Part shown: positions 1 through 64,000 of the stretch, piece after piece
Numbering within the stretch: the stretch's first letter is position 1
Layout of the letters: each line of letters starts with the position of its first letter
IMG/VR virus record: IMGVR_UViG_3300019458_000025
Origin: an uncultured virus (IMG/VR IMGVR_UViG_3300019458_000025)
Taxonomy: Duplodnaviria; Heunggongvirae; Uroviricota; Caudoviricetes
DNA length: 64,000 bases
Direction: 5' to 3' (one strand)
Notes under the pieces: model-generated
Told to the model about the DNA's origin: nothing
The model's database searches: none
Seen by the model: only the letters and a program-made list of their open reading frames with translations
Translations under genes and position numbers: made by a program

Positions 1-498
1 GTGACGCCGAGCGGCTACGAGACCGTCGAGATCCTGGTCGATCCGGATTACGGCTTCGACGAGTTCAAGGCGCGGTTCGCCCGGTGGCTCCGGACGCCGC
101 CCAAGAGCGGCCGGTTCGCGGGCGTCCCCATGTCCGGCGTCCTCGTAGGCCGCGTCACGATCTCGTGGTCTTCTCCCGACAGCTACACCTTCCGGCACGC
201 GAGACCGACTCCTCTTGCGGGCGACGAGGACACGGACGAGGTCATCGACATCCCCTGCTATTCGATCCCCGGGGAAGGAAAGATGCGGCCGATCTACAGG
301 GACTACCCGATCACGCCGCCCTTCTACGTCGAGTTCGCGGGACCCAAGACGAACCAATGCTGCAAGCGCGCGGGCCCCTTCGGGACGATCGACGAGGCCA
401 CTCGATACGCCGGAAAGCACGGCGGATACAAGGCCGCGCCGCGCGACGGCTGGTTCCAGGTCTTCGATTCCAGGGGACAGATCGCGCTCATCACGTAG
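1..498 (+). CDS. Hypothetical protein (probably 5'-partial); C-terminal domain shared with 1293..1901
   Basis: Open from the window edge. C-terminal PPFYVEFAGPKT..GPFGTIDEA..Y..GWFQVFD matches the C-terminus of 1293..1901. Confidence 0.75.
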   Translation: MTPSGYETVEILVDPDYGFDEFKARFARWLRTPPKSGRFAGVPMSGVLVGRVTISWSSPDSYTFRHARPTPLAGDEDTDEVIDIPCYSIPGEGKMRPIYRDYPITPPFYVEFAGPKTNQCCKRAGPFGTIDEATRYAGKHGGYKAAPRDGWFQVFDSRGQIALIT

Positions 499-506
499 CT
501 CCGGAC

Positions 507-731
507 ATGTACCTGAACGTGGTGGAAAGGTTTATGGGACAGACGGCGCAGCCGACGACGACGCTCTTCGACAGCGACCGGCACACGATCGTGGACCACG
601 ATCCTCTCGTGGACCCGGAAGGAGTGCTCCTCGATCCGCGAGAACCCGAAGATCTCGGATTTCCCTTTCAGCCCGTGTCGCCGTTCGACCAGGGCTACGA
701 GGTGATCAATCCCGTGGAATCGTTCAGGTAA
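507..731 (+). CDS. Small acidic hypothetical protein (MYLNVV...)
   Basis: ATG at 507 just after the upstream stop; fills the gap in the + strand gene run. Confidence 0.6.
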   Translation: MYLNVVERFMGQTAQPTTTLFDSDRHTIVDHDPLVDPEGVLLDPREPEDLGFPFQPVSPFDQGYEVINPVESFR

Positions 732-746
732 TCCGAAAGGAAGCCT

Positions 747-953
747 ATGGCCAGGAGAATCGTGCGGGAGACGGATCACTACATCGCCGAACCGGCCAAG
801 AAAGGCGTACGGATCACGGCCAAGGACCCCGGGGTTACGCCGAAATCCCGCGTGGTGAGCTTCGCCACATGGGAGGCCCTCGAAGACTACGACGACCACA
901 CCTTCGATGCGGCCGTCGTTCTTGAGCTTGGCATCGGCACGTTCGTGAAATAG
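747..953 (+). CDS. Hypothetical protein
   Basis: AAAGGA RBS, protein-like composition, operon packing. Confidence 0.7.
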   Translation: MARRIVRETDHYIAEPAKKGVRITAKDPGVTPKSRVVSFATWEALEDYDDHTFDAAVVLELGIGTFVK

Positions 954-962
954 ATCGAGAAG

Positions 963-1292
963 ATGATGAAACTCTTCGCGGACAAGGTTCGGGAGATGAT
1001 CGAAGTGGACGACGATGTCGTCGTCGCCTACGGGTATACCTTGGACCGGAAAACGCTTCTGATCTACTTTCATGAATGGCGTCTGGTGCGCGAGACCATC
1101 CATCACCGCCGGGGCGGCGAAGACGTGTCCGAGATCGAAGAGAGCGAGTTTTTCGAGCCTGAGTTCTTCTTTCGGAACGTGAAGCGCTGGTACCTCGGGG
1201 AACCGGGGCGCGGGCTAAACGAGAACCTGGCCGCGCTCTTCGAGACGTTCGGACGGCCGCTTTCGACGACCCCGGGCGGGAGATACCCGTAA
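963..1292 (+). CDS. Hypothetical protein
   Basis: Operon packing; stop abuts the next ATG. Confidence 0.7.
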   Translation: MMKLFADKVREMIEVDDDVVVAYGYTLDRKTLLIYFHEWRLVRETIHHRRGGEDVSEIEESEFFEPEFFFRNVKRWYLGEPGRGLNENLAALFETFGRPLSTTPGGRYP

Positions 1293-1901
1293 ATGTACAT
1301 CTCCGACGCCGAAGAAGGACCGCAGGCAGCCAGGGAGATCGTCCCGGCGGCGGGCGGCCACATGGAACGGAAAGACGACGCCTGGTGGTTCGTCCTGGAC
1401 GAGAAGACCTACAAGCTCCTCCAGACGACGCCGGTGAAACCGGTCTCGCGCTGGATTCCGTCCGAGCCGCTCTGGTGCCTGCCGGGCCCTCCCTCCGAGC
1501 CGACCCTGGGCGTCTTCCTCCATCCGGAGACCGGCCAGTACTGCATGCCCTCGACGCTGCCGGGCGAGTGGCAGCCGCCGTACTCGCTCCGGAGCGAACA
1601 GGTCACCTACGACCTCGACGGCCTGGGGATCTGGATCGACCCGAGGCGGTTCCACCAGTTCCCGGCTCCGGGCGGCCTCCCCGGGTTCCTCGCGCCCTAC
1701 CAGCCGCCCTACTACGTCGAGTTCACGGGCCCCACGACCGGAGGGAAAAAGGCGCTCAAGGGACCGTTCGCTTCCTGGCAGGAGGCCGAACGCTACGTCC
1801 AGCGAAACGAGGCCATGCTCGCCGGACAGGGATACTACCAGATCGTGGACGGGACCGGACTGCCGGTCGATCGGAAGGAATTCTACGGGCCTGGGCTATA
1901 A
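1293..1901 (+). CDS. Pro-rich hypothetical protein; C-terminal domain paralogous to 1..498
   Basis: PPYYVEFTGPTT..GPFASWQEA..Y..GYYQIVD. Confidence 0.75.
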   Translation: MYISDAEEGPQAAREIVPAAGGHMERKDDAWWFVLDEKTYKLLQTTPVKPVSRWIPSEPLWCLPGPPSEPTLGVFLHPETGQYCMPSTLPGEWQPPYSLRSEQVTYDLDGLGIWIDPRRFHQFPAPGGLPGFLAPYQPPYYVEFTGPTTGGKKALKGPFASWQEAERYVQRNEAMLAGQGYYQIVDGTGLPVDRKEFYGPGL

Positions 1902-1903
1902 CG

Positions 1904-2548
1904 ATGGCGAGACTGAAGCGGAAGCGCTGGGGCCATTTCGAGGGCGGTCTCATCGACGACGGCGCTTTTCATCCGGTGTTCTCCGGCGACGACTATTACT
2001 ATGCGACCCTCCCCAAATGGCAAGTGAAGGTGGATGGAAAGAACGTCCAGCTTGCGATTTTGTTCTCGATCATGGATACGAGGGACTTCGACGAGGACGC
2101 CGACGAGCGGTATCCCTTCGTCTTCGAACCCGTGATCCTCGTCGCTTACCCAGGTCCCGAGTTTCTGGAAAAGGCCCAAGAGGCGGGCGAGGAGACGGGG
2201 CATCCCCGGGAGCGGCTCTACGCCGCCGAGCGCTATAGCGGAGGAGTCCCCGTAGGCGACATCCTTCTCGAAATGACGGCCGACGATCCCGCGATCGAGG
2301 GGGTCAGCGCGCGGCGGATGCAATGGGTGGCCAAGAAACAAGATGCCGGGACGGTCGCCGCCAGGAAAGGACAGGGCGTCGTCTTTGAGTATCCTCAGTT
2401 CCGGGACGCCAAGAGCGCCCTTGAGTTCGCGAACATCCTTCTCAAGGCCGCGCCCGCGCTTTTTGAGGACATCGAGCGCGTCCTCTCGCTGCCAATCAAC
2501 ATGGCGGGAGAAGAGGGCTGGGAAACGATCGTGGACCAGGCTCAGTAG
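1904..2548 (+). CDS. Hypothetical protein with N-terminal RKRWG motif
   Basis: ATG 1904 follows the stop at 1901; MARLKRKRWG. Confidence 0.75.
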   Translation: MARLKRKRWGHFEGGLIDDGAFHPVFSGDDYYYATLPKWQVKVDGKNVQLAILFSIMDTRDFDEDADERYPFVFEPVILVAYPGPEFLEKAQEAGEETGHPRERLYAAERYSGGVPVGDILLEMTADDPAIEGVSARRMQWVAKKQDAGTVAARKGQGVVFEYPQFRDAKSALEFANILLKAAPALFEDIERVLSLPINMAGEEGWETIVDQAQ

Positions 2549-2551
2549 CAA

Positions 2552-3043
2552 ATGAAGACTGAACGGAAACGCTGGGCGCCGGTCACGGAAGGCGTCGTCG
2601 CGGAGTACCCGTGCGACCGTTTCGTCCAGGACTTCGTGGTGATGAGCGGAGACGTCGCCTTCCACATCATCGACCGGCTCTGGCGGGAGTTCTTTGCGGA
2701 CCCCGTCCAGCGCAAAATGGCCCAGGCAAAGTACTTCCTGACGCTGGAGGTCGTGGATGGCCGAGTTGTCGCCGCGATCCATTCTCGTTTGACCTATCGT
2801 GGGACGGAGTCCCTGGAGATCTCTGGCCTGGGGGACGAACCCAGGCTGGTTTTCCAGAAGTCCCCGGAGACCTTCGCGGAGGACATCCTGACCGAGTTCC
2901 CAGAGATCGCGCAGGCTTTCGCCGACTGGCTCTGGCGCGAGCTTTATCCGAACCCACGCCAGCGCAGGGAAGCCCAGAAGAAGTACACGCTCGCCTTCGC
3001 GCTCGAAGAGGGGGTCGTCCGGGCTTATCTTGAAGAACGGTGA
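2552..3043 (+). CDS. Hypothetical protein with N-terminal RKRW motif
   Basis: MKTERKRWAP. Internal duplication (LWREFF..P.QR..AQ.KY.L vs LWRELY..P.QR..AQKKY.L). Confidence 0.75.
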   Translation: MKTERKRWAPVTEGVVAEYPCDRFVQDFVVMSGDVAFHIIDRLWREFFADPVQRKMAQAKYFLTLEVVDGRVVAAIHSRLTYRGTESLEISGLGDEPRLVFQKSPETFAEDILTEFPEIAQAFADWLWRELYPNPRQRREAQKKYTLAFALEEGVVRAYLEER

Positions 3044-3058
3044 TGAGCGGAGCACTGC

Positions 3059-3832
3059 ATGTACGTCGAGGGCTTGACGACCGAATGGCACGCTAAGGGC
3101 TTCGAGAAGCCCGAAAGCGCGGCCCAGGACTGGACCGGCCACGTCTACGTCTCGAACATGCCCGGGGGTCCCACCGGGACCGGAGGGTATCTCAGCCGTC
3201 TCGACGAGGAAGGCCGCTTCCTCAAGCAGAGGTTCATCGAGGGCCTCGATGCCCCGAAGGGGATAGAGATCACGCCGGGCCACGACCTTCTCGTTTGCGA
3301 CCTCTCGGTCGTCCGGATCTATGACACCCTGAACGGGAAGAAGCACCTGGATCTTCCGATCCCGGGCGCCAAGTTCCTGAACGGCATCGCCTGGGACGGC
3401 GCCGACACCTTCTACGTCTCGGACACGGAGACCGGCCTCATCATGGAGTTCACGGGCAAGGACCGGAATCCCTCGGTCTTCCTGGAGATCGAAGCGCCGA
3501 ACGGCCTCGTCTTCGACCCGAAAAGGAAGCTCCTCTACGTGGCCCTCTGGGAAGACCGGGCGATCGCGATCGTGAACGAGCGGGGGGAGAAGCAGTTCAT
3601 CCGGTCGGACCGGTTCGAGAACCTGGACGGGATCGCGATCCTCCCGAACGGCTCGATCGCGGTCTCGGACTGGACCCGGGGCAACCTGTACGTCGTCAAC
3701 CGCGAGGGCGAGGTCTCGACGATCGCGAGCGGGCTCAAGAACCCGGCCGACATCAACCTCTCGATCGAGGGGACGTCGCTTTTCGTCCCGGAAATGGGAG
3801 CCGGGATCGTTCGGAGCTTCATCATCCAGTAG
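3059..3832 (+). CDS. SMP-30/gluconolactonase/LRE-like beta-propeller protein
   Basis: GFEKPES, YVSN, GLDAPKG, FLNGIA, YVSDT, APNGL, NLDGI, NPADI blade motifs. Confidence 0.85.
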   Translation: MYVEGLTTEWHAKGFEKPESAAQDWTGHVYVSNMPGGPTGTGGYLSRLDEEGRFLKQRFIEGLDAPKGIEITPGHDLLVCDLSVVRIYDTLNGKKHLDLPIPGAKFLNGIAWDGADTFYVSDTETGLIMEFTGKDRNPSVFLEIEAPNGLVFDPKRKLLYVALWEDRAIAIVNERGEKQFIRSDRFENLDGIAILPNGSIAVSDWTRGNLYVVNREGEVSTIASGLKNPADINLSIEGTSLFVPEMGAGIVRSFIIQ

Positions 3833-3847
3833 AGAAGGGAGTTGATC

Positions 3848-4078
3848 ATGGCGATGGGCGATCTCGTCAGCGAGCGGGACACCGAGCGCGTGCGGAAGCT
3901 CGTCATCCGGGCCGCGGCGTCCGAGTTCGGACGGGGGCGCGCCAAGCCCGTCTTCGAGCATGGCCATTGGTGGGTCCTCGTTTTCGACGAGGAACAGGAT
4001 CGCGACGTCACCTACGCTGTCGTGGACGCGGAACCCGGAATCCTCGATACGGGTCTCGACTTCGAGCGGGTCGATTAG
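3848..4078 (+). CDS. Hypothetical protein
   Basis: AAGGGAG RBS before ATG; operon packing. Confidence 0.65.
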   Translation: MAMGDLVSERDTERVRKLVIRAAASEFGRGRAKPVFEHGHWWVLVFDEEQDRDVTYAVVDAEPGILDTGLDFERVD

Positions 4079-4097
4079 GCAGGGAGCGCGCGAACGT

Positions 4098-4352
4098 ATG
4101 TACGGCAACATTCATCCGATGGGTCCGGCGAAGCTCACGCTCATCCGCCACGGGAAAAACTACGAGGCCAGGCTGGGCACGTCGAGGGGCTCGACGCACA
4201 CCCGCTTCTTCGCCATGAACGACGAGCATGCGGTATCCTTCGGAAAGGAGTTCGTCCGGAAAGTCGAAACGGATACCGGCGCCAAGGTCTCGTCCCTCAC
4301 GATCGTCGAGGTGAAGGAGCGTCCGGTCTACGTATCGGAGGTCGAGGGATGA
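4098..4352 (+). CDS. Hypothetical protein (MYGNIH...)
   Basis: AGGGAG upstream; ATGA overlap with the next gene. Confidence 0.65.
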   Translation: MYGNIHPMGPAKLTLIRHGKNYEARLGTSRGSTHTRFFAMNDEHAVSFGKEFVRKVETDTGAKVSSLTIVEVKERPVYVSEVEG

Positions 4353-4594
4353 CTGCCGTTGCGCTCAGGAAGAACCTACGGGACCATTACTTCCAGTTCG
4401 TGGAAGGCGCGGCCGACTACATCCCGAAGGAAGGAGCCGACGTGATCTGGCGCGGCATTCTCGCCGTTTCCGACTTTCTCCGTTCCAGCCGGATCATCAC
4501 CGAGACGGATTTCCGGAGGGCGTATCGGTTCGTTTGCGAGGCCGCCCAAGAAGTGGAACCCGGGTGGAGGGGGGTTCCTTTTGACAGGCCGTGA
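4349..4594 (+). CDS. Hypothetical protein
   Basis: GAGGG RBS; overlapping start and stop on both sides. Confidence 0.65.
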   Translation: MTAVALRKNLRDHYFQFVEGAADYIPKEGADVIWRGILAVSDFLRSSRIITETDFRRAYRFVCEAAQEVEPGWRGVPFDRP

Positions 4595-4731
4595 TGGAAG
4601 TCCGGTACCGTTTCCTGAGGAAGCTCTTATGCTGGATCAGATTCAGCCACAAGTGGGTCGTGCTTATAAGCAGCGGGGACGTCTTCTGTGGCCGATGCTG
4701 GACGGTGAGGAAGAAGCGGAAGAGCAGGTGA
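4594..4731 (+). CDS. 45-aa Cys/His micro-protein (DUF1660-like C..H..CxxC)
   Basis: Manual translation MEVRYRFLRKLLCWIRFSHKW...FCGRCWTVRKKRKSR; TGATG overlap; below the ORF-track cutoff. Confidence 0.55.
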   Translation: MEVRYRFLRKLLCWIRFSHKWVVLISSGDVFCGRCWTVRKKRKSR

Positions 4732-4744
4732 AAGGGCGCGTTCG

Positions 4745-5095
4745 ATGAAGTTCGAGGAGATCGCGGGAATCTTCGCCCTGGGCGGAGTCGGCGCCTTCAT
4801 CGCCTGGATGGTCTTCGCCGGTCGCGAACGCCGCGCGCCCGTAGCGCCGATGACGCGGTTCCGGCCTGGAGGCGCCCGGGGTTACGAAGGACCAGTCTGG
4901 CGCTGCCAGCCGATTCCTGGACTCGACGGCCTCGGGATCATCCGGGCCTGCCGGAAGAAGGACATCGACCGGAAGAACCCGAAGAAGAAGATCTGCTTAT
5001 ATTCGCACACGACGGGGAAGCTCCTGGGGCGCCACTACTCGAAGAAGGATGCCCAGCGCCAGGAGGCGGCCATTCATGCGCGGAGAGGCTGGTAG
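4745..5095 (+). CDS. Membrane-anchored basic hypothetical protein
   Basis: N-terminal hydrophobic IAGIFALGGVGAFIAWMVFAG; basic C-terminus. Confidence 0.7.
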   Translation: MKFEEIAGIFALGGVGAFIAWMVFAGRERRAPVAPMTRFRPGGARGYEGPVWRCQPIPGLDGLGIIRACRKKDIDRKNPKKKICLYSHTTGKLLGRHYSKKDAQRQEAAIHARRGW

Positions 5096-5105
5096 GGAGG
5101 CGAGA

Positions 5106-5366
5106 ATGAAAATCACCGAGAAAATGGCATGGGCGGCAATTCATGCGCTCGGCATAGATCCTGACGATTTCGACGAGCGATGGTTGCAAGGCATCCTTCA
5201 GCGGTTCCGGAGGATGAGCACCAAAGCAGCGGAAAGGGAACTGAAGGATATCCACAAGGAATGGCAAGCGGCTCCGACTCAGGAGGTGAAGGACGCAATC
5301 GCCGAAGACGCTGATCAGCTTGTCGCGCTCATCGCGATGCGAAAGGCCAAACGGAGGGCAACGTAG
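5106..5366 (+). CDS. Hypothetical protein
   Basis: GGGAGG RBS, ATG 5106. Confidence 0.7.
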   Translation: MKITEKMAWAAIHALGIDPDDFDERWLQGILQRFRRMSTKAAERELKDIHKEWQAAPTQEVKDAIAEDADQLVALIAMRKAKRRAT

Positions 5367-5391
5367 GTTGTCCCAGGAAGCGGCCCGGTCG

Positions 5392-5829
5392 ATGACGGAG
5401 GAAAGAAAGTGCGCCGCCTGCGGGAAGGCGATCGAGGACGGCAGGAACGACGGGATCGAGATCTGGAACTCTTGGTTCTGCGCGGCCTGTTTCATCGGCC
5501 GGGCGCAGGCCGCTCATCGGGAGCTATCACCAGGCGATATCGAGATCATGAAGATGATCGCCAGGGAGTTGGCCGGGCTCCTTCCAGGTCCGCTCCTCGA
5601 ACTCATCTTCCTCGGATTTCACCAGAGGACGGTGCCGCCGGGCACGCCTCCTCCTTCCCGGGACGAACTCCAAAGAGCAGTGGGGGAGACCCAGCGACTC
5701 GTGGCATTTTCCTCATTCAAGGAGACGCTCAAGCTCCTCAAGGGGTGGCGTGACACCGTTTTAGAGTTCGTGGAGAATGAGGAGCGTGAGATCTTGGACA
5801 AGGTCAAGCGGCTGACGGATTTCGAGTAG
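5392..5829 (+). CDS. Zn-finger (CxxC...CxxC) hypothetical protein
   Basis: CAAC...CAAC at the N-terminus. Confidence 0.7.
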   Translation: MTEERKCAACGKAIEDGRNDGIEIWNSWFCAACFIGRAQAAHRELSPGDIEIMKMIARELAGLLPGPLLELIFLGFHQRTVPPGTPPPSRDELQRAVGETQRLVAFSSFKETLKLLKGWRDTVLEFVENEEREILDKVKRLTDFE

Positions 5830-5839
5830 GGAGCGAGCG

Positions 5840-6079
5840 ATGATCCGGAGGCTTTTTTCGGTGTCCTGGGCCACGCATGACGGCTATGTCGCGACCTACA
5901 TCGTGCGGATGACCGTCGAGGAAGCCGATGTCATTTCGGATGCCCTGCAATCACTCATGGACAAAGGCAACGTGATCGGAGCGAACGTGAACGACGGTAT
6001 CCTGGGCCGCGATGATCTTGCGCGAATCATGCACGAGGAACTTGGCTTGTTCAAGAAGCGATGGTTTCCGAAGCGATAG
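5840..6079 (+). CDS. Hypothetical protein with C-terminal KKRW motif
   Basis: AGGGAG RBS; ends LFKKRWFPKR. Confidence 0.7.
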   Translation: MIRRLFSVSWATHDGYVATYIVRMTVEEADVISDALQSLMDKGNVIGANVNDGILGRDDLARIMHEELGLFKKRWFPKR

Positions 6080-6087
6080 ACGTGCCA

Positions 6088-6513
6088 ATGATCGTGGCCA
6101 CCTACGGAATCCGGATCGGGAATGAACCGCTCGCGGTCGAGGTCGCACGGACGGCCGAGGAGAGGTCTTTGGGGCTCATGTACCGGCACAGCCTCCCGGA
6201 TGATCGGGGGATGCTTTTCATCTGGAAGGTTCCTCAAAAAGTCGATATCTGGATGATGAACTGCTACGTACCCCTCGATGCGGCTTTCTTCGACAATCGC
6301 CGCAAGCTGCTGACTGTGCGTTCGCTCCAGGCATACAATCCGGAGGAAGGAATAGAGCGCGCGTCCTCGGAGAAGAATGTAAAATACGTCGTTGAGGCTC
6401 CTTTGGGGTGGTTCCTCTCGAAGGGGCTCGTGGATTCGGAGGGGGAACCGGAAGGCATCGTCCTCCTTGATCTCCCTCCGGTGGTCCGTGATCTGGAAGA
6501 CCAAGCCGATTAA
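6088..6513 (+). CDS. DUF192 domain protein
   Basis: VEVARTAEERSLGLMYRHSL..DRGMLF, IWMMN..VPLD..F, YVVE signature. Confidence 0.85.
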   Translation: MIVATYGIRIGNEPLAVEVARTAEERSLGLMYRHSLPDDRGMLFIWKVPQKVDIWMMNCYVPLDAAFFDNRRKLLTVRSLQAYNPEEGIERASSEKNVKYVVEAPLGWFLSKGLVDSEGEPEGIVLLDLPPVVRDLEDQAD

Positions 6514-6530
6514 CGCCGGAAGGAGGATTC

Positions 6531-6794
6531 ATGTCCGAACCCCGCGATCCCAGCGAACTGATCGGTCTCCTCAAGAAGATCAAGGGTGACGTCTACGACT
6601 GGTGCGGCCGGGACGGAGAGGACGCCGTGAACGACCTTATCGAAATGCTGGAAGAGGCCGAAGAGGAGACCGCCGACGAATCCGGGGAGGAGGAAGAAGA
6701 CGAGGAGGAAGAGCGTCCTCGCAAGAAGAAGCGGCACCTTGCGGGGAACGACGATGGCGACAAGGACAACGACAAAGACGATGAAGAGGAATGA
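6531..6794 (+). CDS. Highly acidic small protein
   Basis: AAGGAGG RBS; long D/E tracts with one RPRKKKR patch. Confidence 0.75.
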   Translation: MSEPRDPSELIGLLKKIKGDVYDWCGRDGEDAVNDLIEMLEEAEEETADESGEEEEDEEEERPRKKKRHLAGNDDGDKDNDKDDEEE

Positions 6795-7180
6795 CGACCC
6801 TCCTTGACCGTCTGGAACAGGCCGCATCCCACGAGAAGGTCTTCGAACTCCGGAACATCATAGAGATGGTGAGGCCCGGAGACAAGACGAGGATCGAGGA
6901 AAACATCGAATACGTTCTCAAGCGCGAAAACCTCCTTCCGGAAGGAGGTTCAGTCGTCATCCCGGTGGGATCGTGGGACTGGATCATCGACGAGCCCGGA
7001 TGGTGGGGGTTCGAGGCCCTCTTCGAGATCTTCGAGAAAGGCGGACAGAACATCGCCGCCTACGGCAAGGTGACTGCGAGGGGAATGGTTTCAGGTTCCC
7101 CGCGCATGTGGAGAAAGCGCTGGGGAGCGGGAGAGACTTCTATGGTCTTGCTTAATTCCATCGACGTCGTCATCAACTAG
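6791..7180 (+). CDS. Hypothetical protein, paralog A (RKRWG motif)
   Basis: ATGA overlap; aligns end to end with 7286..7693. Confidence 0.8.
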   Translation: MTTLLDRLEQAASHEKVFELRNIIEMVRPGDKTRIEENIEYVLKRENLLPEGGSVVIPVGSWDWIIDEPGWWGFEALFEIFEKGGQNIAAYGKVTARGMVSGSPRMWRKRWGAGETSMVLLNSIDVVIN

Positions 7181-7211
7181 GTCTTTCGCTACTAGGAGCG
7201 GGAAGCCCGCC

Positions 7212-7286
7212 ATGTACGAGCAGGACGACATCTACGACTGGTGCGGCCGGGAAGCCGAAGACGCCGCGAAGGACGAGGAGGAATAG
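7212..7286 (+). pseudogene. 24-aa shrunken copy of the acidic protein 6531..6794
   Basis: MYEQDDIYDWCGREAEDAAKDEEE keeps the YDWCGR core and DEEE end; same position before the paralog. Confidence 0.6.
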
Positions 7287-7693
7287 TGGCCGCGCTTCTC
7301 GACCGTCTTGAGAAGGCCGTCTCCGACGAGGAATCCTTCGAACTCTGGGACATCCTGGAGGAGATGAAGCCTGGGGACAAGGACAAGATCGAGGAGAACG
7401 TCGAGTACGTCCTCAAGCGCGAAAAGCTCCTCCCGAAAGGGGGTTCGGTCCTCATCCCCATGGGGTCATGGGACTGGGAGATCGAAGACGGGCGGTGGGA
7501 ATTCTGGGCGCTCTTTGAGATCTTCGAGAAAGGCGGCTGGGACATGGTCGCGCACGGAAAGGTCACGGCGACCGGCCAAGTCGCGCAAATGCCTCGGATG
7601 CGGAGGAAGCGCTGGGGTCCTGCCGAGGACGAGCCTCCGATCATCCAGCTTCATTCGATCGACGTCGGGATCACCGAGGTCTTCCGGGACTAG
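7286..7693 (+). CDS. Hypothetical protein, paralog B (RKRWG motif)
   Basis: GTG start overlapping TAG; GAGGAGG RBS; paralog of 6791..7180. Confidence 0.8.
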   Translation: MAALLDRLEKAVSDEESFELWDILEEMKPGDKDKIEENVEYVLKREKLLPKGGSVLIPMGSWDWEIEDGRWEFWALFEIFEKGGWDMVAHGKVTATGQVAQMPRMRRKRWGPAEDEPPIIQLHSIDVGITEVFRD

Positions 7694-7815
7694 AAGCGGG
7701 GAAGCTTCATGTACGAACAGGGAATGGGGGCGGACGGCCTTCCCCCACAGCCGGTCGAATTCATGCGTTGCTGCGCCCGCTGGGAAGCGCTGTCCCAAAT
7801 CGAAGCAAGGCGCAC

Positions 7816-8175
7816 ATGAGCGAGATTCTGCGCTATGCCGTCCCGCGGGCCATCGAGGATCTCGTTTCCTCCGGGTACTTCGAGGAACTGACCCAACCCG
7901 GAGACAAGGTCCGGAGCTTCGGGATCATCCATCCGGCCGGGTGGCAGGTTCTCCTATGGGTGGACCGGGAGCGCTTCGAGCGACGGCAACGGACGGGTTT
8001 CAGGTTCGGCGTCGCGACCTTCTCTCCGGAAGGATGGATGCGAGCGGAAACCTCCGGGGACATGCTCGATTCTATCTTGAAAGCCTACGACGACGCCATG
8101 AAAACGGTCTCGCGCCGTTATCGGAAGCGATGGATGCCGGAGCGTCCGGAAGTCTTGCCAAGGAAGTGGGACTAG
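7816..8175 (+). CDS. Hypothetical protein with near-C-terminal RKRW motif
   Basis: ATG 7816 overlaps the stop of a 36-aa ORF (7709..7819). Confidence 0.7.
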   Translation: MSEILRYAVPRAIEDLVSSGYFEELTQPGDKVRSFGIIHPAGWQVLLWVDRERFERRQRTGFRFGVATFSPEGWMRAETSGDMLDSILKAYDDAMKTVSRRYRKRWMPERPEVLPRKWD

Positions 8176-8179
8176 CGAG

Positions 8180-8446
8180 ATGAACACGCTCTGGCTATCG
8201 GACATCATCGACGACCGGGCGATCGAGGACGTCCTCGGAACCTGCGCGGCCGAGATCGTGGACGCCCCGAAGTCCGCTCGCCCGGAGATCGTTCGGCGGT
8301 TCGCTGCCGAGATCCGCCGGGCGATCCTCAAGGAACTCCGCGGGCGCCTGCGGACGAAGATGATCCGGGAACTGAACGACGCGCTCAACCGGATCAAGAA
8401 GGCGGCCGATATGGCGATCGAGAAGGAACGGGAGGAAGTCCTCTAG
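8180..8446 (+). CDS. Helical hypothetical protein
   Basis: Operon packing. Confidence 0.65.
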   Translation: MNTLWLSDIIDDRAIEDVLGTCAAEIVDAPKSARPEIVRRFAAEIRRAILKELRGRLRTKMIRELNDALNRIKKAADMAIEKEREEVL

Positions 8447-8448
8447 CG

Positions 8449-8964
8449 ATGATGCCCCGGGACTTCTTCACGGCCGAGCGCCTCTCCGTAAGGGTTCCAG
8501 ACCGGCCGCCGGGAATCCTTTTCCATTTCACGCTGCTCGACCGCGCTTTCGCGATCCTGGAAAGCGGCCATATCCGTGGAAACCGCGGGATCTCGACGAC
8601 CGAGAATCCGTCGCTTTCGGGACCCGGCGCGTTCGTCTTCATCCTCGATCCGGTCTGCATTCTCTCCCAGGGGTTCGGGCTCTGGCCACATGTCTGGCAG
8701 CGGGGCTACGAGCAGGAAGCCGAATGGGTCGTCGTAGCTCCGGACGCAGAGTATGAGAAGAGCGCCAACGTCCTCTTCACGGAGACCGTACGGCTCCCGC
8801 TCGACTGCGTCGTCGAGATCGGCCACCAGCCCGGGATCAATCCCCGCCAGATGGCGCTCGTTCCGGCGCTTCGCCAGGCCGCGGCGAAGTTCGGAATTCC
8901 AGTCAAGGTCTACTACTGGGAAGAATGGTGGCGGAACGGCGTCCGCGCGGATGACTGGAAATAG
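8449..8964 (+). CDS. Putative ADP-ribosyltransferase-fold protein
   Basis: LFHFT..AILESG, ISTT and EQEAEW motifs in ART-like order. Confidence 0.5.
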   Translation: MMPRDFFTAERLSVRVPDRPPGILFHFTLLDRAFAILESGHIRGNRGISTTENPSLSGPGAFVFILDPVCILSQGFGLWPHVWQRGYEQEAEWVVVAPDAEYEKSANVLFTETVRLPLDCVVEIGHQPGINPRQMALVPALRQAAAKFGIPVKVYYWEEWWRNGVRADDWK

Positions 8965-8966
8965 CG

Positions 8967-9203
8967 GTGGGAAAAAAGCGTTGGGGGCTGATCAGCACAT
9001 TTTACGAGGTTCTCTACTTTCCAGAAGGCATCGGGGTAGGCAAGCCCTGGCAGTATCTTTCCTACGATTGGGAGCCCGAGGAAGGGCCGCCGCGCTTTGG
9101 CACCTTTGCCCAAGCGAGCGAATATAGAAATGACTGGCTGCTTCAAGGAAAGTTCGACCCCGGAAAAATAGCTATCGTGAAAGTCGTTCAGGAAATTCTT
9201 TGA
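8967..9203 (+). CDS. Hypothetical protein with N-terminal KKRWG motif
   Basis: GTG start after the upstream stop; overlaps the next start. Confidence 0.65.
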   Translation: MGKKRWGLISTFYEVLYFPEGIGVGKPWQYLSYDWEPEEGPPRFGTFAQASEYRNDWLLQGKFDPGKIAIVKVVQEIL

Positions 9204-9685
9204 TCGGGACGGTGCTTGCCGTGAAACGGCAATGGGTCTATGATGCCCTGATCGAGAAGGGCCTCCTCCATGCGCGCGCCCACCATCTCGACCTGGGGAC
9301 CGGGATCGGCCTCGTCGCCGTGCGCGACCTGGAGACCTACCACGTCATCCCGCCCGAAGGCATGATCGACTCCATCCGGAAGGCCGCCGCCAAAGGGCTC
9401 CCCTGGCCGAAGCGGATGCCTCTTCCGGTCGTCGCCTGCGCCGGTCTGGATTGCCTGATCCTGGACGGGCATCATCGGATCGAGGCGGCAAGACGCCTCG
9501 GGCTCCAGGAAGTCCCCGCGGTCATCGCATCCCTTTCGGCTTGGGAGAGCCTGTTGCCGGTGATTGAACAGCCGGACGTGATCCCGTACGATGACTTCAT
9601 CGCGATCCTGGCCGAGGCCGGTTCCGAGGAGATCCGGGACAACCTGAAGCTGGAGCGGCAGGCCAGGCCGCAGTTTGGGTCGTAG
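9200..9685 (+). CDS. ParB/Sulfiredoxin-like N-terminal domain protein
   Basis: PVV...LILDGHHRIEAARRLGLQEVPAV. Confidence 0.8.
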   Translation: MIGTVLAVKRQWVYDALIEKGLLHARAHHLDLGTGIGLVAVRDLETYHVIPPEGMIDSIRKAAAKGLPWPKRMPLPVVACAGLDCLILDGHHRIEAARRLGLQEVPAVIASLSAWESLLPVIEQPDVIPYDDFIAILAEAGSEEIRDNLKLERQARPQFGS

Positions 9686-9701
9686 CGAGGATGGAGACGG
9701 C

Positions 9702-10028
9702 ATGGCAGGCGTCCCTTATCCGGTAACCGACCAGGTTCTGGCGGTCCTCCGTGCTGCCGAAATGGCGGGCGTCATGGACATCCTCGGCGATTGGGCGGAG
9801 TGGATCGGGTGGGCGAAGCCCGAATCGCCCGAAGAGGTCTTGATGTGGATGGAGGCCGTCATCGAGGAGGAAGAGGCGGCTGTCCAGGAGACCACGGACG
9901 CCGAGGAAATCCAGGAATCCCAGGAGAGGATGCGGCTTCTGGGCTCGTTCGCCGACCGGCTCCGTGACCTCGGCGTCTCTGCGCCTCTTCCTCCCTGGAT
10001 GAAGAGGAGGAAACGCTGGGGATTCTAG
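9702..10028 (+). CDS. Hypothetical protein with C-terminal RKRWG motif
   Basis: GGAG RBS; ends MKRRKRWGF; last + strand gene. Confidence 0.75.
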   Translation: MAGVPYPVTDQVLAVLRAAEMAGVMDILGDWAEWIGWAKPESPEEVLMWMEAVIEEEEAAVQETTDAEEIQESQERMRLLGSFADRLRDLGVSAPLPPWMKRRKRWGF

Positions 10029-10083
10029 GGCAGGTTCACGGCTTTCTCCGCTCCGGGAAGGGCCGCTCGATCTTGAAGCCCGG

Positions 10084-10308
10084 CTAAAACCGGCGCCTGG
10101 CGTAAGCGGCTCGGCTGACCTTCTGGACGTACTTCAGCGTCGCGAGTTCTCCCTTGCATTTCGCGCACGCGGCGACATGGCCCTCGGCCTTTCGCCTCTC
10201 GGCGCCACGGAACTCGCCGTCGAAGAAATAGGAAAGCCCGAGCTTCGAGAGGTGAGCGCCGCGCCAGAAGACCGGGAACCTTGGAACCGAAGCCGAACGA
10301 CGGGTCAT
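10084..10308 (-). CDS. Stand-alone zf-HC2 (ZAS anti-sigma-like) zinc finger
   Basis: HLS...LSYFFDGEF...R..AEGHVAACAKC (HxxxCxxC); GGAGG RBS; ATGA overlap. Confidence 0.7.
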   Translation of the reverse strand: MTRRSASVPRFPVFWRGAHLSKLGLSYFFDGEFRGAERRKAEGHVAACAKCKGELATLKYVQKVSRAAYARRRF

Positions 10309-10529
10309 GGTTCCTCCGTCAAGGGGACGTTTTCCGCCGGTGGGTCGTGCGCGGGAGGAGCGGACCGGCACTTTGAGCAGAGGAGATCCTCTGGTCTGGG
10401 CTCTCCATAGAGCCCGAGTTCGCAGGCCGACAGCGTGATGATGATCTCCGAACGGCAGCGGTAACACGGCCGGGTCAGGCGGATCTGTTTTTCGCTGAAA
10501 TTGATCGTCGGCTTCACGGCGTCCTCCAT
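10305..10529 (-). CDS. Zn-ribbon protein
   Basis: CYRC...CSKC. Confidence 0.6.
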   Translation of the reverse strand: MEDAVKPTINFSEKQIRLTRPCYRCRSEIIITLSACELGLYGEPRPEDLLCSKCRSAPPAHDPPAENVPLTEEP

Positions 10530-10870
10530 TCCGGGAACGGCCGTTCGATCTTACGATCCCACCAGGCGTAGCGCCAGCCTCGAAAACCGAGAATCGGCGC
10601 CTGGATCGTGACGGCGATCGCGCCGCCTCCTCGAACGAAAACGACTTGTCCGAAGGAGAGCGGAGCGACCAGGCGGATAAGGGGCGCGTAACCGCGGAGC
10701 TTCCCATTATGGACGACGTAGACGCGCTCGCCGGGTTCTATCCGGGGCCGCGCGCCCCAGGTGTAGAAGCCCCATTCCTCACCGGTCCATGGTTCTCCGG
10801 CCCGGTCCCCTTCGGCGATCCAACGGTCCCAGCCGAAGCTCTTGGGGACGGTGACGACGACGTCAGGCAT
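10514..10870 (-). CDS. Hypothetical protein, possible ASCH/EVE (PUA-like) fold
   Basis: RPRIEPGERVYVVHNGKLRG and GFRGWRY pattern. Confidence 0.55.
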   Translation of the reverse strand: MPDVVVTVPKSFGWDRWIAEGDRAGEPWTGEEWGFYTWGARPRIEPGERVYVVHNGKLRGYAPLIRLVAPLSFGQVVFVRGGGAIAVTIQAPILGFRGWRYAWWDRKIERPFPEWRTP

Positions 10871-11258
10871 CCCGCTTGACCGGCGTCCCGCGCTTCACCG
10901 GGACCGGCCTCCGGAGGATCGTCGCGAATCCCGGGGTCTTCTCGCCCACGTAGGCGCCGGTCACGTTGAAGTTGAAGTATTCGAGGGCGTCGTCGTGCGT
11001 CATCCCGTCGCGCGCGACCAGGATCTCGATGCACTTCTCACGGTCGTAGAGCGCGATCGTCCGGTTGAAGATCTCGGCGTAGCCGATGAGGGCCTCCTCG
11101 AAACCGTCCGCGAGAAGGATCTGCTCGTCCATCGAGGCGAGGATCTCCTTCACTTCCTTGAAGCCCAGCCCTCCGCCAGGACCGAGCGAGCGCGCGACCG
11201 GGCTTTCCCCGGGCCGCTTTCCTCCCGGGGAGTCCTTTGCGCGTTTGCGTGACGTCAT
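10863..11258 (-). CDS. Conserved phage hypothetical protein
   Basis: ADGFEEALIG..YDREKCIEIL..DGMT..DALEYF.FNV.GAYVGEKTP, a motif I recognise from phage proteins. Confidence 0.8.
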   Translation of the reverse strand: MTSRKRAKDSPGGKRPGESPVARSLGPGGGLGFKEVKEILASMDEQILLADGFEEALIGYAEIFNRTIALYDREKCIEILVARDGMTHDDALEYFNFNVTGAYVGEKTPGFATILRRPVPVKRGTPVKRDA

Positions 11259-11860
11259 GGGGTGTCTCCTTCAGGCGCCGTGAAGATTCCGAACCCGCTG
11301 AAATGGAGATCCTTTCCCGTGTCGATCTTCTCGTACGGCAGTTCGTTCCAAAAGCGCTCCATCCCGGGGTTGAGATGGATGTCGTCCATGAGGACGAGCG
11401 CTCCCTTTGACATGAACTTCTTGTAGAGCGCCCATTCATGGGCCACCTGGCCATAGTCGTGGAGCGCGTCGATGAAAAGAAGATCTATGCCCTGAAGGTC
11501 GATCGTCCCGTAGCTTCGCAAATCGAGATCGTTTCCGACCACGATCTTGAGCCTCGGATCGGATTTCCAGAATTCCAGGTCTTGACGGGGGCTCTGGTGG
11601 ATCTCGATGGTGATGAGCGTCGAGTCCTTCGGAAGCGTGAGCATCATGAAGGATGCCGAACGCCCGATATCGGTTCCAAGCTCAAGGATCTTCGCTGGCT
11701 TGAGAATACGCACGAGCCTGCTTAGGTATGAATAGTACTGGATGGCTTTCTCACCTACGTAGTGGAGGTACTGAGGCTTCGAAAGCCCTCCGCTCATGCG
11801 GGGATCGTACTCCGGCACTTCCGCGCTCAGCACCCGTTCGTGAACTTCTTGAAGGTTCAA
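11255..11860 (-). CDS. Class I SAM-dependent methyltransferase (Methyltransf_24-like)
   Basis: ILELGTDIGRS, IDLLFIDALHDY, GALVLMDD. Confidence 0.9.
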   Translation of the reverse strand: MNLQEVHERVLSAEVPEYDPRMSGGLSKPQYLHYVGEKAIQYYSYLSRLVRILKPAKILELGTDIGRSASFMMLTLPKDSTLITIEIHQSPRQDLEFWKSDPRLKIVVGNDLDLRSYGTIDLQGIDLLFIDALHDYGQVAHEWALYKKFMSKGALVLMDDIHLNPGMERFWNELPYEKIDTGKDLHFSGFGIFTAPEGDTP

Positions 11861-11869
11861 TGCCGGTCC

Positions 11870-12754
11870 TCACAACAAATGGAAATCAAGGAGGATCTTT
11901 GTCACCCGATGGGCGTACGTGTGGTTACCGAGGATATGCTCGTAGCCCTGCTTGGCGATCTTTCGGCGGTCTTCGTCGTGACTTGCGTAATACCGCAGCT
12001 TGTAGATGAAATCCCCGTAGGTGTCATCGTACGAGACGTAGTGGACGCCGTCCCGGGCGATCATGTCGATTCCGTTATACGCCTTCGTTCGATTCATGAG
12101 CATGAACCCGCCGCTTCCGATGCACTCGAAGAAGCGGGTTCCGAGATTGTCGTATATGGTCCGGTCAAAGAGAACGCGCGCCTGATTATAGACGAGATTC
12201 GCGCCCTCTCCCCAGGCGCCCATCCCGGCGTAGCCCAGGAGGCCAGGTTCGTCCCTTAGCTTCCACAGGAACTCCGCTCGCGATAGGCCCTTCCTGCAAA
12301 TGACCGAGTCCTGCTGACCGATGAACGCATAGTGGTAGAGGAGATCGGCATTTATGGGACGGAAGCACGCCGGATGGACCGCCATCGGAAGCCACTCGAC
12401 GTTGAATGCCTGGCTTCGGAGCGTCGTCGCCGAAAGCCATTCCGCGAAGTAAGACCGGTCGAAGAGTTCGGTCAACTGCGCGGGGAAGACGAACGACCAG
12501 TGGAAGGAATCCCACCAGTAGAACGCCCTGGGCGTAAACGGATACTTGTGGACCTGGTAGAGCGATGGATGGAAATCCAGGAAGAAGTAGAGATCCAGCC
12601 CTTTCGGCATCTCCATCCAGTTCCACCATGTAAACCGGGAGATTTCGACGTCCGGGCGCTCCCGGAGCGCGCCCTCGAAGAACTCCCAATGGGCGCTCCA
12701 TTTGGCCGGGTCCGGGCGTTCGTCTGTGGTGATGAATGCGATTCTTAGCGCCAT
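11870..12754 (-). CDS. Glycosyltransferase (CgeB/Glyco_trans_1_2-like)
   Basis: WLPMA, AFIG, RFFECIGSGGF, R.KIA..GYE..L.NHTY.HR. Confidence 0.85.
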   Translation of the reverse strand: MALRIAFITTDERPDPAKWSAHWEFFEGALRERPDVEISRFTWWNWMEMPKGLDLYFFLDFHPSLYQVHKYPFTPRAFYWWDSFHWSFVFPAQLTELFDRSYFAEWLSATTLRSQAFNVEWLPMAVHPACFRPINADLLYHYAFIGQQDSVICRKGLSRAEFLWKLRDEPGLLGYAGMGAWGEGANLVYNQARVLFDRTIYDNLGTRFFECIGSGGFMLMNRTKAYNGIDMIARDGVHYVSYDDTYGDFIYKLRYYASHDEDRRKIAKQGYEHILGNHTYAHRVTKILLDFHLL

Positions 12755-12760
12755 AAACGC

Positions 12761-13906
12761 TCAGCGGGATCTATCGGCATAGGATTCTCGAAACTCCTCC
12801 TCGCAATGGGGGCAGAACTGCCAGGCGTGCTCCGATTGCCAGGTCCCAACGAAGCCGCAGCGGTGGCAGACCTGCTGACCGGACGCGAGTTTCTCGAATT
12901 TCGCGACCGCGAGCGCCACGGCTTCGTCGGGCGTCCATCCTCCCGGCGAGAGCCACTTCTCGGCTTCCGCGTTGGTCGAACAGTTCTTGACGCAGATGAG
13001 GTCCCGTTGGGGTCCCGTCCAGACGCCTGCGTGCCAGCGCGGGCCGCAGCCCTTGCGCTTGTATTTCCACCCGGGATTGGCATACCAAAGGTCCGTCCAT
13101 CCGCGGTCGTGGAATTGCTCCCACAACGCATGGTTGGAGGCCCGCAAGATAGCCTTCGGACGCTTCGCGGCGCGTTTTCTCACCTGAGCTTCACCGTGAT
13201 CGACGCATCGAATGGAAGACGGCCGGACTTGTCGGTCATGATCGAGAACTTTCCTCCCAGGGACTCGGCGATCGAGATGAGGTAGAGGATCGTGCTCTGG
13301 TCCATCCCGTACGTCCGGACGGTGACCTTGAGGAACTTCCCCTGGTCTTGGACCTCGTACCGGTCGATCCGCATCGCGCGTTCATAGAGCTTCCGCTCGA
13401 TGGTTCGTAGAATCGGCGGCGGCGCCCCGCTCACTTCTTCTTGCCTTTTCGGTCTTTGAGCGCCGAGGCGATGTCCTGGATCTGGGCCAGCTTCTCCAGG
13501 GCGACCACCTTGGACTCGACCTCGTAGTCGTCGCACGTCATTTTAGGGTTCTCCTGGCCATGGCCTCCCCGGTGAACTTCTGGGCCGCCGCTTTCGTGGC
13601 CGCGGCGAGCCACAGGCGCTCTTCGTCGGTCATCCCGACCTCAAGAAGCCGGGGAAGCTCGATGACGAGGTCGAAAAGGCTCATCTTCTCGATCTGGAAC
13701 CAGTTGACCGAGTCGATCGAGCAGGACTTCCAGTCGAAGTGAGACCCGGTAAGGTGGATCTCCTTCTCGGTCGCCAGGTAGGCCCACTGGCGCGGTCCGG
13801 GGCTCTCGAAGAAGCCGAAGAAATCCGCGGTTCCGTGGCCTCCCGGGGAGGCCCAGTTCGGGGGCCTCCGGAGATCCTTGTTCTGCGTCCCGATCGGCAG
13901 TCCCAT
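12761..13906 (-). other. Run of four hypothetical CDS: 12761..13183 (C-terminal Zn ribbon), 13180..13434, 13431..13541, 13538..13906
   Basis: GTGA/ATGA translational coupling; CHRC...CPHC in the first. Confidence 0.6.
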
Positions 13907-13908
13907 GG

Positions 13909-14535
13909 CTACCCGTTCCCCCGGGTGAAGATTTCCTGCTGATCGCCCCGGACGACGAGCATGCTCCGCGAGGCGCTTTCGACCTTCTCCCCCAGGAGAA
14001 TCTCGCCCAGGAAGAGGCCGAAATGGTCCATGACGAGCGATCCGGGGCCGTCCAGGATCTCGAACATCGGGCCGGTCAAGATGTCCGGGACGTACATGAA
14101 CTGCTGGCCGAGGCGCCGCCCGTCGTCCTCGCAGGCTTCCCGGGGGCCGACCGCGAAATGGGTCCGGCAGCCCATCGGGCGGTCGGCGTAGATCCGACAT
14201 TCTCCGTTCTTGAGGAACGGGCAGGGAAGCCTGAGCTTCCGGTAGTCGGCGACGTGCGGGGTTTTGGCCTGTAGGATGGCGGACGCCTTGATCGCGTCCA
14301 TCCAGGTCCGGATGCGCTCCCGGATCTCGGCCCGCTCCTCCTCCGGGAGAGCCTCGGCGGCTTCGAGCGCGAGCGCGGCCTCGCGGCGCTCGGCGTAGAC
14401 GGGTTCGTAGCAGCAGGCGAAGCATCCGCGACGGCAACTGGGGACGATGCCTTTCCGGGCGCCCTGTTCCTGCGCCAGCACCAGGTACCGATCGACGGTG
14501 CGATGGGCCTTCCGGACGGATTCGAGATCGCTCAT
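13909..14535 (-). CDS. YkgJ-family cysteine-cluster (CxxxCxxCC) protein
   Basis: CRRGCFACC, CPFL..GECRIY..RP..CR. Confidence 0.9.
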   Translation of the reverse strand: MSDLESVRKAHRTVDRYLVLAQEQGARKGIVPSCRRGCFACCYEPVYAERREAALALEAAEALPEEERAEIRERIRTWMDAIKASAILQAKTPHVADYRKLRLPCPFLKNGECRIYADRPMGCRTHFAVGPREACEDDGRRLGQQFMYVPDILTGPMFEILDGPGSLVMDHFGLFLGEILLGEKVESASRSMLVVRGDQQEIFTRGNG

Positions 14536-15254
14536 TCGACCGGCACCGGCGCGGGGACCCGGGCGAACGTGACCACCCAGACCCAGGGATGGGTGTCCCA
14601 GGGATGCTTCTTCTCGAACGGCCCCTTCGCCCAGCGGGTCCGGAACGCCTCGACCGGGCTTCGCTCCCAGTTCTTGTCGTCCTTGGGGATGCCGTACCAG
14701 CCGCAGTCACCGTCCGCGTGGACGATCTGGATGCCCTCGTGGGCGCAGTCGAAGGGGATGACCTCGGAAAGGCGCTCCACGCGGACGTCCTCGATCGCAA
14801 GGTCGATCCGGGACGCCCACCGGGGCATCTGAGCGGCCGAGCGCCACTTCCGGTAGAAATGCCACTCCTCTTCAAGCGATTGGCGATCGGCCGCGTACCG
14901 GAGATAGCGCCTGGCACGCTCGGTGCCGGGCTGGTCGAGAAGATCCTCCCGGGGCGCCCACTTCTCCTGCACCCAAAGCCGGTCTCCTTTTCGGCCGAAC
15001 GGAGAGAGCACGGGCTTCGTCCGGTCGTTCCAGGCTGCGTTGCGTCCGCGGCTACGGAGGACCCAGCCGCTCTCCGGGTTCGTCGTGTTGTAGAGTCCCG
15101 CTTCGAGCCCGGTGAACGAGAGGTTGAGGCCCTTTTCGAGGGGTTCCCAGCGGACCGGACGCCGGGTCTGGGTCATCGCGTCCTGGAGAATGAGCCCGAT
15201 GACGTCCGAAGGGAACGCGATCGGCCGCTCGACGACGACTTGGGCGTTTCCCAT
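14532..15254 (-). CDS. Conserved phage ASCH-like protein
   Basis: ERPI.F..TQTRR, PFG..GDRLWV.E.W, MPRWASRI.L.I.DVRVERL, PWVWV. Confidence 0.8.
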   Translation of the reverse strand: MGNAQVVVERPIAFPSDVIGLILQDAMTQTRRPVRWEPLEKGLNLSFTGLEAGLYNTTNPESGWVLRSRGRNAAWNDRTKPVLSPFGRKGDRLWVQEKWAPREDLLDQPGTERARRYLRYAADRQSLEEEWHFYRKWRSAAQMPRWASRIDLAIEDVRVERLSEVIPFDCAHEGIQIVHADGDCGWYGIPKDDKNWERSPVEAFRTRWAKGPFEKKHPWDTHPWVWVVTFARVPAPVPVE

Positions 15255-15377
15255 GCTGTTTCCCCTTCCAGGGAACCTACGGATGGCCTCTTTCCGCGTC
15301 CGGAACCCGGGTTCCGGCGCAGGATTTCGCAAAACCTATCGAAATAGCCCTTTACGGCCCTTACAACCGGTTTCTGG

Positions 15378-15420
15378 GCCGGTCGGGGCCCGAAGAGTCA
15401 ACTTCGGGCCCCGGACCGGC
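15378..15420. terminator. Long GC hairpin downstream of the vWA gene (terminator-like, no U-tract)
   Basis: GGGGCCCGAAG-AGTCAA-CTTCGGGCCCC, extended by GCCGGTC/GACCGGC. Confidence 0.5.
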
Positions 15421-15444
15421 TTGGCCCCGGCCCCACGCGCCGCC

Positions 15445-16239
15445 CTACGGCGTCCCGAAACCTCCCATCGCCGCCTGCGAGAAGCTGGCCGCGCCCTGGC
15501 TCGCGCGGACGGCGCTCTGGGAGAACACCTGGAACGCCTTCCGGATCTCCTTCTCGTTGTTCCCGGGCGTCAGAATCCACTCCTTCCGGACGCCCATCGC
15601 GTCGAAGACCTGGTGGAAGTCGGTACGGCCGTCGTCGATGCCCATCGCCGCGATGATGTGCTTCTCGCGCTTGAGCATGTCCTCGACGATCGCCCGAGCG
15701 TCGCGCGCGGAGCCGCGGGACCCCTCGTCATTCCCGTCCGTGATGATCGCCGTGATCGACCGGCAGGGGACGCCGCAGTCCTCGAACTCCTTGGTCTTGG
15801 CGAGGACGGTCCCCAGGATCACGACGGTCTGGTCGTAGAGCGGGGTCCCGCCGTTCGGGTTGTAGTTCTGGGCGTCCATCTTCTTGGCGTCGTCGATCTT
15901 GACGTACGGGAAAAGGACGTCTCCGTTCAGGTAGCGCGTGTGGACGAGGAGCGAGTCCTTCTGCTTTGTGCCGACGAGGGACGCGAGGACCAGGTTGTGG
16001 CCGTCCCGGACGAGTTGCGCGTTCTGCGCGAACCGGATCGACCCGGAGTCGTCGATCAGCATGGTCACGAGGACGACTTCCGCGGCCTGGACGTCCTCGG
16101 CGGCGACGCCGAGGCCCGCCTGGATCTGGGCGCCGATGTCGATCGCGCCGGTCAGCACCTGCATGGACGCCATCGAAAGGTCGCCCTCCTTGTGGGCGTT
16201 CTTGAGGAGGTCCGTCACGCTCGAAGAGGTCTTGCTCAT
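15445..16239 (-). CDS. vWA domain protein (TerY-like)
   Basis: MIDAS DDSGS, GGTPLYD, IITDG. Confidence 0.9.
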   Translation of the reverse strand: MSKTSSSVTDLLKNAHKEGDLSMASMQVLTGAIDIGAQIQAGLGVAAEDVQAAEVVLVTMLIDDSGSIRFAQNAQLVRDGHNLVLASLVGTKQKDSLLVHTRYLNGDVLFPYVKIDDAKKMDAQNYNPNGGTPLYDQTVVILGTVLAKTKEFEDCGVPCRSITAIITDGNDEGSRGSARDARAIVEDMLKREKHIIAAMGIDDGRTDFHQVFDAMGVRKEWILTPGNNEKEIRKAFQVFSQSAVRASQGAASFSQAAMGGFGTP

Positions 16240-16352
16240 TGGCCATTTCTCCTTGTCGAAAAGAAGACGGATACCGAAAACATCATCACGAACAGCATGA
16301 GGAAGAGCGCGACCCCCAGGGCCGCGCCTTCCGGATCTTCCGCCCGGTTCAT
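16236..16352 (-). CDS. 38-aa single-pass membrane micro-protein
   Basis: Manual translation MNRAEDPEGAALGVALFLMLFVMMFSVSVFFSTRRNGQ; stop overlaps the vWA ATG. Confidence 0.55.
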   Translation of the reverse strand: MNRAEDPEGAALGVALFLMLFVMMFSVSVFFSTRRNGQ

Positions 16353-16359
16353 GGTCTTC

Positions 16360-17418
16360 CTAGAGGCCGATGCCCTCCCAGTCCTCGATCGGGGTCGTGC
16401 TCTCGACGACGTGCATGCCCGCGTCGGCGAACTTCTTGAGGGCCTCGTCCGCCTGGGGCGTGAAGTCGGCGTAGAATCCGCCCTTCCCGTCCGGGACCGC
16501 GACCGCGCTCATGCAGTCCTTGAGGACATAGACCTTCTTGACGAGCTTCGGGTCCTGCGCGTTGATTGCCGTCAGGAGATCCTCGATCGAGGACTTGACG
16601 CAGTGGGAGGCCGCCTGCCCGGCGATGACGACGGCGTCGGCTTCGAGCAGGGTCTTGATGAAGCGGGTGTTCCGCTGCGCGATCGGCTTCCCCTCGTGCG
16701 TGGTCAGGACTTCCGGGGAGAGCACGCTGTAGTTCTCGGTGAGGAGGTTCCCGCCCTTGACCTCGACCCCGGCCGTCCCGGTCCGCGCGAAGGCGTGGAA
16801 GCTCCGGGCCTCCTCGATGACGCCGACCAGGGTGTGGCCGGAGGTCCCGAGCAGGCAGTGGTAGGGCCAGAGGTAGAGGTTGTACTTCCCGGCCTTCTCC
16901 AGCGTCTCGCAGTAGTGCCGGACGTAGGACATGAGCCAGCCGTAGTTCCCGCCGCAGACGATGGCGGCGACGGCGGGGTTCGGCTTCACGTTCCCGGCCC
17001 GGATCTCCTCGCTCTTGACGACGGTGTGCGGGGCGAGCGCCTTCCCGTCCTTGTCCTGCCAGAAGGACGGGAAGAAGATCTGGTGCCGGAAGTGCGTGTC
17101 CATGGTCGGCGTGATCTCCGTGATCACGCCCAGGTTCCGGTAGATGAACTCCGCGATCCTCTTCGAGTCCTCGATCGCCCCGTCGCCCTTCCGGCCGCCG
17201 ACGTAGAGCGTCCCCTTCGGGAAGCAGAAGTCCTTCTGGGCGTCGATGAGGAGGAGGTGGATCTTCGTCTTGTCGTGCGAGCCCGGCTTGATCCCGTGCT
17301 TCCTGGCCCAGGACACGGCCTCCTGCTCGATCTGGGCCTCGTCGGGCCCGTAGTTCCAGTCTTCGGCGTTCTTGGGCTTCCAGAACGGCGGGGCCGGGAG
17401 CTTGAGGGCGGTCACCAT
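16360..17418 (-). CDS. Nicotinamidase/isochorismatase-family cysteine hydrolase
   Basis: LIDAQKDF, TMDTH, WPYHC, EVKG, GQAASHCV catalytic and metal motifs; AAAGGAG RBS. Confidence 0.9.
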   Translation of the reverse strand: MVTALKLPAPPFWKPKNAEDWNYGPDEAQIEQEAVSWARKHGIKPGSHDKTKIHLLLIDAQKDFCFPKGTLYVGGRKGDGAIEDSKRIAEFIYRNLGVITEITPTMDTHFRHQIFFPSFWQDKDGKALAPHTVVKSEEIRAGNVKPNPAVAAIVCGGNYGWLMSYVRHYCETLEKAGKYNLYLWPYHCLLGTSGHTLVGVIEEARSFHAFARTGTAGVEVKGGNLLTENYSVLSPEVLTTHEGKPIAQRNTRFIKTLLEADAVVIAGQAASHCVKSSIEDLLTAINAQDPKLVKKVYVLKDCMSAVAVPDGKGGFYADFTPQADEALKKFADAGMHVVESTTPIEDWEGIGL

Positions 17419-17447
17419 GCGTTTTCTCCTTTCTTCCAGGCTTCCGG

Positions 17448-19316
17448 TCAACTGATCTTGAGAACCCTGATCTCGTTCCGATCGACGACGTACACGCCTT
17501 CCTTGCCCGCATGCAGGTGGCAGCTTGTGTCCACGAACGGCTCGGTGTCGGGAAACTCGGCCGTTTTCACAAGTGTGCTCATCTGTGGTTGGACCCGTAC
17601 TATACCATCGTCCGTAACCGACAAAAGGAAATTCCTGCCCGCGCATTTCCCTCGGATCTGGCCGAGCCAGGAGCCGTCGCCGGGCTCTCCCTCGGCCACG
17701 GCCTCGACGGTTCCGTTCGGCCGGATGAGATGGCAGCGGTTGACCGCGCGACCTCCGTCTCGGAGGGACGCCAAAAACCAGCAGGCGTCGCTCGTGAAGT
17801 AGGCGACCGCGTCCGTGAGATGGCCCTTGAGGGGCGGGATCTTGACGGTGTCGTTCAGGCCGCCGCGGTCCGCGTCGAAGACGAAGGCCATCGAAAGGTC
17901 CGCCGCCCGGTAAAACCCGAACCCGAAACGGGAGCCGACCCAGAAAAGGGTCTGGTTCTGGAGGACGTCCCCGATCCGCTGAGGCGCGAAAGCGTGCTCC
18001 CGGACGAGCACTCCGCCCTGGACCCAGTAGATCCTCCGTTCGTTCGCGTCGAAAACGTGCATTTTCCCGTACGGGTCCGGATAGATCGTCGTCTCGGGTT
18101 GTCCCGGGGTGAACACCGTGAGGGCATCCTTGTAGCTCATGAGCGAACGGGAGCCGGAGATCCGGTACCGCACCTTGACGGCGGCGTGTTCCTCCAGGAC
18201 GAGGCCCCCGTCCTCCCGCCGGAGATCCCGTGGGTCCTCGTAGAGCCACTTGAGTTCGCCGCCCTGGACGGTCGCGTAAAGGATCTGGCCGTTTGTCGCG
18301 AAGATCCTGGTCGAGGTCACCTTGCCCCTCACTTGGACGACCTGTTTGACCGCCTCCGGCGCCGCGCGCTTGCACGTCGGGCAGGCCGGGCGCCCGTGCT
18401 CGGTGCCGCAGGCCGTGCATGTCCTCCAGGCGAACGCTTCGAGGAGCCGGACGGGGAACGGCCCGCGCGCGTCCTTCTCGAAGACCCGGTGGAAATACGA
18501 AAGAAGCTCGTCCGGAAGCACCTCGTACGGGATCGCGGGCTTCGGGTACCTGACGTCCTTGTTGAAGACCGTGATCCGGCGGAGCGGGCGCTCGGCGTGG
18601 AGGACGTTCGTGGGCTGCTTGGGCTTGTAGACGCCCCCGTACGGGTCGCAGAGGACGAGCGACCGGAAAAGCATCACGGCAAAGGCGTACCAGTCGGAAT
18701 CCGCGGTGTGCGGCTTCACCAGGATCGGCCGGGTCTGCTTGGGGTCGCAGAGGAGCGGGTCCACGAACCGCTCCGTGAAGACCGTGCAGAGGAAGTTCGA
18801 GAACTGGAAGGAATCGGCGTCGATGAGATGCGCCTCGGTCTGGCGGACCATGACGTTCAAGTCGTTGAAGTCGCCGATCAGGACGCGCTCGGCGTGGACC
18901 CGCTCCACGGTCCGGTAGAGGTCGAGGAAGACGTCCTTGACGACGCCGTTTCCGATCCGGCCCTGCCGGAACGACCGCTCGGCGTAGCGGAGGAGGACTT
19001 CCGCCGCGTCGATGAAGGCCATCGTATAGCCCACGATCCTCTTCCCGGTGCGGTCGGTGGCAAGCTCCCGGGGCGAGACCACGCGGTCGGGCAGCGTCTT
19101 CGGGAAGGCCGGGAGCTTGTCCTGGTGGATCATGAGCCTGGCCTTGGCCGCGTCCATCTCGAACTTGTTCCCGGCATAGTCCGGATGGTCCGCGGGCTTG
19201 TAGACCTTGAGGACCGTGTCCGGGGCGATCCGGAAGACGTCGGCCTCTCCGCCCTTCCCCACCGATTGGGTCGGGTCGAGCCTGATCCGCCTACCCTGGA
19301 CGTAGACTTCGGTCAT
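17448..19316 (-). CDS. Ser/Thr protein kinase (TerY-triad type) with Zn ribbon and C-terminal beta-rich domain
   Basis: GKGGEA G-loop, VLK, IGDFNDLN, IDADS, CTAC..CPTC. Confidence 0.9.
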   Translation of the reverse strand: MTEVYVQGRRIRLDPTQSVGKGGEADVFRIAPDTVLKVYKPADHPDYAGNKFEMDAAKARLMIHQDKLPAFPKTLPDRVVSPRELATDRTGKRIVGYTMAFIDAAEVLLRYAERSFRQGRIGNGVVKDVFLDLYRTVERVHAERVLIGDFNDLNVMVRQTEAHLIDADSFQFSNFLCTVFTERFVDPLLCDPKQTRPILVKPHTADSDWYAFAVMLFRSLVLCDPYGGVYKPKQPTNVLHAERPLRRITVFNKDVRYPKPAIPYEVLPDELLSYFHRVFEKDARGPFPVRLLEAFAWRTCTACGTEHGRPACPTCKRAAPEAVKQVVQVRGKVTSTRIFATNGQILYATVQGGELKWLYEDPRDLRREDGGLVLEEHAAVKVRYRISGSRSLMSYKDALTVFTPGQPETTIYPDPYGKMHVFDANERRIYWVQGGVLVREHAFAPQRIGDVLQNQTLFWVGSRFGFGFYRAADLSMAFVFDADRGGLNDTVKIPPLKGHLTDAVAYFTSDACWFLASLRDGGRAVNRCHLIRPNGTVEAVAEGEPGDGSWLGQIRGKCAGRNFLLSVTDDGIVRVQPQMSTLVKTAEFPDTEPFVDTSCHLHAGKEGVYVVDRNEIRVLKIS

Positions 19317-19329
19317 CTTTCGGGCGCCC

Positions 19330-19800
19330 TTACCGGCCTCCGCACTTGCAGCCGCCGAGAAGGATGTCCCGGAGCGGGCAGGTGCATTTGCTCTGGTCCT
19401 TGACCTCCATCGCCTTCTTGGGCAGCCGCTCGAAGCTCTGGTCTTGGACGTCGAGCACCTTGATCTCCGGAGCCTGGGGCTTGTCCACGATCACGGTGTC
19501 CCCGGGCTCGACCCTCGGAATCCACATCCCGTTCTCGTTCTTCTTGAAGTCGAGCACCCGGCGGAGCAGGTCGGCCAGGCTCTCTCCCCGGTCGGCGCCC
19601 TGCGGGTTCTCGATCCCGCCCATCGGATGGACGAGCCCCCCGATCTGGTCGAGCGCGACCAGGCCCTCGCCGACCTTCTGGCCGTTCTGGTTGAATGACA
19701 CCGAGAGGAAATACTTGAGGCCGCACTGGTAGAGCGAGCAGGAGACCGAGACCGAATGGTTGTAGTCGGTCAACTGGACGTCCCGGCAGACTTCCCTCAT
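19330..19800 (-). CDS. Hypothetical protein
   Basis: ATGA-coupled to the phosphatase; Cys-rich tail. Confidence 0.6.
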   Translation of the reverse strand: MREVCRDVQLTDYNHSVSVSCSLYQCGLKYFLSVSFNQNGQKVGEGLVALDQIGGLVHPMGGIENPQGADRGESLADLLRRVLDFKKNENGMWIPRVEPGDTVIVDKPQAPEIKVLDVQDQSFERLPKKAMEVKDQSKCTCPLRDILLGGCKCGGR

Positions 19801-20627
19801 CCCATCCTCCTTCTCCGGAAAACCACGAGCGTGGCGTCGTCGGCGAGCGGTCCGTGCTCCTCGTGGACGGCCCTCCGGTCGTAGTCGATCCTCATGTAGT
19901 CCCGGTTGATGACGCGGAGGCGCCGCTGGATCGAGAAGGGGTTCTTGAAGTGGGCGTCGTTCTCCCAGAACTGGCTGATAAAGCCGATCGGCTCGTCCTT
20001 CCCCGGGACCTTCCGGTCGGACGCCTTGACGAGCGCGCCGAGACCGTCCGTCCCGATCAGGATCTGCCGAACGTCCCCCAACGCGAACGAGTTGACGACG
20101 GCCAAAGGAGGCGCTTCGACCGTCGAATCGACGAGGTCATAGGCGATGTAGGAGGGCTTGTTGTTCTCGCTCAGGATCTCGACCACGCGCTCGTTCGGGG
20201 CGATGACGCCGTCCCCGGCCACGAACGTGACCGTCCTCCATTCGGTCGCGACGACCCCGACGAGCGTGAAAAGGAAGTAGTCCGAGACCGTCTTCGAGTA
20301 GCTCCCGCCCATGGCGTCGGCGATGGAGGCGATCCGGGTGAGGATGCCCCTCCGGACGCGCGCGAGAGCCCCCGTCAGGACCGCGGGATCGGCCGAAAGG
20401 AGCGTGGGTTCGGCCTGGAATACCCGGAGCAACTGATCGACGGCGATCCGGGCGCCGATCTTCGCGCCCACTTCGCTATGCTCCCCGCTCGTACAGCCGT
20501 CCGCGACCACGCCCGCGACCACGTTCTTCGATGTCGCGATCGCGTAGGCGTCCTGGCAGTTCGTGAGCGCGTGCCGGTGGTCGCGCCCCGCGACGGAACC
20601 TCCGGCGATCTCGAACTCTTCCAGCAT
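19797..20627 (-). CDS. PP2C-like protein phosphatase
   Basis: G.SV.G..H...NCQD, VVADGC, GTDG, DDAT. Confidence 0.9.
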   Translation of the reverse strand: MLEEFEIAGGSVAGRDHRHALTNCQDAYAIATSKNVVAGVVADGCTSGEHSEVGAKIGARIAVDQLLRVFQAEPTLLSADPAVLTGALARVRRGILTRIASIADAMGGSYSKTVSDYFLFTLVGVVATEWRTVTFVAGDGVIAPNERVVEILSENNKPSYIAYDLVDSTVEAPPLAVVNSFALGDVRQILIGTDGLGALVKASDRKVPGKDEPIGFISQFWENDAHFKNPFSIQRRLRVINRDYMRIDYDRRAVHEEHGPLADDATLVVFRRRRMG

Positions 20628-20637
20628 GTCCTCAGCC

Positions 20638-20886
20638 CTACGGGGCCTCTCCCTTGACGATCTTCTCCAGGACGTCGATCGGCATCACCTTGCCGATATG
20701 CCACTTCCCGCAGAAGGCACAGGGATAGGGTTCGACATCGTGGTGGCGCTTGTCCCATCGGTTGTGGGCGTCGGCGCCCGCCCGCGCGGCCTCCTCGGTC
20801 TCGTAACGCTGCTTCCGGCCGCAGGTCTGCTGGGGTCCGGACTTCCTTCCCGCTTCGAGATGCAGGTTGTAGAGATAGGCGTCCAT
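20638..20886 (-). CDS. Small C..CxxC..H Zn-binding protein
   Basis: CGRK.RY...PYPCAFCGKWHIG. Confidence 0.7.
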   Translation of the reverse strand: MDAYLYNLHLEAGRKSGPQQTCGRKQRYETEEAARAGADAHNRWDKRHHDVEPYPCAFCGKWHIGKVMPIDVLEKIVKGEAP

Positions 20887-20894
20887 CGGATCAC

Positions 20895-22334
20895 TCAGAT
20901 AAGACCCACCTTCATTCCACGAAGATCCTCAAGGAGGCGGTGACGGAGAGCCTTGGTCTGGCTGCTTAGCTCGACCATCGGGTAATCCTGGTTCCAGAGT
21001 TCCCCGGCCGGGCTGTCGTTTCCGGTGAGCCGGACATAGCCCTGCGGGGCCGTCTCGTCCTCCTGGGCGATGATCCCGATCGGTCCGTTCGCCGAGGTCC
21101 GGCGGAAGACCACGGGACGCCCGGGAAGGCTCTCCTTGCCGCCGCCCCGTTCGTTCGCGAACTTCATCGTGGGGTAGGGCCCGGTCTGGCAGAGCTTGTA
21201 GACCGCGCTCACGCGGTCCCGAGTGAGCGACGTGAAGGCCGGGGCCGAGACGAGGGCCCGCCCGTACCCGTAAACCTGGGCGTCTTCGGGGACGCCGACC
21301 TGAATCCGGGTCGTCTCGAAGGCCGCGGTCTTCTCGGCGTCGAGTTCGTCCTCGAAGATATGGACAGGGGACAGGCCGCGTTCCTTGGCCTGGGTCACCA
21401 TGTAGAGGTACTGGGCGAGCTTGTCGCCCGAATCGTACCGGACGGAGTCCCGGCGTCCGGGCTCCTCCTCCATGAGCTTGAGCGCGGCCGGTATCCCCGA
21501 GAGGTACGTGTCGTAGGTGTCGAGGAGATAACTCGACCGGTAAGGACGCCGGTCGCGCATCGCGCGGAACGCGGCCTCGTCCGATCCGTAGCGCTGGACG
21601 TGCTCGTGGCCCATGGTCCCGACCGGCGTCATCGAGAACTTCTCGGCCAGGAAGACGTTCGAGGTCCGCTTGATCCCGACTTCCCGGCATGCCTGGAGCG
21701 CGATCGCGTGCTGTTCCGGGCAGGTCGCCGAACGGAGGCCGACCTCGAAGACGCGGTCGGCGCTCGCCGCGGAAAGGATGCGCTTGGCGTGTTCGACGAC
21801 GTTTTTGTAGTAGCCCTCGGGATCGGCGACGATCTCCGGACACGGGAGGCCGATCGCGTCGAGCGTCTCCCGGACGATCTCGACCTCCTGGGGACATGTC
21901 ACCGTCCGAAGTTCCTTTGAGAAGAGGTCGCGATCGAACCGGGCAAGCGTCGCGACCTGGATGCGGTATTGAAGTTGAAGGACGAGCGGCTCAAGCCAGG
22001 AGACGAGCGCAGAGGGACCCGTCACGGAGAAGACCGGTTCGCGGGGATAGAAGACCGAGCCTTTGGGGATCGCCCGGACATCGAGCCTCCGGCGCTGGCC
22101 GATGGCCGTCCGGAACCCGATCCCCATTTCGTACTCGTGGTCGGCGAGATAGCGGGCATTGTCCTCGGTCATCGCGGGCAGGAGGCCGCGGACGAACTTA
22201 TCGACGTCCACGGGGAGGATCTGGGGGCCACCCTTCCGGTGGCAGTAATAGAAGATCTCGGTACGGAGCGGCCAGCCGACCTCCGCCATCGAGAACTTGT
22301 AGCCGTCCGTTTCGAGAACCGAGCGCGCGGCCAT
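20895..22334 (-). CDS. pncB: Nicotinate phosphoribosyltransferase (PncB-like)
   Basis: TDGYKFSM, FEVGLR, TSNV...PVGTMGHE, LDTYD, VRYDSGD, VYKL. Confidence 0.85.
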   Translation of the reverse strand: MAARSVLETDGYKFSMAEVGWPLRTEIFYYCHRKGGPQILPVDVDKFVRGLLPAMTEDNARYLADHEYEMGIGFRTAIGQRRRLDVRAIPKGSVFYPREPVFSVTGPSALVSWLEPLVLQLQYRIQVATLARFDRDLFSKELRTVTCPQEVEIVRETLDAIGLPCPEIVADPEGYYKNVVEHAKRILSAASADRVFEVGLRSATCPEQHAIALQACREVGIKRTSNVFLAEKFSMTPVGTMGHEHVQRYGSDEAAFRAMRDRRPYRSSYLLDTYDTYLSGIPAALKLMEEEPGRRDSVRYDSGDKLAQYLYMVTQAKERGLSPVHIFEDELDAEKTAAFETTRIQVGVPEDAQVYGYGRALVSAPAFTSLTRDRVSAVYKLCQTGPYPTMKFANERGGGKESLPGRPVVFRRTSANGPIGIIAQEDETAPQGYVRLTGNDSPAGELWNQDYPMVELSSQTKALRHRLLEDLRGMKVGLI

Positions 22335-22358
22335 GATCTCCTCTTCCAGGCTGCACAG

Positions 22359-22387
22359 ATAATAACACCTGTTAACAGCCGAGTCAA
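22359..22387 (-). promoter_or_regulatory. Sigma70-type promoter for the NAD/vWA operon
   Basis: TTGACT-17-TATTAT, then CTGTG and a GAGGAG RBS. Confidence 0.8.
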
Positions 22388-22399
22388 GCGCCGTCGTGC

Positions 22400-22882
22400 T
22401 TATTCCGGAAGCGCCGGGGGGCGGTCCGGAGTCCGATGGTTCATGCCCGTATACGGACCGCCTAAACCGACGTCGTAGTCCTGGCCGTAACGGGGATGGT
22501 CGGTCCGGTAGTTCTGGATGACGGGGGCCGGTCCCTGGGGGGGCGGGGGATTCTCCAGGATCTCTCCGTAGTAGATCCAGGGAACGGCTGGAATGACCAT
22601 CGGGGCCTCGTAGGCTCTCGGGTTATAGTCCCAGAGGAGGGAATCCGGGCGGAACGTTCGCGCGTATCCGTCGTCGGTCCTGTTCGTCTCCGGATCGTCC
22701 GTTTTCTGGAGCTTGGACGCCTCGATGTAGGCTTCGGCGCCCTCCTTCGTGTCGAAAATCGCGATCCGGTTCACGGTTTCGGTCGAGCCCCAGACGGGAT
22801 TCGCCTGGAGAAGCCAAGCGCGCGGATTCATGACCCAGTCGCGAAGGACTTCCATGAATTGATGGAGTTCCTGGACGCTCAT
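22400..22882 (-). CDS. Hypothetical protein
   Basis: GAGGAGG RBS; ATGA coupling. Confidence 0.7.
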   Translation of the reverse strand: MSVQELHQFMEVLRDWVMNPRAWLLQANPVWGSTETVNRIAIFDTKEGAEAYIEASKLQKTDDPETNRTDDGYARTFRPDSLLWDYNPRAYEAPMVIPAVPWIYYGEILENPPPPQGPAPVIQNYRTDHPRYGQDYDVGLGGPYTGMNHRTPDRPPALPE

Positions 22883-23139
22883 GGTTCCTCCTCGTCGTCT
22901 CCGTGGTCTTTATGGGAATGCCGGTGGAAGAGCCAGTGATTCGCGAGGGCGGCAAGGACGAAGGCGATGATTACGGAAATGACGATCGGCCAGATGAGGA
23001 CGTAAATCGAGAATTCGAGGAGGTGTTTCTCCGGGGAAGCCGGACAGTTCGGCTTCATCTTGAAGTGGGCTTTGTAGAGGATGAAGGAGAAGAGGACGCC
23101 CGCCGCCAAGTAGAGACCTGTCCATTGGCTCGTCATCAT
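22879..23139 (-). CDS. Two-TM membrane protein
   Basis: Two hydrophobic segments, Y.LIWP motif. Confidence 0.7.
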   Translation of the reverse strand: MMTSQWTGLYLAAGVLFSFILYKAHFKMKPNCPASPEKHLLEFSIYVLIWPIVISVIIAFVLAALANHWLFHRHSHKDHGDDEEEP

Positions 23140-23148
23140 CGGAATCGT

Positions 23149-23847
23149 TCACTCGGCCTTCTCCTGCTTTCTCAAGATCCTCGTCCCATGGCTTCGGAGC
23201 TTGGCCAGGATGGGCTCGCCGATCAGGCAGATCGCGCCCTTCTTCGTCGTAAGCGAAGTGATCACTTCCTTCCCGTTGACGTGGATCGACACCTGGTCCA
23301 GTTCGTTGACCGGCGTCCAGAAGCTGAGGTTGTCGAACAGCGTCTGGACCGGGAGGATTCCTGGATCGCCGCTGTCCGGTTCCCTTTTCTGGACGCTGTC
23401 CCGGCACGCGATTTCCATGGCCGAACGAAGCGCGGGGATGTCGATCTTGCAGTCGAGGAGAGCCTTGTGCGCGATGCCTTCCGTAAGGAAGGGTCCGTCC
23501 TCTTCGAGGAGGCCGAGAACGAGTTCCGCGGTCCCGACGACGTTCGTACCGAGCCGATACCCGTGCTCGCGGGCGATCTCGATGACGCGCTTGAGCCGGG
23601 GCGCCATAGGGCGTTCGATCGCCGCATCCAGGGTGTCCGAGGGCGAGACCTGCCTCCGGACTGATTCCTCGATCTTCCCGGCGTCGATCCGAAGCCGGGC
23701 GAACACCCGTTGCGCGACGCACCCTTCCTGGTGGAGGATCGCCAGAAGCAGGTGTTCCGTGCCGACGAACTCCTGCTTGTGCTCGATGCACAACCTTCTC
23801 GCCGTCGAGAGGACGTCGCGGGCGCGTTCGGTGAAATCTGCGAACAT
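23149..23847 (-). CDS. Stand-alone Clp N-terminal (Clp-R) domain protein
   Basis: FTERAR.VL..A...VGTEHLLLAIL and a second repeat VGTAELVLGLL; no AAA module. Confidence 0.9.
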   Translation of the reverse strand: MFADFTERARDVLSTARRLCIEHKQEFVGTEHLLLAILHQEGCVAQRVFARLRIDAGKIEESVRRQVSPSDTLDAAIERPMAPRLKRVIEIAREHGYRLGTNVVGTAELVLGLLEEDGPFLTEGIAHKALLDCKIDIPALRSAMEIACRDSVQKREPDSGDPGILPVQTLFDNLSFWTPVNELDQVSIHVNGKEVITSLTTKKGAICLIGEPILAKLRSHGTRILRKQEKAE

Positions 23848-24128
23848 CGTTGGTCCTCCTTCCAGAAGTCATGATTGGTTTACATCGACTCCTTGGTTCG
23901 ACCTTGGGATTCGACTATTTCCTCGACGGCGAAGTGCCCACTCACACGATGACTGCCCGCGTTACAGGCGATGTCACCTTTTGACAGCCGCCAGGATAAG
24001 TGCCGTAGAAGGAGCAGCATCGCTTCTCGATCCTCAGCCTTGATCTCCAGCGTCAGCTTTGTCATGGTCTACGAATCCCCCCTTTAACCCGCAGGGACAC
24101 CTCGATGAACGCCAAGCATCCATACTTG

Positions 24129-24599
24129 TCAGGATTTCGCCTTCTCGTACTTGTCCAGGGCCGCAAGAAGCGCGAAGATGCCGTTGCCATAGTCGTGGAC
24201 GACTGGGTCTTGCGGAATTCGGTGGCTCAGGTTCTGCCCGGTCCGGCGCGCCTCCGCGGCAAGTTCCTGTAGCTTGCGAGTGTACGCGGTCTGGGCATCG
24301 AAGATGCGCCTGATCTCCCGCGCGGCTTCGAGCATCTCCTCGACCGCCTTCGCCTTCGTCCGTGCCATGATTTCCTCGAATTCCCGCGCCTACGTGAGGT
24401 CCGCGACCTCCTTGAACTCGGCGTCCGTCATGTTCCGCGTCTCGCGGAGGACGTAAAGAGCGACGCGCACCGATCCGGCCGGTCGCTCGCGGACGGTCTT
24501 CCCGTATTGGTCGCAATCCGGCGTGCAGTGGCTTCCCCGAAGAACCGAGCCGCATCTCAGGCAGTACATGAACCAGTAGCTCGGGATCGGATCTCTCAT
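24129..24599 (-). pseudogene. Hypothetical gene possibly split by an in-frame TAG at 24390-24392
   Basis: 24390..24599 and 24129..24368 share a frame; reads ...ADLT*AREFEEIMARTK... Confidence 0.4.
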
Positions 24600-25081
24600 G
24601 AAACCACGCGCTTTCGCTCGACGAGCCCTTCCAAACTCCTCATATGAGCCTGGGTCACCCCGACGAAGGGGTCGGTCTCAAAATAGATCCAGCCCCTTTC
24701 CCGGACGAGAGCGTGGGCCTCATCGCTCAGGCCGTCCTCGATCCAGGCGACAGGCCCTTTTCGGGATGCGAGAGCCTTCCTCGCGCCGGTCGCCTTCCAG
24801 TCCGGTAGCCCGCTATCCCGGATGGCGGGCTTTGCCGGAAGCCGGGCCCATTCGGCGATCATGTTCGCGCCCTTCCCCCAGGCCGTGAGCCACCGGACGT
24901 CGAAAAGCCTCCACGCCATCTTCATGAATGGAAGCGTCAGCTTGGTCGGATAGAAGCTGATGAAGCGGCCGGGGCGCCAAGAGAGCCTCACTTCGCGCTT
25001 CTTTAGGTCGGCCCTGTTCCTCGAAAGGACGTTGAGGACCCCGTCCACGTCGAGCAGCAGAACCGGCCTTCTCATCGTCAT
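24596..25081 (-). CDS. HAD-superfamily (HAD_SAK-like) phosphatase
   Basis: LLLDVDGVLN, WLTAW, WIED. Confidence 0.85.
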   Translation of the reverse strand: MTMRRPVLLLDVDGVLNVLSRNRADLKKREVRLSWRPGRFISFYPTKLTLPFMKMAWRLFDVRWLTAWGKGANMIAEWARLPAKPAIRDSGLPDWKATGARKALASRKGPVAWIEDGLSDEAHALVRERGWIYFETDPFVGVTQAHMRSLEGLVERKRVVS

Positions 25082-25088
25082 CACGTAG

Positions 25089-25331
25089 TCACCGAATCGT
25101 GTGCGTTGCGTCTGGGCCGACGACCTTGACACGCCCGGTGCCGTTGCAGGTCGGGCATTTCGCGGTCTTCCGGCGCTGCCAGGCCCAATACTCGCCGCGG
25201 ACCTCCTCCTGCCGATGCGAATGGGGCTTCACCTTGTTGCCCCGCCTGTCCGTGCATGGCTGCGCTTTTTCGGCCTTGCAGTGCCGACAGGGAAAGAGCA
25301 GGCACCGCCGCCAGAATTCCCCCTCTTTCAT
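25089..25331 (-). CDS. Zn-finger hypothetical protein
   Basis: CRHC..PC..H and CPTCNGTG. Confidence 0.65.
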   Translation of the reverse strand: MKEGEFWRRCLLFPCRHCKAEKAQPCTDRRGNKVKPHSHRQEEVRGEYWAWQRRKTAKCPTCNGTGRVKVVGPDATHTIR

Positions 25332-25344
25332 GGGTTCTTCGATC

Positions 25345-26163
25345 TCATGCCACGGACACTTTCGACTCGGCCCTCTTCGCGTATAGCTCTGCGAATTTCT
25401 TCTGGATGGCCGAAAGCCATCCGGCTTCCATGGCGGGATAATCATAACCCGGGCAGTGATCCCCATCGGTCGAATATCCGAGATCATAGAGCGCGTCCCG
25501 AAACCGGCCCGCGTCGTCTCCATAGTATTCCCATTCGACGCCCTTGGCGAGACGTTCGAATTTGTCGGCCAGTTCCTTCCGGGCGACCCTGAGCTTGTCT
25601 TCGGCCTCGGCGAGAGCCTTGACGGCATCTGAGCGGTCGGACTCGATCGGTTCCATCATGGTCTTTTTCTCCGGGTCATCGCTCGCCTCCCACTCCTTGA
25701 GAGAGCGGTCGCAGTCCTGGATTTCGTCCTTCTGGACCATGACCTCGTCTCGGAGTGCCGACCGTTCCGTCTTCTCGTCGTAGTGGCCTTCGAGGATTTC
25801 CCGCGCGTGGTCACGGCACCATTCGGCCGCCAGTTCCCGCTGCCAGACCGTGGAGAAGAATTTGGAGCAGAGATAGTGCTCGTCGAGGTCCGAGGCGAAC
25901 CATTCGAGACCGTAGCTGTAGTCGCTCCAGATCCCTCGGTGATTCGTCGGGGCGCCGAGCTTGATGTCGCCGCCGATCGAGATCCCGATCGGCGTGAAAA
26001 AAAGGAAGGACGAGTAGATGTTGGTGTCCGGGAGCCCCATCCGGAAGACGCGGATTGGACCTCCCTTCGACAAGCGGGGGTGATTCACATTCGCGGGCTC
26101 GATGATCTCCTCCAGGACGTGGTCCTTGAGCGCCTCGAACATGTGTGGCTTGGAATAACGCAT
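25345..26163 (-). CDS. Hypothetical protein with central coiled coil
   Basis: AAAGGAG RBS; 272 aa of protein-like composition. Confidence 0.75.
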   Translation of the reverse strand: MRYSKPHMFEALKDHVLEEIIEPANVNHPRLSKGGPIRVFRMGLPDTNIYSSFLFFTPIGISIGGDIKLGAPTNHRGIWSDYSYGLEWFASDLDEHYLCSKFFSTVWQRELAAEWCRDHAREILEGHYDEKTERSALRDEVMVQKDEIQDCDRSLKEWEASDDPEKKTMMEPIESDRSDAVKALAEAEDKLRVARKELADKFERLAKGVEWEYYGDDAGRFRDALYDLGYSTDGDHCPGYDYPAMEAGWLSAIQKKFAELYAKRAESKVSVA

Positions 26164-26230
26164 CCGTTCCTCTCCTTTGTTCAGGGCGAATTAGGGGCGA
26201 GGCTAAATTTAGCGCCCTTCCTAAGCCTTC

Positions 26231-26539
26231 GGTAGTGTCCTAATTTGAAGCCCATAACGAAATATCATGAGGTAGATCAACCCGAGCGTCGCGCCCGGGG
26301 TTGCCGTCCGAAAAAGTCGTTGATCGTCTTCTGGACTTCCCTGGACAATGTGCTGGACATCTTTATCGCTTCTTCGGTAGTTTCGGCAGTCCACTGGCCC
26401 CGCTTCAACAGCCGCTCATTCACGAATCCAAGCGCGAAGCTGTAGCACTTACCCCCGAAGACTCTCTTCTCAATCTGCTTCCTCGTCATTCTGATCTCCT
26501 CATGATATTTCGTTATGGGCTTCAAATTAGGACACTACC
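26231..26539. mobile_element. 309-bp MITE: perfect 42-bp TIRs, 8-bp TSD AAGCCTTC, passenger ORF
   Basis: 26231-26272 is the reverse complement of 26498-26539; AAGCCTTC at 26223-26230 and 26540-26547. Confidence 0.92.
26277..26489 (-). CDS. 70-aa passenger protein inside the MITE
   Basis: GAGGAG RBS at the inner TIR edge, ATG 26489; fills the whole interior. Confidence 0.65.
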   Translation of the reverse strand: MTRKQIEKRVFGGKCYSFALGFVNERLLKRGQWTAETTEEAIKMSSTLSREVQKTINDFFGRQPRARRSG

Positions 26540-26905
26540 AAGCCTTCGTAACTCTTGCCTGGCCCAATCTCCGTCTTTCAACGTCCAGACGGCCACGAGC
26601 GTGAGGATGCCGTCACGGAGGATCGCGACCTCCTTCTCGTCCTGGAGGACGCCTGGGCAGCGGGCATCGCACCAGCCGGGTTTCCGCTCGTCGAGCGAGT
26701 ATTCTAGGACGACCCCGGCACCGCTTTCGTCCCCGGAGAGAAGCGAAGGATGGCTCCTCCTCAGCGCGAAGAGCGCCGCGATCTCGAAATCGGTCGTCGT
26801 CGAGAAGGCTAAGCGTCCGCCGAGGTACGGACGGGGCGTCCGCCGAGGCTTGCCTCGTAGGAGCCCATCCAGCCGGTCACGACCGGTTCCGTGATAGAGA
26901 TTCAT
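26522..26905 (-). CDS. Putative ADP-ribosyltransferase-fold protein (C-terminus replaced by the MITE)
   Basis: LYHGT, FSTT...A..FA, DEKEV. Confidence 0.6.
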   Translation of the reverse strand: MNLYHGTGRDRLDGLLRGKPRRTPRPYLGGRLAFSTTTDFEIAALFALRRSHPSLLSGDESGAGVVLEYSLDERKPGWCDARCPGVLQDEKEVAILRDGILTLVAVWTLKDGDWARQELRRLGSVLI

Positions 26906-26954
26906 CGTCGATCAGCGACCTTTCATCTTGTCGATGAGATTCTCGGGATCTCCT

Positions 26955-27425
26955 TCAACGGACGATCAGCTTCCGGACCCATTCGAGGACGCGCTCGTAC
27001 CGCTTCTCGGACGTGGGGCCTCCTATCTCGTCGTTCTGTTCGATGACCGCCCAGGCGAAGTTCGTCTTGCATCCAAGATAAGCCGCGCTGTTCATGATCC
27101 CGTCCCAGCCTTCGGTGTGGCCGGGTCCTTCCTCGCGGACCTTCCGGATCGCCTGCGCCCTCGACATGCCTTTGTCCATCAGGCGCTTGAGCGCGACCGC
27201 GCCGAGCGCGCAGACGCCGCCTATGTCGTCCGCGTCCCCGTGCTGGATGGCGAACTTCGAGTATTCCAGGCGCTTCTCCGGAAGCGCGAGAAGCGCTGCC
27301 TCAAGTTCCAGGAGCGCTTCCTGGCCTTTCTTTCCGGCCAGATGGCGCTTCGTGTTCGCATCGAACGCGCAGGCGCGGAGGAAGCTTTCGGTGTCGTCCG
27401 CTTCGACGTAGCAGATCCGGCTCAT
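26955..27425 (-). CDS. Conserved phage hypothetical protein
   Basis: GKKGQ..L.EL..AL.ALPEKRL, VCALG, IEQNDE..RYER. Confidence 0.7.
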   Translation of the reverse strand: MSRICYVEADDTESFLRACAFDANTKRHLAGKKGQEALLELEAALLALPEKRLEYSKFAIQHGDADDIGGVCALGAVALKRLMDKGMSRAQAIRKVREEGPGHTEGWDGIMNSAAYLGCKTNFAWAVIEQNDEIGGPTSEKRYERVLEWVRKLIVR

Positions 27426-27627
27426 GGTCCTCACCGCCTTTTCTTGGGTTCCGAATCCCTCGGTTCCCGCCAGCACTCTAGCTCGATACCGTTCGGGTGC
27501 CTGCGCGCATGGAACCGGTGGCCATCCGGCGGAAGCTCGCAGATTTCCCGCGTGAGCGGATGCGGCGCCCAGCAGCCCTTCGGGCGATCATCCCATGCCG
27601 CCTGGAGCCGTCGAAGCGTGATCCGCA

Positions 27628-28491
27628 TCATGATCTCAGGGCTTCCTGGTCTTCTCGGCCATTTGCCTCAGCCTTGAACCCCTCTTCGAGGGCACGAAGG
27701 GCGACGAGGGCGGGTTCGAGGCGCTGTTCGACCAGCGCTTCGTAGTCCACTCCGCACCCCTCGGCCGTATAAGCGTCAACGACGGCCTTGGCCGCTGTCT
27801 GGACCTCCCGGAGAGCGGTCATCCGGTGTTTCAGGTTCCCGACGACCTGCCAGGCCGGGAGGTATTCGTTCTCCTTGAGCACGTACCCCAGGACGTCGGT
27901 CGCGATCTTCCGGATGTCGTAGTGGTGGGAGCGAAGCTCCATACTCAAGAACTCGCTCAGGTGGAACGTCTCCCAGCCCTCCTCCTGGTCCATCACTCGG
28001 AAGAGTCCCCGGGTGAGTTCGGTGAGTTCGGACGCAAGGCCAGCGGGCAGGTCGGTCCGTTTCTCGATCGCGGCTTTGACCCACTCGATCGCGTCGCCGC
28101 ATGCCTTCTTCGAGAGGGCCGCGTGCGCGTCCAGGATCTTGATCCGCTCGGCGCCCTCTCCCAGCTTCTTTTCGTCGGCCTCATGACGCTCCTCAAGCTC
28201 CTTGAGGCGCGCGAGGACCGCGGGTTCCTCCTGGCGAACGGCCGAGCGGATCTCGTAGTACCAGTCGCTCTCGCCGTCCGCCGGGTATCCCTCGAAGTAC
28301 CCCTGCATGAAGAAGAACTCGACCCGGCAGACGTAGATCGCGGGTTCGGTTGGGACGTTCTTGAAGTGGTTGTCGGAGAGGAAGATTCCGTCCATGCCCT
28401 TGGAGATCTCCGGGTGGGCTTCCACGAGGAAGCCGTCGCCGCCCTTGGCGACCAGGATCTTGCAGTCGTAGATGCCCCTGCTCTCGTACAT
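27628..28491 (-). CDS. Hypothetical coiled-coil protein
   Basis: GGGGG RBS-like run; 287 aa. Confidence 0.7.
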   Translation of the reverse strand: MYESRGIYDCKILVAKGGDGFLVEAHPEISKGMDGIFLSDNHFKNVPTEPAIYVCRVEFFFMQGYFEGYPADGESDWYYEIRSAVRQEEPAVLARLKELEERHEADEKKLGEGAERIKILDAHAALSKKACGDAIEWVKAAIEKRTDLPAGLASELTELTRGLFRVMDQEEGWETFHLSEFLSMELRSHHYDIRKIATDVLGYVLKENEYLPAWQVVGNLKHRMTALREVQTAAKAVVDAYTAEGCGVDYEALVEQRLEPALVALRALEEGFKAEANGREDQEALRS

Positions 28492-28843
28492 GGTCCCCCC
28501 GTTCTACGCTTCGCGCAGCAGTCGGCGCTCGATGCGCTCGGCCCACCACCTGGCCCAGCAGGAATTGCAGACGCCGCCCCGTTCGGCGCCCTTATCCTCG
28601 CACGGCGGATCGTGCTCGCATTGGAAGCTCGTGAGCATCCGGATGCCTTCCCTCAGGATCTTCTCGTTTTCCGGGCTCAGGATCATGATCTCCCCCATTT
28701 TCCCTTCTTCCCCCTGACCTTGACGGTGTCCCGCTTCGACATCGGACAGAGGTTGCCGTTGGCCGTGTGCCGTGCGTATTCGCCGTCCACCGCGTCCACC
28801 TTCCGGCGGCAGGCGGGGCATTCGACTTTGAACGCGGAATTCT

Positions 28844-29263
28844 TCATGCTCCCCCCATCTTGCCTCTCGCCCTCTCCTCGTGCTCAAGCTCAAGGAGGCC
28901 CACGCGGACGTCTTCCTCCGAAAGGCTCCATCCGTCGCGTTTGAAGCGGACGACGAATAGCTCCTTGAAGCGCTGGTAGGTCCGCGACAGGCGTTCCAGG
29001 GTGACTCCGAGCGCGCACGCGGCCTCGTGGTAGACCTCGAAGCGCCGCTTCTCCGGGATGTCCGGACACGTACAGCGAAGCTCCCGTATCCTGAGGAAAT
29101 CCGCCACAAGGGCGAGCGCCAACTGGGCCGGTCCGCTTCCCGCATACCCCCATTCCAAGCCGGAAGGGCTGTGGCTCCGGATGTCCGTACAGGGGTCGAG
29201 CGGCTTCCCATTCACGGTGACCAGGGCCGCGCCCTCGTGACGGCGTCCTTCGTAGGTCTTCAT
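28844..29263 (-). CDS. DUF6166-like protein
   Basis: HSPSGLEWGYAGSGPAQLALAL signature. Confidence 0.8.
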   Translation of the reverse strand: MKTYEGRRHEGAALVTVNGKPLDPCTDIRSHSPSGLEWGYAGSGPAQLALALVADFLRIRELRCTCPDIPEKRRFEVYHEAACALGVTLERLSRTYQRFKELFVVRFKRDGWSLSEEDVRVGLLELEHEERARGKMGGA

Positions 29264-29583
29264 GGGCCTAGCCCTTGTGCTCCTCGCGGCGCCCGTCCTC
29301 CCAGACGATCGCTATCCTCTCGACCTTGGGGGGAGCGTGTCGGCTCGACGTCGCGATCTTCCTCGCGAAGTCCCGGGCTGACTGAATCGCGAACGTCTCG
29401 ACCTTCGGCGAGCACGAGGGACAGCGGTTGAAGTCCGCCTCCATGGTCACCGGCGCGGTATCGCCGACCATCCAGATCTCGATCAGGCGGACGCGGTCGT
29501 GAACGAGGGGGATCTTGTGAACCGAGCACCGGCCCGAAGCGGGCTTCGATCTGGGTCTGCTGAACGCGCTTTGCGCCATCCAC

Positions 29584-29733
29584 CTACCCTTTCGCCAGCG
29601 CTCTGCGGACCAGATGCACCGTGAGCACGGCCTCGACGATCTTGGACTGGCTGATTCCGGACTTGTAAGAGGCCGTCCGGATCAGCTTGCACGCGGAGTC
29701 CTTGAGGTAGAATTTTTTCTGGATCTTCTTCAT
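29584..29733 (-). CDS. 49-aa ribbon-helix-helix-like DNA-binding protein
   Basis: Manual translation MKKIQKKFYLKDSACKLIRTASYKSGISQSKIVEAVL... Confidence 0.45.
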   Translation of the reverse strand: MKKIQKKFYLKDSACKLIRTASYKSGISQSKIVEAVLTVHLVRRALAKG

Positions 29734-30182
29734 GACTTCACCCTATGGGCAATCCTCGCGAGACTCGATGTAGGTCCGGAGCGCCCTATAAAGGCGCGGT
29801 ACCTTCTTCACTGCGGTCCAGACGGCCCCGACTTCGGCGGCCAACGGATGACTGTACGTGAATTCCAGTTCTTCGAGGGCCGCCTCCGCGACTTCCAAGG
29901 CCCGACGCGCCCCCTCCTTCCCCCGGGCTTCGGCGCCGCGGGCGACGGTCTCCACGGCCGCATTGAACGCGGGCCAGTGAAAGACGTTCGGATCGAGCTT
30001 GTAGTCCTTCACGTACTGGAAGTACCAGACGAGCGCCACCTCCGAATCCGTCTTCGGAGGGTTCTCGACGCTGAACATCGGCATCACGCGAGCCGGAGGA
30101 CCCCCGTCCGGCTTGGCTCCGCTTTCCACCATGGACGCGCTTCTCCGGGGGGCTTGGGTTTCTTCTCTTCCAGGCGATACAA

Positions 30183-30211
30183 TTGTTAACACATGTGGCA
30201 GCCCGTGTCAA
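30183..30211 (-). promoter_or_regulatory. Sigma70-type promoter (GTTAAC family)
   Basis: TTGACA-17-TAACAA; spacer resembles 58905-58933. Confidence 0.65.
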
Positions 30212-30742
30212 CGCCTTTTCGCGCGCGCATCGTCCGAATGGAGCCGGGGCTAGTTGAGATGGCTCGACAGATCGTCGGCGATCGTGGCCCAGGTGATCCG
30301 GATCTTGTGCTTGCCGCCCTTCAAGCGTTTGTACTCGACGTTCTCCACGGCCTTGAGGGACTTGTCCAGGCGCTTGAGTTCCGTGGCCAGCGTGAAGACC
30401 ATCCGGAGGGCGTCGTTCTCGGCGCGATTCCTGGCCTTGGCGAGGATCGAAGCCAACGGAAGTCCCCCTTTCGGGCCTTTCGAGAGGATGCGGGTGAGCT
30501 TCGCGAGCGCCGCGCGGATCTCCTTCTTCATGTAGATCTTCATGCGGTAAGAAGCCGCCCGATCGAATCGTAGAGGCGCTTGAGCGCAGCCTTCGAGGTT
30601 TTCACGGGACTCACCGTCGCCCAGAGAAGCTCTCCGCGCGACGAGAAGATCTCTGCCTTGATCGAGCGTCCGCTCCGCAGGCTCACGTTGATCCTTAGGG
30701 TTTTTGGCATGATGTTCTCCTCTTAGGAGTGTCTTTGATTCG

Positions 30743-31174
30743 TTAAGCGGCGCTCCTCGTAAAGTTGCCCGTTTCCGGATCATACGTTACCCGCCACCGG
30801 CTCAGTAACACGGCCTCACGAATCCAGAAGAGGCACAATTCATCACCGAGTTTCAGTCCCGAATATCCCTCACTGGTCACGACCTGGACGAACATATCCG
30901 CGGGTTCGAGGAATTGCTCCTCCATGTACAACTGGAAAGGAGATTTGTAGTAATTAGCCAGGATATGTCGGGCCTCGCGGCTTCCGGCATCGAGAATCTG
31001 CTGGCGGCCGACATCGTACTTCTGCACCCAGCCTCTGCCGCTCTCGTCCACCGATTTCTCACCGGCCGCATAATCGGCCGCGGTGTCGAATCTCGACGTG
31101 AAGAAGACGCAAGCTCCTCGATAGCCTCGGAACGGCAAACGTTCCTTGGACTTCGTTCCCCTATAAAGGATCAT
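30743..31174 (-). CDS. Putative ART-fold (ART-PolyVal-like) protein
   Basis: LYRGT, VFFTS...A..YA, GYSG; visibly lower GC. Confidence 0.55.
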   Translation of the reverse strand: MILYRGTKSKERLPFRGYRGACVFFTSRFDTAADYAAGEKSVDESGRGWVQKYDVGRQQILDAGSREARHILANYYKSPFQLYMEEQFLEPADMFVQVVTSEGYSGLKLGDELCLFWIREAVLLSRWRVTYDPETGNFTRSAA

Positions 31175-31207
31175 GGGTAGCCTCGCCTGCCCTGTTAGGC
31201 ATTCCCC

Positions 31208-32888
31208 CTATTCCTTTTTCCGCTCGCGGATCATCGCTTCCAGTCGATCGGCCATCGTGTCGATGACTCCCTCCGGGAGAGGAATCACGCGCTTCCCGCC
31301 GAATTTCTCGATCATCGGGTGGTCCTTCGGAAGATGGCCGTGATAGAGGCCGTCCTCCCCCCGCTTTATCTCGATCCCGAGTACCCACATGAGGCGCGCG
31401 ACCTTCCGCGCGAGATCGGACTCGCGGCCTTCGATAACTTCGACGGCGATGTCCCGTGGTCCCTGCTTCGGGGCCTGGATGATCGTCACCCGGAGATGTT
31501 TTCCGACGTGTGCCTTGGCCCAGTCGGCGTCCCGGTCGAGTCCGAAGGCCATGTCACTGCCGTCGTCCATTTCGAGGAGAAGCCCGACGCCAGCCGGTCC
31601 GGCCTCGAATTTCAGGAGCGTACCGGTCGAGACGTCTCTGTAACCGGTCTCGCAGCCGCACTTGAAGGGTTCGTCGCTCATTTCGGTTCTTCCCCCGCTT
31701 GAGGAGCTTCCAGACGTCCCTTTCTATCGTACGGGCAGCCCTTCTTGTGCGCGGCTCCGTCCATCTCGGAATAGAGGTCTATCTGCTGGAGCTTGCATTC
31801 CTCGGTGTGGCATTTCGGGCACGCGAGGACGTCGCCGTTCATGCAGTCGGCGTGCCAGGAAAAGTGGCAATTGAAACAACGGAAGTAGTTCGAACCTCGG
31901 TCGCGCGAAGGGATATCGGTCCCATCGAACCGCTTCCTCGCGACGGCGGCGATGATGTCACGGACTTCCGGATGGAGGTCATCTTCCTTGACCGGGCGGA
32001 CGGAGATCTCCAGGTCGATGCCGACGCCTTTTCCGCACTGGGAGCATATGCCCGTGCGCTCGATCCGGCCGACCGGAACGCCGTATTCTTCGGGGACGTA
32101 GACGACGCCGAGCCGCGCTCCGCAGTTAGGGCAGTCGAAATGGACTTCCGGGACGATCATTGGGCCAACAACCTGAAAAGCCGAACGTCGGGGATTCCGG
32201 ATTCCTTGAGCATGCGCACGAGTTCCTCCGGCTTGTCCTTGGCAAGAAGCGCCCCATCGGGGCCGTCCTTCTTGCCGTCCGGTCCGGCCTTCCGTTCTGG
32301 AAATACGGACCAGAAGCCTCCTTCATGATCCACGACGACGATGCACCAGAGGCCGTCGTTCACCCATTTCATTCCCTGCCGATCGGGAGACCATTGAAAC
32401 TTGATGCCTCTTTCCTTGAACGCCTCGATCGTGGCGGTGTTCATTGTTCACCCATTCTAAGTAGCGGTCGAAGATTCCAGGTACTCACGGGCGGCGACAT
32501 TCCACGCTTTCATACACCCGCATCTGATCTCTTCTTGGTGGACGACACTCAACGGAAGTTGGACTCCCACTAGGTCGTGATACCACCTGTCGTGTTTTTT
32601 GCACGGCATCACCTGCCAAACTGGAGCGGCGAGGGAGGCTAATTCCTCGAACTCGTAAGCCCTTGGATCAAGTGTCATGTTGTTTCCCATGGATACTTTG
32701 CGAGCGGACGGCTATAGGGTCATCCGCAGCCACAACTGTCGCGGGTCGATCCGGATCTTCCGCTCGAATTCGGCAGAGCAGCGCTCCGCGCACTCGGCCG
32801 CCTCCTCCAGGCGCCGTTTCTGCTCCTTCACGGGAAGCCTCATGAAGCGCCGGAACGCCGCGCGCATCTCGCGTTCGGCCTTGGTCAT
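31208..32888 (-). other. Run of small hypothetical CDS: 31208..31681, 31678..32160 (double Zn ribbon), 32157..32444, 32457..32690, 32712..32888
   Basis: Coupled starts and stops; CPNC/CSQC/CFNC/CPKC in 31678..32160. Confidence 0.65.
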
Positions 32889-32922
32889 GGCTCACCTTTT
32901 CTGTGCTTGGGAACGGTGCCCT

Positions 32923-33099
32923 CTACTTTCCAAACCTGACAACGACTATCGGCCATAAGAACGCCAGCGGCAAGAACCACCACCACTTGTTGTTGCGGAG
33001 GGACCACCCGAAAGACCTCCCCCCACACAAGGCCCAGTTGTGGGCGAAAAGAACCACGACGCCGATCAACCAATAGGCCAGAACGATAATCCAGATCAT
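32923..33099 (-). CDS. Small two-TM membrane protein (cassette gene)
   Basis: MIWIIVLAYWLIGVVVLF...FLWPIVVV; bounded by a 9-bp inverted repeat. Confidence 0.65.
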   Translation of the reverse strand: MIWIIVLAYWLIGVVVLFAHNWALCGGRSFGWSLRNNKWWWFLPLAFLWPIVVVRFGK

Positions 33100-33106
33100 G
33101 GCACCG

Positions 33107-33283
33107 TTACCTCTTCTGTTCCTCGCGCACTTGCAGTTCCGTGAAGGCTTCGCACGCCTCATAGCCTTGCTTGCAGACAGCACACTCAGAAGCATCACAG
33201 CCGGGCGCATGGACGATCTTCACGCTCTTCAGCGCGCCGTACAGCTTTGAGGCGACGATCATCCAGTCAGCGGTCACTTCCAT
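33107..33283 (-). CDS. Small Cys/His protein ending EQKR (cassette gene)
   Basis: AAGGAGG RBS; H..C...C..C; stop lies inside the repeat. Confidence 0.65.
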   Translation of the reverse strand: MEVTADWMIVASKLYGALKSVKIVHAPGCDASECAVCKQGYEACEAFTELQVREEQKR

Positions 33284-33322
33284 GCGATCCTCCTTGCACT
33301 TCTCACTTTTCTTGGGCACCAC

Positions 33323-33550
33323 TCACCTTTTCTGTGCCAACGGGTTCGATAGGATGGTCTTAGGCATTTTCCAGCCCATCGTAAACGAGAGGTCCCGGAG
33401 CCGGTCGTAGGCGGCGCCAGCGTTATCCAGTTCTATTTCAGCGCGAACGAACCGCTTTACTGCTGCGCGAAACGCCCTAACGCACTTCGCCTTGGTAATT
33501 ACCTCCCTGTTAAAGGAGCGGGCCGTCCTATACCTCTTTGGTTTTGGCAT
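33323..33550 (-). CDS. Small basic protein ending AQKR (cassette gene)
   Basis: Start and RBS from the upstream repeat, stop from the downstream repeat. Confidence 0.65.
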   Translation of the reverse strand: MPKPKRYRTARSFNREVITKAKCVRAFRAAVKRFVRAEIELDNAGAAYDRLRDLSFTMGWKMPKTILSNPLAQKR

Positions 33551-33572
33551 TCTTTACCTCATCTGGCAATCT

Positions 33573-34145
33573 TCACGCCTTCTGGGCATATTTGTCGTCC
33601 GGAAAGATCGCGACTTTCGCGAGCTTGTCGAGCGTCACCATCTGGTGGAAGGAAAGCCCACGGAGCGTGTCGGCGAAGATCCTGAGGCCGACCTCGGAGT
33701 CGATGTGATAGCTCGTCACGTACGGCTTGAAGAGGCGCGGCTCGGCGTCGAAACGGATGTACGAGGGAACTTCGAGTCGCATGGCCTCGAAGTTCGCCTT
33801 CTCCTCGGCCGGGATGACCTTCTTCCCGTCGTCGTCGAGCCAGGTAACCCAGGGTTCCGCGGGCGGAGGACAGCCGCAGTGACCCGCCACTCGGATATCC
33901 TCCCGGCCCACCGGATCGGCATAGAGCTTGACCGCGATCTCGATGGGGACGAGCCCATCAACCACCCAGTAGGTCCACGCACGGGTGAACTCGAACCCTC
34001 CGGACATTTTCCCCATGACGGAATACTTGACCTCGCCGGTGCTCGATGGGCACGAGACGGCCTCGATCATGGCTCGTTCCAGTTCCCAGCGGATGATCTT
34101 GTCCGGGTCCTTGTGTCCGGCGAGGTTGGTCAGGTGGCTCCACAT
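33573..34145 (-). CDS. Conserved phage hypothetical protein ending AQKA
   Basis: NLAG, F.F.RAW.YWVV.G.VP, IRVAGHCGCP, YHIDSE.GL. Confidence 0.75.
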   Translation of the reverse strand: MWSHLTNLAGHKDPDKIIRWELERAMIEAVSCPSSTGEVKYSVMGKMSGGFEFTRAWTYWVVDGLVPIEIAVKLYADPVGREDIRVAGHCGCPPPAEPWVTWLDDDGKKVIPAEEKANFEAMRLEVPSYIRFDAEPRLFKPYVTSYHIDSEVGLRIFADTLRGLSFHQMVTLDKLAKVAIFPDDKYAQKA

Positions 34146-34376
34146 GATCGAGCGCCTCCACTCCGATCTATCGAGACCCGTGTACCTGGGGAAACTCCAG
34201 ACGCAAGTAGGCCATCGTCGCGCTATCGTGGGGCTCCTTGCAGTCCACGCAGATCGTGTATCCGGGCATAATGCGCCGCTTGCAGTAGTGGCAAAGGACC
34301 CGGCCTTCCGGGTCTCTCCAGGTCCCGTCTTCCTTGAGCCAATCCATCGGAACGTGATGCTTCATGAAAGCCATGT

Positions 34377-34793
34377 CTATTTCGGTCGTCCGACGATCGC
34401 AGGAACGGACTTCATCTTGTTCACGACCGCCATGGCGATCCGGTGCCAGCCGTCGCCGATCGCCATTCGCTTCCCGGGCATGTAGGCAAGGAGAACCGGA
34501 CCCACCTTCGCCGGGTCGTTCAGCCACGCCGCTTCAAGTTCCTGGTAATACTCCGGGAAGTCGGCGTTAGCTTTTTCCTCTAGAAGCCACGCTTCCCATT
34601 CGTCGGGCGGGATGGGCCTGCCGTTGATGGCGACGCCTTGTTGCGTGAACTCCTTCGTGGGGAAATGCCGCACGTAGCTCCACCGGAACCGGTCGGGCTC
34701 CAATGGAATACGCCAATCGCCCTCCGTCTCAGCGTATAAGATGAGTTCACCCTGGGTCCAGGTCTCGTCTTGCGCCGACCGCTGGTTGGGCAT
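34377..34793 (-). CDS. ParB/Sulfiredoxin-like domain protein
   Basis: PVLL...IGDGWHRIA.A....VPAIVG. Confidence 0.7.
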   Translation of the reverse strand: MPNQRSAQDETWTQGELILYAETEGDWRIPLEPDRFRWSYVRHFPTKEFTQQGVAINGRPIPPDEWEAWLLEEKANADFPEYYQELEAAWLNDPAKVGPVLLAYMPGKRMAIGDGWHRIAMAVVNKMKSVPAIVGRPK

Positions 34794-34794
34794 C

Positions 34795-36576
34795 TTAGTC
34801 CTTTTTCAAGACCAAGGGTTCGGAGCGCACACGATCCGCGTTGCGGAGCGCGTCCGTGATCACCCAGGAGTGTCCGGCGCTCGGGATGTCCCCGGTCACG
34901 GCGCTGATCAAGCGCGCCAGGGCGTCCTCCAGGGCCTTGCACCGCGCAAGGGCGCTTCGGAGGTTCGCGGCGATATCGAGGCCCTTCTCGCAGGCGTAGG
35001 TCAGGCTTCCGTCGTAGCTCGCCTGTAGGAGGGTCAGTTCGTTCCGGAGCCGTTCGAGTTCCGGCTGGGCGCATTCGCAGTAGATGGGCGCGATGTCGGA
35101 CGATTTCACTCCGATTTCGACTCCGCAGAAATCGGGCCGGTTGTGCGCGTGACGGCAGCGTTCGCACATAGGAGACCTCATTTCCACCAGGTCAGGACGA
35201 CACCCCCGGGGACGTCCCACCCGGCCGCCTTCATGGACGTGCCGTCCGCCAGGAAGCGGCGCCCCCAGGTATACCGCGCGTCGCCTCCCTCCAGGTTCGA
35301 GATCTTGGTGATTTCGCCCCAATCCAACGCCAAGGCCAGCGCACGGATCGCCTCCTCCGGCGTCTTCCCGACCGCGAAGATCTCCTCGGCGAGAGCCGTC
35401 CTCCTGGCCTCCTGGGCGACCTCGGAGAGGGTTCTCAAGATCTCTTCTTCGCGAACCTGATGGATGCTCTTGTCCTCCGGGGCTTCCCGGATCTGCCAGA
35501 GCCGTTCCCGGAGGCCCTTGGCCACGAAGTCGAGTTCTGCGACGGGCATGGCTTCTCCTCTTCCAATGTTCCTACATGTTTGAGCCGGAGGAGTTTGTCC
35601 TCGGCCCGGATCATCTCCCGGAGTCCCTGCTCGATGAGGCGGACGGCCGTCTCCTCCACGGTCAGGCCATAATAGCCTTTTCGGAAAAGCTGCCGCAGAA
35701 GATCCGCGATCACCGGATGTAGCTCGATCCTGAGACGTTCGACTTTCATGGCTCCTTATCCTTGGTGCGCGACATCGCGGCTATCTTCTGCTCCATGAAG
35801 TTCTGGAGTTCCGGCAGAATCTCATCGAAGAAGACCTCCGCCGCGCAAGTAAGGTCGGGCTTCCCCTCGGGTTTGCTCCTGAGGGAACGGCCTACGCGGT
35901 CATTCCACAGGTTTCCGCCAAGGGCGGCAAGATTCCCGCGCAATGCGAAAGCGTTGTATGTGGTCTTCACTCCTTCATCGTCTCCGTTTTCTGAAGTTAT
36001 CGTGACAATCCCTTCACATCACCTCACTCGTATCTCCACTTGCTCGCTGGCTCGTTCGGATTAAGATGCTTCTTCTCCCATTCCCGAAGGACCATCTCGA
36101 AGCATACCCGGAAGCATGTATCCCAGAGCGATCCGTCCGGATTGCGGATGCCTTGCTCGGTGTTCCGGAGCGCCTGCTTGACCGCCCGATCATTCTCCCA
36201 GACGGAGATCCACGCGAGCGCATCGGGCAGGGTGGGCTCCTTGCAGGCACGCGCGACCGCTTCATGGACATTCATAACTCGACTACCTCGTCAGCGATTA
36301 TCTCGAATCATTCTTTCACGCAACGACGCTCCTTCAGCGGCCACTGTAGTACTTCCTCTTCATGAAGGAGCAGGTCCAGCCGTCCTCCTTGCACTTCGGG
36401 CACTGCGGCACGCTCGGAGCCTCATGCCCACTCTCTTCGTGGTGCCGATACCAGTGGGCCATACCGTGCGACTTGGCAGCCGCCACCTGGAAGCCCTGCC
36501 TAGTTCCGCCAAGGCTCACCGCCCTTTCGCATCCAGGGACGGTACAGGAAGCGACTCCGATGACAGGAGCTTTCAT
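34795..36576 (-). other. Run of small hypothetical CDS: 34795..35181, 35178..35549, ..35749, 35746..35970, 36024..36275, 36334..36576
   Basis: Coupled ORFs with RBS; no family recognised. Confidence 0.55.
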
Positions 36577-36597
36577 AAAATTATTCTCCCGCGCCAA

Positions 36598-36810
36598 TCA
36601 CCTTTTCTGTGCCACCTTCCATCCCGGAGGCGGCGTGTACCAACCATTGTCCGCAAAGTCCGCAAGCTCGTCAGTCCAGCAGCACGCGAGGTTCGAGCAC
36701 TCGATGATCGTTAAGTCGGCCAACGACTCGAAATCAAAGGCGCTCCCGCAGGCGGGACAGTTCGTTACCTCGCCTGACTTAATCCTCTGATACCAAATCG
36801 CAACAGGCAC
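36598..36810 (-). CDS. Zn-ribbon mini-protein ending AQKR (cassette gene)
   Basis: GTG start inside the repeat; CPAC...CSNLAC; stop inside the repeat. Confidence 0.65.
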   Translation of the reverse strand: MPVAIWYQRIKSGEVTNCPACGSAFDFESLADLTIIECSNLACCWTDELADFADNGWYTPPPGWKVAQKR

Positions 36811-36831
36811 TCTTTACCTCTCTCGCGCCAA

Positions 36832-37041
36832 TCACCTTTTCTGTGCCATAATCGGCTCTTCCAAGACCGCCTGTTCCATTCGAGCCAAGCAAGAAGGATG
36901 GAACCACGTCGTAGTTGTTGCAACTAGCTCTTGCCCTTTGTAAGTCTTATAAACAGCCTGTACCGCAACAGGAGTACGCGGACCTTCTGCTGGACCCTTA
37001 CCGCACACAAAACATTTGTCCATTCGATCCTCACAAGGCAC
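36832..37041 (-). CDS. C2HC Zn-finger mini-protein ending AQKR (cassette gene)
   Basis: CFVC...HPSC; stop inside the repeat. Confidence 0.65.
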   Translation of the reverse strand: MPCEDRMDKCFVCGKGPAEGPRTPVAVQAVYKTYKGQELVATTTTWFHPSCLARMEQAVLEEPIMAQKR

Positions 37042-37085
37042 TCTTTACCTCTTCTGGGGCCAATGACCTCTGTGCCAACGTAGTC

Positions 37086-37499
37086 CTAACGAGAATGCTT
37101 CGATACCCACCACGCAGATCTCCAAGCCTTTTCGCTGATCGAGACGCCCTCTTCTTGTGCGCGACGTTGCGCCAGCGCCGGAGACAGGGCTCTATTCAGG
37201 TATTCGACGGCTTTGGCTCGCTCAAGCCCGAACTCGTATTCTTCGAGAATGATCGGCTCGCTGTATCCTCCCCAATGACGCCAGTAGGTCTTGCTGATTC
37301 CGTACTCTATAAAGCCCTCATTCGGGCGGTTCTCCTCGATCCAGGTTTGCGCCTGTCGGGAGGCTTCCACTTCATCCTGCGAGTCGGTCGAAACCCAAAG
37401 TAGCGTCTTCCCGCGTGGCTTTTTGAAAGACACGGAATACGCCCATGATACCGGACGATCTTCCCATCCAGGTGCCCTATAGCTTTTGCGTTTGGTCAT
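37086..37499 (-). CDS. Hypothetical protein
   Basis: GAGGGAG RBS; followed by a repeat copy. Confidence 0.65.
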   Translation of the reverse strand: MTKRKSYRAPGWEDRPVSWAYSVSFKKPRGKTLLWVSTDSQDEVEASRQAQTWIEENRPNEGFIEYGISKTYWRHWGGYSEPIILEEYEFGLERAKAVEYLNRALSPALAQRRAQEEGVSISEKAWRSAWWVSKHSR

Positions 37500-37560
37500 G
37501 TCTCCCTCTGGCACTCATCCTCACGGACACATTCGAGGACGGTCTTTCCATGTCAATCGG

Positions 37561-37965
37561 TCAAAGGCGTTCCTTCTGGTATTCCGGAGCCGCCGCGAAC
37601 GTGACGCCCTGCGGCATCTCACGGAACTTCTTGCACGACACGCACTTCCCGACGATGATCCCGATCAGGGATGAGTGCTCCACGATCTTCCTTGTGGTGA
37701 CGTAGGTACCCCCGCACGGGCACTTGAGCCCTTCGACTCGCAGACGCGGCGACCCTGGTCCCATGAGGCGGATCGCCACGATCGGCCAAAGGAAGGCATG
37801 GGCGATGATTGACCCCATTTCAAGCCCGCGACGCGCTCCCGTCATCTCGCTGAACCTCTTCCTCAAGTACTGGAGGGCGCCGCTTTCGGGGCGCAGGGCA
37901 TAGAAGATGAGGCCGACGAGAACGTAGGAACAAAGCCCAAGGACGATCGCATCACCAGGTTTCAT
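37561..37965 (-). CDS. Membrane protein with C-terminal Zn ribbon
   Basis: Two hydrophobic segments (FLWP); CPC...CVSC. Confidence 0.65.
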   Translation of the reverse strand: MKPGDAIVLGLCSYVLVGLIFYALRPESGALQYLRKRFSEMTGARRGLEMGSIIAHAFLWPIVAIRLMGPGSPRLRVEGLKCPCGGTYVTTRKIVEHSSLIGIIVGKCVSCKKFREMPQGVTFAAAPEYQKERL

Positions 37966-38225
37966 GACCGTCTACATCGGGAGCTTCAACTGATTCGGGT
38001 CATCGTAAGGCTTTTCGGGTTCAGGGAAAGGCTGGAGGATCTGACGGACGGTCCGGTCCTCCTCCTCGCCGTACGGGATCGCGTCCTTCCATTCCTCCGG
38101 GACCTTGTCGATATCCCGGACCTCGTGGGCGATCACGCAGTCCGGCCCCTCGTTCTCGCCTGCGCTGGCTTCCGCCAGGATCTCGGCCTCACGCTCGTCC
38201 CGGACAAGGACATAGAGCGTGTAGG

Positions 38226-38552
38226 TCACTTCGACGGCGTAGAGCTTGAACACGTCGGTTTCCCATTCATCCAGCACACGGCGTCTTCGATCAGGACCGG
38301 CTTCCATCCCCATCGGGAAAGGATGGCGACCATTTTACCCAAGGGCGTGGGAACCGCCACTCGAAATCCGGACGCCTCGATCGCGCGGACGAGCGCGGAG
38401 AAGTGCCCGCGCCCTTCATGGACGCTCTCGATGAAGCTGATGAGGATCACTTCTCCATCTTTCCAGAGGTAGGAGTCGCTCGCAAAGCGCTCGCGCGTGA
38501 AGCCCCAGGCTTCCGGAGCGGCCCCTATCTGGATGATACCATCCGCGATCAT
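38226..38552 (-). CDS. Possible GNAT-like protein
   Basis: ISFIES..EGRGHFSALV resembles acetyl-CoA motif A. Confidence 0.45.
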   Translation of the reverse strand: MIADGIIQIGAAPEAWGFTRERFASDSYLWKDGEVILISFIESVHEGRGHFSALVRAIEASGFRVAVPTPLGKMVAILSRWGWKPVLIEDAVCWMNGKPTCSSSTPSK

Positions 38553-38555
38553 GGA

Positions 38556-39026
38556 TCAACGTCCGTTCTTCAGCTTCATCAGGAACTCATATGCGAGCCG
38601 GTTCCAGCGGGCGTCTTCGAGCGCATGGTGCTCCATCGACTCCTGCGCCGGGAGCTTCGGGTTTCCGAGATCATCGCAAAGCTGCTTGATGTCGCGACAG
38701 TACATCGGCCAGCCTTTCGGGAGGTCGATCATGCGCCCGAATAGCTGACAGAGGACGACCCAGTCGTAGTCGGCGTAATAGCCCCATACTTCTGGACGTT
38801 CCCGGCAGAACGCGACGATCTCGTCGCGGATGACCGCCCGCGGTTTCCCGGTGCTCTGATCGACGTGCGGGAGAACGTTCTCCTTGACCCATTCGTTCGC
38901 CTTGGACGGGTCGCATTCTGAGGAGACCGCGTAGTATTCCCGTCCGTCCTCGGCGACGATCCCGATCGAGATGAGGTCGATGGTGAGGCCATCCTCGATG
39001 AACTCAGTGTCGAACCAATGCTTCAT
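38556..39026 (-). CDS. DEDDh 3'-5' exoribonuclease (Rv2179c/RNase AS-like)
   Basis: FDTEF, LISIG.V, WGYYADYDWV, HHALEDARW; in frame with an upstream Zn ribbon from 39278. Confidence 0.9.
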   Translation of the reverse strand: MKHWFDTEFIEDGLTIDLISIGIVAEDGREYYAVSSECDPSKANEWVKENVLPHVDQSTGKPRAVIRDEIVAFCRERPEVWGYYADYDWVVLCQLFGRMIDLPKGWPMYCRDIKQLCDDLGNPKLPAQESMEHHALEDARWNRLAYEFLMKLKNGR

Positions 39027-39322
39027 CGAGCGACCTCGCTCAGATGCTCCGGCCGATACCCGTGATGTTCGTGGTTCATTCTCCTTGGCGGATTCCTCCG
39101 CAGAAACCGTCTGGATTGAATACCGCCCGCACTGAGTACAGGTGACCCGTTGGTAGGCCGGGAGCGAGAGAGGAACGGTTTCGATATCTTCCAGGGACAA
39201 ACGAAAGGTCTTGGAGCCGCATTCACATGTTCTTGTGAACCTCTCCAAAAACTTCCTATTGAACTCATCACTTGCCATCGCGTGCCTCGGCCCGCTTTCA
39301 GCTTCCGAGAGGAAGCTGCAAG

Positions 39323-39604
39323 TTAACACATGGGTTGATGGGAAAGGCCGCTACCCACATCGACCCCAATAATATCCGCCTGATAAAAATCGGGCGCGTC
39401 AAACAGACTATCGGCAGCCTTGAACGCCTCGGCCTTCGTCTCAAACGGCCTTCCCGTCTTCGCGTCAACGACAATTTCGCACTTGCGTTGGGTGATGCCA
39501 TCAATGCTACAGGCAGACTCGTAGAGAACGACAAATCCATGCCCCTTGATAAGGCGAGCCGCTTCTTGGCTGACCTCTACCCGTCTGAGTGTTACCTGTT
39601 GCAC
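39323..39604 (-). CDS. Hypothetical protein
   Basis: AAAGGAGG RBS, GTG start; lower GC. Confidence 0.6.
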   Translation of the reverse strand: MQQVTLRRVEVSQEAARLIKGHGFVVLYESACSIDGITQRKCEIVVDAKTGRPFETKAEAFKAADSLFDAPDFYQADIIGVDVGSGLSHQPMC

Positions 39605-39614
39605 TTGTCCTCCT

Positions 39615-40146
39615 TTGCAGCTTCCATAACGAAGCCGCAACGCCTCTTCTGTTCAACTACCTCGGAAACCACACCACCGGGATCTTGCGGGCGCCCTTTC
39701 GGTAATAGTCGTGAAGACGATGCCAACCGTCTTGAAGGGTCTCATCCTCGAACGGGCTCAGGATTACAGGCCAGCGGTTCTTTGGCGGGTAATCCGGAAT
39801 ACCACCCAGCTTCAGATACCACTGGTGGTAGCTCTCGAAGTCTCCGAATTCCTCCGCAATGTCAGGGTCTTCGGCGATTTCCTTCGCAAGAATGGCTGCG
39901 GGAATCTCCGAGTATCCGAAGTTGCTCTTGGCGAGTTGTCTCTGGAGGTCTCGCAGATCTCCTTTGTACTCCCCCTCCGATACATATGTGAAAATGGCCC
40001 GCTGTGCCGGGCGAGGTAGTTCGTCATAGGGAAGAATCTGGCCTCCGACACGCTCGATTAGTTTCCTGTTACGTCTGCTGATCGCCATCTATGCCCCCGG
40101 CACTCTTTAACTCCTTGTGCTTGCAGCTTCGTTATGCAATCTACAA
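39615..40146. repeat. Inverted pair of 26-bp quasi-palindromic sites flanking a ParB-like gene
   Basis: 39615 TTGCAGCTTC-CATAAC-GAAGCCGCAA; 40121 TTGCAGCTTC-GTTATG-CAATCTACAA. Confidence 0.6.
39657..40088 (-). CDS. ParB/Sulfiredoxin-like domain protein
   Basis: WPVIL...LQDGWHRL..Y...IPVV. Confidence 0.7.
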   Translation of the reverse strand: MAISRRNRKLIERVGGQILPYDELPRPAQRAIFTYVSEGEYKGDLRDLQRQLAKSNFGYSEIPAAILAKEIAEDPDIAEEFGDFESYHQWYLKLGGIPDYPPKNRWPVILSPFEDETLQDGWHRLHDYYRKGARKIPVVWFPR

Positions 40147-40150
40147 TGCC

Positions 40151-42908
40151 TCATTCATTGTTGGCCTTCTTTGCGCGTTCCACGTTTTCAACGTCACGCT
40201 TGGCGCGCTTCAAAGTTTCGGCCGTCCGCCTTTCCAGGTATTCGAGGATGACCGTGCGGTTATGCCAGATGAAATCCTCGTACTTCCTGAGACCGTTGCA
40301 AGGACACCCGATCACGGCCTGCTTGCCGTCGATGGTGCCCCAGGAGATCATGTCGTAGGACGGGTCTTGGATGTACTTCTCCGGGTTGTTCTTCGCCTTC
40401 TCTAGAAGCTCTTCCAGTTCCCCTTCCCCGTAGATTCCGCTCTCCATCGTCGCGAAATGCGTGCGCCCGCAGAGTTCGCAGTCGATGACGAGCGAGCCTG
40501 CATTGATGATCACGCGCTCGAAGAGTTCGCTGGGCGGTTTCGGATCGTCGGCCATGGATCTCCCCCTTCTATTTCGCAGGAACCTTCTTCGCCAGCCGGT
40601 CGGCCAGTTGAAGAGCGTAGCCTCCGAAATCGTTCACGCTCGTCCGGTGTTCCTCGTTCCATGCCAGAAGCGCGTCGCCCTGAAGAGGCTCCTTCGCCCG
40701 GTCGCGGTGGATCATGAACGTGCGGAGGCTCGTGATTAGCTCCTCGCGATGCCGGTCGAGGGCTCCCTTCATCGGCTCCCCGAACTGCTTCTCGAAATCG
40801 GCCTCCGGATCTCCGCCGATGATGTAGAAGCCGGTCATCCACTCGTCGCGCTTGGCCGGGGTCTGGCCGCGCCCGACGAGGAGCGAGACCAGGAACGCGA
40901 TCTTGTCGGACGGAGCCGCGAACGTCCAGGCGTCGCTCGGGTTAACAAGCTCGTAGATCATGTTCACGTTCCATCTCCTTGAGCGCCTCGTTCGTGACCT
41001 TGATGATCCGGAGGCTCTTCTTGGTCTCGTCCTCGCGGTAGCAGTTCACATAGGGATGCGGCCCGTTGTTCAGCCAGACCTTGCCGCCGAAACCGAGCGC
41101 CCCGCAGAAACGGTACTCCAGCGTGCGCGCGCGCCCGTACTCGTCCGCCTGGATCACGAACATCTCCCGGCCTCGCTCTTCGGCCCCGGCATGCTGGACA
41201 AGGATGTCCCAGATCTTCGAGAGGCGCTCCTTGTCGAGCCTGCGCATGCGGTTCCATTCGCCGTAGGCCATGAGCTTCGCCTCGGACCCGCCCCAAACGT
41301 GCTCGATCTCGTCGGACTCCCGGCCGCACTTCGGACAGACGGCCTTGGCGCCCATGAGATCCTCGGCAAGCCGGTAGACCGAGGCATCCGGGAAGCTGCC
41401 GCAGGAGCATGGCAGGACATCGACCTTCGTCATCGGCTCGCCCCCTATTTCCTGCGGCGAAGGCAAAGCGTGTACGTATCCCACTGGTCTTTCGGGCCGA
41501 GGACGATGATCTTCCCATTCGCCTCCAGCCTTCTCATGCAGAGCTTGACCGCCAGGTGCATCGACCCGGGCTTTTTCTTGTGCCGGGCTTCCAGGTAACG
41601 GGCGATCCAGTCGGCCCCAGCCTGGTGGTTGATGGCGTCCTCCAGGATGGCAAGGATCGTCTCCTCCGTGGCGATGGGAGTCGTCATGCGGTCGGTTCTC
41701 CCCACGAAATGAGAGGATGTCATCGGTCCACTCAGGGCTGATAGAGCCTCAAACCGAGTTTCCGGCACTTCTCGATGGCCTCGGCGCTGTCTTTCACGGG
41801 CCCGAGGCCGATCTTGTCTTCGAGGCCGATCGTACACCATCCGCTCCGGTGGGCGTTCAGGTGGGACCGGCAGTAGACCCATTCGCCGAAGATCACGTCG
41901 TCGGCGAGTTTCTCGTCCCGGGTCTTCACCCTGCCACGGATCGCCTGGGCCGCGCAGGACCCGCAGGCTTGATGGCCCCAGAGCCCGTGGACGCAGAGCC
42001 GGTTCTTCTCCGAGTAGGCCCGCGTGGGCTCGTCGGGCGCGACGATACGGTCGCAGGACTCCGCGAGGTCGGCGCAGGCCGCGCGCTCGGCCGCGAGATC
42101 TGAGTTGTGCGCTGCCACGACCGCTCCCGCCTGTTCCGCGGTGAGACCGGTGACGACGCCGTTCGAGGTTCGGACGAGGAAACCCAGCTTGTCCGAGTTC
42201 TCCACGACCCAGGGACGGAGATCTACAGGCACCGGATGATCTCCCCGGCGATGACGTCGGCCGCGTTCTTGACCACGTTCTTGTCCGGGACGTTCGCGTC
42301 AACGGCCTGCTTCCCGACATTTGCGGCGATCGTAGCGCACCGGTCCCGGGTGTCCCGGACCAGGCGCCTGAGGTCGGCCAGCAGGTTGCATTCGTGGACG
42401 CCCGAGGGGTGATCCGCGGCAGGACACCACTGAGCCGCGATCGCCTCCGGCGTCAGGATCTCATCCTTTGGCGCAGATTGGGAAGCGAAGGAATTAGGCG
42501 CCCGCCGGGCGATGTCCGGGACGCCCCGGCATGGTTCGGCGCCGATCGCGTTTGCGAATTCCTTGGGGTCCACGCGGGGCGCCTTCTTGCCGACGACGTT
42601 GATCCGTTTCTCTCGTTTCATGGCTACTGGTTCTCCGGGACCCGGATGGAGTTCCAGCCATTGCCATCCGGAGCCAGTTGGAACTCCCCCTTGTTGACGT
42701 ACTCGATCTTCTTCGAGAAGCAGACCGCGCAATGGCAGTTGTTGGGAGAATAGGAGTACTGGAACGTGTCATGGATGAACTTCGCAAGCCCCTTCGCCGC
42801 GAACAGGGCTCCGGCGTGGTGTTCGGCGGAAGGCGCCATCGTGCCGTCGATCCAGCGGCCGGTTTCGGCCAGGAGCGTATGAACGATGTGGGCCGCGTCG
42901 GGACTCAT
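40151..42908 (-). other. Run of hypothetical CDS: 40151..40555, 40569..40967, 40942..41433, 41445..41688, 41732..42232, 42223..42621, 42624..42908
   Basis: Tightly coupled ORFs, several with CxxC pairs. Confidence 0.6.
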
Positions 42909-43945
42909 GCGCGCGCCTCCTGGGCCAGGCCGTTCACTTCGATCGCCTGCCTCATCCAGTGTCCGTGCGTCTGGACGTGGCCTTTCCGGACGACCTTCCC
43001 GACGACGTTCCGGTAGTCCTTGAACGGGAAAGCCCGCGAGATCCGGACCACGTAGCCCTCGCATGGGTCGCCCGCATGCTCGTGGGGCTCGAAGTCGCGG
43101 AGCCGCGTTTCGTCCCAAACCCCGCGCCAGAAGACCGGGACGGTCTTGAGTCCGAGAAGCTCCGCATACTCCTGGGTCTCGTCCCAGGAGAGGCAGACGT
43201 TCCGCTCGTTCCAGATCGAATGGACCAGGAAGTGGGCCGGAAGAGTCCGGTACCGGATGGAATGGACCGCGTAGAGGTTCTCGCCGCACACACGCCATCC
43301 CTCCGGGATCTCGTGGCCGATCGTCCGGTGGATCTTCCAGAGCCAGTCCCGGGACGGATGGGGCGGAGAGTCGATCGACCGGGCGTGAAAGCCGTCCCGG
43401 TAGAGGCTCGTCTGCTCGCCGTCCATCTTGACCGTGACGACGACGTCCTCGCTCTCGAACCCGGCGACCGATTCCATCATGCGGTCGTCGTCGGTCCCGC
43501 CAGGGCTCCAAGGGAGATGATAGGTCCGGGGATGCTTCACCCGGTTCGTGAAGAGATGGAGGACCGGCGCGATCACCTTCTGGACGCTCTCGTCGTAGAA
43601 TAGCTCTCCGCGGAGGCGTCGGCCGTTTGGAAGGATCGGGTCCCCCCACTTGTCATAGACCTCGTCCGGATAGAGATGGGGCGGCAGGATCACGCGCTCG
43701 ATTCCGGCTGCCTTCCGGACGTCCTCGCAGGAGAGCACCGTGGACTCCGCCGCCAGATGGTGCTCTTGGCAGACGGAGACGCCGTTATCGAGGTAGGTGC
43801 CGCCGTCCGGCCAGAGCCTGCGCTCGACGATATGATGCGCATCCTTGGCCGGAGCGCCGCAGACCACGCACTTATGGCCGTCGCGCTCGAAGACCGCGGT
43901 CCGGAACTCGTCCCGGGTGAGCAGGCCCCCGCTCTCGGGCGTCAT
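42905..43945 (-). CDS. HNH nuclease-like domain fused to an RNA ligase (Rnl2-like)
   Basis: FERDGHKCVVC..DAHHI..N.V.VC..HH; K.PRT.HLPWSPG, KMDG, CGEN, EGYVVR, K.VR. Confidence 0.9.
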   Translation of the reverse strand: MTPESGGLLTRDEFRTAVFERDGHKCVVCGAPAKDAHHIVERRLWPDGGTYLDNGVSVCQEHHLAAESTVLSCEDVRKAAGIERVILPPHLYPDEVYDKWGDPILPNGRRLRGELFYDESVQKVIAPVLHLFTNRVKHPRTYHLPWSPGGTDDDRMMESVAGFESEDVVVTVKMDGEQTSLYRDGFHARSIDSPPHPSRDWLWKIHRTIGHEIPEGWRVCGENLYAVHSIRYRTLPAHFLVHSIWNERNVCLSWDETQEYAELLGLKTVPVFWRGVWDETRLRDFEPHEHAGDPCEGYVVRISRAFPFKDYRNVVGKVVRKGHVQTHGHWMRQAIEVNGLAQEARA

Positions 43946-44030
43946 GGACTTCCTTTCTGACGTGTGCCAGATAGGGTACAGTTTTGATGGTCCTCGCGCA
44001 AGCGAATTCCGGATCTCCCCCTCCGCACGG

Positions 44031-46042
44031 TCAAATGTTGATCCGCCAGTCCTTCTCGAAGCTGTGGGCCTGGAAGAGGTCCCCCAGGGCCTTGGCGAGC
44101 GCGACGACGGCGGCGGCATCGAGACCGGAGAACGTGCCGCCTGTCCGGAGGTAATAGGTCCCGGCATTCGGGTCCCGGCCGACCACGACGCCCTCTGGAA
44201 GTTTGAGATCGGCCAGTTCGCGGGCCATGATCTCCTTGCTTTCGGCCTCCTTGCGCTCGCGTTCCTGGGTCGCCTTCTCGCCCGCCCGCTGGCCTTTGAT
44301 GCGGTCTGAGATGTCCTTCACGATCTTCTCGATGTTCCAGGTGCCGTCCTGGCGCTTCGGGAAGGTGACCTTGCGGCGCCCCCCGCCGAAGTAGCCCCAG
44401 TGGATGACCACTTCGGCGTTGCCCGAGTGCCGCCCCCGGAAACTCCGGATGAACTCGTGCTGGACGATCACGTTGATGGAGAACCCCTCCAGCCAGAAGG
44501 ACCGGTGCGGTCCCGAAGAAGCCGCATAGTCGATCTTGGGCTTGATCCCGGTCGCCTTCCGGACCTCCTCGACCAGCCGGTCGAAAAGGGGACCGGCCTC
44601 GGCCTCGTACTTCTCCTGGAGCGTCCGCTCCTGGTCGGCTTCGTTCGCGTAGCCGTTCATGGCCTTCTCCTCTCCCGTCTACTTCCAGGCCCCGGCAGGA
44701 CGCTCGCTCAGGATCTCGCGAGCGCGGCGCTCCTGGGAGGCGTTGATCCGCACGTCGAGGCGCCGGACACCGGCCGGATGGAGCGCGGTCGGGACGCCCC
44801 GGACGTTGAGGTACCTGGAGATGCGGTGGGCCTCCCGAGATTCATCCGTGGCCACGACCACGAGAGGGTGCCTGGCCGCGTCGATCGCGCGCTCGATCTC
44901 CGAAAGCCCCTCGTCGGCTCGGAGGTAGGCCAAGGAGTAGAGTTCCTCCTTGCCGTTCTCTTCGACGACCACATAGGAGCCGCGCTCGATCGCCTGGAGA
45001 TCCTGGGCGTCGGGCTTGCGGCCTTCGAGCCGTTCGATGTCCCACGGAGCGGCCATCCGGAGGATCTGGACCTTGGCGCCGAAGCTTCCGTAGATCACGG
45101 TTTCTCCTCCGTCTTCTGGCCCGACCCATCCTTCCAGCCCATCTCGTAGGCCAGCTTGACGATCTCGCGCAACTCCGGCGGCCGGAGGACCCGGTACGAG
45201 CAGGCGCCTCCTCCGTGGCCCTTCCGCCCCGCGAAGAGGCGCTCGACCATCCGCGTGGCGACGGCGTCGGCCTGGTTCATGGCTGCCTCGTCCCTTTTGC
45301 CTTGTGGGACCCGCTCTCGGCATCCTGGGCGATACGGAGGAAGGCCACGTAGAACCCCTCGGCCCCGTAGGTGTGGAGCCAGCGCGCCCACTCCTTCGCG
45401 TCCTTCGCCTCTGTCTTCACGCTCACGGTGGCGCTCCTTACTTGTAGCACCGGCAGTGGTCGCACATCTTGAGGAGATACTCCTCGTTGTACTTCTCGGT
45501 GTTGCCGGGATAGCTCGTGTAGTCCACCTGCAAGACGCCCTGGAAGTGGCCCCAGTCCTTGGGTTCCCCCCTGTAGACGCGCTCGCCGCACTCCGGGCAG
45601 TCCCATGCCTCGAAGAGCCCATCGGCGAGGAGCTTGGCGAGGCGCTCCTTGTCCTCGGCGCCCGGCTCCCGGACGTTGAACCAGGCGAGGAGGTCTTCCT
45701 GGTCCTGCCCGTCCAGTTCGTCCCAGGTCAGCTTCGTTTGCATCGTCAAACCCCCACGTTCGTCCATCCCATGTCACGGCTGACCACGACATCCGTGCGG
45801 ACGGCCTTCGCAATCCCCCGGAGCCAGCGCTCCGAGTCTTCCGGTTGCTCAGACGCCTTGACGAAGACCTCCCGTCCGTCCTTGAGGCGGAGCATGTACC
45901 GGATGACGAAGGTCCCATAGGCGACCAACTTCCCGAGGGCGACGACGTCGCCGTGGTCGATCTCGACCGTCCGGCCGCCAGGGTACGGATGGCCGCCGGG
46001 TTTGCCTCCGGCGTGGGCCGCCTCCACCACCGTGAGCTTCAT
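44031..46042 (-). other. Run of hypothetical CDS: 44031..44660, 44679..45098, 45095..45280, 45438..45743, 45746..46042
   Basis: RBS-preceded, coupled ORFs; no family recognised. Confidence 0.6.
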
Positions 46043-46119
46043 CACACTCCCATTGGAGCAAAACGTGTGCCACTGTGGAGTACGGTCCAAACCATCCAAA
46101 TTCACGGTTTTTAGCGGTC

Positions 46120-46313
46120 TTACAGCCCTATCTGCCAAGGTGGCACCCACGGATGGCAGGCTGACGGGTCTAAAGAGCGCGGGGCTTCCACCCGCTGCGG
46201 CCGTTCATCACGGCCTCTGCCCGCGCCGCCCTTGGCCTGACCACGGCCCAGCCGCAGGCCCGCGGGCTTTCTGGAATCCGGCCCCGCGTCTCCGTGGTCG
46301 TATGAGGCCGGAT
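46120..46313 (-). ncRNA. Candidate structured RNA downstream of ssb
   Basis: Consecutive or nested stems ATCCGGCCTC/GGGGCCGGAT, GCCCGCG/CGCGGGC, GGCCTG/CAGGCC, GGCCG/CGGCC, GCGGG/CCCGC, CAGCC-TGCCA/TGGCA-GGCTG. Confidence 0.4.
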
Positions 46314-46328
46314 AGATGTCGCGACGCC

Positions 46329-46742
46329 CTAGAACGGGATGTCCTCCGACGACGCCTCGTCGGTTGCCGGAGGAGCTTCCTCCGATTCGCCTTCCTTCTT
46401 GGCGCCAGGCCGAGACCCCACGAAAGTCACCCGGAGGGCGATGACCTTGATCCGGCTCGTCTTCCTGCCATCCGGGGTCTCCCAGCGGTCCTGCTTGAGC
46501 CTTCCCTCGATGAAGATTTGGCTTCCCTTCTTCACGTACTCGGCCGTGATCTCCCCGGTCCTGGCCCAGGCTTCGACCTCGATGAAGGTCACGTCCTCGA
46601 CCTTCTGGCCAGTCTGCTTGTTCTTGTACGAGTGGTTGAGCGCGAGGCCGAACGAGCAGACCGCCGTCCCTTGGGGCGTATAGCGAAGCTCCGGGTCCCG
46701 AGTCAGGTTCCCGAGAAGCATCACCTTGTTCACGCTCGCCAT
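46329..46742 (-). CDS. ssb: Single-stranded DNA-binding protein
   Basis: NKVMLLGNLTRDPELRYT, KKGSQIFIEGRL, C-terminal EDIPF. Confidence 0.97.
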   Translation of the reverse strand: MASVNKVMLLGNLTRDPELRYTPQGTAVCSFGLALNHSYKNKQTGQKVEDVTFIEVEAWARTGEITAEYVKKGSQIFIEGRLKQDRWETPDGRKTSRIKVIALRVTFVGSRPGAKKEGESEEAPPATDEASSEDIPF

Positions 46743-47142
46743 CGGCCACCTCTCCTATGCGGTGTACTTGTCGATGATTTCCAGGGCCTTCTTGCGCTGC
46801 GTTTCCGAGAGCGGGCCCTTGTACTTATAGACTACGTTCTCGATGAAACCGGCCTCCCAGGAGTCCACTTCGATATCCTCGTTATGGTCGATCGCCTTCA
46901 ACTCCTCGCGGATCTCCTCATCCGTCATGGGACCTCTCTCCGTTGCTTTTTCATGTCCGCCAGACGTGGTAAACCTCGGTCAAATACGGGAAACCGTCCT
47001 TCTTCTTCCTGGAGCCCAGGGTGAGGACGGCGTGGCGATGGGCTCCCCGGTGACCCTGGTCGAAATCGCACCCGGCGGCGTGCCCGTTGACCTTGACCGC
47101 GCTCGGACACCGGTCGGAAGGTTTTCTCTTCATGCCCATGAT

Positions 47143-47724
47143 CTACCCCGCCGTTACAGGTTCTGCCGACTTCCGGGGCCGAAGCGCCTTCATGGCCTTC
47201 TGAAGCTCCGCCCGGGTGATCGAATACCGGTGAAGAACCTTCTCGCGCCGGTAGCCCTCAGGTTCGTCCTCCTTGTAGGAACAGGTCCCGATGGATTCTC
47301 CATCCTTGTTGAACCGGGTCACCTTGACCCATTCCCCGTTCCAGCGGAAGGACGCCCCGACGAAGAGCCTCCGCGGGCCATCCCAGTGCTCGGCGTGATC
47401 GCTCCAGATGTCGATGAAGAACACCGGTTTGCGCTTCTTCCAGCGCTCGAAGGCGATTGCGGCGCTCACGTTGTCGAAGCAGACGGCGGTGCCGTAATAG
47501 CTTTCCCCGCTGTGGGACCCGAGGCCCATCCAGTAGTCAGGCCGATAGCGCTTCTCGATCACCGAGAAGTCATCCTGCCCGAACTTCATCCCGGACGTGA
47601 TCGCAAGCGAGAGCGCCTGCGCGAGCGAGGCATTATACCGCCTCCAGGAGTGTTCGAACGCCCGGCAGGAGTGGTCCCAGACGTGCTGGATCAGTTCGAT
47701 CGCGGCCGAATCGCGTTTCTTCAT
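47143..47724 (-). CDS. Hypothetical protein
   Basis: GGAGG RBS; 193 aa. Confidence 0.7.
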   Translation of the reverse strand: MKKRDSAAIELIQHVWDHSCRAFEHSWRRYNASLAQALSLAITSGMKFGQDDFSVIEKRYRPDYWMGLGSHSGESYYGTAVCFDNVSAAIAFERWKKRKPVFFIDIWSDHAEHWDGPRRLFVGASFRWNGEWVKVTRFNKDGESIGTCSYKEDEPEGYRREKVLHRYSITRAELQKAMKALRPRKSAEPVTAG

Positions 47725-47738
47725 TATGGGCCTCCAGG

Positions 47739-48449
47739 TCAGTGCTCGTTCACGAAAGGCTTCGCCAGTTCGAGGCATCGCTCGACCTTCCCGAGGTCGA
47801 ACACGCGGTCGTCCTCGGAGCGGACCCTGGTTTCCATGTCGATCCAGATGCGCGAGTCTCCGGTCACCGCCTCGATCCGGCGGATCTCCTCGACGATGTT
47901 GTCCGGACCAAGCCCTCCGGCATAGCCCTGGTAAGGGCAGATCGGCTTGGGCCACCATAGGGGGACGGCCCCCGCGCCCCCGGACCGGTCGAAGAGCGGG
48001 TAGGCGCGGAGATTGGGGTTCTGCGTGAACGTCGAGATCAGGCCGTCGTTCACCCCGTCGTGCTGGAAGATCCAGTCCTTGCCGCGGTTGTCCCGGAGGG
48101 CGCCGACGAACCCGATGCACGCCTTGTGGTACTGGCCGTGGAAGTTCAATTGGATGCGGCTCCACATCGGCCAGAGCGCCTCGTATTCCTTCCGGAACGT
48201 GAGGTTCCCCTGGAGAACGAGATCGCGAACCCATCGGCCGCAGAGGTGCGCCGAAAACGTGAGCTTCCTGTTGGCGACAACGGCGCCCAGCGCCGAAAGC
48301 CATCCCGGAGTGGGGTAGCGGGGCATTCCCTGGCGGCTGCCGCTGAAGAGGATTCCCCATTCGACGAATGGATAGCGGTCGGCAAGGTCGCCGAGGGCGT
48401 CCGGCCTGATGCTGTCGTCCGCGCCCGTGATCGTCACTCGGTCAATCAT
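47739..48449 (-). CDS. Phosphoribosylanthranilate-isomerase-like TIM barrel
   Basis: TITGAD, VEWGIL, SAHLCG, RIQLN, LFDRSGG.G, GYAGGLGPDN, WIDMET.VR. Confidence 0.8.
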   Translation of the reverse strand: MIDRVTITGADDSIRPDALGDLADRYPFVEWGILFSGSRQGMPRYPTPGWLSALGAVVANRKLTFSAHLCGRWVRDLVLQGNLTFRKEYEALWPMWSRIQLNFHGQYHKACIGFVGALRDNRGKDWIFQHDGVNDGLISTFTQNPNLRAYPLFDRSGGAGAVPLWWPKPICPYQGYAGGLGPDNIVEEIRRIEAVTGDSRIWIDMETRVRSEDDRVFDLGKVERCLELAKPFVNEH

Positions 48450-49425
48450 GCGTTCCTCAAAAACGGCGGATCAAATCCGCGATCCATTTCGGCCTGCACG
48501 GGCCGTCGCAACGCTCCGGCTCCTCGCAGAAGCTTTCTGCGACTTTGGCGCACCGTTCCCGCTCGGCGTTTACCGCCTTCTGGATGGCGTAGACGATGCA
48601 GCCCGTACAGATGTTGCCAGCAGGCGCGTGGACGCACTGCTCGCTCGCCTCGACCGCGAGCTTGATGAACTCTTCCATTACTTGCCACCTTTCGACGGCT
48701 CCTGCGGAGGGGGACGTGGAATCCATCCCTTCTCCGTCCGAATCCAGCTATCCGGGTCCGCGCCCTTGGCGGGCCCCCAGGTGCAGAACCCGCCGCACTC
48801 GCAGACGTTCTTGACCTCTGGTTCCCACGGCCGACCGCACAAGACACAGACGGATTCGCTCATGGGCGGAGGAACTCTGACGGTTCGTCGGTCCTGCCGG
48901 GTGCATCGCTTCTCATGAGGTCAAGGCCGCGCTCGGCCAGGCGCGCGATCGACCGCATCCGGTGGTGGTCCCCCGTCGTGTCCTCGATCCCACACTCGGC
49001 GACGAGGAGTATCTCCTGAAGCGCCCGGAACAGCCCTTTCTGGACGCCGGGCATGCACTTTTTGCAGATCGGGTAAAGGTCGCAGGGCCGAGGCGTCGGC
49101 TGGGTCGCGTCGTCCCAGGGAGCCACGACCTGGCTGATCCGGTGGTGGCATTTCGTCACGCCGCACTTCATGCAGCGGTAGGTCTCGGCCGCGGCGCCGT
49201 CCGGCTTGCAGCGGTCGCAGAGTTCGCCCGGGAGATCGACGTCCTGGATGTTCATGGCGGGTCCTCCTTATAGGGCTTGAAGACCTCGAAACGAACCTCC
49301 CGGAAGGGGCCATCCGGTCCTTCGCGGACGAAGACGAACTTAGGCGTCCCGCCCAAAGCGAGGGCAACTGCCGCTTCCATGATCGCGCGTTCGTCGGAAT
49401 CCATCGCAATTAACCGTACAGAGCT

Positions 49426-50298
49426 TTACGGGCGCGCTCGACCGGACCGGCCCGCGGGGGAAGCGACTGCTTCATCTTGGGCGTTGACGAAGCGGTTCGC
49501 CTCATGATCGCCCTTCGTGTTCTTGAGGAAGAAGGGGAGCCCAGGAAACCGATAATCCGCCCATCGGTCGAATAGCTCCGGGTACTTGCCCATGATGAAC
49601 GAGTCGAGGAATAGCATTCCCGGGTCTTCCGTCATCGCCCAGAGCTTGTCGAGCACCTGCTTGGCCACGTCCGGCGTGAAGTACCCGAGGAAGTTCCGGC
49701 AGACGACGAGGTCGTACACCCGCTGGGGAGAGGCGTCATTCACCGGGGCGAAGACGTCGGCCTCCTCGAACACCAGATGCCTCATGATCTCGGGAGCGAC
49801 GGTCGCCGTGACGTAGCGCGGCATCCCGGAGATCGGGATCTTCCCGCTCCGGGCGACCTCGATCGAGGCGCGCTGAATGTCGTAGCCCGAAATCGTGAAG
49901 TCCTGGAGGCCGTTCTCCTTGAACTCGATCGCGAGGCTCACGGATTCCTCGCCATGCGAACACGGCAGGCTCAGGATCTCGGGAGGCCGGTGCTTCGCGA
50001 GAAAACGGAGGAACGGGATCACGCGGGACCGGAGGCAGCGCATCTCCTCGGTCTCGAACCGCATCATCGAGGTCTCGTTCGTGATCAGGTTCGCCCGGAG
50101 CTTCTCCTTGAGCGTCATCCGGTTCCAGGCGTAGTGTCCGGCCCAAAAGGCGCCCCTGGAATCCGCCAGCAGCGACTCAAGGGCCCCGACGCTCTGGGCC
50201 AGGTTCACCCTCTCCAGAAGCTCCGAGATGTACCTGGATTCCGGGTCGAGTCGTTTGGACTCGGCTTGGATAAATGCTTTGACATCATCGAGTGTCAT
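49426..50298 (-). CDS. CheR-type protein-glutamate methyltransferase-like protein
   Basis: TNETS..R, SLPCSHGEE..SLAI, GYDI....IEVARSG, YDLVVCRN.L.YF. Confidence 0.85.
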   Translation of the reverse strand: MTLDDVKAFIQAESKRLDPESRYISELLERVNLAQSVGALESLLADSRGAFWAGHYAWNRMTLKEKLRANLITNETSMMRFETEEMRCLRSRVIPFLRFLAKHRPPEILSLPCSHGEESVSLAIEFKENGLQDFTISGYDIQRASIEVARSGKIPISGMPRYVTATVAPEIMRHLVFEEADVFAPVNDASPQRVYDLVVCRNFLGYFTPDVAKQVLDKLWAMTEDPGMLFLDSFIMGKYPELFDRWADYRFPGLPFFLKNTKGDHEANRFVNAQDEAVASPAGRSGRARP

Positions 50299-50303
50299 GG
50301 CGG

Positions 50304-52070
50304 CTACCGGCTCTTACCCTCGCGCTGTTTGATGACGGTTTCCGCAAGCAGAGGAGGGATTTCTTTGACCCCGTGAGTGTGATGAAGTTCAGCCCCCTTT
50401 TCGCCGCATCTTCCGCATTTCCGGAGGACGATCACCCCTGCGCACCCGTCGTACTTCCCGCTCAACTCCACTTCCGCGGTATGTTCGGACCATTGATGTT
50501 CGCAACCAGGACGACGGAATCCTACCGACAGGCGCCCGCAGAGGAGGCCCAAAAGAAAGGCGCTGACCCCTACGACGACCAGAATCCAAGCGGGGATCTC
50601 GATCGCCCTTGAATCAATGAAGATGCCGAGGGCTCCGATGTCCAAAACCAGTCCAGCGAGCACGATTCGCATGGCTATCTCCCCTTCTTCGAGAAATGCT
50701 TCCGGGCGCAGGGGAAGCAGAAGACCTTGATGCAGTAGAGGCAGCGAATCCCTAGCTTTTGCCCCCGCGACCGGGTGATCAGCCACACGCGGGTTCCGCA
50801 TCCGGCACAGCTTGAGCACACCTGGCCAAGGTCCGGAGCGCGAGACTCCCGCCTTGGCGACGACGCGCAGGGCGGGCGCTTGGACATCCGAACCGGTTTA
50901 ATGACGGCCGCGTGCCCTTTCTTGTCGATCAAGATGAGCGTCCCGCGCCGATCGTGGGTGATGAGACAGCCTTTTCCGAATTTCCGGCGCGCTCCGGCCG
51001 TGGCCACAGTCCGGCGCCTGCGTCGGAGCACCGTTACGTCCAGCTTGGGATGAAGAGATTTCGTCATCTACCACTTTCCGTTGAAGACGTGCCAGACCCA
51101 GGCGTTGCAGATGACGGTCCCGATGTGGAATGTTGCTGCTTGCCAGGAGATGGGGTCCCCTGTGCGTATCACGGTAAAGCTCCGCGGCTCCTTTGGCCTT
51201 TCAGGGTCCACGAAGGCCCAGATGAAGAGCCCTTCTTCCTGGATTCCGACATGAAGAAGGCGTGACCCCATCGGAAGATCCACCGTGACGTTCCGACCGA
51301 GAGGAAGCTCGAACTTTTGGACAACGAAGGACGCCATCCGGATTCTCCCGCCTTATGCATCCAGGACCGCGATACCGTATGCTTTATGCTTGGGAAATCT
51401 CCATGACTTGTATCCGCGGACCCGCTCCTTGATTCCGTCCCTGTCGATTGTCAGTTCGAAACGTTGGCCGCAAAAACGGCATCTCGCGTGGCGTTTCCGG
51501 ATCGGCGCTTCAAGAGAGACGTGCTCGACGCTCTGAGCGCCCCCAGGACACCAGCGTCTCGTACGATCTCTTTTCGGTTTTTTCGCTTCGCGCATTAGTA
51601 AGTCCTGTGACCTGAATGGGCGTCCCGGTCGCCTCTCGGAGGCGCGTGCGGGCAGTCCGGCGCGTGCCCGGTGAAGTAGAACTCGTCGCACGAACGGCAA
51701 TAGCCGCGCGAAAGATGCCTCCCGCAGCCTCCGCAGGGAGGCCCGGCCTCGACCAGCAGCCTGCGCTGCTCCTCCGGCGTCAAACTCGGCATTCGATCCT
51801 CAGGCCATGAACGGCTTCCCGGTCATCCCTTCGGTGGCCAGGCGGTCGATGATCGGGAGCCAATCGACGTCCGGGCTTCCTTCCCGGCACCGGATCTGGA
51901 TCGACTCGAAGAGCTTCGCCGTGCGCTCGCGTTCCCGGACGATGATCGCTCGGAAGACCAAGTCGAAGCACCGGTCGCAGTCGTCCATGAGCGAGACCGC
52001 GCAGCCGGACCGATGGGCGCCGCAGGACGGGATCACGCGGACATCGGAGCGGATCACGGACATGATCATG
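50304..52070 (-). other. Run of small hypothetical CDS: 50304..50672 (membrane plus Zn), 50675..51067, 51068..51337, 51353..51595, 51595..51792, 51800..52070
   Basis: Coupled ORFs, many with CxxC. Confidence 0.6.
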
Positions 52071-52095
52071 GCGGACCCTCCTCTTCCTGGCACAG

Positions 52096-52125
52096 ATGTT
52101 AACAGTCGTGGGCCGTTCGCGTCAA
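52096..52125 (-). promoter_or_regulatory. Sigma70-type promoter (GTTAACATCTGTG family)
   Basis: TTGACG-18-TAACAT-CTGTG, then GAGGAGG. Confidence 0.7.
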
Positions 52126-52460
52126 GGAGAAACGGCGCGCTCCGGAGGTTCCGGACGGTCGTCCAGGATCACGATCTCGATCCGCATCCTCGGCCCCCCG
52201 AACGCCTTGATGACCGAGGGAATGTCGGCAAGCGCGGCCTTGAGCCACTGGTTCGCGGTCTGCATGGACCAGAGCGAAGCGGTGATCCGGTGGGTGCTCG
52301 ACAGGAGCTTCTGGACGATGAGCCCGTAGAGAGGAGGGATCTCCTTCTCGGGGATCTTGAGCCCCTTCGTGTACTCGATCAGATTCTCGAAAAGCTCCTG
52401 AGCGTGCCTGTCCAGGCGCGCGCGCATTTCGTCCCGTTCATCCGGCATCCATCCTCCGAT

Positions 52461-53321
52461 CTACAGGGCCGGTCCGAGCAGCGCCGCCCTTCGTTCGTCT
52501 TCGAATCGCCCGGTCGTCAACGGTTCGGAGCATGCCAGGCAGGAGACTTCGTACTCCACACGGATTCCGTAGAATACGGCCTCGCCGAACGAGGTCTTCT
52601 CCTTACGGACCGTCCGGCCTACGTTCGTGTCCTCCGCGGTCATCGACCGCGCGTCGATCTTTTCCCGTTCGGCCTTTTCGAACTCGTTCTCGTAGCGCTT
52701 CCGGCCCCGTTTGATGCATTTCAGACATCCGCCGGAGACGACTTCGGTACGGGCGATGGCTCTCCGGTGACGCGCGCAGAAGGCGACGGCGTCGCCCTTT
52801 CGGCTCCCGGCTTGAGCGCCGGTCCTGCGAGGCTTCCTGGGAACGAGATGCGTTACCCCGTCCGGCCAAACGATACCTCCCGAGATCGCATCGCGGAAAC
52901 ACCTCGGGCACCCTCCGTCCTCGATATCCCTCTCGGTGAAGACCTCGAACGTGTGGTTCGAGCAGGTCGCGACGAACTCCCCGTATTCGCCGTCCGAGAT
53001 CTTCATCTGGCGCGGTTTTTTGAAGCGCCGTATATGGGAAATACCGGCCTGGCCGTTCGGGATCGTCAAGCGTCCGGGCTCTCGGGGAGGAGTGGGGTAG
53101 ACGTTGGCTTTGGAGCAGTCGTGGGAACAGATCTCCTTGCCGTGATCGCGCGAGAATCTGCTCCGTGCCAGGACAAAAACGGCTGCACAACGCCCGTAGG
53201 TGCAGATGCATTCGACTTCGACGACCGCGTGGACGACGCCTTTCTTATCGACCGAGATGTCCGTGACGAGAGGAAATCCGTCTTCGAGGGCGAGGCAGTT
53301 GGCGCACTGGGGGCATCGCAT
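52461..53321 (-). CDS. Cys-rich multi-Zn-ribbon protein
   Basis: Multiple CxxC/CxxH pairs over 286 aa. Confidence 0.65.
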   Translation of the reverse strand: MRCPQCANCLALEDGFPLVTDISVDKKGVVHAVVEVECICTYGRCAAVFVLARSRFSRDHGKEICSHDCSKANVYPTPPREPGRLTIPNGQAGISHIRRFKKPRQMKISDGEYGEFVATCSNHTFEVFTERDIEDGGCPRCFRDAISGGIVWPDGVTHLVPRKPRRTGAQAGSRKGDAVAFCARHRRAIARTEVVSGGCLKCIKRGRKRYENEFEKAEREKIDARSMTAEDTNVGRTVRKEKTSFGEAVFYGIRVEYEVSCLACSEPLTTGRFEDERRAALLGPAL

Positions 53322-53741
53322 CTAGACCTTCCCCGCCAGGAACGCTTCGATCCGGCCGATCGCAGCCCGGCATTCCTCGGCGTAGCCGGGCGTCATTTCG
53401 ATCAAGCCATCCCTCAAATGGAGCGCGAACGGGCAGTGGGTCGCGGCGATTACCTGGAACCGCGCGGCCAGCCCGGGAAGGACTTCGGTCCAGAGCGAGA
53501 CTTGGCGCGCGAACCGCTTGGGGAAACCCGAACGGCCGTCGTCCCCGATCGAGGGGTCCAGGAACCGCGACCATCCGGCCTCCGTTCCGGAATAGGCGCC
53601 CAGGATCTTGAGGAGCGTGGTCTTTCCGCACCCGTTCGGGCCGAAGAGGATGTTGAGGCCGGGCTTGAACGTGTACGCCCGGCCCTTGAGCGCGTCGAGC
53701 TTGATGGAGAATCCGGACGTCGCCTTGGCCTTCGTGATCAT
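53322..53741 (-). pseudogene. Internally shortened ABC/AAA-type ATPase
   Basis: GLNILFGPNGCGKTT (Walker A) and QVIAATHCP (H-loop), but no signature motif or Walker B. Confidence 0.6.
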
Positions 53742-54329
53742 CCGCTTTCCATTTCGCCGACGAGGCGCCGCCAGCGCTTGACGGCCGCTCTCGCGGACCG
53801 GGCGCGGTCTTCGAACTCCTCGATCTTCTTCTGGAGCCATGTAACGGGCGGCGCCTTGACGCGATCCCATCCGTAGCTGCACTCGCTCTGGGTCCAGGCC
53901 GCGAACTTCTGGCACCAGGATTCGACCAGATCCTTCATCACGCCCTTGTCGTCGAGATCCTCTTGCCCGACCTCGAAGAAATCGTGGGCGTCGGTCCCGC
54001 GGTTGGACCTGAGCCAGACGCGGACCCACCTAGGCTCGTGGGCACCCGAGCGGGCGCTTGACGCTGCGGACCCGGTACCGGTGGCCCTCGAACGCGCCTT
54101 GGCGGACGTCATGCGGCGTCTCCCGATTGAGTTTCTGGGCGATCTCCACGACCTCGGACTTGTGCAAGCGTCGGGTCCCGGCCATCTCGTTCCAGGCGCC
54201 GAAGTCCCAGAACTCGACGCACCAACGTCCCTGGTTGAACATGGGCCTTCCCGTCATTTCCCGAAACCAAGCGCCTGCGCCGCCAACTGGCGAGCCTTGC
54301 TGTTCTTCCGCGACCAGGCCAAGAAAGGA

Positions 54330-54635
54330 CTACGCCTTGTTGTAGCCCTCGACTCCACGGGCCTCCCGGTCGGCCTTGCGATGGCTCAGCCAATGAAGGG
54401 CCTCTTCCAGCATCGTGATCGCCAGAGAATTCTCCCGACACCGGAAGGGAGCGCCCTCGCGGTTGAAGCCGTTCAGCCGGTCGATCAGGATGCGAACCAC
54501 ATCGGTAATCTGGCATCCGTTCACGCCAAACTCCTTCACCGGCCCGAGTTGGAACTTGATCTTGATGTGCTCGCGCTCGATCAGAGCGGGGCTTCCGTCC
54601 ATCTGCTCCTGCGCCTTCTCGCGGTCGTCCATCAT
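54330..54635 (-). CDS. Tad1-like anti-defence signalling-nucleotide sponge
   Basis: I.FQ.GP.KE.GVNG..D...I.IDRL..F...PF.CREN..A.T.LEEALHWL..R..DR..RGVEG matches the Tad1 family pattern as I recall it. Confidence 0.75.
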   Translation of the reverse strand: MMDDREKAQEQMDGSPALIEREHIKIKFQLGPVKEFGVNGCQITDVVRILIDRLNGFNREGAPFRCRENSLAITMLEEALHWLSHRKADREARGVEGYNKA

Positions 54636-54848
54636 CTGCTCCGAATCATTGTTCAGTGCCCTTGCGCAACCTCTTTTGTGCGGGACGATTTTTCCGCTCT
54701 TCTGCGAGCTTGTAAAATTCATCGCACATTCTCGGAAATGCGCCAAAGACGACCCGCGTTCGGCACCAATCACAGCTATCGACGTGCGCCTGTTGCTTAC
54801 GAGTCGGCTTAGGGCCAGAATAAAAGCCAGCCATTCAACCCTCCGTGC

Positions 54849-55082
54849 CTATTGCGCCTCTACGCGCATTTCTTCCGGAACGCTCCGAGTGTTCCACCAG
54901 TTGACTGCCGCCGTCTCGTCACGGGCACTTGGGCCACTCGCCCCACACACCCTGCATATCACCCAGCAAAGGCCACCCGCCGCTGTTCCAGAATCACACA
55001 CGTACCCGTTTCGCTGTTTGCAGAACGCGCACGCTTCCAATCGCAGATCACGCTTGGGCCCGATCTCGCGCGAACGTGACAT
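54849..55082 (-). CDS. Lar-family restriction alleviation protein
   Basis: L.ACAFC...WVIC.VCGA.GP......A..WWN.R. Confidence 0.75.
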   Translation of the reverse strand: MSRSREIGPKRDLRLEACAFCKQRNGYVCDSGTAAGGLCWVICRVCGASGPSARDETAAVNWWNTRSVPEEMRVEAQ

Positions 55083-55684
55083 CCTGCTCCTCTTCATCGA
55101 GCGCCGACGCTGGCCGTTGACAATAGACATAAATCATTCCTCTATGTCCTGTATTCCACCAGTCCGCACACACGGCAGACCCACGCTGTTTCGCCGCAGC
55201 AGTAATCTTCGTGACTGATAATCCATTCGTGCTCGTGATTCACGGCCTTCTCCGAATGTATTCTTCCATCGCTTCCAGGCGCTCCTTTGCCTCAAGGTTC
55301 CGCATGATCTTGATGGTACGGCAACGGCACTCAAGCTCCGGATCGGCCCGGCATGCCACACAGTTATCCGCGTAAGGGCACCCACGGAAGTGTGAGGCTT
55401 CGGCTACGAACTCCTGGCGACACCAACCACATTTCCTCACGTTTCCGGTCATAGCTTACTCCGAATTATTCTAAGGTCGAATTCGCCCGCCCTCGATGGG
55501 GACGCACCGCTTTGTCTTTTGGGGAACGACAGGGATCTCCCCGCCACGCGCCGCACTTGGGGCACTGCGGAAGATCACGTCTCCAAGCCTCCTCGATTGG
55601 CGAATACTTGGCGTTCGCTCGTGTGATGTTCCGTCTGGACCCCTCATTAGGCATTGCTCACCCTCTTGCGCTGACTATTCAGGC

Positions 55685-55843
55685 GGTGCCTTCTGGGGAG
55701 CCGGGGAACTTCCCCCCGAATCCCCCACCACAGGGGCATTTGTCCTCGGACCCCTCCGGGGCGGTCAACCCCCGTACTCGTCCGATAAGCCGCTACACTA
55801 ATCACGGCACTCCCCAAAAGGCACCGACTGGTCATTCGGTGCC
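55685..55843 (-). ncRNA. Candidate structured RNA with tRNA-like acceptor/T-arm geometry
   Basis: 16-bp closing stem GGTGCCTTTTGGGGAG/CTCCCCAGAAGGCACC enclosing four hairpins; lies in a gap between genes. Confidence 0.6.
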
Positions 55844-55940
55844 ATTATGGAGCAATCTTGTCCTGTTCCCTGAGCCACTTCTTGGCTAAGATCTTCTCAG
55901 TTTCCAAGCCATAGGCCACTTTCTTCACATCCCTCTCCGT

Positions 55941-56342
55941 TTAGAGCGCCTTCCGAAGGGCGACGCCCTTGGTCTTGAGCGCGGCCTTGCAGATGATCCC
56001 GGGGGTCATCCACCGGACCGCCTTCGAGAGAACGACGGTCCGGGAGACCACGCAGAGCTTGGTGAGGAATCGCATGAAGACGGCCTCCGATTCTCGGGCG
56101 AGCCGTTCCCAGACGGTCCAGGCCGCCGAGATCTCGCTGCTGAACCGAGGGCATTGCGCCCAGGCTTCCTCGGAAGAGGCGTGCCATCCCCATCCGAAAA
56201 AGCCGGTTGCGCGCCCGATCGGGCGCCCATGAGGGCCGACCAATTGGTACTTCCGCGGATACTTCGGGTTGGCCGAGGCTTTCCGGACGACCTTGATGCC
56301 CATGATCTTCTCCGCGACCAGACGGTCAAGCGTCTTCTTCAT
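55941..56342 (-). CDS. Phage ABA-sandwich (BC1872-like) domain protein
   Basis: LDRLVAEKIMG, PRFSSEISAAW.V.ERL, P..ICKAALK. Confidence 0.7.
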   Translation of the reverse strand: MKKTLDRLVAEKIMGIKVVRKASANPKYPRKYQLVGPHGRPIGRATGFFGWGWHASSEEAWAQCPRFSSEISAAWTVWERLARESEAVFMRFLTKLCVVSRTVVLSKAVRWMTPGIICKAALKTKGVALRKAL

Positions 56343-57719
56343 GCGTTCTTCTCCGCTTTCTCCGGCTTGTCGCTCTTGAAAAGGAGCGCGGGCGTCGTCG
56401 CCATCTTCACGAGGTCGCGGTCCAGGTTCGCGGTGGAAAGGATCTCCGTGAGCCGCTCCTTGATTTTGACCAGCGTCTCCTTCAGGCTCTGATCGAGCGC
56501 CCGAAGGGCGCGCCAGCGCTCCGCCGTATACGGGATCGTCCGGTGCGTGATCTTTGGAGAGTCGTACGCGCTCCGAAGCTCCCCAGGATTCCCCTCCATG
56601 ATGTCGGCGGTCTCCTTGAAATCGTGGGACCTGCTGCCGCGCTCGGAAACCCCGCGAACGTCCCAGTACCGCCAAAAGACCCTCCGGTTGACGACCGCAT
56701 GGAAGGCCCGGTAGTAGTCCAACTCGAAGTTGTAGGGCTCCGTCTCGATCACGATCATGGGCTGCCACTCGACCTTGAGTTGGCCCCGCACGAACATGTC
56801 GGCCTGGTTCATGAGTTCGCGCGCCGTGTCCCCCTCGAAGACGGTCCCGTCCACTTCCACGCGGAAGATGTAGGTCCGCGTGTCCATCTTGAGGACGGCG
56901 GGACGGCCGTCGATCGACCATTCGGCGATGGTCTTTCCGCGCCCGCTACGTCTGAATTTACCCATGGGATTCCGGCTTCTTTCCTTGCCTGGAGAGGAGC
57001 CTCATGTAGTCGTCCGGCGAGAGCCCGTGGCTGAGCGGCACGCCGTTCACGGGCGTCTGCTCGGGGCAAAGTTCACGGTGGACGTTCGAGTCGGGGATCT
57101 CCTTCCCGCAGTGCCTGCACCGGATCGGCTCCTCCGCGTTCACGGGTTCTCGTCCTCGAACTCGGGACCGTAGAAGTCGAGCGCATCCTCGCCCTTCTCC
57201 GTGAGGCGAAGCACCGGGCGATCGGGATCGGCCTCGACGCATTCGCGGGCGATGAGATACGCAACCTCGAACCGGTCCCGGTCGAAGCGCTGGAAGCCCT
57301 TGGCGACCCGGCGAAGGACCATGCGCGCCGGAGCATCCAGCGGATCGGCCAGCCAGTGGCCGATGTTGCCGCCGCTATAGACGTGCTTACGGGGCACTTT
57401 TAGCCTCCTTGAGGTCGGCCGCGAGCGTCCGGATGCGCTCGATGTCCTTCGTATCGACGCTGACGAAATCGCGCGCTTCCTTCTCGACGAGGACGTAGAA
57501 GCAGGTCGTCCGCTTGCCCACGGTCACGCGGCGCCGGTCGCCCCTGGAGAGGCGCGTCCGGCCGCCGAACGTCCGGATCTCCCCGCCGATCCCGCCGAAG
57601 AGGGGCGACCGGCTCGTCGGAATCCGGACGGTCTCCGTCCGGGTCTGACCGTCCATCTGCCAGCCCATGGAAAGCAGAAGTTCGATCGCGGCCTTCACCG
57701 CGGCCTCCGTCTTGGTCAT
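56339..57719 (-). other. Run of hypothetical CDS: 56339..56965, 57140..57397, 57387..57719
   Basis: Coupled ORFs. Confidence 0.6.
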
Positions 57720-58741
57720 GCCTCGCGCTCCACGAGAACGCGATCGACGACGTCGGGCCCCGCCCAATGGCCTTCCCACCAGAAGACCTTCGTGAGCGCG
57801 GTGTCGGGTTCGAGGACGGTCCCGCAACGGCAGGTCTCGCGCTGGAGGAACCTCCGGATGCCCCGCCGCACGCCGCAGATCGTGCAGTAGGAGAGGATCT
57901 TGAAGTGGCCCCGGACGAAGTACGGGTTCTGCCGCTGGACGCCGGACTCGTTCCGGCGGAGCGCAAGCGCGATCCTTTTCGAGACGTCCTTGATGACGAG
58001 CGCCTCGAACTCGCGCCCGTACTCGGGGCGCCACCAGTACCGATCCTTCGGCCGCTCCATCCGCGGAGCCGGACGGCGCTCGTAGGAGACGTTCGAGCTA
58101 TTGAGGAACATGAGAAAGGAAAGCGCCTCCAGGCGCCACCGGAGCCCCGCGCTCCGGCCGCCGCGGTTGATCGGACCCTGCTCGGAAAGGACGGCGTCCT
58201 CGGTCAAGGACGCCAGCTTGAAGGACGGCCCTTCGACCGCCATCGAGTCGAGGAGCATGTGCCACTTCCCGTTGTCGGGAAGCGTCCGGTAGTACCAGAC
58301 CATCGTGAGCGTCCGCGTGGGCTCCCCGGCCCGTCCGCTCTTCATGGCCTCGATCGAATGCCAGAACGGCATCGTGCTTTCCATGAGATGGAGGCCGTAC
58401 CGCTTCTCGGTGTCCTTGATCTCGTCGAAGGTGATGGCCGCGCCCATCTCGATGAAGAGGTTCGCGATCGGCATCCGGATCATCTGGCCCGTGACAAAGG
58501 TCGGCCGCGCCTGGTGGATGCGCGTCCCAAGATCGCCGGGCGCGTAGAGGACGCGCGCGTCCGCGAGGTTCCCGAGCGCGATCCGCATCTTGCTCTCGTT
58601 GGCCTCCTGGTGCTTGGCCTTGCGGAGCGCGTTCTCCTCGTCCGTGTAGCCCGCGGTCGCGAGCCCTGGGATGACGCCGACCAGCTTGCCATCGGCCGCG
58701 TGCCGCAGGATGTCGTAGTACCGGGTCGGAAACGGGTGCAT
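57716..58741 (-). CDS. Hypothetical protein with C-terminal VRGH...WWEGHW motif
   Basis: AGGCGGTG RBS; 341 aa; FVRGHF..CTIC..CRC..FWWEGHWAG. Confidence 0.75.
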   Translation of the reverse strand: MHPFPTRYYDILRHAADGKLVGVIPGLATAGYTDEENALRKAKHQEANESKMRIALGNLADARVLYAPGDLGTRIHQARPTFVTGQMIRMPIANLFIEMGAAITFDEIKDTEKRYGLHLMESTMPFWHSIEAMKSGRAGEPTRTLTMVWYYRTLPDNGKWHMLLDSMAVEGPSFKLASLTEDAVLSEQGPINRGGRSAGLRWRLEALSFLMFLNSSNVSYERRPAPRMERPKDRYWWRPEYGREFEALVIKDVSKRIALALRRNESGVQRQNPYFVRGHFKILSYCTICGVRRGIRRFLQRETCRCGTVLEPDTALTKVFWWEGHWAGPDVVDRVLVEREA

Positions 58742-58904
58742 CAACTCACCGCCTTTTCGTCGCCGTCCCTGGGGCGGCGCTTTCCGCAGGCGCATTCGCG
58801 GGTCTTGACGCCGTCGATGGTCCGGCGGATCATCATCCCGCAGCGCGGGCAGTAGAGGATCTCCTGGGACTTCCGGCGGCTGTCGGGCTTCCTCATCTTC
58901 ACAG

Positions 58905-58933
58905 ATGTTAACGGATGTGGACGCCCGTGTCAA
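58905..58933 (-). promoter_or_regulatory. Sigma70-type promoter (GTTAACATCTGTG family)
   Basis: TTGACA-17-TAACAT-CTGTG. Confidence 0.75.
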
Positions 58934-58986
58934 GCGAAAAACGCGGTGTCGTTCCGCAGCTTTCCGGTGGGACCGTTATGGAGCGC

Positions 58987-61136
58987 CTACCCGAGATCCG
59001 TATTGACCGGGATGACGCGGACGACCTCAGCCATGCGGCCGTGTTCCTTCTTCCAGGCTGAAAGGCATGGGCGACCGCAGGAAAACCAGGTCGCCCTGCC
59101 GTCCGCCCAGAGGACGCCGAGGCGTGCCAGGCGCCTCGGATGGCGCGGGCACCGCCTTCCGTGGCCGCGCTCCGCGAGCATCTGATCGACGCGCGCGATG
59201 ACTGCGGGGCTGGGCCCGCGCTTCCGTCGAACCATGGTCTTAGCCCCCTCGTTGACGACGCGGACGACCGCGGCGCACTTTTCGCAGGTCACGGGAAGCC
59301 CTTCTTTTCGATGACGGTGAGGCCCTCGGCTTCGAACTTCTGGACGAACTTCTCGAAGGTGTCGCACTCGCTGAAGTCCCTGAGCGTGAAGACCATCCCG
59401 GGTATCGGGACGGTCTTCATCATCTGTTCGGCCTCGGCCACGACCTCAGCGTCGCTCTTCGCCTCCTTCTTGAACGATTGCTTCCCACGATCGTTGATGT
59501 CGTACACGAGTGCCATCGTGAACGTGCCATCCTCGTTCCGCCTCGACATAAGCCGGACGTTGATGCCGCGGACGGTCTTCGAGGTCCAGAACTTCCAATA
59601 GCGCTGCTTCGGATATTCCGCGGACAGAACGCAGTCGGTCGGCTCCATCGGCTATGAGGTCCCCTGGGCTGCGGCAGGCGTCCCCGCAGCCTCCTTCTTC
59701 TTCAAGTCCAGGCAGCACTTGAGGAGGATCTTGTAGCCCGGAAACTCGCCCCGGACCACGAGATGGCGGCGCCCGCACTTCCGGCAGATCCGGTGGTTCT
59801 CTCCGCAGACCTCGCAGGGGTAGCCGCGGGCGCTCTTCCGGCTTTTCTGGCTCAGGCAGTAATGGCATCCCCGCGGTCCGAGGTTCGGGCGATTTCCCCC
59901 GTAGACCATCCCCGGCGCAGGCTTCCATCGGGAGCGCCCGATGTAATCGTGCGCCTCCTTGGTGAGCGCGTAGTCGAAGACGTAGTCGTCCTCATGGCCC
60001 TGAGCGCTGATCAAGTCGAGGTTGATCAGCCAGTCGATCGTCCTCTTGTTGATCGTGATGTGCTCCCGGTCGGTGAAGAAGCAAGAGCCGTTTCTACGGC
60101 GAAGCGTCTTCCCGTCCTTCATGAGCCAGACGACGAGCCGCTGGGACTTCGTGATGTTCATTGTCAATGCCTCAATTCGCAACACTTCTCGCAAAGGCCG
60201 CAGGAGTTGAGTGGTGCCGATTGACCACACATCGGGCAATTCTCAATTTTCACGATTTGCGCCCCCTCTTCTGCTTGCCGCTCGCCTTTTCTGCCGCTTC
60301 AAAGCCAGCTTCAAAAGCAGCCCAAATCTCGGTGAGGCATCGCCCGGAAAGCCGCACGCTCTCCACGTACATCGTCGCCAAGTAGCGGCGCCTGGTCGTC
60401 GTCTTCACGATTGATGATCCGGAGATGTCTCTACGATGCGCTTCTTCCACAACGCGCCTTCCACTTCATAGAGGGGGCGTTGTTCAAATGGATTCCCATC
60501 CCCAACAACGTCCCACATTCGCGACCATTTAAGGCCGATCATGACTGATTCGTACGCCATCTGCTCGCGGCTCTTGGGAGGGGACTTGACGAGCTTTACC
60601 GCAACTGCGGCCGATTCCGGATCGGCCTGGCCCCGAATCCAAAAGTGCTCATGGCCAGCCATAATTTCATCCCATAGAGGGCCGTTTATCCATTCCATCT
60701 TCAACCTCACCTTACCAGCACCGGCTTCCAGTTGTTTAGCATGGAATCGTGGGACACCATCGGCGTCGCTCCGATCGCGATCTGTCGCAAGGAGAACAAC
60801 CTCCGCGTATCGAAGGGGTGGTGCCTCGGCTCGGAGTTTTTGGGCAACGTAGCTGCGGTAGGCGGCGATCGAGTCGAGGACGATCTTTTCCGCCTCCGTG
60901 GAAAGCCGCGCACGGTCACCAGGTCGTAACGGCGGGGGAACCGGGGATGACACTCGTTGGAATATCGAATTTGGAGGGCTCTGAAGGAGATCTATGAGTC
61001 CCGGGCCGACCGTGAATACCCAGGATTCCTTCCACCAGACGAAGCGCCATGCCGCTTCATCCACCAGCCCACGCATCTCGATCGGCGGATCATCCTCAAA
61101 GTAGAAGATCTCGACACCCTCAGCGACCTTGGTCAT
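58987..61136 (-). other. Run of hypothetical CDS: 58987..59292, 59289..59648, 59652..60161, 60405..61136
   Basis: Coupled ORFs; Zn fingers in two of them. Confidence 0.6.
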
Positions 61137-61163
61137 CGCCAGTTCCTCCCGCCGAAACCGGAT

Positions 61164-61490
61164 CTAGCGGTGCTGCCCGAAGCAGTCCGAGCAGTAGACC
61201 GGGCGGTCTCCCCGGGGCTTGAACGGAACGCGCGCTTCCTTCCCGCAGTCGGCGCAGACCGCGGTGTGGTATTCGCGCGGACCGGTCCGGTCGCGCGCCG
61301 GACCCCGATCGCCGCCGCCCTGCCGATCGCCGCCTCCGCGCTGCTTCTTCGCCTCGCGGCAGGGCTTGCAGCGCTTGGGTTCGTTGCTGAAGCCGAGCTT
61401 CGCGAAATGCTCCTGTTCCCCGGCCGTGAACGTGAACGCCGCCTGGCAATCGACGCACTGCAACTCCTTGTCCGTGTACGCTTCGGGCAT
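61164..61490 (-). CDS. Zinc-ribbon plus CxxC-x17-CxxC domain protein
   Basis: DKELQCVDC..FTFTAGEQ.HF....PKRC..C; CADCGKEARVPFKP..DRPVYCSDCF. Confidence 0.9.
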   Translation of the reverse strand: MPEAYTDKELQCVDCQAAFTFTAGEQEHFAKLGFSNEPKRCKPCREAKKQRGGGDRQGGGDRGPARDRTGPREYHTAVCADCGKEARVPFKPRGDRPVYCSDCFGQHR

Positions 61491-61566
61491 GGCCCTTCCT
61501 CCGTTAGATGCCGCTGGGAACTCCGGAAACGTCCGAGGCCCCTTGAGGCATGATTAAACTATTTCG

Positions 61567-63160
61567 TCACCGCCAATGCCACGCGATATTGCCCATCCGG
61601 TTGAGCTTCTCGCGCATCCACTTCTCGATCAGCTTCCAGAACGGACCCCGACGCCACCACGGCGCTTGTAGATGCCGGACGTATTCCCGGATGAAGTCTC
61701 CAGCGGGTGCCTCATGTCGCTCCATCTTGATCGTGATCCTGGGCTTTCCTTCGACGTTCACGAGCACCGCGGGGACGTCCTCGATCGCCCCGGTCGCCCA
61801 ACGAGTCTCCCATTCGGTGATGGTCATCACGCCTCCTCGGCTTTCGGTGCATGGAGCGTACCGACGTAGACTGCGATGACACCGAAACCGCCGAATGGCT
61901 CCGGATCGCCCGGCGCCCCGACTTCGAGGAAGAAGCATTCGGTCGCCCGGATCTTCCTGGGCGCGGTCCAGGACACGCACGGAAGCTTCCGTCCGTTGAC
62001 GAGCGCGAGAAGATCCTTCGCGCGGTCCCGGTCATAGGGGTGCGCCGGTTCAGGAAGCGGGATGTGCCGGACGTCCTCCGGGGCGGCGAGCTTCGTGTGG
62101 ACGCTCTGGCCGAAGTGGTCCACGACGCCGCCGAGCGGATACCAGCCATCCCGTTCGAGAGGCGTCGCGATGCGCCTGAGCCTTTCGTCGTCCTCCGGAT
62201 GCTCGCAGTAGATCCGGATCTCCTCCCGCTCGAAGTGAAGGGGATAGGTCAACTGGGAGTCCATGGTCATGTTCGTCCAGGTCCAGTCCCGGTCGTGGTT
62301 AGGTCCCTTCCGGGGCGCCTTCCCCTGGCGTTCGAGGTTCCAGATCGAGGCCGTGAAGAACTCGGTGAGGCACGATTCGACCTTGGCGCGAGACCAGAGG
62401 AGCCCAGGGGTGTAGGCTTCGAGATCCGGCTCCCTGTAGCGATAGGTCAGTTCGTTGACGACCTCAAGAATTCTCATCCGTTCGAGCGCGTCCATGTCCA
62501 TGAGCCGGAGCGCCATGTTCCGCGCATCCCCCTGGAGGTCTTCCATTTTCATGGGCATTGGACCCTCCTCTCTTAGCTCGTGACCTGGATCGCCGACGTG
62601 ACGAGCATTTCGTGGACCGCGGCGGCGTGGCAGTCGTGCAGATAGGCGCCGACGTGCGCGCGGTGGCAGTAGCGACCGGTCGCGTCCCGGACCAGTTCCT
62701 GGCCCATCTCGCAGCGCTTGCAGATCCTCGGGATGAGGTAGTGACGCTCGTGGTCGCGCACGTTCTGGTTGAGATGGAGGAGCGCCTGTCCGACGCGGCA
62801 TCGGAGGCTTGCCGTGGGTTCGCCGCGTTCGCAGGGACCCCCGTTGACCCCGGCCGTGCAGAGGTCGTCGTGGAATCTGCGGATGATCTCGAACCAGTCA
62901 GTTCCTTGTTCGGGCACCGAATCCCCCTCGTCAGGCTCTCCTCAACGGCGGCTGTACATCAACGCGACAAGAACGGACGGCACCGTCATGATGAAGCCCA
63001 TTGCGGCCCACTTGATCCGGACCGGGCTCTCGGCGAACCAGGACAAGAACCTGAAGAGCACGAGGAGGAGTACCAGGAGGATCGGGACTCCGATCGAGCA
63101 CCACACCCCGATCGTGCCGCTCCGGAGTTCCCGGTCGTTCACGCCTGCCCGGCCATTCAT
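61567..63160 (-). other. Run of hypothetical CDS: 61567..61830, 61827..62558, 62573..62917, 62942..63160 (membrane)
   Basis: Coupled ORFs. Confidence 0.6.
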
Positions 63161-63900
63161 GCCGCGCTCCCGCGAAGCCCTCGGACCTGAAGCACCCAGT
63201 CGTTCAGGAACCCGCGATCCCCCTCCGCCGGGATCGGCCAGGGTTTCATGCCGTCGATCTCGTTGATGAGCGAGAGCGTCGTCTCGACGATCCGCTCCTT
63301 GGACCACTCGCTCCGCCGGATCTGCATGAGGATGTCGCGCTCGCCGCCTTCCTTCCAGACGAGAGGCGGTTGGCCCTTGGCGATCCGGCGCGCGTCCCAG
63401 CCCAGCCGGATCATGTGGTAGGCCCACTTCTCGTTGTATTCGCCGCCCTTCGTGTGGAGACCTCCCTTTCCCCCGTGGGCCGAGAACTTCTTCAGTTGGC
63501 CCTGCATGTACCCGAGGTACTGCTTGACCGATTCGGCTGTCAGGAAGCGCTGGCGCTCCTTCCGGAGGGGCTCCCATTTCGGGTCCGCCCAATAGAGCCG
63601 GTCGGTGAAGAGCATCTCGATGATGCCCGGATTGCCCTTGAGGAGGAGGTTCGCGAACTTCCCGACCTCGTGGACCTGGTAGTCCGGCTTCTGGGCTTCC
63701 GGGTTGTCGATCGTGTCCGGGGGCGGCGAGAGCCCGAGGAGGTCGTGGTTGAAGGCCACGTAGACGGCCACGTAGTCGATGTCGCTCGTCTCGATCTGGG
63801 TGTTGTGGCTCCAGGAGCCCCAGATCTTGGAGAAGATCGTCCAACCGCGGAGCATCGGGGCCTTTTCGAGCCAGCCGGTGGGGTTCAGATCCTTAGACAT
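63157..63900 (-). CDS. Pol-beta-superfamily nucleotidyltransferase (YcgL/RlaP-like)
   Basis: WGS..H......SDID, KF..LLLKGNP..IEML, K.AYHMIRL. Confidence 0.88.
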   Translation of the reverse strand: MSKDLNPTGWLEKAPMLRGWTIFSKIWGSWSHNTQIETSDIDYVAVYVAFNHDLLGLSPPPDTIDNPEAQKPDYQVHEVGKFANLLLKGNPGIIEMLFTDRLYWADPKWEPLRKERQRFLTAESVKQYLGYMQGQLKKFSAHGGKGGLHTKGGEYNEKWAYHMIRLGWDARRIAKGQPPLVWKEGGERDILMQIRRSEWSKERIVETTLSLINEIDGMKPWPIPAEGDRGFLNDWVLQVRGLRGSAA

Positions 63901-64000
63901 TCGCCTTCCAGAATCCATCCAGTTCGAGTTGCCCGGATTCCACGAGGTCGAACTCCATGAGTTCCCTATAGTTGAATTTGTTGCGATACTCCAAGCATTC

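Follow-up and report, generated by a model that had tools for sequence, protein, structure and literature searches.

The locus occupies positions 15,378 to 22,387 of the 64,000-nt stretch of DNA analyzed here (the window), which is part of a 132.5-kb IMG/VR virus record from a large uncultured phage. As the first-pass annotation had described, it comprises a promoter, eight same-strand open reading frames (ORFs) and a hairpin, all on the minus strand, with intergenic gaps of -4 to 29 nt (Table 1).

Table 1. Features of the operon in order of transcription
Feature	Position	Strand	Basis
Sigma70-type promoter TTGACT-17-TATTAT, one of a 4-copy promoter-like motif	22354..22387	-	Motif search
PncB-type nicotinate phosphoribosyltransferase (PRTase), 479 aa, myxobacterial-type clade	20895..22334	-	TIGR01513, PDB matches, alignment, fold search
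Small Cys/His protein, 82 aa, passenger	20638..20886	-	PHROG 15216/14788, function unknown in PHROG
PP2C-type Ser/Thr phosphatase, 276 aa	19797..20627	-	Pfam PF13672, E 2.5e-20
Orphan ORF, 156 aa, passenger	19330..19800	-	No family
YegI-related Ser/Thr kinase, 622 aa	17448..19316	-	Motifs; YegI blastp E 9e-13
Long-form nicotinamidase (PncA-like), 352 aa	16360..17418	-	Pfam PF00857, motifs, fold
Hydrophobic ORF, 38 aa, passenger	16236..16352	-	Sequence; stop overlaps vWA start
TerY/YegL-related vWA protein, 264 aa	15445..16239	-	MIDAS; family HMM
G+C-rich hairpin 3' of last gene, without U-run	15378..15420	-	Folding versus shuffles

Regulatory elements, passenger ORFs and viral context

The promoter, whose TTGACT-17-TATTAT boxes span 22387-22359, is the sole sigma70-like site between 10 and 28 kb of the window; shuffled sequences held a mean of 2.2 such sites, so a single consensus match is not above chance. 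A longer motif, TTGAC-N16-20-TTAnnATCTGTG, occurs four times in the record, the operon promoter among them. Each copy lies 4 to 22 nt upstream of a predicted gene, and 20 shuffles gave 0 to 1 copies, a control that is partly circular because the pattern was derived from these very sites. The long hairpin noted in the first-pass annotation is real (z = -3.8; 0 of 200 shuffles as stable), but no U-run follows it and it was not among the terminator-like sites called; a role as an intrinsic terminator is unsupported.

A comparison with 84 related viral loci gave no counterpart of the three passenger ORFs, which were rejected as parts of the system on that ground. The 156-aa ORF had no homologue except itself among 48 candidates, and the 38-aa ORF belongs to a cluster of 2 members. 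With no NadD or NadE match on the record, the earlier description of the operon as self-contained fails.

That the contig is viral, which the first-pass annotation had left for confirmation, is borne out by its source as a virus record and by its 45 tRNAs and tmRNA. The record is estimated to be 76% complete (97, 90, and 92% for its three closest relatives) and carries approximately 219 genes, mostly small, with phage-type accessory matches and without a housekeeping set. Neither family searches (Terminase_6N, Gp23, sheath) nor scans against PHROG and Pfam (202 and 132 called genes) found a capsid, terminase, or sheath match on it; the terminase family search also missed the near-complete relatives and thus says little. 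We give almost no credence to the alternative that the locus is a bacterial stress operon taken over whole and recently, or that the contig is chromosomal. That alternative draws on the missing structural genes and on bacterial metagenome-assembled genomes (MAGs) that hold the four core genes in identical order, with PncA identity of up to 66%. Against it stand the tRNA and accessory gene content, the nearest cassettes (73 to 74% identity), which lie in other virus records, one of them with Gp23 capsid matches, and an operon promoter that belongs to the phage's own four-copy motif. Moreover, NrtR is absent from the record, passenger ORFs are interleaved among the operon genes, and the PncB clade is unlike that in the closest bacterial cassettes.

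The nicotinamidase and the phosphoribosyltransferase

The catalytic motifs of the operon, judged intact at first pass, proved invariant in family alignments. In the PncA-like protein, Asp59, Lys221, and Cys273, which we take to be the nicotinamidase catalytic positions, are invariant in 20 aligned members, across which the metal site (D107-x-H109, His187) and Trp184 of the WPxHC motif are also kept. The best 10 PDB folds found by Foldseek for its model (pLDDT 94) were all nicotinamidases, with biuret and maleamate amidases lower in the ranking. The earlier PncA call therefore holds, and the hydrolase is predicted to be a nicotinamidase with a full PncA site that deamidates nicotinamide. It is nonetheless a member of a divergent long subfamily, with 14 to 19% identity to solved nicotinamidases, approximately 140 additional residues, and a score of 20.6 bits against NCBIfam PRK11609, below the cut-off of 174. 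This low identity, the large insertions relative to solved PncA and the low PRK11609 score are what favor an alternative in which the protein hydrolyzes another amide and is linked to NAD salvage indirectly. We consider this very improbable, since both the metal site and the Cys nucleophile are there, the competing amidases rank below nicotinamidases, and in bacteria PncA directly adjoins PncB and NrtR.

The PRTase carries Tyr12, E197-x-G-x-R201, T224-S225-N226, His243, Asp272, R299-x-D-S (Asp301, Ser302), and Lys380; the stacking Tyr12, phospho-His243, PRPP-binding Asp272, and the RxDS motif are invariant in the alignment, and GxRR lacks its second Arg. Ser225 aligns with Asp208 of KVP40 Nampt. 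At this site Asp is found in the 5 Nampt/Namat rows shown and Ser in 26 other rows. MAFFT offset the Nampt rows by three columns here, and the comparison therefore rests on a profile alignment and on the spacing of motifs. The Asp-to-Ser change is named as the difference between NAMPT and NAPRT in the accessible part of PMC10907753. Ser in place of the Nampt/Namat Asp underlies our assignment of the enzyme, on sequence grounds, to the PncB type and not to Nampt/Namat. The profile scores agree with this (74 bits for B. subtilis-type PncB versus 19 for Nampt), and the first-pass call of a NAPRTase stands. The best PDB matches are E. faecalis and human NAPRT, the best fold matches are E. faecalis NAPRT, and relatives at 56 to 60% identity carry the source name nicotinate phosphoribosyltransferase. 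Matches to TIGR01513 (E 2.9e-39; 135 of 297 bits) and PF04095 (20.0 of 20.8 bits) fall under their cut-offs.

The enzyme has none of the Nampt/Namat marks, namely NAMPT_N, HDFGxR, Asp at the amide site, or an Adps/Nmnat partner. NAMPT_N (PF18127) was found in none of 26 PRTase members at E 0.5; the record has no CTP-transferase, and gene scans gave no PRPS-like match. In a tree built with FastTree only, with 8 redundant rows dropped, the PRTase falls outside the Nampt/Namat clade (100% support) and forms its own deep clade, placed beside Nampt by a join flagged as long-branch. Three close relatives were found among 151 bacterial genomes; NrtR adjoins 3/3 and this PncA family 2/3. The PncBs of close phage relatives come from different clades, and two have their own promoter-like site upstream.

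A signaling triad linked to PncA

The kinase domain (Lys37, G148-D149-x-N151, D166-x-D168) is followed by a CxxC..CxxC zinc ribbon (residues 300 to 315) and a C-terminal domain of 300 aa predicted to be a beta-propeller, whose structural neighbors in the Atlas, most of them below the naming bar, include propellers of the PQQ/WD40 type. TerY-P kinases carry a C-terminal zinc ribbon or OB-fold; here the ribbon lies ahead of the predicted propeller. Invariant motifs of the PP2C are Q25-D26, D43-G44, G138-D139-G140, D194-G195, and D263-D264. The vWA protein has a MIDAS (D63-x-S65-x-S67, Thr132, Asp168), an invariant C-terminal S240-x-S242 and no Pfam match. The linked MIDAS-bearing vWA, PP2C, and Ser/Thr kinase genes give the locus a TerY-P-like triad architecture, as the first-pass annotation had recognized. 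Homology to E. coli YegI and YegL was found, the latter by the vWA family HMM (E 1.9e-8 in a search of 3 sequences), while the blastp comparison with PphC was not significant. PADLOC returned only weak unrelated matches (E 0.004 to 0.008), and PADLOC 2.0 may lack TerY-P models. No Ter genes were seen in the cassette loci scanned.

The conserved unit is PP2C-kinase-PncA-vWA, not the whole operon. Among 67 non-redundant viral PncA groups, 59 have the vWA gene, 59 the kinase, 52 the PP2C, and 51 the whole triad, and PncA remains linked to the triad in each of two divergent subfamilies and under two gene orders. Within 10 kb of the same groups lie PncB (25), NadE (20), NadD (8), and Nampt (1). Thus, of the operon-wide NAD and triad unit first proposed, the association of PncA with the triad stood, whereas PncB is a variable add-on drawn from three clades and missing within 10 kb in 42/67. 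Similar bacterial loci, anticipated at first pass, do exist: all four genes occur in 14 of 30 bacterial-MAG loci (16 lack the complete set), 10 of the 14 complete loci include PncB, and several loci also have NrtR, NadE, NAD kinase or ADP-ribosylglycohydrolase. Across 35 large cassette-bearing virus records, the NAPRTase family was present in 23, NadE in 22, and CTP-transferase in 23; all three downstream families occurred in 14, PncB or NadE in 28, and neither a NAPRTase-family protein nor NadE in 7. NAMPT_N was found in 0/35 by a search that recovers KVP40 and Felix O1. The core therefore pairs repeatedly with PncB, NadE, and NadD and almost never with Nampt, but the 7 records with neither family and the 42 groups without a nearby PncB indicate that it can stand without the NAD route.

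These distributions bear on whether the triad acts on PncA at all. The enzymes could salvage nicotinamide while the triad serves other targets in TerY-P-like stress or anti-phage signaling, the two sharing only an NAD/ADP-ribose regulon. Many bacteria have this PncA family without the triad, several huge phages have other genes inserted between the four, and TerY-P triads are tied to many unrelated systems, some of them stand-alone anti-phage systems, in the accessible part of PMC10542128. We nevertheless think such a division of labor rather unlikely, since the linkage of PncA to the triad holds across both subfamilies and both orders, is tighter than that of PncA to its pathway partner PncB, and comes with no convincing PADLOC model match. 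A complex prediction for PncA and vWA scored 0.00 ("no answer") and is no evidence for or against.

Predicted route to NAD+ and relation to known systems

NAD+ depletion is a common bacterial defense. The three proven phage answers to it are all amidated routes in the accessible parts of their descriptions: NARP1 (Adps and Namat) and NARP2 (Nampt and Nmnat) (bioRxiv 2024.02.11.579819), and NARP3 (PnuC and NadR) (PMC13464706). The explanation to which we lean is that the phage operon is predicted to convert nicotinamide to NaMN, that the host likely completes NAD+, and that the triad is likely a phospho-switch tied to the nicotinamidase. The genes, their intact motifs, the family assignments, and the fixed four-gene core are observed. 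From family knowledge of the chemistry, PncA would convert nicotinamide to nicotinate and PncB nicotinate to NaMN. Searches of this record, which is incomplete, and of its three closest relatives gave neither NadD nor NadE; the remaining steps would thus likely fall to the NadD and NadE of the host, in keeping with the reliance on host enzymes suggested at first pass.

Host RNA polymerase would transcribe the operon from the phage's promoter motif. The kinase, with its propeller or zinc ribbon as the sensor of a signal, would phosphorylate PncA or the C-terminal serines of vWA (candidate sites Ser240 and Ser242), with PP2C resetting the phosphorylation. Gene order is the link that makes PncA a candidate target of the kinase; its phospho-control is putative, as is an action against TIR/SIR2 defenses. 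The purpose would be to keep up NAD+ during infection, whether the drain comes from NADases of the host or from NAD-using enzymes of the phage itself, and the cassette may, judging from its genes, help the phage do so when the host destroys NAD+. Counting against this explanation, the hydrolase diverges from solved nicotinamidases, the PRTase falls under the curated cut-offs, forms a deep clade of its own and lacks one Arg of GxRR, the core can occur without the route and the PncA family without the triad, and E. coli has PncA and PncB, yet SIR2-type NADases still protect it. In its favor, jumbo phage PA5oct upregulates host pncA-pncB1-nadE, according to the accessible part of PMC7318152.

Alternatively, the cassette might remove nicotinamide on demand, with PncB just recovering the by-product. 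Removal would leave the NARP1 or NARP2 of co-infecting phages short of substrate, since both pathways use nicotinamide in the part of the preprint available (bioRxiv 2024.02.11.579819), or would free the ADP-ribosyltransferases of the phage itself from product inhibition. A fixed PncA and triad with variable PncB, the 35/35 records without Nampt/Namat, and the occurrence of PARP genes near 2 and of KptA genes near 5 of the 67 groups would fit. We judge removal improbable, however, because PncB or NadE accompanies most cassettes and all three downstream families many of them, bacterial copies adjoin NrtR, NadE, and NAD kinase, the absence of Nampt is equally predicted by a deamidating rebuilding route, and the source record has no PARP or KptA match.

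Returning to NAD+ rebuilding, we tentatively raise, as a doubtful extension, that huge phages reconstitute NAD+ by a fourth strategy, both deamidating and signal-gated, in which the switch would turn on the nicotinamidase at NAD+ breakdown. Released nicotinamide would run through NaMN and NaAD, and NARP1 and NARP2 would be excluded because the deamidating route destroys their substrate. If true, phosphorylation control of NAD salvage would be common to phages and bacteria. The near-absence of Nampt/Namat in cassette phages suggests two alternative phage strategies for one substrate, and a nicotinamidase fixed to a TerY-P-like triad offers a concrete, assayable output for a poorly understood triad.

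Deamidating phage NAD salvage is already known from sequence. Published "NAD-jumbo phage" clusters include pncB-nadD-nadE in Kuafu_71 and pncA-pncB-nadE (Fig. S7; Zhurong_5) (PMC11662467, as far as accessible), and a deamidating cluster is annotated in Bacillus phage G (gp275/277/281/283). The first-pass statement that described phage pathways comprise NARP1 and NARP2 was right about those two but is outdated, given NARP3 and these clusters. Sequence data show the deamidating route to be common among huge phages, and we found no test of it against defenses in the literature. We also found no paper on the kinase-linked four-gene cassette, which subscription papers or spreadsheet supplements may describe: the accessible parts of PMC9503650, PMC13464706, and bioRxiv 2024.02.11.579819 do not mention nicotinamidase, the portion of the PMC11662467 supplement available has no PP2C or vWA terms, and triad genes had no match in phage G's NAD stretch.

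As the known systems appear in the accessible parts of their descriptions, the cassette resembles each in part. It shares PncA and PncB with intact sites, and bacterial relatives that adjoin NrtR, with Salvage I/Preiss-Handler (PncA-PncB-NadD-NadE; NrtR regulons, PMC2330246), but has the first two steps only, no NrtR on the record, and a long-form PncA inside a kinase/PP2C/vWA unit. Like the NAD-jumbo phages and phage G, the source is a large phage with clustered deamidating salvage genes of function assigned from sequence alone; unlike in their case, NadD and NadE were not found on its record. With TerY-P and E. coli YegL-PphC-YegI (PMC10542128, bioRxiv 819920) it has in common the vWA with a Ser-rich C-terminal helix, the PP2C, and a YegI-type kinase with a GD..N loop, DxD instead of DFG, and a zinc ribbon after the kinase domain; it differs in the nicotinamidase as fixed fourth member, the order PP2C-kinase-PncA-vWA, and a kinase ending in a predicted beta-propeller. 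Finally, the cassette and NARP1/2/3 alike are phage enzymes that use precursors or breakdown products to feed the synthesis of NAD+. Each of the NARPs is a complete amidated route of two genes, and they have been shown to defeat NADase defenses, whereas the cassette, known here from its genes, is deamidating, partial, and tied to a signaling triad.

Source record and operon layout

The operon is real, phage-borne and intact, and its promoter, eight minus-strand ORFs and hairpin are all present as first described. After the promoter come a phosphoribosyltransferase (PRTase; PncB), an 82-aa ORF, PP2C, a 156-aa ORF, a Ser/Thr kinase, a hydrolase (PncA), a 38-aa ORF and vWA, separated by −4 to 29 nt, and the hairpin is without a U-run. 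Counting the operon's own, four copies of a longer promoter motif occur on the source record, G000, each 4 to 22 nt 5′ of a predicted gene, compared to 0 to 1 in 20 shuffles searched with a pattern derived from these same sites. The promoter therefore looks like the phage's own class. Host RNA polymerase likely transcribes from it. In two related phages, PncB is preceded by a near-consensus sigma70 site of its own, located a few bases 5′ of the start codon.

G000 is a single record of 132,523 bp, a linear virus according to IMG/VR (estimated completeness 76%), with about 219 predicted genes, mostly small; the window spans its positions 62001 to 126000. Scans of 202 genes against PHROGs and 132 against Pfam matched RNA ligases, TROVE, HNH nucleases, SSB and similar accessory genes and revealed no capsid, terminase or housekeeping set. 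Outside the window lie 45 tRNA genes and a tmRNA. The closest cassettes (73 to 74% PncA identity) belong to virus records of 235 to 266 kb; one of these, G001, has Gp23 capsid matches and a tRNA array resembling that of G000 directly after the cassette. These features uphold the viral origin presumed in the first-pass annotation, and G000 is read as a jumbo phage fragment. Its RNA ligases and RlaP-type nucleotidyltransferase likely form an RNA repair set. A 45% identical homologue of its second vWA directly follows the G001 cassette.

Features of G000 (L001, L002 and L005 are stretches of it) and of two related phage loci (L039 and L059)
Feature	Location	Strand	Remarks
Promoter TTGACT-17-TATTAT	window 22387-22359	minus	upstream of eight ORFs
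Hydrolase start codon	window 17418		
G+C-rich hairpin	window 15378-15420	minus	3′ of operon; z −3.8
Motif copies TTGAC-N17-TGTTAnnATCTGTG	window 52091-52130, 58900-58940	minus	each directly 5′ of small gene
Motif copy TTGAC-N17-TGTTAnnATCTGTG	G000:C1 about 10350-10388	plus	directly 5′ of small gene
tRNA genes incl. tRNA-Sec + tmRNA	G000:C1 14816-46621		
100-aa protein	window 54330-54632	minus	Acb2/Tad1 hairpin match, 24.7 bits vs cut-off 27; PHROG 2428, E 3e-25
Ubiquitin-conjugating (E2) domain protein, 291 aa	L001:9210-10085	plus	E 7e-9; directly before TROVE/Ro60 gene
Second Ser/Thr kinase (canonical) + second vWA	L001:16747-17619 (-), L002:3299-4879 (+)		
Two RNA ligases + RlaP-type nucleotidyltransferase	window 42905-43945, 63157-63900; L005:6182-6949 (-)		
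CheR-like methyltransferase, stand-alone Clp N-domain protein	window 49426-50298, 23149-23847	minus	
UVR protein	L002:7660-8157	plus	presumably McsA-like
Sigma70 sites of PncB	L039:9960-10000, L059:5485-5520		

Predicted activities of the encoded proteins

Across the 20 aligned members of the hydrolase family, D59, K221, C273, H109 and H187 never vary, and at least 90% of the sequences retain D107 and W184. Its score lies under the curated PncA cut-off, and the top 10 PDB matches of its predicted structure (pLDDT 94) are all nicotinamidases (14 to 19% identity). Intact catalytic residues and fold matches thus favor the original, putative assignment to PncA.

The PRTase matches PncB models at E = 3e-39, below cut-off, and resembles E. 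faecalis and human NAPRT (E = 1e-14) rather than NAMPT (E = 0.05). Its S225 aligns to D208 of KVP40 Nampt; among the rows printed, five Nampt/Namat rows have Asp at this amide site and 26 others have Ser, a difference described between NAMPT and NAPRT (PMC10907753), with Asp219 given as the specificity residue of NAMPT (PMC7096376). The best structural matches of its model are to E. faecalis NAPRT. Its clade is deep, with mostly myxobacterial named members (56 to 60% identity), and falls outside the Nampt/Namat clade, although FastTree set both long branches side by side, a join that was flagged. Among 151 sampled genomes of one bacterial phylum, three have a close relative, which adjoins NrtR in all three and the hydrolase's PncA family in two. 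S225, NAPRT similarity, fold and tree placement indicate that the enzyme, for which Nampt and Namat had also been considered, is PncB-type.

The TerY-phosphorylation triad architecture recognized earlier stands. PP2C metal-binding motifs are invariant across 12 rows; the MIDAS of the vWA is intact, its S240 and S242 do not vary, and the vWA profile picks up YegL. The kinase has K37, G-D149-x-N151 and D166-x-D168, as in E. coli YegI (blastp E = 9e-13), where K39 and D141 are reported as required for activity and DSD replaces DFG (bioRxiv 819920). C-terminal to the kinase domain is an invariant four-Cys zinc ribbon, followed by a domain of beta-propeller-like predicted structure (a lead only). 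With its PP2C, YegI-like kinase and YegL-related MIDAS vWA, the triad is therefore TerY-P-like, as defined in PMC10542128, but with a different kinase tail.

Conservation of the cassette

Scanning viral contigs for PncA relatives found 262, of which the best 80 were kept; five of 16 kinase loci were added (the other 11 repeated records already in the set), and the compared set comprised 84 loci in 67 groups with PncA at 90% identity. By tblastn with few queries within about 10 kb, where contig ends cut some loci, vWA and kinase each occurred in 59 of the 67 groups, PP2C in 52 and all three in 51. PncB was found in 25 (E. coli-type in 20, the PRTase's own clade in four, B. subtilis-type in one), NadE in 20, NadD in eight, Nampt in one and the three small ORFs in none. 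Of the operon unit first proposed, PncA with the triad therefore holds, while PncB is variable and the small ORFs drop out. PncA, vWA and kinase also occur together in three GenBank huge phages (462 to 595 kb), two of which have a PP2C match in addition.

Similar bacterial loci, guessed at earlier, do exist: all four genes occur in 14 of 30 bacterial-MAG loci (two being near-copies from one MAG), 13 in the order PP2C-kinase-PncA-vWA and 10 with PncB. NrtR, NadE, NAD kinase, ADP-ribosylglycohydrolase, radical SAM and Band 7 genes recur in bacterial-MAG loci. In two near-identical contigs of 106 to 108 kb from a Woesearchaeota MAG (59% G+C), the cassette is accompanied by PARP, radical SAM and E. 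coli-type PncB; these contigs may be mis-binned phage DNA.

Among 35 whole virus records, out of those behind 36 of the 84 loci that were hand-picked for length, the NAPRTase family occurs in 23, NadE in 22 and the CTP-transferase family, broader than NadD, in 23; 28 have PncB or NadE, 14 all three families and seven neither. NAMPT_N was found in none of the 35, and this is no blind spot, since the search detected KVP40, Felix O1 and the sole cassette locus with Nampt. Because the records are related, setting this zero against the 33% of jumbo phages reported with NadV (PMC9503650) does not amount to a formal test. The pattern of G000 recurs in its closest relatives: in G164 a PncB of the PRTase's clade lies about 6 kb 5′ of PP2C, G001 has an E. 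coli-type PncB elsewhere, none was found in G165, and none of the three matched NadE or NadD-like genes. The nadD and nadE genes sought on the contig, like NrtR, had no match on G000 at its 76% estimated completeness.

Putative role and relation to known systems

We lean toward a half-route of PncA and PncB that host NadD and NadE finish, with the triad gating PncA. PncA would deamidate nicotinamide released by NAD+ cleavage, PncB would couple nicotinate to PRPP, and the host enzymes would complete the route described as salvage I (PncA-PncB-NadD-NadE; PMC2330246). Gating is likely because PncA is linked more tightly to the triad than to PncB and bacterial copies adjoin NrtR. NrtR is an ADP-ribose sensor. 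The vWA serines S240 and S242 are candidate targets of the switch. Absence of Nampt and Namat would be explained, as PncA destroys their substrate.

The cassette may counter NADase defenses, though it is rather unlikely to be a signal-gated anti-defense pathway. Against an anti-NADase role, the route is long and depends on PRPP as well as on enzymes of the host, and bacteria that have PncA and PncB are still defended by NADase systems. An anti-NADase role would, on the other side, fit the Acb2/Tad1-like gene on G000, just under the Pfam cut-off and by sequence a possible signal sponge, and phage PA5oct, reported to induce host pncA-pncB1-nadE (PMC7318152).

Whereas NARP1, NARP2 (bioRxiv 2024.02.11.579819) and NARP3 (PMC13464706) are described as amidated routes, the predicted route here is deamidating. 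Deamidating jumbo-phage clusters have been reported from sequence, namely Kuafu_71 and, in Fig. S7, Zhurong_5 pncA-pncB-nadE (PMC11662467). In Bacillus phage G, annotations cover all four enzymes of the deamidating route, in contrast to G000, with PncA and PncB and no NadD/NadE match. The literature searched, with subscription papers, the 2012 TerY-P paper and some supplements outside its scope, yielded no paper describing the PncA-triad cassette, which is apparently undescribed so far. On these predictions, a widespread cassette couples half of an already known salvage route with an already known signaling triad.

Follow-up and report, generated by a model that had tools for sequence, protein, structure and literature searches.

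Two arrays of small genes bounded by a repeat

The window, the whole stretch of 64,000 nucleotides that was analysed, carries a short repeat at seven gene junctions (J1 to J7), all on the minus (coding) strand and grouped in two short arrays at 32.9–33.6 kb and 36.6–37.1 kb, with five small genes (g0 to g4) enclosed between copies. Scores are those of a covariance model trained on 51 copies, none of them from the window.

32884..32907, minus strand: J1, AGCACAGAAAAGGTGAGCCATGAC; non-coding, after the TAG stop of g0; 7.2 bits
32923..33099, minus strand: cassette g0; 58 aa, hydrophobic, ORFan, GC 0.546
33097..33122, minus strand: J2, GGAACAGAAGAGGTAACGGTGCCATG; forms the EQKR-TAA end of g1 and lies ahead of the g0 ATG; 13.2 bits
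33107..33322, minus strand: cassette g1; 71 aa, ORFan, GC 0.573
33315..33338, minus strand: J3, the best copy, GGCACAGAAAAGGTGAGTGGTGCC; 25.1 bits, E 9e-6
33323..33550, minus strand: cassette g2; 75 aa, basic, ORFan, GC 0.547
33546..33588, minus strand: J4, tandem two-unit copy; 9 bits
33573..34145, minus strand: 190-aa protein of a widespread family (phrog_35792)
36577..36613, minus strand: J5, GGCACAGAAAAGGTGA as the AQKR-TGA end of g3; 14.5 bits
36598..36810, minus strand: cassette g3; 70 aa, CxxC zinc-ribbon-like motifs
36806..36847, minus strand: J6, tandem two-unit copy; 13.5 bits
36832..37041, minus strand: cassette g4; 69 aa, CxxC motif, ORFan, GC 0.502, GC3 0.435
37037..37076, minus strand: J7, tandem two-unit copy; non-coding, after the TAG stop of gene 37086-37514; 18.1 bits, E 0.0017
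40099..40122, minus strand: possible relic; right half TAAAGAGTGCC intact, upstream of gene 39657-40088; noise-level 7.1 bits, E 6.6

The minus strand has three exact matches to the core GGCACAGAAAAGGTGA (tops at window positions 33338, 36613, and 36847), with near-copies at 32907 (one mismatch) and 33122 (three mismatches); these five matches compare with a mean of 0.46 in 100 shuffles, of which the best gave 3 and none reached 5. The outside-trained model returns the two arrays as its six top matches, all on the minus strand, so that the repeat at gene junctions and its single orientation, both proposed from the bare sequence, are borne out. Weaker copies proposed at the same time fared less well, with 40095-40125 (E 6.6), like 32864-32906 (E 6.1), lying at noise level, and with 39640 and 55650 not found.

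J3 combines the AQKR-TGA end of g2 with the SD and GTG start of g1. The left part of J4 is degenerate and ends the 190-aa protein (AQKA-TGA), and its full unit, TTGCCAGATGAGGTAAAGAATGCC, has the ATG start of g2. Unit a of J6 forms the AQKR-TGA end of g4 and unit b (GGCGCGAGAGAGGTAAAGAGTGCC) the SD and GTG start of g3, with unit b of J7 (GCCCCAGAAGAGGTAAAGAGTGCC) providing the SD and GTG start of g4. At J5, GGCACAGAAAAGGTGA is followed by a decayed second unit and an SD, then by an ATG at 36576. The copies at 32884-32907 and 37061-37076 are non-coding and lie 3' of a TAG stop, and a gene at 32712-32888 starts at the ATG of J1 (32888). The genes downstream of the window's junctions start with GTGCC or ATGCC, and the proteins that end at the repeat do so in AQKR (three), EQKR, and AQKA. 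Logan contigs break at J5, and in run X2 the joint is supported by 34 letters, all of which belong to the repeat itself.

The five enclosed genes have a GC content of 0.50–0.57, compared with a mean of 0.613 (sd 0.041, 97 genes), and homology is detectable neither among their proteins nor in their DNA beyond the element, in agreement with their earlier description as non-homologous and lower in GC. The product of g0 is probably a membrane protein. The search for cassette relatives outside the window, which covered g2, g3, and g4, found none for g4 besides g4 itself and none for g2 in IMG/VR, and g3 is the only cassette found in two contexts. The AQKA tail of the 190-aa protein is private to the window copy, with an AQK tail present in 0 of 119 listed homologs.

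The core-to-core distances of 215, 216, 231, 216, and 213 bp were reproduced, and are more uniform than expected of random small genes, five small window genes falling by chance within an 18-nt range with P ~1.5e-4 in a test that was post hoc. The constant ~215-bp spacing is however particular to the window, with element-to-element spacing elsewhere ranging from 168 to 743 bp, and the size selection read into it is not supported. Near-constant cassette length, together with 29 nt common to J5 and J6, would suit an origin in which one mini-gene and its junction were duplicated in tandem, the coding parts then diverging rapidly and the junction alone being conserved. We regard such an origin as extremely improbable, as the five proteins and their DNA lack detectable similarity beyond the element, g3 has close homologs elsewhere (84–87% identical) while its neighbours do not, and the element is present in unrelated phages.

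The element in other phages

The consensus of the 24-nt element is (G)TT-GGCACAGAAG-N4-WWGA-RTGCC, with information content limited to positions -2 to 24 and a purine at position 20 in 58 of 59 sites. It occurs in 3–10 copies, in one orientation, in eight IMG/VR contigs of sister phages, which form a single integrase-bearing lineage of ~70 kb, and in two metagenome contigs from a third lineage. Each of the eight carries 3–4 strict copies and up to 10 loose ones in a single orientation, with reversed-pattern controls giving 0. An arm spacing of N14 is seen 2–10 times per strand (2 in contig G006, 4–10 in the other seven), compared with 0–2 for each of the spacings N10-13 and N15-18, and a generic arm pattern run against all of IMG/VR gives 12 matches, all in six of the eight contigs and none elsewhere. 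The element is conserved across phage lineages with almost no genes in common, and the genes between its copies are hypervariable ORFans; the window and the ~70-kb lineage do have small genes in common (41448-41735: 76% aa identity).

A junction of stop, SD, and start

In 57 of 59 sites, the stop of an ORF of 40 codons or more lies between -9 and +20 of the element; 22 of these stops precede the element (16 with TAG) and 35 are within it (18 of them at +13, in the AQKR frame). The element's RTG opens an ORF of at least 40 codons in 31/59. This agrees with what is read directly at the window's junctions, where the sequence-only reading had the unit supply stop, SD, and start. In the other 28 sites RTGCC is kept with no long ORF starting there, and the right arm is therefore not explained by the start codon alone. 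At more than 20 sites the centre is not an SD (GACCTA, GCCGAA, GGCAGA), both arms are kept, and a separate SD and ATG then follow, which makes the element more than a plain SD.

The GCA-CAG frame of the element contains TAA or TGA, and proteins reading into it therefore end in AQKR, or in AQKG, AQKAD, or AQKPN at other site types; AQKR, AQKG, or AQKAD ends are also found on many proteins in other phages. Homologs of g3 without a canonical element end in GWVVA, GWKV, GWKV-stop, or GWKVRED-stop, whereas those with the element end in GWKVAQKR-stop. The AQKR tails arise where the upstream gene reads through into the element, and the earlier view that the unit acts at the nucleic-acid level stands.

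One 24-nt piece packs the stop of the upstream ORF, often an SD core, and the ATG or GTG of the next ORF. Judging from this geometry alone, the element would couple translation of successive mini-genes by termination-reinitiation. The outer arms, GGCACAGAA and GAGTGCC, would be read by a factor that is probably phage-borne.

A regulatory hairpin with the SD in its loop had been put forward as an alternative; with a GGCAC/GUGCC stem and the start codon in its 3' arm, it would hide the start until the upstream gene is translated. The arms are complementary, the predicted MFE structure at J3 is exactly this fold, and sister phages have variants with perfect stems of 8–10 bp. However, the 5-bp stem is worth -6.3 kcal/mol with a z of 0.07, 97 of 200 shuffles folding at least as well, and across 49 distinct sites the paired cells amount to 76.4%, against 76.9% in shuffles. 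Furthermore, 390 of 500 shuffles attain the covariation score, uncompensated breaks affect the outer pair in 12/49 sites and the inner pair in 10/49, and J4b and J1 in the window are unable to form the stem. The hairpin has accordingly been set aside as decidedly improbable.

Probable exchange of cassettes between elements

The g3 cassette recurs in another locus, L200, between two canonical elements and with 85% DNA identity. The homology between L200 and the window is confined to 620-839 (window 36819-36600), a stretch that runs from within one element into the following one; the L200 genes adjoining g3 are unrelated to those in the window. At a further locus, L203, only the last 64 bp of g3 and the element are present, 3' of another gene's stop. 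Contigs G003 and G007, which are 95–97% identical, differ mainly in the array, with several HSP ends at elements. The differences in cassette content between genomes, with breakpoints inside the repeat, that had been suggested as a check are thus seen both for g3 in L200 and for the G003/G007 array. A sister-phage homolog is found for 8 of 44 array ORFs, compared with 149 of 238 ORFs outside arrays (p 4e-8), and for 12 of 38 compared with 84 of 151 when lengths are matched (p 0.011). Globally, elements coincide with 12 of 578 HSP ends, compared with 5.8 ± 3.1 when site positions are random, a weak enrichment, and since gene borders in phages are mosaic borders in any case, breakpoints may meet elements partly for trivial reasons. 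The element appears to mark borders where small uncharacterised genes are swapped between unrelated phages.

Integron attC arrays hold small, mutually unrelated cassettes that lack promoters, point the same way, and are each delimited by a repeat with inverted ends, and the cassettes here are likewise co-oriented, promoterless, and flanked by the element. Were capture integron-like and site-specific, a recombinase would recognise the 24-bp element and insert or exchange cassettes there, the element's 9-bp arms and 6-bp centre being like the core site of a tyrosine recombinase. This 9-6-9 layout with imperfect inverted arms, the several centre types found in the same order in sister phages, and the one PF00589 recombinase in each of the eight sister contigs, near some copies, are consistent with such capture. 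A single integrase is, however, ordinary for a temperate phage, and the window has no IntI, with 0 of its 116 ORFs matching a recombinase, transposase, or RT family, as the sequence-only reading had noted. At 24 nt the element is far shorter than attC (57–141 nt), lacks R/L boxes and the GTTRRRY core, and carries translation signals, its centres doubling as SD, stop, and start, which a crossover region does not need. Additionally, the centre types flanking g3 are in opposite order in the window and L200, and type-matched exchange is therefore not required, whilst the tandem doubles of the window are not the single hybrid sites left by a reciprocal site-specific crossover. Because of these doubles and swapped flank types, short-homology or illegitimate recombination fits better than site-specific crossover, and we consider integron-like capture improbable. 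The earlier idea of gene shuffling survives insofar as unrelated mini-genes are bounded by the unit and vary in content, without its dedicated capture machine and size selection.

Regulation as an alternative

The element may instead be purely regulatory, with no special part in shuffling, cassette borders coinciding with it merely because it sits at gene borders. The candidates, which even jointly seem rather unlikely, are a stoperator-like operator for a phage DNA-binding protein, an RNA operator of a translational regulator, and a compact promoter, the last with transcription from the purine of RTG giving leaderless or short-leader mRNAs. With their spacing fixed at 14 nt, the GGCAC/GTGCC arms make up a dyad of the kind typical of dimer sites, and they are kept at non-SD centres and where RTG opens no long ORF; a regulatory role also accords with the near-invariant purine at position 20, with some copies lying 9–18 nt upstream of TTGACA, and with the weak global enrichment of breakpoints. 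Furthermore, all eight sister contigs encode an integrase and are therefore probably from temperate, repressor-regulated phages.

Against regulation stands the regularity with which upstream ORFs stop, and long ORFs open, at the element; since a long ORF opens at its RTG in 31 sites, transcription start downstream of RTG is excluded there. No sigma-70-like promoter or terminator was found at the window's elements, and neither a regulator gene shared between the element-bearing lineages nor any common protein was identified. Nor does regulation explain why g3 homology ends within the elements on either side, why L203 has a g3 scar, or why the arrays are hypervariable. The stoperators of Cluster A mycobacteriophages, as described in the excerpts of PMC9283540 and PMC6550527 used here, are likewise short sites that recur at the gene junctions of temperate phages in many copies, in one orientation relative to transcription. 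They are however 13-bp asymmetric repressor sites spread genome-wide, whereas the element is clustered in ORFan arrays and overlaps stop, SD, and start.

A proposed portable junction and crossover point

We favour, with a probability of roughly 0.55, a reading in which the repeat is a portable stop-SD-start junction that doubles as a short-homology crossover point, with a logic like that of the promoter-early stem-loops (PeSLs) of T4-type phages and a position like that of the start-associated sequences (SAS/ESAS) of Cluster K mycobacteriophages. As the sole sequence shared in the arrays, the element would be where co-infecting phages cross over by short-homology recombination, and expression-ready cassettes would move with no dedicated recombinase required. 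Both arrays of the window look imported, given their lower GC and tandem doubles readable as remnants; in each double, the leftover 3' end of one cassette would adjoin the complete 5' element of its successor.

In the available excerpts on PeSLs (Arbiol et al. 2010, PMC2839356; Comeau et al. 2014, PMC4122927), these are similarly repeated motifs that extend from one gene's stop to the SD and start of the gene that follows, are concentrated in hyperplastic ORFan regions, and recombine between copies to give insertions, deletions, and replacements between close relatives (PMC2839356). Unlike PeSLs, whose sigma-70-like promoter is strong and whose terminator stem-loop is stable, and which occur in AT-rich T4-like myoviruses, the 24-nt element has neither feature, occurs in GC-rich phages, and is common to lineages with almost no common genes.

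SAS (Pope et al. 2011, PMC3203893; PMC12699233) are described, in the portions of these papers drawn upon, as being, like the element, short asymmetric repeats with symmetric outer bases and an SD core, lying within a few nt of a start codon and in some cases including the upstream stop. Again like the element, they keep to a single orientation and to the non-structural part of the genome, are linked to genes of different families, are absent from host genomes, and are of unproven function. SAS are 13 bp (GGGATAGGAGCCC) and lie 3–7 bp upstream of the start, and those portions do not claim cassette exchange for them, whereas the element is 24 nt of unrelated sequence with the start codon within, has an SD centre that can be replaced while the arms stay, and spans unrelated phage lineages.

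Anatomy of the repeat in the window

The 24-nt repeat at the gene junctions of two arrays in the window (32.9-33.6 kb and 36.6-37.1 kb), here called the element, appears to be a regulatory junction repeat that also serves as a module border. Window genes lie on the + strand to ~10 kb and on the - strand beyond, therefore the repeat must be read on the - strand. The sequence GGCACAGAAAAGGTGA occurs exactly three times in the window (tops at 33338, 36613, and 36847), with near copies at 32907 (one mismatch) and 33122 (three mismatches). All five lie on the - strand, compared with a shuffle mean of 0.46 and a maximum of 3, with five copies reached in 0 of 100 shuffles, and on these counts the junction repeat described in the sequence-only reading is real.

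Read from the junctions, the unit spans ~24 nt (GGCAC-AGAARAGGTRA-N3-4-GTGCC), and the "doubles" are two tandem units (33546-33588, 36806-36847, and 37037-37076). The first unit of each double is truncated after GGTGA and forms the end of the upstream protein (GCA CAG AAA AGG TGA, or AQKR and stop), with the second unit complete, carrying GAGGT and a start codon, GTG or ATG, with CC after it, which gives the protein encoded there its MP start. Units at 32884-32907 and 37061-37076 are non-coding and follow a TAG stop, and because such copies exist the AQKR and MP ends were ruled out as a protein-level feature. A mere local ribosome-binding consensus was likewise rejected, with other window genes using GGAG or GGAGG contexts that lack the arms. 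Core-to-core distances of 215, 216, 231, 216, and 213 bp were reproduced, and the enclosed genes proved unrelated and of lower GC as had been proposed, the five proteins having no mutual similarity and no Pfam or PHROG family or function, and their genes a GC of 0.50-0.57, where genes of the window average 0.613 (sd 0.041, n=97).

The element outside the window

Pattern scans of IMG/VR, then of whole records, found the element in eight phage contigs of one ~70-kb lineage (G001 and G003-G009, the sister phages), and the repeat thus holds well beyond the window. These contigs measure 28-73 kb, with the three that carry terminal repeats at 69-73 kb. Each holds 3-4 strict copies (up to 10 under a loose pattern), in one orientation throughout, with reversed-pattern controls giving 0. 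Counted per strand, GGCA[CT] and [AG]TGC arms exactly 14 nt apart number 2-10 (2 in G006 and 4-10 in the seven remaining contigs), compared with 0-2 occurrences in the eight contigs for other spacings in the range 10-18 nt.

In a 59-site alignment, information is limited to positions -2 to 24, i.e. 24-27 nt, with random flanks, following the pattern (G)TT GGCACAGAA[G/A] ... [A/T][A/T]GA[G/A]TGCC and the consensus GGCACAGAAG-N4-WWGARTGCC. Some centre types contain a Shine-Dalgarno (SD) sequence (GAGGTA, AAGGTG) and others do not (GACCTA, GCCGAA, GGCAGA, AGGCTG), the latter having an ordinary SD and ATG a few bases downstream. As the SD-free centres keep the arms and have this separate SD and ATG, the element is more than an SD.

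For a covariance model built solely from 51 copies outside the window, the six best window hits are the array copies, all on the - strand.

Hits of the outside-trained covariance model in the window
33311-33342, - strand, element copy (E 9e-6)
37033-37065, - strand, element copy
36593-36617, - strand, element copy
36806-36847, - strand, element copy
33096-33126, - strand, element copy
33542-33572, - strand, element copy

The interval 32864-32906 scores at noise in this model. The weaker copies listed in the sequence-only reading fared no better, with 40095-40125 at noise level and those at 39640 and 55650 undetected. At 37510-37530, the start of gene 37086-37514 (GTGCCAGAG, after GAGGATGA) is similar to the right half of the element and may be a further relic, missed by the model. 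Additionally, a perfect palindrome at 55820-55843, GGCACCGAATGACCAGTCGGTGCC, has GGCAC/GTGCC arms at the 14-nt spacing of the element, and differs from it in its 8-bp stem and in having no AGAAG or SD centre; similar perfect-stem variants occur in the sister phages, some followed by TTGACA.

Over all 2.9 million IMG/VR contigs the generic arm pattern gave 12 matches, only in six of the eight contigs. Among 185,579 prokaryote species genomes an arm-type pattern matched 53 times, always singly and around unrelated centres, and two sites never shared a locus, so no host or prophage was found in that set. The exact 16-mer matched 93 IMG/VR loci, mainly single chance matches in low-GC contigs, and the locus L094 was rejected as a repetitive protein gene. 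A blastn search with window 32.6-37.6 kb gave no match among 50,697 phage records, and four motif strings were absent from the 8.4 million paper and preprint texts searched, subscription-only papers lying outside that search.

Stops, starts, and protein ends at the junctions

Junctions were counted over 59 sites from the eight sister contigs and L200, a metagenome locus of a third lineage, using ORFs of at least 40 codons. An upstream ORF has its stop at -9 to +20 relative to the element in 57/59 sites, 22 of these just before the element and 35 inside it, with the stop at +13 (the AQKR frame) in 18 sites. The stop is TAG in 16 of the 22 ORFs ending just before the element, often as TAGGTT-GGCAC or as TA completed by the element's first G, a preference unusual for GC-rich genomes.

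Other site types yield AQKG, AQKAD, AQKPN, or AQ-stop tails, and such protein ends are common in the eight contigs. The AQK tail comes from the element and not from the protein family. Homologs of g3, the small cassette gene at 36598-36810, end in GWVVA or GWKV; loci that lack a canonical element read GWKV-stop or GWKVRED-stop, and L200, which has one, reads GWKVAQKR-stop. Similarly, the 190-aa protein encoded at 33573-34145 ends in AQKA in the window, with an AQK end in 0/119 of its listed homologs.

The stop lies 4 nt before the start, or as TAG ~22-26 nt before it, with the SD between them in the common types. This geometry fits termination-reinitiation, by which the translation of successive genes may be coupled. 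The element's own ATG or GTG opens an ORF in 31/59 sites, and the arms are preserved in the 28/59 where it opens no long ORF. Something must therefore read them, and the conserved arms point to a factor that does so, perhaps a protein acting on DNA or RNA.

RNA structure and promoter signals

The alternative proposed from the sequence alone, a regulatory hairpin with the SD in its loop, draws on the GGCAC/GUGCC arms, which can form a 5-bp stem with a 14-nt loop. This stem is weak (-3.7 to -6.4 kcal/mol), and the fold of J3, one of the window's junction elements, has a z of 0.07, with 97/200 shuffles folding as well. Among 49 distinct sites no covariation was detected (a score of 0.049, reached by 390/500 shuffles), paired cells make up 76.4% compared with 76.9% in shuffles, the outer pair is broken in 12/49 sites and the inner pair in 10/49, and two of the pairs are invariant. 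No Rfam family matched at E<=5. With no compensatory change in the 49 sites and a stability close to that of shuffles, the hairpin is not supported.

Neither a sigma-70-like promoter nor a terminator was found at the window elements, with one promoter-like site in the scan compared with 2.5 expected, none at elements; furthermore, a -35 and a -10 hexamer set 16-18 nt apart would not fit into 24 nt. Resemblances to sigma-54, ECF-sigma, and T7/SP6-like promoters were dropped because of mismatched spacing or sequence and because the element itself contains a start codon. For the ~70-kb DTR contigs, N4-like early hairpin promoters were weighed and dropped because G001 lacks an ORF for a giant virion RNA polymerase.

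Relation between the element-bearing phages

The eight sister phages are not relatives of the window. Window proteins share nothing with G001 (68 kb) at E<1e-4 except one marginal match, and the other sister contigs share only a few small genes with the window. Window gene 41448-41735 resembles a G004 gene (76% aa) whose copy has elements on its flanks, and 10866-11258 resembles genes in G003, G007, and G009 (56-68% aa). Further small window genes common to the ~70-kb lineage are 58990-59367 (54% aa) and 56342-56965 (31-33% aa); the element precedes the counterparts of two of the shared small genes in G004, and does not do so in the window.

The eight contigs form one lineage, which has a primase, a helicase, and a Sak4-like annealing protein, and every contig encodes one tyrosine recombinase. 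In 8/8 the tyrosine recombinase lies within a few kb of element copies, and in G001 one copy (L097:12537-12568) lies directly 5' of the recombinase gene.

Possible exchange of cassettes at the element

The proposal that cassettes are shuffled at the repeat is partly supported. A metagenome scan with the g3 alignment returned four loci, and in L200 a canonical element stands on either side of g3, at a distance of 216 bp from each other. The DNA homology of L200 to the window (85%) is confined to L200 620-839, equivalent to window 36819-36600, beginning inside the upstream element and stopping inside the downstream one, with the adjoining genes unrelated and the order of the centre types around g3 reversed between the two. 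L203, from the same data set, has an end overlapping the L200 start by 17 nt, and contains only the last 64 bp of g3 and an element, both located behind an unrelated gene's stop codon. L200 and L203 were found to have nothing else in common with the window or the eight contigs.

Among the sister phages, G003 and G007 are 95-97% identical and differ mostly in the array. One HSP between them stops, in both contigs, exactly where an element has its 3' edge, with the next beginning 2 nt later, another ends inside the next element, and a 43-nt HSP consists of the element alone. Homologs in sister contigs were found for 8/44 array ORFs compared with 149/238 outside arrays (Fisher p 4e-8), and, when ORFs were limited to 45-160 aa and the threshold was relaxed, for 12/38 in arrays compared with 84/151 (p 0.011).

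The breakpoints of g3 inside the L200 elements and several G003/G007 borders are clear, but over all HSPs enrichment is weak, with 12/578 ends no more than 5 nt from an element where randomly placed sites give 5.8 +/- 3.1, and gene borders are mosaic borders in phages anyway, which limits how breakpoints at elements may be read. Related loci were sought in IMG/VR with the 190-aa protein and the cassette genes g4 (36832-37041) and g2, and no usable locus was obtained; g4 had no relative except itself, and g2 none in IMG/VR, the sole collection searched for it.

Logan contigs served for a read-derived comparison in X1 and X2, two sequencing runs holding the region. These contigs break at 36607-36636, a 29-nt repeat common to the junction elements J5 and J6. 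One X2 contig carries a J5-type element and nine other letters before a diverged homolog of gene 32457-32690. One side of this 3.9-kb joint is 34 letters that are the repeat itself, and it therefore says only that a relative has a J5-type element before that homolog. A 7.6-kb joint (32829 to 40404) was discarded since its support is 22 letters from a foreign contig of high depth. The shorter side of a 600-bp joint (38197 to 38798) is likewise 22 letters.

The simplest mechanism would be recombination on short shared sequence. In the tandem doubles of the window, what is left of the 3' end of one cassette may abut the complete 5' element of its successor. This arrangement and the swapped flank types around g3 jointly argue against a site-specific crossover that is precise and type-matched.

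Comparison with integrons

The sequence-only reading had seen an integron-like capture machine taking in size-selected cassettes. Integron attC sites are imperfect inverted repeats of ~57-141 nt with R''/L''-L'/R' boxes and a GTTRRRY core. The element resembles an integron in that its cassettes are co-oriented (all copies on the - strand), unrelated, and promoterless, but differs in being conserved over 24-27 nt only, with GGCAC/GTGCC arms and no GTTRRRY. With no attC and no recombinase in the window, where PF00589 and all other recombinase, transposase, and RT families are matched by 0/116 ORFs (E<=1e-3; 64 kb only), such a machine is unsupported; the absence of a recombinase had itself been noted correctly. 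The ~215-bp size rule is not supported either.

We consider it very unlikely that the element is a recombinase core site, its 9-bp imperfect inverted arms and several 6-bp centre types used by phage tyrosine recombinases in exchanging ORFan cassettes among co-infecting unrelated lineages. Were this so, it would be a phage-carried integron-like system whose sites double as translation signals.

Known systems and significance

Phage genomes are rich in small ORFan genes, often for host takeover or anti-defence, and their quick turnover is poorly explained. The element, as a junction repeat and module border, is a minimal 24-nt stop-SD-start adaptor that bounds small ORFans and is conserved among phage lineages otherwise sharing almost nothing. 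If it is both expression signal and crossover point, it would offer a simple plug-and-play route by which genes pass among unrelated phages that share a host community, and would carry the PeSL idea past T4-like phages in a far smaller form. The element could also serve as a search handle for hypervariable accessory-gene arrays in metagenomic phages.

The PeSLs of T4-type phages are the closest known system in logic. In PMC2839356, PeSLs are a repeated motif running from the upstream stop to the SD and start in hyperplastic ORFan regions, carry a strong sigma-70 promoter and a terminator stem-loop, and recombine between copies, driving indels and mini-circles. The element likewise spans upstream stop, SD, and start and sits mainly in hypervariable ORFan regions (57/59; 31/59), but lacks a sigma-70-like promoter and a stable terminator stem-loop. 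The closest system in position is the SAS (start-associated sequences) of Cluster K mycobacteriophages, described in PMC3203893 as 13 bp long, symmetric at the ends around an SD core, situated 3-7 bp from starts, in some cases including the upstream stop, in one orientation, and absent from hosts; a 2025 statement in PMC12699233 has its function still needing experimental verification. As with SAS, the element adjoins starts, has one orientation, lies in a non-structural region, and is absent, as two-site loci, from the 185,579 scanned genomes. In contrast, its sequence and length differ, and the 13-bp SAS consensus GGGATAGGAGCCC (<=2 deviations) is unmatched.

Gene content of the window

The window appears to be a portion of some large phage genome, the nearest relatives of its RNA ligase (52-56% aa) occurring in phages of 317-485 kb. 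Pfam and PHROG matching identified SSB, RNA ligase, RlaP, 3'-5' exoribonuclease, PP2C, NAPRTase-like, Acb2/Tad1-like, and Lar-like genes, with the majority of window ORFs having no assigned family in either. An RNA-repair or RNA-processing set comprises the RNA ligase (42905-44167), an RlaP nucleotidyltransferase (63157-63918), and an Rv2179c-like 3'-5' exoribonuclease (38556-39029), the ligase being 420 aa with an N-terminal ~80 aa not covered by phage-ligase matches. Neighbouring genes at 54333-55130, with a weak match to the Acb2/Tad1 hairpin domain (E 4e-5, under the curated cut-off) and a Lar-like restriction-alleviation match, may form an anti-defence cluster. Additionally, 6765-7700 holds tandem paralogs (6791-7177 and 7241-7690, 62% aa identity) and a 229-nt direct repeat (6765-6993 and 7260-7488).
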